The position numbers and the translations under genes were made by a program. DNA of 47,728 nucleotides, filler included, from Jimgerdemannia flammicorona (lineage: Eukaryota), in the NCBI GenBank assembly GCA_003990765.1. It is 2 parts of 2 records of this genome, joined end to end, with 100 filler letters (N's around TTAATTAATTAA, not from the genome) between each part and the next. Parts side by side here need not be neighbours in the genome. Positions count along the whole stretch, not along the records: positions 23,919 to 47,728 come from RBNJ01001061.1; 1 more part is not named here. One strand, given 5' to 3'. This document shows, in pieces, positions 1 through 47,728 of the stretch (its first letter is position 1; each line of letters starts with the position of its first letter). The notes under the pieces were generated by a model. That model searched no databases. It was not told the origin of the DNA and saw only the letters and a program-made list of their open reading frames with translations.

Positions 1-183
1 AAAAAAAATATATATATATATATATATTGTAGCAAACCAAAACGTACCATCTGAATTATAACTTAGCCAGATGATGTGAATAATTAGCATACTTACTCAG
101 CATGATGTGACTTCCAGTGTATCATAGTTACTCATACCTGCCATACTTATAATTAGCCAAGACACCAGATCAGGATTGTTTAC

Positions 184-297
184 CTGTGTCCTGAGGACAT
201 ACTCATGTCTGGCAGACACACTCATGTCCTACAGACACACTCATGTCCTGCAGACACACTTATGTCCTGTAGACACACCTGTACCCAGAGGACACAC
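184..297 (+). repeat. 19-bp tandem array (GACACACTCATGTCCTGCA-like) in U3, about 6 units, built on TGTGTCC-nnn-GGACACA-type palindromes
   Basis: GACA(C/T)AC recurs at 196, 215, 234, 253, 272 and 291; same array in the 3' LTR at ~9276-9390. Confidence 0.9.
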
Positions 298-362
298 CCA
301 AACATTACCGAAGATAGCAAATCTATAGTTAGCCACATAGTAACCAGCTAGTAACCAACTTG

Positions 363-394
363 TATAAATTATCCCAGAGATGAGAGTGAATAAA
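363..394 (+). promoter_or_regulatory. LTR TATA box (TATAAAT) followed ~20 nt later by an AATAAA polyadenylation signal
   Basis: TATAAA...GAGTGAATAAA is present at the same position in all five LTRs of the family; function inferred from motif. Confidence 0.65.
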
Positions 395-1533
395 ACCTCA
401 GTCTGAAAAGTCCAAAATTGAAGTAAAAGATAAGTCTGCCTACCACACTTCGAGAGGAACTCTACAGCCACTGTTAGGAGATTGTGAGCTTATTTCCCCT
501 TTCCACTCTGGTCCACTTTCTGATATAAAGAACAAGTTTGTTTTTGGTTCGCTTGCCAGATAAGCCTGAAGAATCCCAGTTTTCCACCAAGTTCAAGAAA
601 GAACTTTGCCGCATTCCCAGAGAAAGCTGCCTTGCCCAAACCAGTTTCTGATGCAACTTTGCAGTGATCCGTTCATGCAAACGAAGCCAGTCTTTGATGC
701 AACTTTGTCAAGAGACCCTTTCCAAGCTGCCATCCCGTTTCCCAGTTAAAGCCTGCCGTTTTTGAGTTATCCACCATATTCCCAGTTGAAGCCAAGTTCG
801 CACCATCTGAGTTAATTCCCAGTTAAGCTGCCATTTTCAAGAAGTCTGCTGATTCAGGAAGAATCCACATCATCTGCCATTTTCAAGTTATCTGTATTCC
901 CAGTTGAAGCCGCTGATTCAGGGAGAATCTACACCATCGTATTTCCAGAAAAGTTGCCGAATCAGGAAGAAACCCAAGTTATTGTTCCCAGAAAAGCCAT
1001 CCAAGTTATCCATTATTCCCAGTGAGCCTGTTACAGAAGAATCCATGCCATACAATTCCCAGTGAGCTGAATCGAGTTATTCGCCAAATTATCAGAACAT
1101 CTGCATAAGGAATCTGTCATACTACACAGAGATCATCATGCTACACAAGATCGTCATGCAGAAAACACATAAGGAGAACCACTAAATTGCCAGACCGTCA
1201 CGTACAAGGAGATCATCACGCTACACAGAAATCACCTATTACTCAAGAAGGAAACTGCTCATGCTACACACAAATTCTGCCATTCCCAGTTGACCCAGAA
1301 AGGAAATCCGTTCATACAAATTGCCGCTACACCCAGAGAACCGTCTCAATTAGGAAATCAACATACAAATCACTCACAGATATCCAGCTTTGACAATTAT
1401 ACTGCTAAACACCAAGGACCTCAGAAATCTTAGAACATTTTGTTGCTTTTTAACAAAGTAACTGGGGGCTCAAGCCAAACTACATCAACCCCCAACCTTG
1501 TAATTTGCCTCCATTGAGCCAGCATGTTACATT

Positions 1534-1549
1534 TGGGCTCAACTGGAAA
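1534..1549 (+). promoter_or_regulatory. Primer-binding site (degenerate), probably tRNA-Pro
   Basis: TGGGCTCAACTGGAAA 2 nt after the LTR; copy B has the fuller TGGGGGCTCAACTGGGAA; TGGGGGCTC is the tRNA-Pro-type PBS start. Confidence 0.75.
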
Positions 1550-2096
1550 GATTTCAAAATCGACGTGACTTTTCAGCTCACAAGAACCCACAGTCAAACT
1601 GGATATATTTGATACAACACCAATCTCTACTACTACAGGAGAACCAGTCATCACTAGCATTTGGACAGGAAGAGAAGTAATCACCTCAAGACTTGCTAAC
1701 TACCCAGCATCAGAAGGATCCCAACCAGAGGCAGGAGGCAGTACAGCCCGAAATCCCCAACCAGATCAACCAGATCAATCAGAAAATACAGACAGCCCTG
1801 CTGGAGATTTTGGAGAACTTGTACAAGAACTAGAAGACCTTATTACCTGGACCCAACACTTTACAGCCAGACACCCCACACCAGCCCCACCAATCTCACC
1901 AATAGAACCCCTACTACAACTTCTTGCAGAACCAGAAGTAGTTCCTATAAGAATATCTAGGTCTATTCTACCTCACCCAAGGACCAGAACACCATCTTCA
2001 AGATACCCAAGCACCCCTGTCTCTAGTGACAGTTCAGAAAGTGAATCAGAATCAGAATCTGAACTTGAATCAGAATCAGAAGAAAGTGATAATGAA

Positions 2097-5000
2097 ATGG
2101 CCACCTCATTGCCAAATTTTGCAGGATACCCAGAGGAGGACCCCAGAGAATTCCTTGATGGAATTGAAGGAATCGCAGCCTTGAGAAACCTCTCAGATGA
2201 AAGAAAAATAGCCATCTACAAAGCCCAGCTCAGAGAACCAGCCAGAGGAATTTTTCATCGAACAGCAAACAACTAAGATTCAGAACTAGCAAGATAGATA
2301 TAAGCAGCAATGTCTTATGAGCTAGAATATGAGGCCATGGTCCACTGGCTCATCGAAAAATATGCAGGAAATGAAACCTGCCACAAGGCTCAGGAATCTA
2401 TCATGGGAATGAAGATGAATCTTAGAGAATCACCCAGAGCCTTCTTTACAAAAATCCAGAAGAGAATGCATTCTGTCAGATTCAATGCCACCAACCAAGA
2501 CATCATAGGTCCAATGACCTTCATGAATGGAATTCCTCCGAATATTGCCCAGCATGTCCACACCCTAGGCATCAGAAGGTCTGAAGAGCAAGTAGATGCA
2601 GCCCAAGGATTCTTTGATATCAGGCAAGGAACTACCTGGAGTGACCATGACAAGAAGGAAGATAAAGAAGATATCCTAGTCAAAGCCCTGCAAGGACTCC
2701 TTCAAGGACAAGAAAGGTCTGAAGAAAGAAGGCCAGCCAAGAAAGAAAAGAAGGACAGAAGTGAAATTCAAGACCTCAGCTCCAAGTTAGACCGATTGGT
2801 TGGGCAGATTGAAAAACTCACCACATGCGAAAATCAGGACTACCAAAACAACAGAGGATACCCACCACAGAGGAGCCAAGGTTATCCACCAAAAGATAAT
2901 AGGAATTACTAGCAAGAAGAAAGAAGGTACCCTGCCTGAGACAGAGCCCAAGTTCAATACTTCTACTGTGGACAATTCGGACACTATGCCACTGAATGTG
3001 ACAATAAAAGAAGTGACCAAAGGGACTCAGAACTACCAAACCAAAGGAATGACACTCAGTACAAGAAGACTGAAGCCCATCCTGTTGAAGATTTCAAGGA
3101 AGCAAGCAACAGTGAAGACTACAGTGACCTAGACTTGTATCCTACTAAGGTTACTACCCAAAAGACAGTCTATCCAGCAGAAAAAAGAAAGAGACCTGTG
3201 GGAAGACCATCCAGGAACATCAGCAGAAGAATCATTCAAGAAGAAGATGAAGAACATGAGGAGGAACAAGTTGAAACACCTCCCCGAACCCCCTCACCTT
3301 TAGTGCCTGAGACAAACGAGTTGCCACCAGAAGATGAAGAAATGGAACAAGAAGAATGGGAACCTGCTGCTCCAAAGTCTAAGAAGAAGTACACCCCGAA
3401 GACCATGCCTAGGGATATTTACAATGAAGCCTGGCAGAAGATTCAAGAAGCCAAGATGGAAGTCTCTCTCCTGCAGTTCTTGCAACTGACACCAGCTGGA
3501 GTCCTAAACAAATTGCTGAGAACCACCAGGTCTAGCACTGGCCGAGTTCCAATCCCACAGCAAGAACCAGCTTCCATCCCTGTCCAAGCAGCTGAAAGAC
3601 ATGTTAGCACCTACCTACATGGAGATATTGGAGGACAAAAAGCAAAAATCCTCATAGACACAGGAGCAGCTGTCTGTGTCATTGCCAAACGATTCCTGGA
3701 CACCCTCCAATGGCCCATTGATGGACCATCCAACCTCAGCATCATAGTAGCAGATGGAGCCCGAACTCAACCCCTTGGAGAAGTATGAAATATCACCATC
3801 TCCCTTGGACACATTCAGTTCTCTATCCCCAAAGCTGTTGTCACCGAAGCTGTCACCTATGACATGATTCTTGGCACCAACTGGATGAAGGAAATGAATG
3901 CAGTTATTGATATTGGCCAATAAGTACTCAAGTTTAACTACTGAGGCAAGAAGTATAGAGTCAAGGTGACTAGCTATGAGCAATCAAAGAAGAAGAAGAA
4001 GGTCACTATTTAAGAAGAATATACCAGTAGTAAGGAGTCTACTACAGAAGAGAAAGAAGAATCCAAAGATGGAAATGATCCCAGACTCAATCCCCGAATC
4101 AATCTGGTGGATGACAGACCAGAAGACAATGTGTGGGCCAAGAAAACTATCCCTATCACTATTGGAGCCATTGCAGGGGAAGCCAAAGGATGCCCTACAT
4201 GCCTCAAGAGACACAAGTGTCCTGAGCACTCCTCCAAGATTATTGGAAAAAGGAAATCGCCTGGTGCAGCCTGCCCAGAATGCAGAAGAAAGAAGAAGAA
4301 ATGCAGACATGTTCCAGAAATACCTGCGACCAAAGCTGCAGAAGTACAAGCAATTTGGGGTCAAGAATCATCTGAGGAAGAAGAAACTTCTGACCAAGAA
4401 GTTCCTGAACAAGAAGCACCTAATGAAGAAGAAGTCCCTGAACTCATCCCCTGGGATGACCCTCACTGGACACCATCTGAAGACAATGACCCCTGGAATA
4501 CAGAGAAAGAACCCAGTACCATCACCATTATCCCTAAGAAAGAAACCCACCAAGAGAAAGCTTTCCAGCTAGAAAGATGTTCACATCAAATGGTCTTCCA
4601 CTCTTCCCGAGACTACTACTATCAGTGTCATCTGTTGGATCAACAAGAAAGACAGAGACCCCAGAGACCAGAACCCCCAACTACTCTTGCACAGTCCACC
4701 ACCTTTCAAGAGGTCACCACAAGGTTACAAAGTCAATTTAGGGGACAAGGCTTCTTTACCCAGATAGAAATATACCCCTTGTCTACCCTTCCCCCAACCT
4801 ATGATCAGGATGGGTACCGATTCCCAAGACAACAAGAGATAAATAGCTGGAAACATCATTTCTGAGCAATGGGATATTGCAACTACAGGAGACACCCTGA
4901 TTGTCGAGATTACAGACATCAGAAGATCCACCTCAGCCATGATGTTACAGTACACACCTTGAAGAAGGGAGATAACCGAAGTCAGATTCGAAAAAGTCAG

Positions 5001-6098
5001 ATTCGAAAAAGCCAGACCAAAAAGCCTGGAAAAAGAATTCTCAAGATCTACAATTTGGGAGAAGACATCCTAGCCCTCATCAGACATATAACCCGCCAAG
5101 GATGGGCAGAAGATGCCACCAACTTCATGGAAGCCCTTGACTCTACAGGAAGGAGGGGAATCAATTACCTCCAAGACCCCTCCACTGGAGCCAGATGGCC
5201 ACACCTCAACCTTAGAGCTTGGAGACTTTCTGCTAGTGGAGCTTCAGCCTTAGGAAAGCCTGAACTCAGCAAGGACATTGCCCAGTATGCCCTGCTGTAC
5301 CCTAAGGCCAAACCCCTGATCAAAGTCCACCCAGAGGATGTAGGATATGATCTTCACAGCCTGGAGGATGAATCTATCAAGCCTGGAAAAACCTTCATGG
5401 TCAGAACTGGATTAGCCATGTAACCACCTCAAGGAGCTTATATTCAACTGACCTCAAGGTCCGGACTTGCCAGACAAGGGATAACTGTAGAAGGAGGAAC
5501 CATTGACCCTGGATATACAGGCGAAATCAAGGTCATCCTACACAACAGCAGTACAGAATGGCACTGAATCATTAGAGGACAGAAGATTGCCCAAGCAGTC
5601 TTCATGAAGGTCAAGACCCCACAGTTACAGGAAGTCTCTGAACTAACTGAAGGAACAAGACAAGCCAAGGGATTTGGAAGTTCAGACAGGAAAGAGGTAT
5701 ATCTCCTTCAAGTCAACCACCTCAAGAGGAATGTTCCCCAGCAAGTATACCAGCAACCAGTCAGACTGCACAAGAATCTCATCCTGGAGCCTGAAGAACA
5801 AACCACTTTCGAAATCTTTGCACCACCCAACCCCAGAAACCTTTTCTTTGAACCCAAGGAAGATATCTCACACCTAGACATAGAGGGACATACATTCCCT
5901 GACAAAATGAACCCAGTACACTCCTGAGCAACCAACCAAAGTTGAGAGACCATCATCCTGCCAAAAGGAACCATCATAGGACATCTGGTGCCTTTTCTCA
6001 ACCGAACTCATAGGGAAGTTTATGAACTAAACCTGTTGGGAAATGGCAAAAGGTCCCAGAAGAAAGGAAAGGCCCCTCTGCGACCCAGGAGACAGTGA
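2097..6098 (+). pseudogene. gag: ORF1: Gag-aspartic protease-Cys/His-rich region-dUTPase-dUTPase-like domain polyprotein with premature stops
   Basis: ORF fragments starting 2310, 3135, 4107, 4869 and 5604 are all in one frame; LPNFAGYPEEDPREFL Gag start; zinc knuckle (C>Y)FYCGQFGHYATEC at ~2958-2999; protease ILIDTGA at ~3648-3668. Confidence 0.88.
5337..5687 (+). pseudogene. dut: Trimeric dUTPase domain within ORF1 (two in-frame stops)
   Basis: All five motifs: GYDL, SRSG, GTIDPGYTGEIKV, GQKIAQ, RQAKGFGSS. Confidence 0.93.
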
Positions 6099-7511
6099 AG
6101 CCTTCCACCAACATTGGAGAAGAATTGACACCTCAACAACAGCAACAATTAGTAGAACTTCTCAACAAATATCAAGATATCTTCACTACCAATTATGGCA
6201 ACCTGCCATACAATCCATCATATCACCACAGCATAAATACAGGAAGTGCAACACCCATCTGGCAGAAACCCTATAGAATACCCCATCACTTGAAAACATT
6301 CAAAAAAGAGTACATCTAAGAACTCTTAGACAATGGAGTCATCTGACCCTCCACCAGCCCCTGGGCCAGCCCTATACTTATTGTACCAAAGAAAGGATGA
6401 TGGAGACTCTGCATAGATTACAGAAAACTCAACTCAGTCACTGAAAAGGATGCTTATCCTTTGCCCAGAATCGATGACCTTTTGGACCAGTTACAAGATG
6501 CCAGATACTTCAGCAGTATGGACCTCTTTGCAGGATTCCATGAAATCTCCATGGACCCCAAAGACATTCAAAAGACAGCCTTCCTTGCCCTAGGAAAACT
6601 GTTTGAATACCTCTGAATGCTCTTTGGACTTTGCAATGCACCCCCTACCTTCCAGAGGATGATGAATTCAGTCTATGCCCCCTTGATCCACCACTGTCTG
6701 ATTGTATACATGGATGATTCCAACATCTATTCAGCAAATTTCGAAGAACACCTGCACCACCTGGAGGAATTCTTCAAGCTCACCTGCAAGAATCACTTGA
6801 GACTGAATGCAAAGAAATGCTACTTTGGAAAACAGAAACTCAAATTCCTGGGATTTGTGGTCTCAAAAGAAGAAACTCATACAGACCCAAAGAAAACTGA
6901 GAAGATCAACAATTGGCCAGTACCCAAGACTCCAAAAGAAACACTATCATTCCTGATACTAGTATCCTACTACAGAGGGTTCATTAAGGATTTTGCCCAA
7001 ATCGCTGCCCCAATCTGAATCCTTCTCAAGAAAGGAATGACATTCAAATGGACAGAATCACAGGAAAAAGCCTTTAGAGAACTCAAGAACCACATGACTA
7101 CAGCACCAATCCTTGTGCGCCCCAATCTACAGAAGCTATTCATCTTGTACACAGATGCTTCCAAAGATGGCCTAGGAGCAGTTTTAGCTCAAGAAGGACC
7201 TGACCAACAGTACTATGTAATAGCTTATGCAAGCAGAGCCACTAACCAGTAGCAGATGAACTATGGTAGCACCAAACTGGAATGTCTTGCAGTCATATGG
7301 GTGGTCACTCTGTTCAAGCAATTACCTCATCGGAAAAAGATTCACCCTGATCACAGACCATACAGCCCTCAAATGGCTATTCAACTATAAGAAATCTACT
7401 GGAATTCTAGCCTGCTGGATCCTCATCCTTCAGGATTACAAAATCACCATTATATACAAAGCAGGGAAAGCTCATAACAATGTTGATGTACTTTCCCGCC
7501 AGCCCCAATGA
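6038..7511 (+). pseudogene. pol: Reverse transcriptase-RNase H, in the -1 frame relative to ORF1; stops plus a copy-specific +1 frameshift near 7320
   Basis: SPWASP, WRLCIDYRKLN, DAYPLPRIDD, FGLCNAP, YMDD (6707-6718); RNase H YTDAS, TDH, HNNVDVLSR. Confidence 0.93.
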
Positions 7512-8584
7512 ATCAGAGGAAGGGTGTCCTGAGAAACCACACTCTAAAGGAAGCTCCTCAGACTATCAAAGCACAAGAAGATCTTATCCAAAAAGAACAC
7601 CAGAAAGCCCACCAAGGACAGACAAGCATAGAAGACAAGATTTGAAAACAATATCAACATTGGCCCCACCTCAGAACTCAAGTTTGGGACATCATCCAGA
7701 AATGTGACATCTGCCAGAAGTACCAAGGAAAGAAGAACTATCAAGCTCCTCTGCAACCGATTCCCCCACCCATTCACATCTTTCAAAGATGGAGAGTAGA
7801 TGTAATTGGACCTCTACCAGTTACACCAAGAAGAAACAAATATATCCTTGTATTTGTAGAACATCTGACAAAGTGGCCTGAGGCTTTCCCAATGGAAATC
7901 GCAGATGCCTTAACCATTGTAGGCCTCCTCCATGGACTCACACTCAGATATGGACCTCCTGAAGAACTCATTTCTGACCAAGGCACAGAATTCATCAACA
8001 ACATAATCACAAGTTATGCCCGAATTCACAAGATCCACCTCAAAAGGACCACATCATACCACCCCCAGACCAATGGCATGACAGAAAGAATGAACCAGAC
8101 CATCAAGAAAGGACTTGCCTGAGTCAACCCTACTAATTGGGACCTCTGCTTACCTGAGATCCTATGGGAAATTTGGAATACCCCTGCCACATCTACCAAA
8201 TAAAAACCATTCAAAATGATGTTTGCCAAGAAAACCAGAACTGCTGACCATGAGAATCTCGGAGACCTCCTCAAGAAGACAGAACAGTTATGAAATCAAG
8301 CCCAAGGACAGATTATCAAAGCCCAGGAAAGACAAAAGAAGTACTATAACCAAAAACAGAAGGATCAGGAGATCAAGATTGGAGATCAAGTTCTAGTTTG
8401 GAGAAGTATGATTGAGACAAACTTTGCCACCAAACTAGAACCGAAATGGGAAGGACCTTATCTTGTACACAACATCAGAGGAACCAGCATCTATTTAAGA
8501 AGTATGGATGGACGAATCCTGAGAACACCAGTACACATCAATTGCCTCAAGATATACTTCTCACACCATAAACCAGAGAATTGA
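7508..8584 (+). pseudogene. DDE integrase as a separate 358-codon frame with internal stops; GPY/F motif, no chromodomain
   Basis: HHCC (EHQKAHQG...CDICQ), VDVIGPLP, SDQGTEF, NGMTERMN, PKWEGPY; starts at ATG of an ATGA that overlaps the RNase H stop. Confidence 0.9.
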
Positions 8585-9080
8585 CAACTGCCTCCAAACT
8601 CTTGTCCTCAGTTCCCTCTAAGCCCTACCAGTTCCCCTGCCTCAGTTCCGGGAACCCAATGGAACCTATCTTCAGAGAATCTGAGTTCATCAAGAGAACC
8701 TCATCTTGGCCGAGAGGCTACTCCAGGTCCACCAGCTGCAGGCATATTATGCAATTGGAGAACAATTGCAGAATCTTCCTCTCCCAGACCTAGCCTATGT
8801 CTGAAACACCACTGGCCTGAACAGAACGAATACTACTGCTGCAGACAGACTATACACAATATACAAATGAAATCCTTCTGTCTTAGTCTAGGTCCAGTTT
8901 TCCCTGAATGATCTCCAAAGAATGACACTGCCCACCTACCTCAGTATCATTCACCAAGTAGAGACCCTATTTCCTGAAGAAGAAGAAGAGCCCCTGGAAT
9001 GGAGTGACTGCAGCTCAGATAATGATGATGGAACAGGTATAGATGCAGAAGCTGCTTATGCCTATTGGGATGATGACTGA
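8568..9080 (+). pseudogene. Extra 3' ORF (ORF-X) of unknown function, degraded copy
   Basis: Conceptual translation (start ATA, several stops) aligns over its length with intact 32171-32686: QAYYAIGEQLQ, TAADRLYTIYK, FPEEEEEP...AYAYWDDD. Confidence 0.88.
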
Positions 9081-9107
9081 AGAATAGTCTGAGACAGACT
9101 ACCCTTC

Positions 9108-9119
9108 AGTAGGGGCTGA
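9108..9119 (+). promoter_or_regulatory. Short imperfect polypurine tract
   Basis: AGTAGGGGCTGA directly before the 3' LTR (AGTGGGGGCTGA in copy B). Confidence 0.5.
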
Positions 9120-10622
9120 TGTAGCAGACCAAAACATACCACCTGAATTATAACTTAGCCAGATGATACAAATAATTAGCATACTTACTCAGCATGATGT
9201 GACTTCCAGTGTATCATAGTTACTCATGCCTGCCATACTTATAATTAGCCAAGACACCAGATCAGGATTGTATACCTATATCCTGAGGACACACTCATGT
9301 CTGGCAGACACACTCATGTCCTGCAGACACACTCATGTCCTGTGGACACACTCATGTCCTGTAGACACACCTGTACTCAGAGGACACACTCAAACATTAC
9401 CAAAGATAGCAAATCTATAGTTAGCCACATAGTAACCAGCTAGCAACCAACTTGTATAAATTACCCCAGAGATGAGAGTGAATAAAACCTCAGTCCAAAA
9501 AGTCTGAAATTGAAGCAAAAGACAAGTCTGCCTACTATACTTCGAGAGGAACTCTACAGCCACTATTAGGAGATTGTGAGCTTATTTCCCCTTTCCACTC
9601 CGGTCCACTTTCTGATACAAAGAACAAGTTCGTTTTTGGTTCGCTTGCCAGATAAGCCTGAAGAATCCCCATTTTCTACCAAGTTCAAGGAAGAACTTTG
9701 CTGCATTCCCAGAGAAAGCTGCCTTGCCCAAGCCAGTTTCTGATGCAACTTCGCAGTGATCTGTTTGCACAAATGAAGCCAGTCTTTGATGCAACTTTGT
9801 TAAGAGACCCTTTCTAAGTCGCCATCCCATTTCCCAGTTAAAGCCTGCCATTTTTGAGTTATCCACTGTATTCCCAGTTGAAGCCAAGTCCGTGCCATCT
9901 GAGTTAATTCCCAGTTAAGCCGCCATTTTCAAGAAGTCTGCTGATTCAGGAAGAATCCGCGTCATCTGCCATTTTCAAGTTATCCACATTCCCAGTTGAA
10001 GCTGCCAATTCAGGAAGAATCCATGCCATTGTATTTTCAGAAAAGCTGCCGAATCAGGAAGAAACCCGAGTATTGTTCCCAGAAAAGCCATCTGAGTTAT
10101 TCGTTATTCCCAGTGAGTCTGTTATGGAAGAATCCACGCCATACAATTCCCAGTGAGCCGAATTGAGTTATCCACCAAATTATCAGAACATCTGTATAAG
10201 GAACCCATCATGCTACACAGAGATCATCGTGCTATATAAGATTGTCATACAGAAAACATATAAAGAGAACCGCTAAATTGCCAGACTGTCACATACAAGG
10301 AGATCGTCGTGCTACACAGAAATCACCTGTTACTCAAAAAGGAAACCACTTGTGCTACATACAAATTCTGTCATTCCCAGTTGACCCAGGAAGGAAATCC
10401 ATTCACACAAATCACCGCTACATCCAGAGAACTGTCTCAATTAGGAAATCAACATACAAATCACTCACAGATATCCAGCTTTGACTATTATACTGCTAAA
10501 TACCAAGAACCTCAGGAATCTTAGAACATTTTGTTGCTTTTTAACAAAGTAACTGTGGGCTCAAGCCAAACTACATCAACTCCCAACCTTGTAATTTGCC
10601 TCTATTGAGCCAGCACATTACA
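9120..10622 (+). repeat. 3' LTR of copy A (1503 bp)
   Basis: TGTAGC...ATTACA; differs from the 5' LTR mostly by transitions. Confidence 0.96.
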
Positions 10623-13600
10623 ATATATTAATAAGCCTATTAAAAAGCTATTAAAGTTAAAGAAGATCAAAAATTCAGTATAATGATAAATACAACTAGA
10701 AAAAGTCTATGAATTCTCTGGAATTTCTATTTTGAAGCCTCTTTTAGCTATTATAATAAGATGGAGTTCTATGAAATATTAATATATACTTTAGAGATTT
10801 GTAAGATAAGATTTCAAATCTATTTATATAGATTTTAGATATAATTTAGAATGTAATTCAGAAGTATTTTAGTACTAAATAAATTGATATTATATTCAAA
10901 TAGAGTTTAAATATATTGTATATTATAGATAAGTAATTAAGTAATATATCTGAAGATATATAGCAATAATTTTAATTAATTTGTTAATTTCTTAAGTCTT
11001 TTATATATTAAGATGAGAACTATAATATCAGCTTTAAAGTATTCTACAATAGTGACTGTTATCTTACTATTTAATCAGCTATATAATTACTTTAAAGATG
11101 TTATTGATATATATCAAAATAGTAAATATTTTAATTAGATATATGATTTTGAAAGTAATTTTATTTATAAATTTAAGAACTAATTTAGTAAGTAATTAGG
11201 AAGTAATTTATATTTTTTTATTTTTATTTTTATTTTTTTATAAACAATACTTAATACTACTAAAAATATATAATAAAACTTCTAAAATATTACTATAAGA
11301 TAATAGTATTATACAGTATAGCCTCAGTCTTAAATTTATATATCAATATATATTATTTCTATTATAAGAAATAGAAAAAATTCTTAATTAATAAATAGAA
11401 GAATCAGATATAATATATCTGAGAAAAGAAGTATAAGCCTATTAATACTGTTATTATATACTCAATATCTCATAATACTGATGATTTTATCAACTCAATA
11501 TATAAGAAGAAATAGCAATAATAAGCTTGAATAATGAGTGTTATTGTTATATTTTTTGGTTGACTTTGTTGATTTTTACTCATATTTCTCTATTTCAGTT
11601 TGGTAGAAAATTCTACTAATCTTAGTATAAATATACTAAATTAGTAGTAGTGAAATCAGTCAGTATATCTAAATCTTTCATAAATAGCTTATAATTATCT
11701 TAGTTATAGTAACTCAATATATAGTAGTATAGCCTAATTATATCATCATTGCAAATATCATCAATATGCATAAAAGTATATAAGCTAGTATTAATAAATA
11801 ATCCCCCTCTCTCTTCTTTTTACTTTTCTAAGTATTTTATAATAAAAAGATTATAAGTCCTGCTAGCAAAATCAGATAATAAATATATCTCTCTAATATA
11901 TATATTATATTACATAAAAATATTAAACCTAACAGATATATCAAATATAAGCTTGCTAAGTAGTATAAGTAGAATGAGATCTGAAATAGATACTGATAGT
12001 GTATATAAGTATATTTATTATAATAGTTATAACTATAACCATTTCTACAGTAGCATCAATAATAATAAAGTGAATAATTCTTATTTTTGATGATAAGGAT
12101 TATATCATATAGATGTACTATATAAGAAATCTCTTAGAAAAATATAGTCTAAAGAATTGCTGGAAGCCACAAGGACAAATAATGGGATATAATACTACAA
12201 GGAATCACAGAGTACTAAGAGAGATTACCTTTATTCTTTCAAATGTAAAAATGAAACTTGTCATCAATACTATAATAATAATGAAGCCTGGAAGATCTTA
12301 TATAATTACTATCAATAAGCATCTATATCAAACAGATTCCACTTGAAAGTACAACTGTTTAATCTTTAAATGAAGTCTGGAAGAGTATCTAAGACTATGT
12401 CAACTATATTAATGATTTGGCAAATCAAGTGAATTCTCTTTCTATACTAGTAGATACTATCAAGAATGAAGACAAGGTCCTAGCTCTCATATATGACCTT
12501 TCTGAGGTATATAATGTAGTTGTCACTGCTATGAGGAAATCTGGTAAACTGTTAGACTACAAGTATATTATCATCAGTCTTCTAAATGAGGAATCAAGAC
12601 TGAGTGGTAATAATAATGATAATGGTGATAAAAAAGCATTCTATAGAGTATGTGGATGAGGCAAAGGCAAGCTGAATAAAGAATAAGGGCAAAAGTAGTG
12701 CAATAGTCAGTGTGACAGTCAATGAGCCAAATTCAATAGTAAATACTTCTACTATGATAAGTGTGGATACTGTGAGCAAGACTGCAATCAAAAGAAAAAG
12801 GAAAAGAGTAGTCAAGGGCAGGTAAATATAGTAGATACCAATAGCAATAAAAGTGGCAGAGATAGCAGAGGTCTATTCTTTGCAGAAGTAATAATCTATC
12901 TATATACAAAGAGAGATTTAGGACCAAATTTGGGAAATACCTTTACACTAATGAAAAATATTAACATAAGTATCAGCACCAATATAAGCTATATGCTGAG
13001 TACTTATACATAAGTGAAGAAGTCTGACTTATGGATTCTGGTACAATATAGTATATAATAGTATACTGTAAATAGTTCTTTATATATAAGAAGTTCAAGC
13101 ACCCCATACCTATTAAATTAGGTGACAATAATATCATCTATACTCAAGATAATAGTAATATTAGTATACATTTATACAGAAAAGTTGATGAACCCTCAGA
13201 CATCTTTGTGAATATCCTATATACTCTAAATATAGGTAAGAACCTCTTCTCAATAGGCCAAATAATGACTTGAGAAGATAAAGGAGTAAATATATAACTG
13301 AATAGTATAATAGTAATCAATCTAAAGAACAATAAGAAGTTAATATATATATTGAAAAAGGGAAACCTATATGCAATCAATAGTATACTAAGTGGTGCAT
13401 CATCTGTATATTCTGCTATAACTGGAGAGGATCTCTGGTATATATAGTATAAATACTTAGAATACATCAGTAATATGAGCCTAGAATAGATGATAAATAG
13501 TAAATCTATATACAGATTACTGAACTATATATCTCCAAAGATCTTTTATAATAGATGCATAGTAAATAAGACTTAGCAATCTTTTCAGAAACAGATGAAG

Positions 13601-13725
13601 CAAGTAGCCGGTATTCTTGATATGATATATATAGATATCTGCAGTCCTATACAAATACTGAAAAAAGTATTTTATCATCTTCATTAATAATTATACTTAC
13701 AAAGTCTATGTATACTTTTTTATAG

Positions 13726-14983
13726 TGTAATAAACTAAAATGTACCACCTGAATTATAACTTAGTCAGATGATATGAACACATAGCATAGTAATCAGACA
13801 TAGTAACCATTGCTGCAGAAAACTGTATAAATAGCCAGACTACCAGATAAGGTATACTTGTGCTGAACCAGCACATCTGTGCTAAACTAGCACACCTGTG
13901 CTGAACTAGCATACCTGTCATAGATAGCAATCTATAATTAGCAACATAGTAACCAGATAGCAACCATAATGTATAAAATACCCCAGAGACAAGAGTGAAT
14001 AAACCTCAGTCCAAATTCAAAGCAAAAGACAAGTCTGCCTATTACACTTTGAGGGATATGCCTGCCAAAAGCCACTTGATCCAGGAAGGATTGCAACACT
14101 TAGGAGAAACGCCTGCTCTACAGCCACTGCTAGGAGATTGTGAGCTTTGCCATTTCCACTCTGGTCCACTTTCCGATACAAAGAGAAGAGTCCGAAATAC
14201 AAACCAAAGAAGCCTCTAAAGATTGAGCATTGGTCCCCTTTCCACTCTGGTCCACTTTCTGATACAAAGCCTTGGTTTGCTTGCCAGAAAAGCCTGAAGA
14301 TTTGCCACCAAAAGTTCAAGAAAGAACTTCGCCACCTTTTGAGTAATCCGCTGCTTAAAGAATAAGCCACCATTTGCAAGTTACCCACATTCCCAGAGAA
14401 CCCATAGGAACCTTGCCACAAGCCAGTCTCTTGACGCAACTTCACAGTGATCCATTCACGCAAACAAAGCCAGTCTTTGACGTAACTTGCCAAGAATCCG
14501 CGACATCCAAGTCATCCGAGTTATTCATCCGTTCCCAGTGAGAAGAATCCACCACCAGTATAATTCCCAGTGAGCCCGATTCAGAAGAATCTGCACCATC
14601 CTCTATTAAATCGAGTTAACCGCCAAATTGCATACTTTTGGAGATCGTCACCCAAGAAGGAAACCACTAAATTGCCAGATCGTCCCGCATAAGGAATCCA
14701 GTCATGCTACACAAGAGATCATCATGCAGAAAATCATATACTTTTGGAGAACGCCCGCGCTGCACACACAAAATCGCCACTACACCCAAGAACCCATCCA
14801 AATAAGGAAACCGCCAGAATCACTCGCAGATATCCAGCTTTGACTATTATACCACTAAACACCAACAAGGATACCAGGAATCTTAGAATATTTTATTGCT
14901 TTGACAAAGTAACTGGGGGCTCAAGCCAAACTACATCAACCCCCAACCTTGTAATTTGCCTCCATTGAGCCAGGCACATTACA
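13726..14983 (+). mobile_element. Solo LTR (1258 bp) of the dUTPase-Gypsy family
   Basis: TG...CA ends; 4-bp TSD ATAG (13722-13725 and 14984-14987); 3' end nearly identical to LTRs of copies A and B; Copia integrase frame resumes after it (QKNEVFEKF). Confidence 0.95.
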
Positions 14984-17903
14984 ATAGCAAAAAATGAGGT
15001 ATTTGAAAAATTTTGAGAATTCAAGACAACTATAGAGAATGGAATAAGATATAAGATATGGATTCTATACTCAGATAATGGCAAAAAATATATCAATAAA
15101 GCCTTTAGATACTTTTTGAAAAAGTATAATATGTATCTACATAATACTCTATAATAACTCTCTATATATCTGAACAGAATAGTATAGCAGAATACTTTAA
15201 TTGAAAGACAGTAGAGATGGCTTGAATGATGATGAATACAGCCAGCTTATCACACTCCTTCTAGACTAAAGTAGTGAATACAGTAGTGTATATCTGAAAT
15301 CATTATATTTCTTGAGCTCTAAGTAAGAATTCCAGCAGATCTAACAGATCTGGTAATTATTAATCTAGAAATGATCAATAATTCAGAAATGATCAATAAT
15401 CTAAAAATTATTATAGAAATAATCAGCAATCTAGAATGATGATGATCTTACTCCTGAGAAATCATAGAGTAGATCTAAGTCTGATATTTCATACTTACAG
15501 ATATTCAGGAGTGAGGCTTATATTCAAATAAAGGTAGTAATAAAGACAAATTTAAGCCAAAGACAGATAAGTATATATTTCTTAGATATAATGAAGTAGT
15601 GTATAGATTGTGGAACCTGTAGAAATATTATATTATTATCTCTTGTGACATTTAGTTCAAGAAGACCAAAGAACAGAAAATTTGTATAGAAATTCCTATC
15701 TTAACTAACTCAATAGTATAGCCAGAGATAACTATGTTAACTTCCAAGATGAGTGGAATGGTACCTATATCAGTATAACTTATATATACTAATGAAGCTA
15801 TCAGAGCCAAGAATTACAGAAATTGTAGATAAGGACAATGATGAGGATATCTCTCTAAAGGATAAAAAAAAGTACAAATATAAACTACAAAACAAAGTCA
15901 AAGCAGATTTAGAAGACTATTGAAACCAATTTAAGACATTCTGTCATAAATATCATATAAATTATATCTACAAGTATGTCTATATATATAGTAATGATCA
16001 GTATGCCAGTAAACTATAATGAAGCTATATACTTAGATGATAAAAAGGAGTAGACAAAGACTATAGATAAGGAATATAATTCATTCATCAAGAATAATAT
16101 ATGGGATTTAGTCTCTCTTCCAGTGAATTGATGAGCAATAAGATCCTGCTAGATATATAAAGTCAAATATAATAGTAATAGTAATATATAGTAATATAAA
16201 ACCTGATTTGTGACAAAGAAGTATTTGTAAGAATATGGTATAAACTATAACAAGACCTTCTCTCCAGTATTCAAGCTTACTTTACTTAGAATACTTCTTA
16301 CAATTAAAGTTAAATATATGTAATTATAAAATCTACTAAATAGATATTAAGACAGCTTCCTTTAATAGCAATATAGATATAGAGCTATATATTTGTTAAC
16401 TACAAGGATATGAACTATATGACAATAAGTAAAAGAAGCTTATATGCAAACTACATAAAGATCTCTATAATATCAAATAAGTGACAAGGCTGTGAAACTA
16501 AAAAATTGACAAATATCTCTTAAATAATAGATTTAAGTATTATGAGGTCAATCTATACATATATACTCAATATCCTTAGGAATAGTATACTTAGAAATTT
16601 GGGTCAATAGTATAATTTTGATCAGAATGATAAATGAGATTAATGATATAAAGTTGACACTATACCAGGAATTCAAGATAACAGAAATGGATAATATATT
16701 CTATCTTCTTGAAATATTGATAATATATGATAGGTATAAGTGTACTATATATCTATTACAAGCTATATATATTTGAACTATACTTAAATAATTCAATATA
16801 AGTAAATGCAAATCTGTCAGAATATCTATAGAAATATCTATAAGACTAAGGAAGTCTGATACTATATCTGAAGATAATGATATCCTCTATCAGTAAGCTA
16901 TAGAATCTATTATATATCTTATACTTAGGATAAGGCCTGATATATTATATATATGTAGTTAACAAAGTGGCATAGTACTCATCCTGCTATGACAATTCAC
17001 ATTGAATGATAATTAAGTATATCTTCAGATATATCAAATGTACAGCATACTATATACTATATTTAAGCAATAATAATAATAGATCAAGTGGGAGTACTAT
17101 AAGGCTATCTGGTATATGTGATATAGACTAGGCTAGAGATCTTGACAATTAGTACTCTACAACTGAATAGTTCTTTAAAATTAGCAAAAATAAAGCTATT
17201 TTATGATAAATATATAAGCAATATTTATTGGTAATATCATCTATGTAAGCAGAGTATTAAGTATTATCTATAGTGATAAAGAAAGCTATATAGCTTTAGA
17301 AACTACTAAAGAAGTTAAGATACAATCAACAGCACTCTATATTACTTCAATAAGACAATCAATCTATGATTGCTATAGTAAAGAACTCTATACATCATGC
17401 TAGAATAAAATACATTAATATATAGTATCATTTTATATGGAAATATATAAAAAACAGTACTATATATGTATCTAGAATATACTCCAATAGAGTATATGAT
17501 AGCAGATTTATTAACTAAAGCTCTTTCAATAGCTAAGTTTGATTTATGTATAAAAGGAATGAGACTTATAGACAATTATATACTAACCAATAGAAACTAT
17601 ATACTAGTAAGTAGTAAGTAATAGTAATAATAATAATGGAAAGTTTTTTAGAGTGTTAAAAGCATTTTACTATATCTTATATATATCTATCAATATTACT
17701 AGTTTCATCTAGCTATAGGTGATTTTCTTTAATAACATTGCTCTAGATCTCTATTTTTTACTATACTCTTTATCTATTTTTATACTTATAAGTAGAGAAT
17801 TTAGATCTTTTCAGTTATCTAGATAGCACTCAGTTGGTCATATTTAGTTAGTATTTTATTTATATATTCTATATATTCTGAAATATATCTTATTGAGTAG
17901 GAG

Positions 17904-18060
17904 TATTGAAATATCTTAGTTATAGTAACTCAATATATAGTAGTGTAGCCTGACTATATTATTACTATAAATGTTATCAATATACATAAAAACACATAAG
18001 CTAGTATTAATAAACAATATTTCTCTCTCTTTTTTCTACTCTTCTAAGTATTTCACAACA
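17904..18060 (+). repeat. 3' LTR of the Copia element
   Basis: Direct repeat of ~11690-11844; TATTG (from TGTTG)...CAACA. Confidence 0.85.
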
Positions 18061-18231
18061 TTATTACTAGTGAGTTAATAACTGAACATTGAAATAGCTT
18101 ATATATAAATATAATATATATATATATATATATATCCAGATTCTTAGTAGTCTTTAGATATTTTTTCCTTTTAATTATTCTGGATATTTTCTAAATATTA
18201 TCTAAATATTATCTGAATTATTTTTTTAAGA

Positions 18232-18480
18232 TAGAGTTTAGAGAGTTGAGTTTAGGATTAGGTTTAAGAGTCAAGTTCAGAGTCAGATTCAGGAGTTGAG
18301 TTCAGGATTAGATTAAGGGTTAATAATAAGTTAAATTAAAGATAGTCATATTTTTTCTTAAGTCAGATTAAAGATAAGTTATATATAATTCTGAGTTAGG
18401 TTAAAGATAGATGATATATAATTCAAGATGAGATTAAAGATAGATAATATACAATTCTGAGCTGGGTTAAAGATAGGTTA
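18232..18480. repeat. Degenerate minisatellite, ~33-bp period in its right half
   Basis: TTAAAGATA recurs at ~18336, 18368, 18401, 18434 and 18467; GAGTTGAGTT(C/T)AGGATTAG repeated to the left. Confidence 0.7.
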
Positions 18481-18639
18481 AATATATATATAAGTTAGCT
18501 TAGGTTACAGAGTACTACTATTAGGACAGCTATTCATAGTCTATACAGATTACTATACTTTTAGGTATATCTATACTCAGCTAATACTGATCTATATATA
18601 AGTATAATAGAGAAATCATTGTCTCCTTTAATATAGAAA

Positions 18640-20207
18640 TTAAGTATATATATATCTCAGACAAAACCAACTAAGTGGCTGATAGTTTTTTAAGATACAT
18701 AGAAGACAAAGTTATCTTTATGATTAAGATAATCAGTGATCTTATCTAACTGATCAAGAATGACTACCAATAAGATAGCCCACTATTGGATTTTCTTTAG
18801 TATTTTTAAGATCCTGAAGCTAAGATATCCAAACTAATAAAGAAGATGGCCAAGAGATTTATCTATCAGAATAAACTTATCTACTAGAACTATAAAAGAG
18901 TAGTAGTACTTAGAAATGATGCTCTCTATATCAAGATTATATAGGAACTTCATAATACTCTAGTAGCATATAAACTTTAAATTTGAGAAGACCTACAATC
19001 TCATCTCTAGAGAATTCTACTAGCTAAAGATGACTAAGGATATCAAGATCATATAATATGTATCAAAGATTCAAAAGTATCAATAAGCTACTAGCTAGAC
19101 TCTTACAATCTCTATCAATTATCTCTTACAACTAAGATCAAATTGCTATAGATTTCATTGTTTAGTTATCCAAGATCTAGATAGAATAGAATACTATTAT
19201 AGTATTTATAGACTATCTCAGCAAGTAAGCCCACTTTGTATCTATCAAGACTACTATAACAGTATCTTAAGTAGTTGAGATTTTTCTAAACCAAGTATTT
19301 AGACTATATAGCATGTCCAGTACTATCATATTAGATCAAGATACTAAGTTCATCAGTAACTTTTGAAAGGTATTCTTTACCCTCTATAGAATAAAGCTGA
19401 AATTCTCAAAAGCTGATCACTCTCAGATAGATAGTCAGACTGAGTATACTAATAGAACTCTCAAATAAATATATAATATCTTTTACTGCTATAAGTAACA
19501 TAACTAGGATAAGTACTTAGTTTATACTAAATTTATCTACAATAATAGTCAGCAGACCTTAACTAAGAAGACTTTGTTCTTCTTGAATTATGATCAGTAC
19601 TCAAGAATACTAAGTACAACTACAAAATCAACAGTTCCAGTAGTACAAAACTTAGTCTAATCTTATATAAATAGCCTGAGATATTCTTATAAAAGTATAG
19701 GACTATTAGACTAAGTATATCAATTAGAAGTAAAGAGAAGTCTCTTATGATATCAGTGATCAGATTATACTTAGAATAGATCATCTATACTTAGATATTT
19801 TAGTATAGTAACTACAGAGAAAGCTTTGAGCTAGAAAGATTGAATTATATTAAATTTTGAAAAAATTCAGCAAAGTTAACTATAAACTAGAGTTTCTCTA
19901 TAATATCTATATATATCTAGTTTTCTATATTAGTCAACTTATAGATTTTTATAAGAGCTCTTTTCTAAAGTATATAGTATCATCACTACTTCCTATTAGA
20001 ATCAATAATTATGAGAAATTTGAGATTGATGAAATCCTAAATTATAAGATCTATCAATATATAAAAACAGTCAAGTGGTTTTTTTTAATCAAGTAGAAGA
20101 GTTATTTTATCCATAATATAATCTAAGAAAAGAAAGAAATCTTGAAAAATATATAAGAAGTACTAAGGAGTATATAGATACTCTCACCCTCTAACAAAGG
20201 AGAGAAC
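18640..20207 (+). mobile_element. Decayed 3' fragment of a chromovirus (Ty3/Gypsy): RNase H end, integrase, chromodomain, PPT; LTR probably starts ~20208
   Basis: Relic motifs IAIDFIV, LDQDTKFISNF, HSQIDSQTEYTNRTL; chromodomain-like EKFEIDEILNYK...FLIK; purine tract AAAGGAGAGAAC before TATAAC (from TGTAAC). Confidence 0.8.
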
Positions 20208-20775
20208 TATAACTCTAACTCCTAAATTAATCAAGATAGAAAAGGAAAAACAGACTTATAATTATCTAGACTATATTAATAATAAAAACTGACAAGAAGC
20301 AATATAGAGAATAACTCTAAAAGAATAATTAAATACTATAGCTAACATATTACTCATCTATAAGTTACTGTTCTTAAATTATTAATAGTAATGGCTTCCA
20401 ATCAGAGAGGATTCTATTAGGGGGTCTACTAAGAATATAGTATCAATAACTCTACTAAAAAGAACTCACTAGTAGGTTTGAACCTCCTTTTAGTAGATCA
20501 AACTGATACTAAGGCTCTTATCCTAAATAAGATAGCCAAATCTCACTAGTATCCAGTAATATCCAGTTATTTACATATAACTAGTACTGAAAAGAATAAA
20601 ATATTATTCTGTTAAAAAACTTCCCTAGACCTCTATAACTATAGAGGACTATATAAAGTCAAAGCAATATATAGTAACTATATATAGTACTTATCAGTAA
20701 CTATAGAAGTCATAAGCCTAGGTTTGAACTCCTAGTCTACAGTCTAGCAGTCAATATCTTAACAGAGTAACTAAC

Positions 20776-21070
20776 TTTTTTTTTTTTTTTTTTTTTTATA
20801 GTTACTCAGACTTTACCATTTATTATCAGTCTATTAAAATAGTTACAGGATCTTCTCTCACTACCTAATCTCTGTAAGAGAGCCTCTCTCTATACCTTCA
20901 TATTTGAAGACTACTTTACTACCCACTATTCTAATTCTCTCCCCACTCTATCCACATTTTCTCCACTAAGCAATACCTCTGACCACTCTGCAGACTCCAA
21001 CCAAGCCACCAGCCTGTTATAATGTCCTCTATTAGCCCTTGCTATCTCAACAGCCACACCTCTGAGTGAC
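20776..21070 (-). mobile_element. 5'-truncated LINE 3' end with poly(A) tail
   Basis: Poly-T on +; minus strand ACAGGCTGGTGGCTTGGTTGGAGTCTGCAGAGTGG resembles ACAGGGTGGTGGGTTGGGTGGGGACTGCAGGGTGG near the 3' end of the LINE at ~47612-47646. Confidence 0.7.
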
Positions 21071-21862
21071 TAATTCTCTATCTAAAGTAAGAAATAAGAT
21101 ATTCTTAATATGATATTACTATAGTATATAACTAGTATATACTTAGCTTATATTAGCAGATTATTTATTTTACAATAGAATAAGGATACAGTCACTAGAA
21201 ATATATCAGAACTAGTACTCTCAATGAATTGAATTAAATCAAAGGTCAATTCAAATTCTATTTTTGGAAAAGAAATAATCCAATAAAAACATATTCAAAT
21301 TTAATTATTAGATTCCTCTATATAAGTAGAATCTAAAAAGCTATAGATTGTTAAGTTTGGATGTATTTTCATTAAGTTATTGTATTTTGAAAAATAGAAT
21401 TCAAATCAGACCCTCAATTTAATTTAAATTTGTTTAAGAGTACTAATCAGAACAGAAAGCAGTTATAATCATTATGAAGCAACTATAGTGAGAAGATAAA
21501 TACTAGATAAAAGGCAGGAGTATCAAATATTATTCTTACTTTAGAAAATTACAAAGATATCCTACTAAAGTCAGTCTCTCTTAAGCCCTACAGACTATCT
21601 CTTTGACTATATCTAGATTATAATAAAAGAAAGAAACTTCTACTCTGAGGCCTTAAGAACCTAGGATACTTTATTCTCAACTACTAAAAAAGCTAATTAA
21701 TCTATCAGCTACTTAGAGATCTGGTATAAATACAAAATCAGCCAACATATTCATCAATACTATCAAGGCCTCACCTTGGACAAAATTTCTGTCTGGACTA
21801 ATCTGTATAGATAAAAATAAAGACTCACTAAGAAGATTCATCAAATCTTCCAATATATCTCC

Positions 21863-21914
21863 TTTTTTTTTTTTTTATAGTTACTTAGACTCTCACTTTA
21901 TTACTACCAATCTA
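21863..21914 (-). mobile_element. Second LINE 3' stub (poly(A) plus ~38 nt), cut off at ~21915
   Basis: T-run followed by ATAGTTACTTAGACTCTCAC...TCTA, matching 20776-20833. Confidence 0.65.
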
Positions 21915-22228
21915 TGTTATACTAATATAAATGTACAATATACTCTTCACCCAATCCCACAAAGAGCCTTCCCCCTCTCTCTTCTTCTCTCTCTCCCTAT
22001 CTCTTCAGAAATTCATCATTCCCCCTTGACCCCAATCCTCTCTCTACTCTGTCTGAAAATTATCTCCAGAAGCCCTGTAAGCGCACAACCTCCAAGCCAC
22101 CGAAATTACACGTCACCCTCTGAACAAGCCACTGAAATCATGCGCGACCTCCAAACAAATCTGGAAATCACCTGCTCGATCACAAAGCTGAGTCAAACCG
22201 AAGTCACAGCGCACAAAGCTGAGTCAAT

Positions 22229-23461
22229 ATGAAGTCACGGAACACAAGATCTACACAAACGGAACCTTACCAATCAGGACCAAATGCATATATACTGAGC
22301 ACCGAGATGCATCGAATCAAAGAACCAAAACAAATAACAACCACAACTTCCAAACATACAAACATGACCACTGAGATCTACAACCGCATCCGCGCTGACA
22401 TTTGGAATGCCATTGTCAACCAAGCTACACCCCCTCTGCCCCTCATGAATATCCATAGCCTGGCCCCCCTCTACTTCATGGAAGCCCGATGGAATGCCCT
22501 GAATATGCTTAGCGAGGCCCACCGAATCGGACAAATCTCAAGCTACTACCAGATCGGCCGCCTCTTGGAAGACATGGTCGAATACCACCACAATACAGAC
22601 ATTACCCAGATGTCTCAACACCAGAAGCTCATCACCTGCAAACATCAAGAACTCTTCTATGAGTACAACACCTTTATTCCCTGCCTCCGAGTCACTACCA
22701 GCAAAATGGTTGCTACCCTGTCCTATGGCCAAATCGATGATATGATACAAGAAATCAACCACAAATACCTCGAGTATGTCGAAACCACAGACAGAACCTT
22801 TCCGCACCCCAATGACCATATCCTGCAAATGCCTCAAGTTGGATACGCCATAAAGGACGTCTATGATATAATCCACTTTGATGAAGACGAAGCAGAAGAC
22901 AATGACCCCTCTGATGCCGACATGACCTCTAGCCAAGGATCTCTGCCAACCCTGATCACTCCGCCAACCTTGCCAATGAACTTACAACAGTTCATAACCA
23001 CATACGAGACTTATTGGGACAATGACCACTAGCACGAATACCAACCCGCATTCACCCCCGATTACTTCAACTACAATGAAGAGACCGGAGAACACAACCT
23101 GTACCTTCAGACAACCCTCGAGATCGAACCAACCACTCCACCACCCGAGTACGAGCGACATGAACCACAGCCACCAGCTTACTACAACCCCGCGACTCAT
23201 AGTGCTGTAACCTATAGAAGGTATGCAGATAGCGAATCCGATGAAAGCGAAGACAGTACACCCATCCTTCGCCCACCAACACCTTATCCAGCATACGAAA
23301 CAGATGATGCTATCCTGTGGGACGGAGATGAAGTTCCAATGTATTATTACCTCAGCCAACAAGGAGAAGTAATCCATGAACCACTCTTCCTAGACGACTA
23401 CTTCATCAGAGATGATGCAATCGATGGTGATGTCATCGAGGACTACCCAGATAGTGCCTAA
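22229..23461 (+). CDS. ORF-X-like protein; 267-aa ORF that continues in frame past one TAG (23030-23032) for 142 more codons; likely start Met at 22364
   Basis: QISSYYQIGRLLE vs QLQTYYAIGKQLQ in ORF-X; acidic, Pro/Tyr-rich C-terminal part with PPEY and PPAY. Confidence 0.65.
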
Positions 23462-23502
23462 ACCTATAAATAGTCTAGCAGTCATAGTATAGATAGATTA
23501 GT

Positions 23503-23597
23503 CTTGTACGACGTGACTGTGAACTGACTCAGCAGTCAGACGATCTCTTGATATGTCAGATCACACTTGTACTACGTGACTGCATTCCGACTCAGCA
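23503..23597 (+). repeat. Two ~32-bp direct repeats upstream of the TATA box
   Basis: CTTGTACGACGTGACTGTGAACTGACTCAGCA and CTTGTACTACGTGACTGCATTCCGACTCAGCA, 63 bp apart. Confidence 0.75.
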
Positions 23598-23818
23598 AGG
23601 CACTTAGTGCTACATCCATATTCAGCATAGTCCAGATAGCCCCTCACTAGTATAAATACCCCCTCCCCCAGACCTCAGAATCTCAGACTCAAACACACAA
23701 GAACATTCCTGAATACTTCCCCCACAATATCCCTTCACACAACTACTCCTAGTATAGCAATATCATGAATAGCGAATAAACCTATTTAATAACCCACAAA
23801 CCACTCTTAAGTAAATCC

Positions 23819-23918
23819 NNNNNNNNNNNNNNNNNNNNNNNNNNNNNNNNNNNNNNNNNNNNTTAATTAATTAANNNNNNNNNNNNNNNNNNNNNNNNNN
23901 NNNNNNNNNNNNNNNNNN
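23819..23918. other. Artificial contig-joining linker
   Basis: 44 N + TTAATTAATTAA (stop codons in all six frames) + 44 N = 100 bp. Confidence 0.97.
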
Positions 23919-25249
23919 AAAAAAAAAAAAAAAAAAAAACCGGTGTGCCTGTGTTTGGTTGTGTAATCTTGCCTTTAACAGCTGTATCACTCAAGTTCAA
24001 TTTAGCCTTTTCTCACACTTATCTCTGCCACAAGTCAGGTACTCCGCCATCCAGACGGTGGATTGGGAGAACACGGCCAACAGCACGAACTTGGACGACT
24101 AGAACAATGAGTCTGACCCTGCTGCGGCGTGCCTCCTTGCTCCCGCAAAAATTTCTTTCGGAAGGCTTGTCTCGATTTGGACAGCTTCCTGTTACGAATC
24201 CTAGAGTCCTCGCGACATCAGGTCCTTCGCCGTAAAATTTTTGGGAGAAATGGGTTAGGTGGTTACATCGTCCGCCTCAATAATGGAATCAACGTCAAAC
24301 GTATGTCGTAGGCATTAATATCCATAGTCATCTGAGACTGGCGCAGCCGCGGGGTCGTAAAAATTCCGGCTCCTCGAGCTGCTTTAACGCGGTGCCGTCT
24401 TCCCCAACACGGTCAAGCCCAAATCCGGTTTCACGGAAGAGTCATCCAAAGCTGCTGACTTCTTGGTTTTACAAACATCTATCTGCTTGAGCACCGCCAA
24501 TTTTCCCATAGCGTGCATTGAAATGGCCAGGGTTGCGATTCTGATGTTTTCGCTCGTGTCAGTCAAATTAGGCGACAACGCAAATGATGAAGTTTGGTTA
24601 AAACCTGGGGACGTAGCTGATGCTTCTGTTTTTAGTGGAAACCAAGAGCAGCGTGACAGGCGACGTGTACGAGAGGATGATGCGTCGACACTTTAGATGG
24701 CGAAAGCAGGGCGGCGAACAGTCTTGAATTCTAGTTCTCTTCGTCTGAGTCTCTTAACTGTCGTCGTAACTGCCACAACATTCGGGGCGCATATGCGGTT
24801 TGAGATCGCCGACAACTGAAATTGGAATTGGGGGCGTCGACGTCGTGGATTGGAGGGAGATGGATTTAAGCTCAGGCTTTTGCGACTGCTTGATTTCTTA
24901 TGTTGTCGGGTGGGGTATTCTTTGTGCCAGGAAGAACGCACTTGACATCACGGTGCTTGCATCGGCGCGCATGGTCATATTCAGTTTGTTTGCGAGCCAT
25001 TCTTTACCTCTCTAGTGCGGCAGGTGGGTTTTGGTGATGTTGGTCCAAACAGATAGACATGAACCTAAAACTTGTGACTGTGACATGATCATGTGACCTT
25101 GCCCAAAGGGGAAATCGCAGGTCAATAATTGCAGGAATGTTTTGGGTGCCATATAGATGGCACAAGGGTTTCAATGGGGCATAGGTCTCTGGTGCCAATA
25201 TGCTCACTTTTGTATTAGCTAGGAAATATCTCTCTATCATACTGTCCAA

Positions 25250-28200
25250 TATGTATATCTACATTACATCTAGTTTTACTCTAATACTTTATATATATAC
25301 TTGATATATATATTTAGTATGAATACTCATTTTCACTATAGTTCTGACTGTTAACTCCTGCATTCTCTGCTGTTACAACTCTTCTAATATCTCTAAGAGT
25401 CAATATGAGCTAGGCTCATCTATCTGTTTACTCTGCTCTGATATTCTATTTATTGAATATATTTTCTGATTTCTCTAAGATAATCTCAATAACAAAGACA
25501 GTACTGATGTCAATATCATTGAAACTTATCTTACCAATCTCTCTGAAGATATGCTAGCCATATGTACCTCTGCCCAATTCTCTGCCTAAGCTACAGATAA
25601 GGCTCTGGCTCTACTAGCCCCTTCTATCTCTACTGTATCTGTCACAATGATGTTTTTATTTCCACCCAATACATCTGTCAAAGACAGTATTGCTCTGCTA
25701 TAAGATCATTCTGCTACATAGAACTATTAACTTGATAAAATCCTCCTCTTATTATATTCACAATAAGATCATCCTTTAGTAACTTCTGGGTTTAGCACAC
25801 ACATTATAGATTAAGTATTTATCAACTATGCCATGGCTTCTATCTCTGCTACCATTATTGCTATTCTTCAGTCCTCTATGATAGTTCCTTTCCAGTCCAC
25901 CCAGTGGTCAAGGCTTCTCTAACACTCCTCAGAGTATCAATCTCACTCTGAAATACACTTATATCAATCAATATCTCTTCACTATAGTAGTTGATAACTC
26001 ATTCTCCACTATCTTACTTGGCCATTTATTGAAATATAGTATCATCTCAACAGCCCCTCTCTGGAGACTCAGTTCATTGAGTCTATCAATGAAGCCAATA
26101 TATAGATCTTCTTATTAAAGTTTTCATCTCTTATTAAAGATCTCTCTGATGTTCTATTCTTTCTAGCCATACTTCTTATCTTCTCCACAATATCTATTTT
26201 GACCTCACAGATCCCACACCATTCTTCACCTGTGCTACTGACTTTTTCTTCTTTTTGACATCCTCATTCTGGTCTACTCTACTTGACTATCATGTGTCCT
26301 TTCATATAAAACACATTGCTGAGATTGCTAATGATAATATATTATCTGATTGGTACCTTTTCTGGGCTCAACATAACTCTGATCTCTTAATGGTCCTCAG
26401 TCTACATCAATATTCTTGTATCTTTTCAACTACTGGTCATCTTCCAAAACTATACTTAAAGTTCTAGGACTCTCTTTATCAGCTATCAAGTAGTGACACC
26501 TCATCATCCAAACTCTCTAGTATCAACTAGCAGACTATATACCACTTCTTCAATGATATTCAGATTGATGAACTCTCTATAAAAGACTCCAGCTGCTACT
26601 GAAAAGGCTGTACCTATGCTTATATATGTTCCTATTGTAGTAAAAATTACTCATAGACTCAATGCTCCCACAATCTGCTCTGATGCCCCTAGGAACTTGT
26701 CTCTACCCAAGCAACCATACCACTTTTCAATCTTTTAACTGCTCCAAACACTACTCTTCACTATTCATTATACTATTTCTGATCTTAATATCATATAATA
26801 CTTCTTACCTTCACTCATTGTACTCTATTCTATAGTATAGTATCAGAAACTGCAAATATATCCTGACCAACCTCTCTTCCAAATTACTATCACTACTATT
26901 ATATAAGGTATTCTTCTCAAATTTATAGGTTCTCATCAATGTCTTCTTGATTATAATTATCACTCTGCTCTTAACTACTTCAAAGCCATCACAGCTGACA
27001 TTATCTATAAGATATATACTGACAGAATCTATAGTCTCTTCTCATCTCCCCTCTTCACTAGCTTCTACTTATTCCTCCTTAGTATCATTGTCAAAAAGAA
27101 CTCTATATTAGTTTGGCTCTATATCTATAATCTTTTCTAGCTATGCCAAGGCAGCTCTGTTAATGATGACATCAACTCTGATGTCTTCCACCTCTCTTAT
27201 ACATGTTTCAATAAAGCTCTTGATCTCATCTGTCATATTAGCAAAAGTTATCTCTTATTGAAGATGGATCTTACTGATGTCTACTAATATATTCTCATCT
27301 ATCTGGCTGACTGGAAATTATTAGGCTTTGAATGGGCCAGTTCTACTTTGACTACTTTATACCTTTTGGTACTTCATTCTCTCTCTTTCTCTTCAATCTC
27401 TTCACTGAACTGCTAGCTTAAATTACTAGCCATTATAGCATTCACTTCCTCATATACTACATTGATGACTTCCTCATCATTTACACCCTAATAGATATCC
27501 CTTATAACCTATACTGGTTCCTATCCCTCTGTTATGACCTCAGCTGGTCTACCTAGATATACAAGATAGAAGATCCTATTACCTCTCTAGTCTTTCTAGG
27601 TATCAAACTAGACTCTATCACTATGGAAACTTACCTCTTTTCTGACAAACTAGATGTCATAACATCAGCTCTATATCAATAATCATTGCATATCTTATAT
27701 ACCTACCTATAGCTGCAATATCTTATCAGCTCTCTTGTCTTTATATGAAAAGTCATCTCACCTGGTCACTTATTCATATAACATCTCATTGACCTACTTA
27801 TCAATAACTCTTTCTTCTATATCATCATAGATAAGGCTGGTTATATAGATATTCAGTGATGGATTACCTTTCTTTTATACTGAAATAGTGTCTCAGTTAT
27901 TCATTTGATAATATGGTCCCACTTCTCTAATGTTATCTTTAGATAGATATAAGTAGTGAACTTGACTCTAGTACTTTCTTTAATAACTAATAGTTCTCTA
28001 AATTATGACCTCTTATCTTTCTTTCTCTTGATATTCAATTTAAAGAACTATATATCATCATTACCATATCTGCTATATGGAGTAACTGTTGGTGTTTTTA
28101 GTGAATTTTACTCCATACTGACAACTAGGCCATTATTGTGATAATCAACTTTGGCTCATCTTGCAATCTTCTTTTACTCAAACTGCTTTGACAATTATAT

Positions 28201-29500
28201 TTTCTAATGGCCCAGTACTCCTTTCAGCTCTTTACTTCATTTATCTCTATCAAAGAAAATAGTATTACTGATGTACTATTCTGACTGACCTCTCACATTT
28301 TCATAATCTCACTCCTAATATACAGATGTACCCAATAGTGATTGGTACAATCTTCATACCAAACTTCTTTCTATCATTATCTTCTTTCTGTAGTTCAGTC
28401 TAATAAGATCAATGTACTATATATTCTTCAAGAAAAGAGAGCTTCCTCTAGTTCTGCACCCTCCATAGTATAACAATATCTCCAGAAGTCCGAAATCTGC
28501 ATCTGAACTAGTACTGATGTATTGGATCTATCACTTTACTCTTAAAATGGCTCTAACTATTAACTATCAAACAATACTTCTCTGTGGTCCATTCTCTCCA
28601 CATTGACACCAGTTTTGAAGATCTGTTTCTCAGTCTATAGCAGCTGCCATATATTATCTACAGTATCAAATATTGGTTAGGCATCCAGCCCTCTCAGTCC
28701 CACTTTCCCATCAATCTTAAAACTCTTTGGTACCTAATAATCCTTCTTTGCTTATCTAATCATAACACAATGATCTCACTCTGGTGTCTGTAATATCATT
28801 AGTATATGTAGGCTTCTTGTGATCTTGGAAACTAACATGACAAGGCTTATTCAATGCCTTCTCTCAGGCCTTATGCTATAGTGTTGTCTTTCACCCTAAT
28901 ATCCTTGACCCAATCCACATCACCCTCACTCTCTCTTTCTCTCTAAAATGGACCCCTTCTGTCAAGATGCATCCCTCTCTATTGTGAAGATATACCCAGG
29001 TGTGCTCCATACTGTCTTCCTATTGCACCTTCTTTTTCTTACTCACCTGGCCCTATAAAGTATGCCCCTCTTCATGCTCTCTGCTGGTCACCTGTTCTCT
29101 CACCAATACCTTGTCCACCACCTGCATTCTCTCCTCCCTCACATTGGACTGAACTCACATCTCTATACTGGATGTAGTTTCCACATTGGTGCAATTTCTG
29201 ACACTACTGCTACTGGCCTTTCTGACTACAACATCCAACTCCTTGGCCATTGATCAAGCACTGCATACAAAGGCTACATTCACATGCCTGTCTCTCATTT
29301 GTTGTATTTATGGTCTTCCCTCACTTGCACTCATGCTGCTTGCATCACCAGCAACACATTCCCTCTCTCTTCTCACACACCACCTGCCTTTCCATTTGGG
29401 CCGTACCTGACCTTTACACCTCACTCTCTCCACAACCACCTCACACTCTCCACATCCCTTTATTTGGGCTGGTTTTGTTCATCGCATCCACTCTTCTCGC
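25250..29500 (+). mobile_element. Decayed tyrosine-recombinase retrotransposon (DIRS order, Ngaro-like); ends approximate
   Basis: ORF1 Cys relic GCTYAYICSYC...QC (~26600-26665); RT relics MDLTDVY, DWKLLGFEW, YYIDDFL (~27455-27475), FLGIKLDS; YR relics GFL*(R)S, KMDPF, YTGCSFHIGA (from GHSFRIGA), QLLGH*SS (from QLLGRWSS). Confidence 0.88.
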
Positions 29501-30805
29501 ACCTTTATTCTCTTCCCAAATATACAAACTTTGAACTTCAATCGCGGTTTCTCTTCGCTGCAGTTCCGTTGTTTGCGAGTTGGGTTCAAACATTACAGCT
29601 AGACATGGCACACACATAAAAACGATTTTACGAGAAAACCGATCTATGAGAATTTGATTGCACTGCTGCGCGAATTAAATCTGATTATTATGGTTTCGAG
29701 CATTTTAATCATCGTATATACATTGTAAAAAAGAACAAACTTTTCATTGCTGGTACAGCAAAAACCTTCATCCCGTTTATTGGTAGGTTCGATTTGCACT
29801 AACAGAGACGTCAGACTGATTCTGCCTGAGCGAGGTGGAATTCCGACATTCGAACTATTAAATAATAATAACTCTGAGCGCTAATTTCCAAACGCGAAAT
29901 ACCTAGATAAGTGTGATTTTGACACTGATCAACGCATAACACCGTATCCGACGGACTGGCACAGCCTGCTGCGGCCATCAGGATTCGTAAACTGACACCT
30001 TATGTTGTTGTAATGACAGCTTCTGGACACTGCCATATCATGTGTCAATCTTCAGAGCCTCCCCTTTTGCCCGGCCAGTCGAAACAGAGACTTCTCAAAA
30101 TAGTCACAACGATGTGACATGCGAGATAGGTGCCGTTTTGATACTGCGGGTAGAAGAAAAGTTAATAATTCAGAATCGAACAGTTCGAAAGCACAATTTT
30201 TGGAGAATATAAGTCCCTTCAGTAGATATATTGACCCATAACACAGATATGTAAAAGACAATGATAGAGCCGAGAAATAGAGAGTGCAGGTAAAGAACCC
30301 AGCCGAACGGTTCTATGCGCATCCTCGAGAGCCTTTCATAGGCTTACGCATCAACCTTACATAGATCATAGTATTAGTCAGATAAGATGAGGAATATTTG
30401 ACGAGGCTAATAAAGGATAGATTTACACAACCGGAATTCCGGTTAGAAAGTGCGCCATCAGAGGAATCCGTGAATATGGACGGGGTCATTTTTCGAGGTT
30501 GAAAGGTTGCCTTATAACCGATTTTTACAGGTTATAGACCGCCATCTACCAGGGACTAAGCTACACCAGCTAAGTCACGGCAGTCCCGAACAATCCATTA
30601 TGAGAAACGATGAACCGTGAGATCCTGGTGTAGAACCAGGGACACATATGGATTGAGTCACATTCAACTTGAGTGTTTTTCATAGTTCACTTGGCTCAGT
30701 CAAAGCATAAGCATAAAACGTCCCCATGTAAAGTTTTATATTTGGTCATATATTGTGCAAGTTAATTAACTATAAATTTGTTTTATGTGTATTTTTTATA
30801 TGTAT

Positions 30806-32131
30806 TGTAATGTGCCTGGCTCAATGGAGGCAAATTACAAGGTTGGGGGTTGATGTGGTTTGGCTTGAGCCCCCAGTTACTTTGTCAAAAAGCAACAAAA
30901 TGTTCTAAGATTCTTAAGGTCCTTGGTGTTTAGTGGTATAATAGTCAAAGCTGGATATCTGCGAGCGATTTCCTTATTGGGACGGTTCTCTGGGTGTAGC
31001 GGCGATTTGTGTGTGAATGGACTTCCTTCTTGGGTCAACTGGGAATTGGTAGAAATTCGTGTGTAGCGCGACGATCTTCCTTATGCGTTTATGCGTGACG
31101 GTCTGGCAATTTGGCGGTTTTCCTTCTTGAGTGGCGGTGTGACGACCTTGTGTAGCGCGACTGGGTTCCTTATGCGGGACGATCTGGTTTCCTTCTTGGG
31201 TGGCGGCGACCTCCAAAAGTATGCGATTTTGGGCGGATAACTCGATTTGGCGCGGATTCTCTTAAATCGGCGGGCTTCTGGGAATAATAACTAGGATGGC
31301 GCGGATAATTCGGATAACTGGGAACAATGCTGGCAGCAGATTCTCTGTACCAGGCTCACTGGGAACAACGAATAACTCGGATGTCGCGTAACTCGGGTGG
31401 CGCGGACTCTTCCTGAATCGGCGGCTTCAACTGGGAATGCGGATAACTCGAAAACGGCAGATGACGCGGATTCTCCGGAATCGGCGGCTCTCTGGCAAAT
31501 AACTCGGATGGCGCGGATTCTTCCTGAATCGGCGGCTTCAACTGGGAAACGTGCTGGCGGCTTTTTGGGAAAGGGTCTCTTGGCAAAGTTGCGTCAAAGA
31601 CTGGCTTCGTTTGCGCGAACGGGTCACAATAATTCCAAAGGCGGCGAAGTTCTTCCTTGAACTTGGGCGGCAAACTCGGATTCTTCAGGCTTAGTCTGGC
31701 AAGAGTACCAAAAACAGACTCGTTCTTTGTATCGGAAAGTGGACCGGAGTGGGGAAATAAGCTCACAATCTCCTAGCAGTGGCTGTAGAGTTCCTCTTGA
31801 AGTGTGGTAGGCAGACTTGTCTTTTGCTTCAATTTCGGACTGAGGTCTTATTCACTCTTGTCTCTGGGGTAATTTATACATTGTGGTTGCTATCTGGTTA
31901 CTATGTGGCTAATTATAGGTTTGCTACTTATGGCAGGTGTACAGAGTCTGTATGGTGTACAGGTCCTGTACAGTGTACAGAGTCTGTACAGGTAAACAGA
32001 CCCTATCTGGTATATCTGGCTAATTATACAGGTTCCACAGCAATGGTTGCTGGTTACTATGCTGTGTGTTCATGTCATCTTGGCTAATTGTTCACGTCAT
32101 CTCATTAAGGTAAACGCCTTGGTTTGTCACA
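30806..32131 (-). repeat. 3' LTR of copy B (1326 bp), CpG-rich
   Basis: Direct repeat of 39701-41000; net +26 bp from a 36-bp and a 10-bp indel. Confidence 0.96.
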
Positions 32132-32170
32132 TCAGCCCCCACTGAAGGACAGTCTGTCTCAGACTGTTCT

Positions 32171-32686
32171 TCAGTCATCATCCCAATAAGCATAGGCTGC
32201 TTCTGCATCTATACCTGTTCCATCATCTTCATTGTCTGTACTAGGATCACTCCATTCTATGGGCTCTTCTTCTTCTTCAGGGAATAGGACTTTGATGGCA
32301 TTGATGAGGCTCAAATAGATAGTAGGGTTCATTCCTTGAATGTTGTTCAGGGAGAACTGTGCCTGTGTCAGAGCTGTGACATTTTGTTTATAAATGGTAT
32401 ATAGTCTGTCTGCAGCAGTAGTATCTCTTCTTGTCAGACTGGTGGTATTTCTGATATAGGTCTGTTCTGGGGCTGGAAGGTTCTGCAATTGTTTGCCAAT
32501 TGCATAATAGGTCTGCAGTTGGTGGATTTGTAGTAGGCATCTGACCAAGGTGAGATTTTCTTGGTAGACTTGGATCTTCTGAAGGGGGTTTCCATTGGCT
32601 TGGCTGAATTGAGGTAGAGGAACTGGTAGGGCTGGGAAGGAGCTGAGGACCAATGTCTGGAGGCACTGATCAATCCTTTGGCTCAT
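32171..32686 (-). CDS. ORF-X: intact 171-aa protein of unknown function with an acidic/aromatic C-terminal tail
   Basis: ATG to TGA with no stops; start overlaps the integrase end; homolog at the same position in copy A; no obvious signal peptide or TM helix. Confidence 0.85.
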   Translation of the reverse strand: MSQRIDQCLQTLVLSSFPALPVPLPQFSQANGNPLQKIQVYQENLTLVRCLLQIHQLQTYYAIGKQLQNLPAPEQTYIRNTTSLTRRDTTAADRLYTIYKQNVTALTQAQFSLNNIQGMNPTIYLSLINAIKVLFPEEEEEPIEWSDPSTDNEDDGTGIDAEAAYAYWDDD

Positions 32687-33747
32687 GGTGTAGGGGAAAG
32701 TATAGTTTGAGGTGATTGATATGTACTGGTGTTCTCAGGGTTCATCTGTCCATGCCTTTTAAATAGATGCTAGTTCCTCTGATATTGTATACAAGATAAG
32801 GTCCTTCCCATTTGGGTTCCAGTTTGGCAACAAAATTTGTTTTAATCATACTTCTCCAAACTAGTACTTGATCTCCAATCTTGATCTCCTGATCCTTCTG
32901 TTTTTGGTTATAGTACTTCTTTTGTCTCTCTTGGACTTTGATAATCTGTCCTCAGGCTTGATTACATAACTGTTCTGCCTTCTTGAGGAGGTCTCCAAGA
33001 TTCTCATGGTCAGCAGTTCTGGTTCTCTTGGCAAACAATTTCGAATGGCTTTTATTTAGTGGAGGCAGCAGGGGTGTTCTGAATTTCCCATAGAATCTCC
33101 AGTAAGCAGAGGTCCCAATTAGTAGGATTGACTCAGGCAAGTTCTTTCTTAATGGTCTGGTTCATTCTCTCTGTCATGCCATTGGTCTGAGAGTGGTATG
33201 ATGTGGTCCTTTTGAGGTGGATCTTGTGAATTCAGGCATAACTTGTGATTATGTTGTTGATGAATTCTGTGCCTTAGTCAGAGATAAGTTCTTCTGGGGG
33301 TCCATATCTGAGTGTGAGTTCATGGAGGAGGCCTACAATGGTTAAGGCATCTGTGATTTCCATTAGAAAAGCCTCAGGCCACTTGGTCAGATGTTCCACA
33401 AGTACAAGGATATATTTATTTCTTCTTGATATAACTGGTAGAGGTCCAATTACATCTACTCCCCATCTTTGGAAGATGTGAGTGGGTGGGGGAATTGGTT
33501 GCAGGGGGGCTTGATAGTTCTTCTTTCCTTGGTACTTCTGGCAGGTGTCACATTTCTGAATGATGCCACAGACTTATGCTCTGAGGTGGGGCCAATGTTG
33601 GCGTTTTGTTCACAACTTTTCTTCTATATTTGCTTGTCCTTGATGGGCTTTCTGATGTTCTTTTCAGATGAGGTCTTCTTGTGCCTTGATGGTCTGAGGA
33701 GCTTCCTTTAGGGTGTAGTTCCTTGGGACACCCTTCTTCTGGTTCAT
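32670..33747 (-). pseudogene. Integrase of copy B (stops and a 2-nt deletion near 33035)
   Basis: Same HHCC, DDE and GPY motifs and the same ATGA overlap (33744-33747) as copy A. Confidence 0.88.
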
Positions 33748-35219
33748 TGGGGCTGGTGGGAAAGTACATCAACATTGTTGTGGACTTTTCCTGCTTTGTA
33801 GATGATGGTGATTTTGTAATCCTGAAGGATAAGAATCCAGTGGGCTAGGATTCTGGTGGGTTCCTTGCAGTTGAATAGCTATTTGAGAGCTATATGGTCT
33901 GTGACTAGAGTGAATCTTTTTCCAATGAGATAATGTTTAAACAGGGTGACTGCCCATATAACTGCAAGGCATTCCAGTTTGGTGCTACCATAGTTCATCT
34001 GCTGCTAATTGGTAGCTCTGCTTGCATAAGCGATTACATAGTACTGTTGATTGGGTCCTTTTTGGGCTAGAACTGCTCTGAGGCCATCTTTAGAAGAATC
34101 TGTATACAATATGAATGGCTTCTGTAGATTGGGGCACATAAGGATTGGTACTGTAGTCATGTAGTTCTTGAGTTCTTTGAAGACTTTTTCTTATAATTCT
34201 GTCCATTTGAAGGGTACTCCTTTCTTGAGAAGGATCTGGAATGGAGTGGCAATTTGGGCAAAATCTTTGATAAACCTTCTGTAGTAGAATACTAGTATCA
34301 GGAATGATAGTGTTTCCTTTGAGGTCTTGGGTACTGGCCAATTATTAATCTTCTCAGTTTTCTTTGGGTCTGCATGGATTCCTTCTTTTGAAACTATGAA
34401 TCCAAGGAATTTGAGTTTCTGTTTCCCAAAGTAATATTTCTTTGTATTTAGCCTCAAGTGGTTCTTATAGATAAGCTTAAAGAATTCCTCTAGGTGGTGC
34501 AGATGTTCTTCGAAATTTGCTGAATAGATGTTGGAATCATCATCCATGTATACAATCAGGCAGTGGTGGATCAAGAGAGCATAGACTGAATTCATCATTC
34601 TCTAAAAGGTGGGGGGTGCATTGCAAAGTCCAAAGGGAACTCATAGATATTCAAACAGTTTTCCTAGAGCAAGGAAGGTGGTCTTTTGAATGTCTTTTGG
34701 GTCCATAGGGATTTCATGAAATCTCATAAAGAGGTCCATACTGCTGAAGTATCTGGTATCTTGTAACTGGTCCAAAAGGTCATCAATTCTTGGCAAAGGA
34801 TAGGCATCCTTTTCAGTGACTGAATTGAGTTTCCTGTAATCCACACAGAGTCTCCATCCTCCTTTCTTCAGTACAATAAGTATATGGCTAGCCCAAGGGC
34901 TGGTAGAGGGTCAGATAACTCCATTGTCTAAGAGTTCTTGGATGTGCTCCTTTTTGAATGTTTTCAAGTGATGGGGTATTCTATAGAGTTTCTGCCAGAT
35001 GGGTGTTGCATTTCCTGTATTTATACTGTGGTGATATGATGGATTGTATGGTAGGTTGCCATAATCAGTGGTGAAGATATCTTGATATTTGTTGAGAAGT
35101 TCTGCTAGTTGTTGTTGTTGTTGAGGTGTCAATTCTTCTCCAATGTTGGTGGAAGGCTTTACTGTCTTCTGGGTCACAGAGGGGCCTTTCCTTTCTTCTG
35201 AAACCTTTTGCCATTTCTT
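33744..35219 (-). pseudogene. pol: RT-RNase H of copy B
   Basis: DYRKLN, DAYPLPRIDD, YMDDD (one-codon duplication); same frame offset from ORF1 as copy A. Confidence 0.9.
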
Positions 35220-38200
35220 GATAGGTTTAGTTCATAAACTTCCCTGTGAGTTCGGTTGAGAAAGGGTACCAGGTGTCCTATGATGGTTCCTTTCAGCAAG
35301 ATGACAGTTTCCCAACTTTGGTTGAATGCTTGGGAGTGTACTGGGTTCATCTTGTCAGGGAATATGTGTCCCTCTATGTCCAGGTGGGGGATATCTTCCT
35401 TGGGTTCAAAGAAAAGGTTTCTGGTATCAGGGGGTATGAAGATTTCAAAGGTTGTTTGTTCTCTGGGCTCCAGGATAAGATTTTTGTGCAGTCTAACTGG
35501 TTGCCAGTATACTTGCTGGGGAACATTCCTCTTGAGATGGTTGACTTGAAGGAGATATACTTCCTTCCTGTCTGAGCTTTCAAACCTCTTGGCTTGTCTT
35601 GTTCCTTCAGTTAGTTCAGAGACTTCTTGTAACTGTGGGGTCTTGACCTTCATGAAGACTGCTTGGGCAATCTTCTGTCCTCTAATGATTCAGTGCCATT
35701 CTGCACTACTGTTGTGTAAGGTAACCTTGATTTCGCCTGTATATCCTGGGTCAATAGTTTCTCCTTCTACATACCATTATTCCTTGTCTGGCAAGTCCAG
35801 ACCTTGAGGTCAATTGGATATAAGATCCTTGGGGTGGCTGTATAGCTAATCCAGTTCTAATTATGAAGGTTTTTCTGGGTTTGATAGATTCATCCTCCAG
35901 GCTGTGAAGATCATATCTTACATCCTCTGGGTGGGCTTTGGTCGGGGGTTTGGCCTTGGGGTGCAGCAGGGCATACTGGGCAATATCCTTGCTGAGTTCA
36001 GGCTTTCCTAAGGCTGAAGCTCCACTAGTGGGAAACCTCCAAGCTCTAAGATTGAGGTGTGGCCATCTGGCTCTAATAGAGGAGTCTCAGAGATAGTTGA
36101 TTCCCCTTCTTCCTATAGGGTCAAGGGCTTCCATGAAGTTGGTGGCATCTTCTGCCCATCCTTGGCAGGTTGCATGTCTGATGAGGGCTAGGATGTCTTC
36201 ACCTAAATCATAGATCTTGAGGGTCCTTCTCTCTTGCTTTTTGGTCTGGCTTTTTTGCATCCAGCTTTTTCGAATCTGGCTTCAGTTATCTCCTTTCTTC
36301 AAGGTGTGGACTGCAATATCATGACTGAGATGGATCTTCTGTTATCTGCAGTCTCGGCAGTCTGGGTGTCTTCCATGGTGGCAATACTCCATTGCTCAGA
36401 AATGATGTTCCTGGTTATTGATCTCTTATTGTCTTGGGAAATGGTACCCATCTTGGTCATAGGTGGGTGGAAGAGTAGACAAGGGATATATTTCTGTCTG
36501 GGTGAAGAAACCTTGTCCCCTGAATTGGCTTTGCAACTTGATGGTGACTTCTTGAAAGATAGTTGACTGTATAAGTGTGTTCAGGAGTTCTGGTCCCTGG
36601 GGTCTCTGTCTCTCCTGTTGGTCCAACAGATGACACTGATAACAGTAGTCTTGGGGAGAGTGGAAGACCATTAGGTGTGGACATCTTTCTAGCTGAAAAG
36701 CCTTCTCTTAGTGAGTTTCTTTCTTGGGGATAATGGTAATTATACTGGGTCCTTCTTCTATATTCCAAGGGTCATTATCCTCAGGTGGTATTCATGAGGG
36801 TCATCCCAGGAAATGAGTTTGGAGACTTCTTCCTCTTCAGGTATTTCTTGTTCAGGAACTTCTTAGTCAGAAGTTTCTTCTTCCTCAGATGATTCTTGAC
36901 CCAAAATCACATGTATTTCTGCAGCTTCAGTTGCAGGTATGTCTGGAACATGTCTGTATTTCTTCTTCTTTCTACACTCTGGGCAAGCTGTGCCAGGTGA
37001 TTTCCTTGTTCCCATGATCTTGAAGGAGTGCTCAGGACACTTGTGTCTCTTGAGGTATATAGGGCATCCTTTGGCTTCTCCTGCAATGGCTCCAATGGTG
37101 ATAGGGATGGTGTTCTTGGCTCACACATTGTCTTCTGGTCTATCATCCACCAGATTAATCCAGGGATTGAGTCTGGGATCATTTCCATCTTCAGATTCTT
37201 CTTCTTCTGTAGTAAACTTCTCACTGCTGGCATATTCTTCCTGAATAGTGACCTTCTTCTTCTTCTTTGATTGCTCATAGCTAGTCATCTTAACTCTGTA
37301 CTTCTTGTCTTAGTAGTCAAACTTGAGTACTTATTGGCCAATATCAACAACTGCATTCATTTCCTTCATCCAGTTGATGCCAAGAATCATGTCATTGGTG
37401 ATAGCTTCAGTGACAACAGCTTTGGGGATGGAGAACTGAATGTGTCCAAGGGAGATGGTGATATTTTATACTTCTCCCAGGGGTTGAGTTCAGGCTCCAT
37501 CTACTACTATAATGCTGAGGTTGGATGGTCCATCAATGGGCCATTAGAGGGTGTCCAGGAACCATTTGGCAATAACACAGACAGCTGCTCCTGTGTCTAT
37601 GAGGATCTTTGCCTTTTGTCCTCCAATATCTCCATATAGATAGGTACTGATATGTCTTTCAGCTGCCTGGATAGAGGTGGGAACTAGTTCTTGCTGTGGG
37701 ATTGGGACTTGGCCAGTGCTAGACCCGGTGGTTCTCAGCAATTTGTTTCATACTCCAGCTGGTGTCAGTTGCAGGAACTGCAGGAGGGGGACTTTTATTT
37801 TGGCCTCTTGAATCTTCTGCCAGGCTTCATTGTAGATGTCTCTAGGCATGATCTTTGGGGTATACTTTTTCTTGGACTTTGGGGCAACAGGTTCCCATTC
37901 TTCTTGTTCCATTTCTTCATCCTCTGATGGCAACTCATTTGTCTTGGAGACAAAAGGTGAGGGAGTTCAGGGAGGTGTTTCTGCTTACTCTTCCTCATAT
38001 TCTTCATCTTATTCTTGGATGATTCTTCTGCTGATGTTCCTGGATGGCCTTCTTATAGATATCTTCCTTTTCTCTGCTGGGTAAACTGTTTTTCAGGAGG
38101 TAACCTTGGTAGGGTACAAGTCTTGGTCACTATAGTCTTTACTGTCACTTGCTTCCTCAAAATCTTCTATAGAATAGGCTTCAGTCTTCTTGTACTGAGT

Positions 38201-39157
38201 ATCATTCCTTCAGTTTGATAGTTCTGAGTCCCTTTGATCACTTCTTTTGTTGTCATATTTGGTGGCATAGTGTTCAAATTATCTACAATAGAAGCATTGG
38301 ACTTGGGTTCTATCTCGGACAGGATATCTGCTTTCTTCTTACTGATAATTTCTGTTATATTTTGGTGGATAACCTTGGCTCCTCTGTGGTGGGTATCCTC
38401 TGTTGTCTTGGTAGCCCTGATTTTCATATATAGTGAGTTTTTCAATCTGTCTAATCAGCCAGTCTAACTTGGAGCTGAGGTCTTGAATTTCACTTCTATC
38501 CTTCTTTCCTTCCTTGGCTGGCCTTCTTTCTTTGGATCTTCCTTGTCCTTGGAGATGTCCCTGTAGGGCTTTGACCAGGATGTCTTCTTTCTCTTCTTTC
38601 CTATCATGATTGCTCCAGGTAGTTTCTTGTCTGACATCAAAGAATTCTTAGACTGCATCTACTTGCTCTTCAGACCTTCTAATGCCTAGGGTGTGGACAT
38701 GCTGGGTAATGTTTGGGGAAATTCCATTCATGAAGGTCATTGGGCCTATGATGTCCTGGTTGGTAGCATTGAACCCAGCAGCATACATTCTCTTCTGGAT
38801 TCTTGTGAAGAAGGCTCTGAGTGATTCTCCAAGATTCATCTTCATCTCTATGATGGATTCTTGGGCCTTGTGGCAGGTTTCATTTCCTGCATACTTTTTG
38901 ATAAGCCAGTGGACCATGGCCTCATATTCTAGCTCATAAGACATTGCTGCTTATATCTGTCTTGCTAGTTCTAAATCTGAGTTATTTGCTGTTCAGTGGA
39001 AAATTTCTCAGGCTGGTTCCCTGAGCTGAGCCTTATAGATGGCAATTTTTCTTTCATCTGAGAGATTCCTCAGAGCTGCGATTCCTTCAATTCCATCAAG
39101 GAATTCTCTGGGGTCTTCCTCTGAGTATCCTGCAAAGGTTGGCAATGAGGTGGCCAT
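35160..39157 (-). pseudogene. gag: ORF1 of copy B (Gag-PR-Cys/His region-dUTPase)
   Basis: MSYELEYEAM Gag segment, CFYC knuckle, ILIDTGA protease, dUTPase at ~35570-35924. Confidence 0.87.
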
Positions 39158-39680
39158 TTCATTGTCACTTTCTTCTGATTCTTGTTTGGGTTCAGATCCT
39201 GATTCTGATTCACTTTCTGAACTGTTACTGGAGATATGGGTGCTTGGGTATCTTGGGGATGGTGTTCAGGACAGTGGAATAAGCCTAGGTATTCTTGTAG
39301 GAGCTGCTTCCAATTCTGCAAGGGGTTGTGGTAAAGGTTCTATTAGCAAGGTTGGTGGGACTGATATGGGGCATCTGGCTGTAAGGTCTTAGGTTTGTGT
39401 GATAAGATCTTCTAGTTCTTGTGCAAGTTCTTCGACATTTCTAGCAGGGCTGCCGGTATTGTCTGGTTGATCTGGTTGGGGATTTTGGGCTGTACTGCCT
39501 TCTGGTTGGGAACCTTCTGATGCTGGGTAGTTGGCAAGTTTTGATGTGATTACTTCTCTTCCTGTCCAGATGCTGGTGATAACTGGTTCTCCTGTAGTGG
39601 CAGAGGTTGGTATTGTATCAAATGTATCCAGTTTGACTGTGGGTTCTTGTGAGCTGAAAAGTCATGTTAATTTTGAAATC

Positions 39681-39698
39681 TTCCCAGTTGAGCCCCCA
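39681..39698 (-). promoter_or_regulatory. 18-nt primer-binding site TGGGGGCTCAACTGGGAA (tRNA-Pro type)
   Basis: 2 nt inside the 5' LTR; complement TTCCCAGTTGAGCCCCCA has the form of a tRNA 3' end with CCA. Confidence 0.85.
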
Positions 39699-39700
39699 AA

Positions 39701-41000
39701 TGTAATGTGCCTGGCTCAATGGAGGCAAATTACAAGGTTGGGGGTTGATGTGGTTTGGCTTGAGCCCCCAGTTACTTTGTCTAAAAGCAACAAAATGTTC
39801 TAAGATACCTAAGGTCCTTGGTGTTTAGTGGTATAATAGTCAAAGCTGGATATCTGTGAGCGATTTCCTTATTGGGACGGTTCTCTGGGTGTAGTGGTGA
39901 TTTGTGTGTGAACGGACTCCCTTCTTGGGTCAACTGGGAATTGGTAGAAATTCGTGTGTAGCGTGACGATCTTCCTTATGCATTTATGCATGACGGTCTG
40001 CCAATTTGGCGGTTTTCCTTCTTGAGTGGCAGGTGATCTCTGTGTGATGACCTTGTGTAGCGCGACTGGGTTCCTTATGTGGGACGATCTGGTTTCCTTC
40101 TTGAGTGGCGGTGACCTCCAAAAGTATGCGATTTCTGGCGGATAACTCGATTTGGCACAGATTCTCTTAAATCGGCGGACTTCTGGGAATAATAACTCAG
40201 ATGGCACGGATAATTCGGATAACTGGGAATAATGCTGGCAGCAGATTCTCTGTACCAGGCTCACTGGGAACAACGAATAACTTGGATGTCGTGTAACTCG
40301 GGTGGTGCGGACTCTTCCTGAATCAGCGGCTTCAACTGGGAATGCGGATAACTCGAAAATGGCAGATGACGTGGATTCTCCGGAATCGGCGGCTCTCTGG
40401 GAAATAACTCGGATGGCGCAGATTCTTCCTGAATCGGCAGCTTCAACTGGGAAACGTGCTGGCGGCTTTTTGGGAAAGGGTCTCTTGGCAAAGTTGCGTC
40501 AAAGACTGGCTTCGTTTGTGCGAACGGGTCACAATAATTCCAAAGGTGGTGAAGTTCTTCCTTGAACTTGGGCGGCAAACTCGGATTCTTCAGGCTTAGT
40601 CTGGCAAGCATACCAAAAATGGACTCGTTCTTTGTATCGGAAAGTGGACCGGAGTGGGGAAATAAGCTCACAATCTCCTAGCAGTGGCTGTAGAGTTCCT
40701 CTCGAAGTGTGGTAGGTAGACTTGTCTTTTGCTTCAATTTTGGACTGAGGTTTTATTCACTCTTGTCTCTGGGGTAATTTATACATTGTGGTTGCTATCT
40801 GGTTACTATGTGGCTAATTATAGGTTTGCTACTTATGGCAGGTGTACAGAGTCTGTACAGGTAAACAGACCCTATCTGGTATGTCTGGCTAATTATACAG
40901 ATTCTGCAGCAATGGTTGCTGGTTACTATGCTGTGTGTTCACATCATCTTGGCTAATTGTTCACGTCATCTCATTAAGGTAAACGCCTTGGTTTGTCACA
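39701..41000 (-). repeat. 5' LTR of copy B (1300 bp)
   Basis: Minus strand TGTGAC...ATTACA. Confidence 0.96.
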
Positions 41001-41150
41001 GTATAGAATGTTGGAGGGATATTTCATAAACTGTACATGGTATACCATTATATTAAACTATTTAAAATCATTCACATAAATTAAACAAAGTTTTCTTCAA
41101 TGTAGCCTGTCCCTAAAAGGTTAGTGGCAAAGTATCATAAAGGGATAGCA

Positions 41151-41678
41151 CATTAAATCCCTGCTTGCTTGATCTAGTTGATGCCTGCTAACCAACTCCC
41201 TATCCGATAGTTAAGAATAATTGTTTTGAATGTTTGTATTTGGGCAAATGCCTGCATGAGGAAGACTCTCTTGCATGTGATACATTGGTTGGTTCATTAA
41301 GAACCTGACAAGGAGTATATCAGAGGGAGGTGGGAGGGTGTGAAATTGTAAAGTAACATCTATGCATATGAAGCAGAATGACAGTGCAAGCAAATTGAAA
41401 GCAAAAGCAGGAGAAGGATGAACATTTGACTACACTATATATACAGATGTCCAAGTACTTGGATTCATTAAACAGGTAATTGTGAAACATGTCTTTAACA
41501 TGCTATCCCTTTTGGAATCCCTTCATTAAATCTCTTCTTGCTTGATCTAGTTGATGCCTGCCAACCAACTTCCAATCTGATAGTTAAGAATAATTGTTTT
41601 GAATGTTTATATTTGCACAAATGCCTGCATGAGGAAGACTGTCTCGAATTTGATGCATTGGTCAGTTTACTAAGAACC
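41151..41678 (+). repeat. Diverged ~155-bp direct repeat (41151-41305 and 41524-41678)
   Basis: Shared CTTGCTTGATCTAGTTGATGCCTGC...GATAGTTAAGAATAATTGTTTTGAATG...CAAATGCCTGCATGAGGAAGAC...TAAGAACC. Confidence 0.85.
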
Positions 41679-42042
41679 CAACCCAAGAATGTATTTGTAA
41701 TGTTATATTCAAGAAGACCTACATGAGACATAAGAACAGTGTTTGTGTACCTGTGGTTGAGGGTCTCTGCCTAAGTGTTTGTCAGATTATAGTCAAGAAG
41801 TTTGCCTGAGGCATAGGTATGATAGAGTATCTGTGTACATACTTATGGTTAAGAGTCTCTGCACAATCTATAAATTTATGGATATACTTAGAATTATAGT
41901 GATTATGAGTAACATATATGCCCATGGCAAGAGATAGAGTATTTATCCAAAAGGCCAAGCCATCTTTCTCCGGTAACATTCAGGTTACACAATCTTTTGG
42001 CAACACTTTCGACACAGTTTCTAGAGACAAGCTACTAGTATC

Positions 42043-44058
42043 ATGGCTACCGACAGGAATCCTGAGGTGTGTACTGGGCAGGGTGGCCCTGGAGTGTTTG
42101 GATGGCAGCATGTGGAGAGAGGACCTAGCTTGGGGGGAAGCATGAGGGGCCTGCTGGCAGGAGGACGTGGTGGAGGAGGAGGCAGGGCTGGAGGGCAAGG
42201 GTCTGCCGGCAACAATGGGGGAAGATCTGGATTCCCGAGCTTCGCAGACAAGGTCAAGGGGAGTGGGTGGCTAGCTGGTAATAGGGCTGGTGCTGCGGAG
42301 GGAAAGGGCAAGGCGAGCCTAGGGAGGGGGGGTGGTGCTCTGGCTGGGAGTGCAGGAGTAGGGGCTGGAGGGGCGGTGGCAGGGGGTGTGACTGTTGATG
42401 GGGGCATAACGGGGAATCAGGAAAAAAAAAGAGATGTGACGGCTGATGGCCAGGTGGGGCAGGAGGTCTCAATGCGGAAGGGGGACCTGGCCAATGGTGT
42501 TATGGGGCTGGCGGTGGCACCATTACTTAAGAAGTCGATCTCAGAGTTTGCAGTGACTCTGTGCTTCTGAGGCTTAGGGGTGACAGCAAGGATGGTCTTG
42601 GGGCTTATCTTGAAGCAGGTGGCTGGGGCAGCTTCAGTGAAATTCCTGAGGGGTCTGGAGGGAGTTGAGGTGGGCTTTGAGGAGGTGGGCCCACTGGAAG
42701 AGATGCTGAGGGCAGGAGTGGCAGTTGGCGAGGTGGTGGTCCCCATGATATGCTGTTTGAGGTGAGACCCCAGGGTGGTGCAGCTGCTGGTGAAGGGGGT
42801 GCCCACAGTGACAAAGGAGGAGACAAGGAGGAGGGTAGAGGAGGTGATGGTGGAGTATAGAGATGTGGTGGATATTGGCTTCCAGGTGTGGGAGGGGACA
42901 ATGATCAGGACTGGTGATGTTGATGTCAGGATTCGGCTGGCAGGGAGGGAGGCCACGGGCAAGGCTGGTGACTGGCCCTCAGTGTTGATGTGGGGGGCCT
43001 TCATTTGTAAGGTGTTGAGGGTGAAGGGGAGTGAGAAGGAGGAGGAGGATTTGTTGGAGGCATTGGAGGAGATGAGTGGTGCAGTGGAGCGGCAGGCAAA
43101 GGCCTGGAAGCTTTATGAGGAGTCGACGCACTTGGAGATTGTGGAGGGGAAGCGTATCCGCACTGACAAGAGGTAGTGGGAGCAGGCTCAGGGGCACTTG
43201 AGACAGAGGGAGCTCTTGGCAAGTATGACTGGAGGGGAGAAGAGGAAGGTTGATGGGGCTGAAGGGTCTGGAGGTGTCAAAGCCAGTGTATGGGCTAGCG
43301 AAGGTGGCAAGGAGCCGGTGGTGACAGAAGAATGGGCTGCAAAGGCACTGGGCAGGGATCCCTATACAGATGGTACTTTCGAGGTCTGGGAGGAGGAGTT
43401 GGATGGTACCCCCCCCCCACTTATCAGGAGGGGCCCGGTGGGGCGGAGAGGAGCAGTGGAAGATGTACCGATGAAGGGGGCCCAGCAGGTTACCTTTGGG
43501 GTCCCAGATGTGGCAAAGAGGGCCAGGTGGTGGCTGTTGGTGAGGACGAGCTGGTGGACATCCCAGAAGAGGAGTGGAATGAGGATGCCAGTGTGGGTGT
43601 GGATACTACAATGCTGGATGCAGGGCAGCCAGGGACCCCTGGAGGGAAGGAGATCGGGAATCTGCTGTGGATGAGCAGGTGATGGATAACTTGCAGCTGA
43701 GGAGTTGGGGGAAGTGGATCTGAGGGTTAAGCCAGAGGAGCACTGGGCACAGATTCTGTGAGGTACGGGAGTGGTGGAGGCGCTGCAGATGGAGATTCTT
43801 ATGATACTGCTGGAGGAAGAGGGTTATGAGATGGATGAGGTGAGGAAGGCAGAGCTGGTGGTTGTTGCGGGTGAGCGGGTGGCCTACTGTTGGGCAGAAT
43901 GCCATGGTTTGCAGTTCTGGCAGGAGGCCTGTAGGGAGTATAGGGAGGACTTTGAGGAGAAAGAGAATGGGGCAATAGTTGAACTTCTGGAGGGATTGGA
44001 GGCACAGGGAACTGAGAGGAAGGAACTGGCTGCAGGACATGACTTGGATTTGGCATAG
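42043..44058 (+). pseudogene. LINE ORF1 with a Gly-rich N-terminus and premature stops
   Basis: Fragments starting 42043, 42580, 42775, 43198 and 43771 share one frame; SFADKVKG motif; lies upstream of ORF2. Confidence 0.7.
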
Positions 44059-44113
44059 GTGGACTTGAGTGCGGATTTGTAGAGGGGAGGTTTTATCTTT
44101 AACAATATTCCTC

Positions 44114-47100
44114 ATGAACAGTACAACTAACATTTTCTTTCTCAATGTGAATGGTCTTCGAGAATCTGGGCGGCATAAGAACATTTTTACTTGGCTAAAG
44201 GGATTGGAGGCTGATCTCTTTTTACTGCAGGATGTACAGTGTGAGGATGAGGATGACTGGGTGGAATGGACTAAGGAATGGGGTGGGGCTACTACTTGGT
44301 TTGGAAAGGTAGCAATTCTGTTGAAGAAGGGTAGAGGAGAGTTGGAAGGGATCAAGAACTGGGGAGATCGACTGGTCTGGGGTGAATGGCACCAGCCAGG
44401 GTGGGAATCAGTGAGGGTGGGCTCATGCTACTGCCCGGTGGCTAGGGGAGAGAGGATTGCATGGATCAAGGAACTACTGGAGGAGGGTGTTCTCTTGGAG
44501 GATGGGGTTGATGTTCTTAGTGGTGATTTTAACATGGTTCGAGATTTGCAGTTGGATAGGACTGATGGAGGAAGAAATGCTGGTGGGAGGAGTGGCAGTC
44601 TGGATGCATAGGAGGAGGTGGAAAACCTTAGCTCCTTAGGGGATATTGGCTGAACATGGTGGGGCGACACCAGGGTCTACATGCACTGGGTGAATAGCTT
44701 AGGGACAAGGATTGACTGGATTCTGACAGCTGAATGTTGGGGTGCTGATGTCTGGAAGACTTTGGAGGTGGTGTGGTGCCTGTGGTCTGATCACTGGGGA
44801 CTGATTGGGCAGGGGCAGTTTGCGGGGAGTGGAGATGGACCCGGACATTGGCATCTTAACTCCTCCCTGCTGGCCGAGAAGGGGTTGTGGGACTCATGGG
44901 TAGAGGATGTACAGGCAAAGATTCTGTTTTGGAGGCAGGAGGGTTTATCTGTGGGTGTCCGTTAGATGAGATTGAAGGAGGCTGCAAGGGTTTATTGGGG
45001 AGGAGCTGGTAGGGAGGCAGGAAGAAGGAGGAGGAGGCGAATACAGTCTGCATCCAATAGGTTGAGGAGATTGCAGTTGGAGTGGGCAGATTTGCTTGCG
45101 TCTGATGAGGTGGAGGATTGGAGGTTAGTGAGGGCGAAATTGGAGGTTGTAGAACTGCAACAGGTATTGTGAGAGGAGGAGGAGATTCATATGCGAGGTA
45201 TGGCAGCCAGGCTTAGATGGCAGGGGCTTGAGGAGGGGGAGCGGCCTACTAGGTACTTGTCTAGGCTCCTCAAAGCCAGGTGAGTGAGGCATAGGTGGGA
45301 TGGGATCTTGGATGCTGAGGGAGAGCTGGTGCTTGGCACGCAGCAGATCCTGGGAGTGTTGAAGGAGAATTGGTGGGGTCTGTGGGGTGAGGAAGAAGGG
45401 GGTGCTGATGCAGAGGCGATTGGTGACACACTGGAAGAGTGGGAGCCACCACAGGTAGAGGGTCTGGGTGACTTGGCCTTACCTGTCTAAGAGGAGGAGA
45501 TACAAGGTGTCCTGGCAGCAACTAAGCTTGGGATGGTGCCAGGGGAGGATGGGTTACCATGGGACTTCTGGAAGAAGATGGTGGAAGTCCCAGAGATGCT
45601 GGGTGAGATGGCAGCCCTCTGTGACCATGTTCTTCTGAATGGCATGTGGATTGGTGAGCAGGACTTAGGGTTGGTTGCCCTATTGTACAAAGATAAGGGC
45701 CGACGTGAGGATTGGAAGAACTGGAGGCCAATCATGCTGCTGGATATGGATCAGAAGTTGGTGACTAAGGTGATTGTTGCAAGGCTACAGAAGGTTGCTC
45801 AACAGGTGCTGGGGGAGGAGCAACAGGGCTTTGTAGGTGGTAGACTTATAAGAGATGGAACTGCCTGGGTACATGGCATTATTGAAGGAGCCCGGGCCTG
45901 TGGACTGGATGGGAGACTGGTCTTTTTGGATCAAGAGAAGGCCTACGACCATGTTCGGCGGGTTTGGTTGGGCAAGGTACTGGACAGGATTGGCGTTCCA
46001 CCACAGTTTCAAGCCTCTATGTTGAGTTTGTTGGAAGGGAGTCAAGCGGCGCTGATGTGTAATAGTCACAGGGGTTTGGCGTTCCCCTTGGGGAGAGGAG
46101 TCCCTCAGGGGGACCCACTGTCCCCTATCCTTTATGCACTCTCCTTGGAACCTTTGATGGACAGGATCCATAAGAGGGTGACTGGGCTCTCTGTATATGG
46201 TGTGGAATGGAAGGTGGGGGCCTTTGCAGATGACATGGTAGTTGGACTTGGATCAGTAGCAGATGTAGAGGCTCTTCGGGAAACAGTAGAGTGGTATGAG
46301 GCACACTCTGGAGCAAAGCTCAACTGGCATAAATGTGAGACAATGGTGCTGGGGAATGGGCTAGTGGGAGGAGATGTCATTGGAACAATTGTCCCCACAG
46401 GAGAGGTGGTGTGGTACCTCAGTATCTTCCTCTCTGTATATGGATCAGTCCTACCACAGATATGGTGAGAGAGGAGGGTGGCCATTTGGGGAGAGGCTCT
46501 AAAAGGCTGGGGGGGTCGTCACATCTCCCTGGCAGGGAGGGTGGCAATTCTGAATGTATACTGGTTCCCCAAGCTGTGGTATGTGGCATATCACTTAGAC
46601 TTTCCCGCTTGGGTGGTGAAGAGGCTGATGAAACTAGCTAGGGAGTGGATTTGGGCTGGTAGAAGGGCCCAGATCAGTTGGGATACCCTTGTCGAGCCAG
46701 TGCTTAGGGGAGGCCTGGGCCTTGTGGATTTCCCTAAGCGTCTACACTGCCTGCGAGCTTGGTGGTTGAGAAGGGCTGTTGATCTACAGGGTGGAGGTTG
46801 GGTGCCATTGATGAAGAAGGTGTGGGAGATGAGAGTCTCCCCCTGGGGGTCCACTGGGGATCTACTCTCTTTGGTGGGTCTGAATAGAAGCCAATGGTTA
46901 CAGTATAAGGGCTTCTGGTGGGGAGTGGTTGATGGGGCACACCAGATAGGCCTGCGCTGGCATGGAAATGAGGGGGAGGAGGTATGGGGTCCAGCTATGT
47001 GGCGATGGGACTGTCTGCTTCTAGGGGGAGTTCCACTAGCTGAGTTTGACATTGGCGATGGAGTAGAGTGTCAGTGGCGAATTGGCCAGGATCTTTGGCC

Positions 47101-47650
47101 AAGTAGCTGGCAGGCAGTGAGGATTGGTGAAGAGTGGGATTGGGCAAGGATCTGGTCTTGGAGTATGGAGGTCCGGTGGTGGCTCCCTCCCAAGTTCTGG
47201 GTAGTGTGGTGGCATATGTTGCAGAGGAATGTTATGTTGAACTTCCATGCTGGGCATCTGGTGGATGGGGGTCAGCTGGATTGTGAGGAGTGTTATAATG
47301 TTGGGCAAGTTGGGGGTTTTGTGCAAATGCCAGAACATTGGCTGGGGGAGTGTGAGGTTCTGGGTGACTTTTGGATAGCTGTAGGGGACCACCTTGGGGT
47401 TGAAAGGAGACCAGATGGGGAGAGAGATCACTGGGAAGATCTGGAATCTAGACTTGTGGGAGGTGTCAGTAATAGGTGGCTTACTGTAGAATGGGTTGTG
47501 GCAGTGTGGGTGGGGTTGGCTGGACATTGGCTCTTTGTTTTTGAGGAGGGGTGACAGATAGGGATACAGGAGAAGTTATTGAGATAGGAGGAGTTGGTGG
47601 CAGATTTGTTGACAGGGTGGTGGGTTGGGTGGGGACTGCAGGGTGGGTGA
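44114..47650 (+). pseudogene. LINE ORF2: APE endonuclease, reverse transcriptase and C-terminal CCHC
   Basis: LNVNGLR, YCP, GDFN, RIDWIL, SDH; PGEDGLP, WRPI, LDQEKAYD, GVPQGDPLSP, FADD; CEEC...EHWLGEC. Confidence 0.93.
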
Positions 47651-47728
47651 CGTTGCTGTCTGGTGGAAGGGATCTGTGAGCAGAGTGGTGGGCGGGTAGT
47701 GATGATGTTTAATAAAGTGGTTTTTCGT

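What the first reader, a model, noticed from the sequence alone, without database searches (positions are those of the whole stretch)
32171..32686. Extra non-env ORF (ORF-X) that looks like an element-encoded transcriptional regulator
Seen: a 171-aa ORF between integrase and the 3' LTR in both Gypsy copies. It has no stops in copy B although gag and pol have many. It shows no obvious signal peptide or TM segment, so it is not env-like. It has an amphipathic-looking core (QLQTYYAIGKQLQ...TAADRLYTIYK) and ends in EEEEEPIEWSDPSTDNEDDGTGIDAEAAYAYWDDD. Established: acidic tails with aromatic residues typify Gal4/Gcn4/VP16-type activation domains; foamy virus Tas is a transactivator encoded at this 3' position; VANDAL VANC proteins are sequence-specific anti-silencing factors. 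Inference: ORF-X is a transactivator or anti-silencing protein acting on its own LTR.
Basis: partly seen in the sequence, partly recalled or inferred. Interest (0 to 1): 0.85.

Follow-up and report, generated by a model that had tools for sequence, protein, structure and literature searches.

The report
Conserved extra gene in Gypsy retrotransposon
A small acidic protein gene sits between the integrase gene and the 3' repeat of a Gypsy-type retrotransposon; it is a real gene kept by selection and resembles no known protein, and its proposed role as a transcription activator is still untested.

Summary
The ORF is real: 171 aa on the minus strand at 32171-32686. It starts 17 nt before the pol stop in the +1 frame and ends 39 nt before the 3' LTR of Gypsy copy B. 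It is intact in only one copy. In copy A the homologous stretch has lost its ATG and has 5 in-frame stops. The ORF is not a chance frame. Between three DNA copies, pN/pS is 0.25-0.35 in its frame and 0.8-1.8 in the other two frames. Masking CpG sites changes nothing. Seven full-length intact relatives (169-183 aa, 58-98% identical to each other) keep the same start and end. No match was found in Pfam, in PDB sequences or in four fold searches, and 1.84 billion representative proteins gave only 5 true hits. The protein has a conserved N-terminal Leu/Pro motif, a fast-evolving helical core and a disordered tail of net charge -16 with invariant Trp and Tyr residues. No DNA-binding domain, basic patch, signal peptide or membrane segment was seen. 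The best reading is an element-encoded trans-acting adaptor protein. The transactivator idea survives its own refutation tests but has no positive support beyond tail composition, and the window's own copy narrowly fails a published composition rule. No RNA evidence could be obtained.

The parts
32171..32686 (-). ORF-X: 171 codons plus stop; 19.4 kDa, pI 4.3
   Evidence: Frame-specific purifying selection. Homologues.
32606..32686 (-). Residues 1-27: conserved N-terminal Leu/Ser/Pro-rich motif. The first 17 nt overlap the end of pol.
   Evidence: Mean pairwise identity is 0.76 among 7 full-length members, with invariant Q3 R4 D6 Q10 L12 S15 S16 L20 P21 L24 P25 F27. The overlap is shown.
32285..32587 (-). 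Residues 34-134: predicted helical core. At DNA level this is the fast-evolving part.
   Evidence: AlphaFold2 helices 34-69, 72-81, 86-100, 103-107, 113-117 and 121-134, with block pLDDT 71-86 in the best model. Codons 1-136 are 67-70% identical at nucleotide level between copies, against 83-90% in integrase.
32174..32278 (-). Residues 137-171: disordered acidic tail, net charge -16, with invariant Trp and Tyr residues
   Evidence: Invariant residues are W145 D154 G156 G158 D160 A161 A164 Y165 W168 D170. Copies A and B are 88% identical here at nucleotide level.
32132..32170 (-). 39-nt spacer with a G-rich tract (putative polypurine tract) between the ORF-X stop and the 3' LTR
   Evidence: LTR alignment and sequence. 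The PPT function is inferred from position.
30806..32131 (-). 3' LTR of copy B (TG...CA)
39701..41000 (-). 5' LTR of copy B. It is followed by a PBS-like TGGGGGCTCAAC. The element is flanked by a 4-bp ATAC duplication.
   Evidence: The PBS and the target-site duplication are read from the alignment.
32670..39700 (-). Copy B gag-pol, degenerate (31 in-frame stops). The integrase C-terminal GPY/F module ends at 32670.
   Evidence: Domain order comes from copy A.
8568..9080 (+). Copy A relic of ORF-X: ATG changed to ATA, 5 in-frame stops, tail still readable
28..10622 (+). Copy A, full length (LTRs 28-1531 and 9120-10622): gag(CCHC)-protease-dUTPase-RT-RNase H-integrase-ORF-X relic

Best explanation
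ORF-X is a genuine third gene of this Ty3/Gypsy lineage. The gene order is gag, protease, dUTPase, RT, RNase H, integrase without chromodomain, then ORF-X.

Shown: it has its own ATG, which overlaps the last codons of pol in the +1 frame (17 nt in copy B; ATGA in the metagenome copy L001). It fills the whole space up to the polypurine tract. It has been kept by purifying selection in the lineages that gave rise to these copies. It encodes a soluble, acidic 19-kDa protein with three parts. These are a conserved N-terminal Leu/Pro-rich motif, a roughly 100-residue helical core that evolves about three times faster than integrase, and a disordered tail of net charge -16. The Trp/Tyr-containing motifs of the tail are the best-conserved part of the family.

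Inferred: the protein acts in trans as an adaptor. The variable core would recognise an element-specific or fast-evolving partner. The conserved tail would dock onto one conserved host machine. The gene would be expressed from a spliced or internally initiated subgenomic mRNA.

My odds for the specific job are as follows. Co-activation or anti-silencing of the element's transcription, VP16-style and without its own DNA binding: about 0.2. Acidic chaperone or mimic acting on the basic Gag nucleocapsid, on integrase or on a host nucleic-acid-binding defence protein: about 0.2. Nuclear export or trafficking: about 0.1-0.15. Chromatin tethering for integration: about 0.1. The rest is unknown.
For: Position and overlap. 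L001 shows the same layout, with the pol TGA inside an ATGA.

Selection (Nei-Gojobori). In the ORF-X frame, pN/pS is 0.28 for B vs A (165 codons; 64 of 111 synonymous sites and 62 of 384 non-synonymous sites changed; Fisher p = 9e-17). It is 0.25 for B vs L001 (115 codons) and 0.35 for A vs L001 (112 codons). The two other frames give 0.80 and 1.30 (B vs A) and 0.99 and 1.77 (B vs L001). CpG masking removes 2 of 170 codons and 1 of 118 codons and leaves the ratios at 0.28 and 0.24. As a control, gag-pol between A and B gives omega 0.21 over 1,974 codons. The integrase C-terminus gives pN/pS 0.12-0.15 in frame and about 1 out of frame. Private changes on the B lineage fall 12/4/21 on codon positions 1/2/3.

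Family: 15 protein clusters with E <= 0.01 among 878 candidates. Seven members are full length (169-183 aa) and share the same start and the same ...YW(D/N)DD end; their pairwise identity is 58-98%. A profile search of 1.84 billion representatives gave 6 hits at E <= 0.001, of which 5 are true and none is a long fused form.

Architecture. No relation to the element's own gag was found.
Against: No expression evidence of any kind exists: no RNA run is on record as holding the stretch. The copy in the window sits in a dead element whose LTRs are about 95% identical and whose gag-pol has 31 stops. Its intactness alone is only P of about 0.07. Sites where copy B differs from all soil-metagenome contigs fall 9/5/8 on codon positions 1/2/3 (my tally of the 22 listed sites within the ORF; 217 more sites across the laid stretch were not shown). 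That pattern suggests recent neutral decay.

The structure model is only moderate and unstable. The best of five models has pLDDT 68.9 and the other four have 52-59. With 10 sequences the best model reached only 51.

The adaptor reading rests on architecture and conservation pattern alone. No partner is known.

All family members come from unannotated short metagenome contigs. Gene callers report only open frames, so the count of intact copies is biased upward.
Confidence: 0.55

Rival explanations
1. One reading: ORF-X is a transactivator or anti-silencing factor that acts on its own LTR. The acidic, aromatic tail would serve as the activation domain.
For: The tail has net charge -16, contains W, Y, I and F, and is predicted to be disordered. 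The published composition rule for acidic activation domains (eq. 1 of PMC10550315, passages read) is passed by 5 of 7 full-length members. The gene is under selection and matches no structural or enzymatic family. A variable core joined to a conserved effector tail fits a specificity module plus an activation module.
Against: No DNA-binding domain appears in Pfam, PDB sequences or the fold searches. The core has a net charge of only +5, with no basic cluster or nuclear localisation signal. The window's own ORF-X and P0008 fail the rule (charge -16 and -17, W+F+Y+L = 6). That paper also reports that tiles with long acidic runs are less often activators, and that precision on known human transcription factors is only 18-32% against curated lists. 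The tail is conserved residue by residue, unlike typical activation domains, which keep composition rather than sequence. Many acidic aromatic tails have other roles; this last point is from my own knowledge.
Confidence: 0.2
2. ORF-X is an acidic chaperone or nucleic-acid mimic. The tail would bind a basic surface: the element's own nucleocapsid or integrase, or a host nucleic-acid-binding defence protein. It would thereby help particle assembly or integration, or block silencing.
For: The charge is extremely negative and concentrated in a disordered tail. The core evolves fast, as expected for a host-element or element-specific interface. Selection for the protein is shown. The analogy to acidic mimic proteins comes from my own knowledge.
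Against: No interaction was tested successfully. There is no similarity to any known chaperone or mimic. The motif-level conservation of the tail argues for a specific pocket rather than a general electrostatic mimic.
Confidence: 0.2
3. ORF-X is an export or trafficking factor, analogous to Cer1 CERV or retroviral Rev. It would be needed to move unspliced genomic RNA or the pre-integration complex.
For: There is a precedent. The Ty3/Gypsy element Cer1 encodes a lineage-restricted protein, made from a spliced mRNA, that is required for genomic RNA export (PMC10309623: abstract and sections 9 and 15 read). In ORF-X, residues I5, L9, L12 and L14 fit a leucine-rich export-signal spacing and lie in the most conserved segment. 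That fit is my own reading, and the pattern is recalled. The tail has two Trp-acidic motifs of the kind used by some cargo adaptors (recalled).
Against: There is no RNA-binding motif and no basic region. Export-signal-like patterns are common by chance. CERV is 517 aa and unrelated. There is no RNA evidence for splicing here.
Confidence: 0.12
4. ORF-X is not a separate protein but a C-terminal extension of Pol, reached by a +1 frameshift.
For: ORF-X is in the +1 frame and overlaps the end of pol. Its frame is open 16 codons upstream of the ATG in copy B (stop-to-stop length 187 aa) and 19-41 codons upstream in P0009, P0017 and P0018.
Against: The ATG is kept in copy B and L001. It is also kept in 2 of the 3 protein records that extend upstream (P0009 and P0017 have Met there; P0018 has Ile). 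The upstream open stretch is simply the other frame of the conserved integrase end. No fused long form appeared among 1.84 billion representatives.
Confidence: 0.06
5. ORF-X is a chance open frame with no function.
For: ORFs of this length are not rare in the window: 10 of the 33 ORFs of 100 aa or more reach it. Intactness in copy B has P of about 0.07. Copy A is broken.
Against: pN/pS of 0.25-0.35 is specific to this frame in all three pairwise comparisons, with Fisher p <= 5e-12. Seven intact homologues with up to 42% amino-acid divergence keep the same start and stop.
Confidence: 0.03

Closest known systems
Sense additional ORFs between pol and the 3' LTR (aORF-3S) of plant LTR retrotransposons (Vicient and Casacuberta 2020, PMC7264820, main text read)
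   Same: Same position and strand. Present in the family's copies rather than in one copy. Conserved to a degree comparable with other element proteins. Function unknown.
   Different: The plant examples discussed there are env-like and have transmembrane segments. ORF-X has none and is a small acidic soluble protein. There is no sequence relation. The host here is probably a fungus.
CERV of the C. elegans Ty3/Gypsy element Cer1 (PMC10309623, abstract and sections 9 and 15 read)
   Same: Element-encoded and non-env. Restricted to a narrow lineage. Fast-evolving, with no relatives elsewhere. Acts in trans on the element's own life cycle.
   Different: CERV is 517 aa, shares exons with gag, has three folded domains and a Cys loop, and is made from a 5-exon mRNA. 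ORF-X is 171 aa, lies 3' of pol and has no Cys motif. Its mRNA is unknown.
Foamy virus Tas/Bel1
   Same: A 3'-located accessory gene with an acidic C-terminal region.
   Different: Tas lies after env, is about 300 aa and binds DNA directly (recalled). ORF-X shows no DNA-binding features and no Pfam match.
Herpes simplex VP16 acidic activation domain (recalled; VP16 H1 is an anchor of the rule in PMC10550315)
   Same: An acidic tail bearing aromatic residues on a protein that would have to reach DNA through partners.
   Different: No homology. The ORF-X tail is conserved as a motif and is more acidic, with fewer bulky hydrophobic residues. The window's own copy fails the rule.
brtn, the antisense extra gene of the fungal Gypsy element Boty (Zhao et al. 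2011; seen only as cited in PMC8365987 and PMC7264820)
   Same: An extra gene of unknown function in a fungal Gypsy element, lying between pol and the 3' LTR.
   Different: brtn is antisense; ORF-X is sense and overlaps the pol stop. Sequence relation was not tested because no brtn sequence was at hand.
ORF3 genes of bdelloid rotifer dUTPase-bearing LTR elements (PMC5408684, abstract and sections 3.1-3.4 read)
   Same: Elements with dUTPase between protease and RT, no chromodomain, and family-specific ORF3s after pol.
   Different: The rotifer ORF3s are env-like, GDSL esterase or DEDDy exonuclease, and their LTRs are 159-551 bp. Here there is no enzyme match, the LTRs are 1.3-1.5 kb, and the transposons are CpG-depleted.

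Membership tests
aORF-3S class (sense additional ORF of LTR retrotransposons) | Lies between pol and the 3' LTR on the gag-pol strand | tested here: met
   The pol stop is at 32672-32670, ORF-X spans 32686-32171, and the LTR starts at 32131, all on the minus strand.
aORF-3S class (sense additional ORF of LTR retrotransposons) | Present in the family's copies rather than being a one-off transduction | tested here: met
   It is present in copy A (as a relic), in copy B and in L001 directly after integrase. There are 15 protein clusters. No cellular homologue was found among 1.84 billion representatives.
aORF-3S class (sense additional ORF of LTR retrotransposons) | Constraint comparable to other element proteins | tested here: met
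   Omega is 0.17 for ORF-X and 0.21 for gag-pol between A and B, although absolute rates are about 3 times higher in ORF-X.
Env-like third ORF | Signal peptide and/or transmembrane segment | tested here: not met
   The maximum 19-residue hydropathy is 1.0 and GRAVY is -0.43. No dedicated signal-peptide tool was run.
Env-like third ORF | Similarity to a known envelope or fusion protein | tested here: not met
   Pfam gave no family for the window's ORF-X even at E <= 10, and only 3 weak chance-level rows (best E 0.056) among the other 9 members scanned. BFVD and PDB fold searches gave no match with E <= 0.001.
Acidic transcription activation domain (Gal4/Gcn4/VP16 type) | Acidic composition with W/F/Y/L residues (rule of PMC10550315, eq. 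1) | tested here: inconclusive
   5 of 7 full-length members pass. The window's ORF-X (charge -16, WFYL 6) and P0008 do not.
Acidic transcription activation domain (Gal4/Gcn4/VP16 type) | Intrinsic disorder | tested here: met
   Block pLDDT is 48-52 for residues 141-171. This is a proxy only.
Acidic transcription activation domain (Gal4/Gcn4/VP16 type) | Activates transcription when tethered to a promoter | not testable with these tools
   This needs a Gal4-DBD fusion reporter assay.
Acidic transcription activation domain (Gal4/Gcn4/VP16 type) | Joined to a DNA-binding domain or a DNA-bound partner | tested here: inconclusive
   No DNA-binding family was found. Residues 1-136 have net charge +5. 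A novel domain or a protein partner cannot be excluded.
Foamy virus Tas/Bel1 | Detectable sequence similarity | tested here: not met
   No Pfam family was hit. That Pfam holds a Bel model is recalled, not checked.
Foamy virus Tas/Bel1 | Sequence-specific binding to the element's promoters | not testable with these tools
   This needs DAP-seq, EMSA or ChIP.
VANC anti-silencing proteins of VANDAL transposons | Sequence similarity, and loss of DNA methylation at its own copies | not tested
   No VANC sequence or model was at hand. The function needs methylome experiments.
Cer1 CERV-like export factor | Made from a spliced subgenomic mRNA and required for genomic RNA export | not testable with these tools
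   No RNA run is on record as holding the stretch.

The most novel reading that the evidence does not exclude
ORF-X is a trans-acting regulator encoded by a (probably fungal) LTR retrotransposon. Its fast-evolving helical core would bring it to its own family's LTR or to a silencing factor. Its conserved Trp/Tyr-acidic tail would recruit the host co-activator machinery. That would make this a 'complex' retrotransposon with a Tas/VP16-like or VANC-like gene. The hypervariable core would mark an arms race or family-specific self-recognition.
Probability: 0.15. Interest if true: 0.8.

Novelty: new variant of a known kind. Interest (0 to 1): 0.48.

Why it matters
Extra genes after pol are known in plant, nematode, rotifer and a few fungal LTR retrotransposons, but almost none has a known function. 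Here the gene has clean evidence of selection and no relatives. Its two-speed design pairs a hypervariable core with a motif-conserved acidic tail, which points to an interaction with the host. That makes it a tractable candidate for asking what non-env accessory proteins do for intracellular retroelements. The possible jobs include transcription, counter-silencing, trafficking and targeting. If the tail does recruit the transcription machinery, this would be a retrovirus-style regulatory gene in a retrotransposon.

Tried and rejected
- Own-genome search: no genome is held for this window.
- RNA evidence: no RNA holder is listed. Only three soil-metagenome DNA runs hold small shares (0.05-0.14) of the stretch.
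- Reads laid on the stretch. The family is present as many short contigs at 80-99% likeness (255, 43, 11 and 3 pieces). None of the 12 listed indels falls inside the ORF (5 more were not shown), and no joints were seen.
- Homodimer prediction for residues 1-140: no verdict.
- DNA relatives. Viral contigs gave none for ORF-X or for the integrase end. Genome contigs gave none.
- Structure. For the second model, Foldseek against PDB had a best E of 1.4. VIA-align wide had a best Z of 5.0 over 51 residues, below the noise level stated for helical models. BFVD had a best E of 0.54.
- Sequence. Pfam found nothing meaningful. The PDB profile search had a best E of 0.13, to a P450, judged to be chance. 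The ESM Atlas gave no usable hit.
- Relation to the element's own gag: hhalign probability 0.4% and 0.1%.
- Relation to the 267-aa ORF at 22229-23032, which also ends in YWDND. Pairwise BLASTP gave E = 5e-4 over 48 residues, but hhalign gave only 7% probability over 19 columns. Its homologue P0015 reads through that 'C-terminus'. I rejected it as a relative.
- Host taxon from the LINE-like RT via the Atlas: uninformative.
- Rfam and tRNA scans of the window: nothing.
- Earlier findings of this scan: nothing.
- Literature term searches found no description of this ORF family. These are word searches, not sequence searches. The old .DOC supplement of PMC2864245, which lists structures of fungal elements with an 'add. 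ORF', could not be read and may bear on this.
Full report
WHAT IS THERE

The window holds two full-length copies of one Ty3/Gypsy family in opposite orientation. Copy A is on the plus strand at 28-10622, with LTRs at 28-1531 and 9120-10622. Copy B is on the minus strand at 30806-41000, with LTRs at 30806-32131 and 39701-41000. Its ends are TG...CA, it is flanked by a 4-bp ATAC repeat, and a PBS-like TGGGGGCTCAAC follows the 5' LTR.

Pfam scans of copy A's open pieces give this order: a CCHC knuckle, aspartic protease, dUTPase, RT, RNase H, and integrase with a GPY/F-type end and no chromodomain. Both copies are dead. Copy B has 31 in-frame stops in about 2,020 aligned gag-pol codon positions. 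Copy A's gag-pol is split into at least 13 open pieces.

THE OBSERVATION

The pol frame of copy B runs to a TGA at 32672-32670. ORF-X therefore starts 17 nt inside pol, in the +1 frame. Its stop lies 39 nt before the first base of the 3' LTR.

The protein is 19.4 kDa with pI 4.3. The last 35 residues carry a net charge of -16, and residues 1-136 carry +5. The highest 19-residue hydropathy is 1.0, so nothing looks like a membrane segment.

The statement that the ORF is present in both copies is only half right. Copy A has the homologous stretch (8568-9080, 68% amino-acid identity). There, however, the ATG is ATA and five stops interrupt the frame.

IS IT MORE THAN CHANCE?

By length alone, weakly. 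It is the longest ATG ORF in copy B's interior, and 1% of 300 shuffles reach 171 aa. But 10 of the window's 33 ORFs of 100 aa or more are at least as long. At copy B's own stop density, an intact 171-codon stretch has P of about 0.07 (my arithmetic).

The decisive evidence is comparative. I aligned copy A, copy B and a 1,569-nt metagenome contig (L001). L001 carries the integrase end followed directly by ORF-X, with the pol TGA inside an ATGA. Nei-Gojobori counts in the ORF-X frame give pN/pS of 0.28 for B vs A, 0.25 for B vs L001 and 0.35 for A vs L001. The same columns read in the two other frames give 0.80 and 1.30 (B vs A) and 0.99 and 1.77 (B vs L001).

Masking codons whose differences are CpG transitions removes 2 of 170 and 1 of 118 codons and changes nothing. 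The controls behave as expected. Gag-pol between A and B gives omega 0.21. The integrase C-terminus gives pN/pS of 0.12-0.15 in frame and about 1 out of frame.

THE FAMILY

A word-indexed search of 5.8 billion proteins gave 4 clusters at about 73% identity. Repeating it with a family profile gave 15 clusters with E <= 0.01 among 878 candidates. An exhaustive HMM search of 1.84 billion representatives gave only 6 hits at E <= 0.001. Five are true family fragments. One is a 671-aa repeat protein that I judge spurious from its sequence. No long fused form appeared.

Seven members are full length (169-183 aa). They fall into two clades, about 58-62% identical between clades and 73-98% within. All keep the same start and the same ...YW(D/N)DD end. 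All come from short unannotated metagenome contigs, and none carries a meaningful name. Prokaryote genomes and viral contig collections hold none. Soil-metagenome contigs hold many fragments of the family at 80-99% likeness.

WHAT THE PROTEIN LOOKS LIKE

No known family was found. The searches were:
- Pfam on the window's ORF-X and on ten members;
- a PDB sequence profile;
- the ESM Atlas;
- Foldseek against PDB and BFVD, and a Foldseek-independent search of 48,161 PDB representatives, whose best Z of 5.0 over 51 residues is below the tool's stated noise level for helical models.

There is also no relation to the element's own gag.

With 16 sequences, AlphaFold2 gives a helical domain for residues 34-134, with block pLDDT of 71-86. 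The tail is disordered (pLDDT 48-52) and the N-terminal helix is poorly placed. Only the best of five models reaches a mean of 68.9; the other four are at 52-59.

Conservation comes in three grades. The N-terminal 27 residues have mean pairwise identity of 0.76. The last 16 residues have 0.80 and are the best kept. The stretches 28-41 and 101-136 are the most variable (0.56 and 0.61). Ten tail residues are invariant, including W145, Y165 and W168.

AN UNEXPLAINED FEATURE

At DNA level, codons 1-136 form a hypervariable cassette. They are 67-70% identical in all three pairs. The integrase end just upstream is 83-90% identical, and the tail plus spacer just downstream is 87-88% identical.

Synonymous divergence in the core (dS 1.25, A vs B) is 2.5-6 times that of each of the 13 gag-pol segments (0.19-0.50). 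Yet the ratio of non-synonymous to synonymous change stays low. Exchange of ORF-X cassettes between lineages, or a locally raised mutation rate, could explain this. I could not decide between them.

HOW IT MOST LIKELY WORKS

Shown: ORF-X is a separate, selected, soluble, acidic protein gene placed after pol.

Inferred: it acts in trans as an adaptor. The variable core would bind something element-specific or fast-evolving. The motif-conserved Trp/Tyr-acidic tail would dock onto one conserved host component. The gene would be expressed from a subgenomic mRNA.

In its favour, the tail is acidic, aromatic and disordered. Also, 5 of 7 full-length members pass the published composition rule for acidic activation domains (PMC10550315, passages read). 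Against it, the window's own protein and P0008 narrowly fail that rule. Long acidic runs lower the odds according to the same paper. No DNA-binding domain, basic patch or nuclear localisation signal is visible. And the tail is conserved as a sequence, whereas activation domains usually conserve only composition. I put this reading at about 0.2, in a VP16-like form that reaches DNA through a partner.

Other versions are about equally likely:
- An acidic chaperone or mimic acting on basic Gag/NC, on integrase or on host defence proteins.
- An export or trafficking factor. The precedent is Cer1 CERV (PMC10309623). ORF-X residues I5, L9, L12 and L14 have export-signal-like spacing. That is my own reading, and such patterns are common by chance.
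- A chromatin tether for an integrase that lacks a chromodomain.

A +1 frameshift fusion to Pol is unlikely (0.06), because the ATG is kept where it can be checked. A chance ORF is close to excluded (0.03).

COMPARISON WITH WHAT IS KNOWN

By position and conservation, ORF-X meets the definition of a sense additional ORF between pol and the 3' LTR (PMC7264820, main text read). It is not env-like.

Extra ORFs of unknown function have been drawn for fungal Gypsy elements (legend of Fig. 3 in PMC2864245, passages read). An antisense one, brtn, is known from Boty; I saw it only as cited in PMC8365987 and PMC7264820.

A dUTPase between protease and RT has been reported in basidiomycete elements and in bdelloid rotifer elements. 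The rotifer elements also carry diverse ORF3s (PMC5408684, sections 3.1-3.4 read). PMC2864245 adds Postia, Phanerochaete and Tuber.

A fungal host is more likely than a rotifer, for two reasons. The LTRs are long (1.3-1.5 kb). And CpG depletion is strong and confined to the transposons: CpG observed/expected is 0.00-0.22 in the transposon stretches and 0.68-0.97 in the stretches that are not recognisable transposons. This is an inference, and the host is not known to me.

My five literature word searches found no description of this protein family. They cannot find a sequence, and one possibly relevant supplement could not be read.

VERDICT

The gene is real. The functional label is unproven and is only one of several comparable readings. 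It is a new, unrelated family within the known kind 'additional ORFs of LTR retrotransposons'. Interest is moderate. It rises sharply if the tail proves to recruit the transcription or silencing machinery.

Noticed in passing
window 32279-32686 (ORF-X codons 1-136) against 32670-33360 and 32132-32278: The ORF-X core is a hypervariable cassette. It is 67-70% identical at nucleotide level between three copies, while the flanking integrase end is 83-90% and the tail plus spacer is 87-88%. Its dS is about 3 times that of any gag-pol segment, yet pN/pS stays at 0.25-0.35. The cause is unknown; recombination or local hypermutation are candidates.
   Followed up: partly
window 22229-23461 (+): A 267-aa ORF is followed, after a single in-frame stop, by a 142-aa ORF in the same frame. 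A metagenome homologue (P0015, 63% identity) reads through that stop. The stretch has near-normal CpG content (o/e 0.68), unlike the transposons around it. It is rich in acidic and aromatic residues and has no convincing Pfam match. It was not shown to be related to ORF-X.
   Followed up: partly
window 1-47728, by region: CpG depletion is confined to transposons. CpG observed/expected is 0.00-0.22 in the Gypsy, AT-rich and LINE-like stretches and 0.36 in copy A's 5' LTR stretch, against 0.68-0.97 at 22000-23800, 24000-25300 and 29000-30800. This is consistent with transposon-targeted cytosine methylation and deamination.
   Followed up: partly
window 10700-22000 and 25300-29000: AT-rich tracts (20-35% GC) have almost no CpG. 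In 10700-22000, TA/AT is 1.09-1.16 and (CA+TG)/(AC+GT) is 0.92-1.08, which are RIP-like index values. Translations look like relics of a Copia gag with a zinc knuckle (12393-13013) and of an integrase end with a chromodomain (19854-20096). That is my reading and was not tested against Pfam.
   Followed up: no
window 42000-47728 (+): A GC-rich (54%) non-LTR retrotransposon-like stretch has an endonuclease-like ORF (44114-44611) and RT ORFs (45533-46468, 46628-47554). It has a very strong GC skew of +0.31 to +0.49. The Atlas places the RT among RVT_1 clusters.
   Followed up: partly
window 4014-4865 (+), copy A: A 283-aa open stretch lies between protease and dUTPase with no Pfam match. It is an unusually long linker or an unrecognised domain in pol.
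   Followed up: no
window 23819-23862 and 23875-23918: Two runs of 44 N each (an assembly gap), followed by a short poly-A-encoded Lys run in translation.
   Followed up: no
window 39750-39780 and 39685-39700 (copy B); 1460-1480 and 1532-1546 (copy A): A sequence very like the PBS (…CTGGGGGCTCAAG…) is also present inside the LTR, about 60-70 nt before its 3' end, in both copies. Its meaning is unknown.
   Followed up: no
window 31937-31991 (3' LTR of copy B): An 18-nt tandem repeat has 3.1 copies. The 5' LTR of the same element lacks about 36 nt here, so the two LTRs differ by a repeat-unit change.
   Followed up: no
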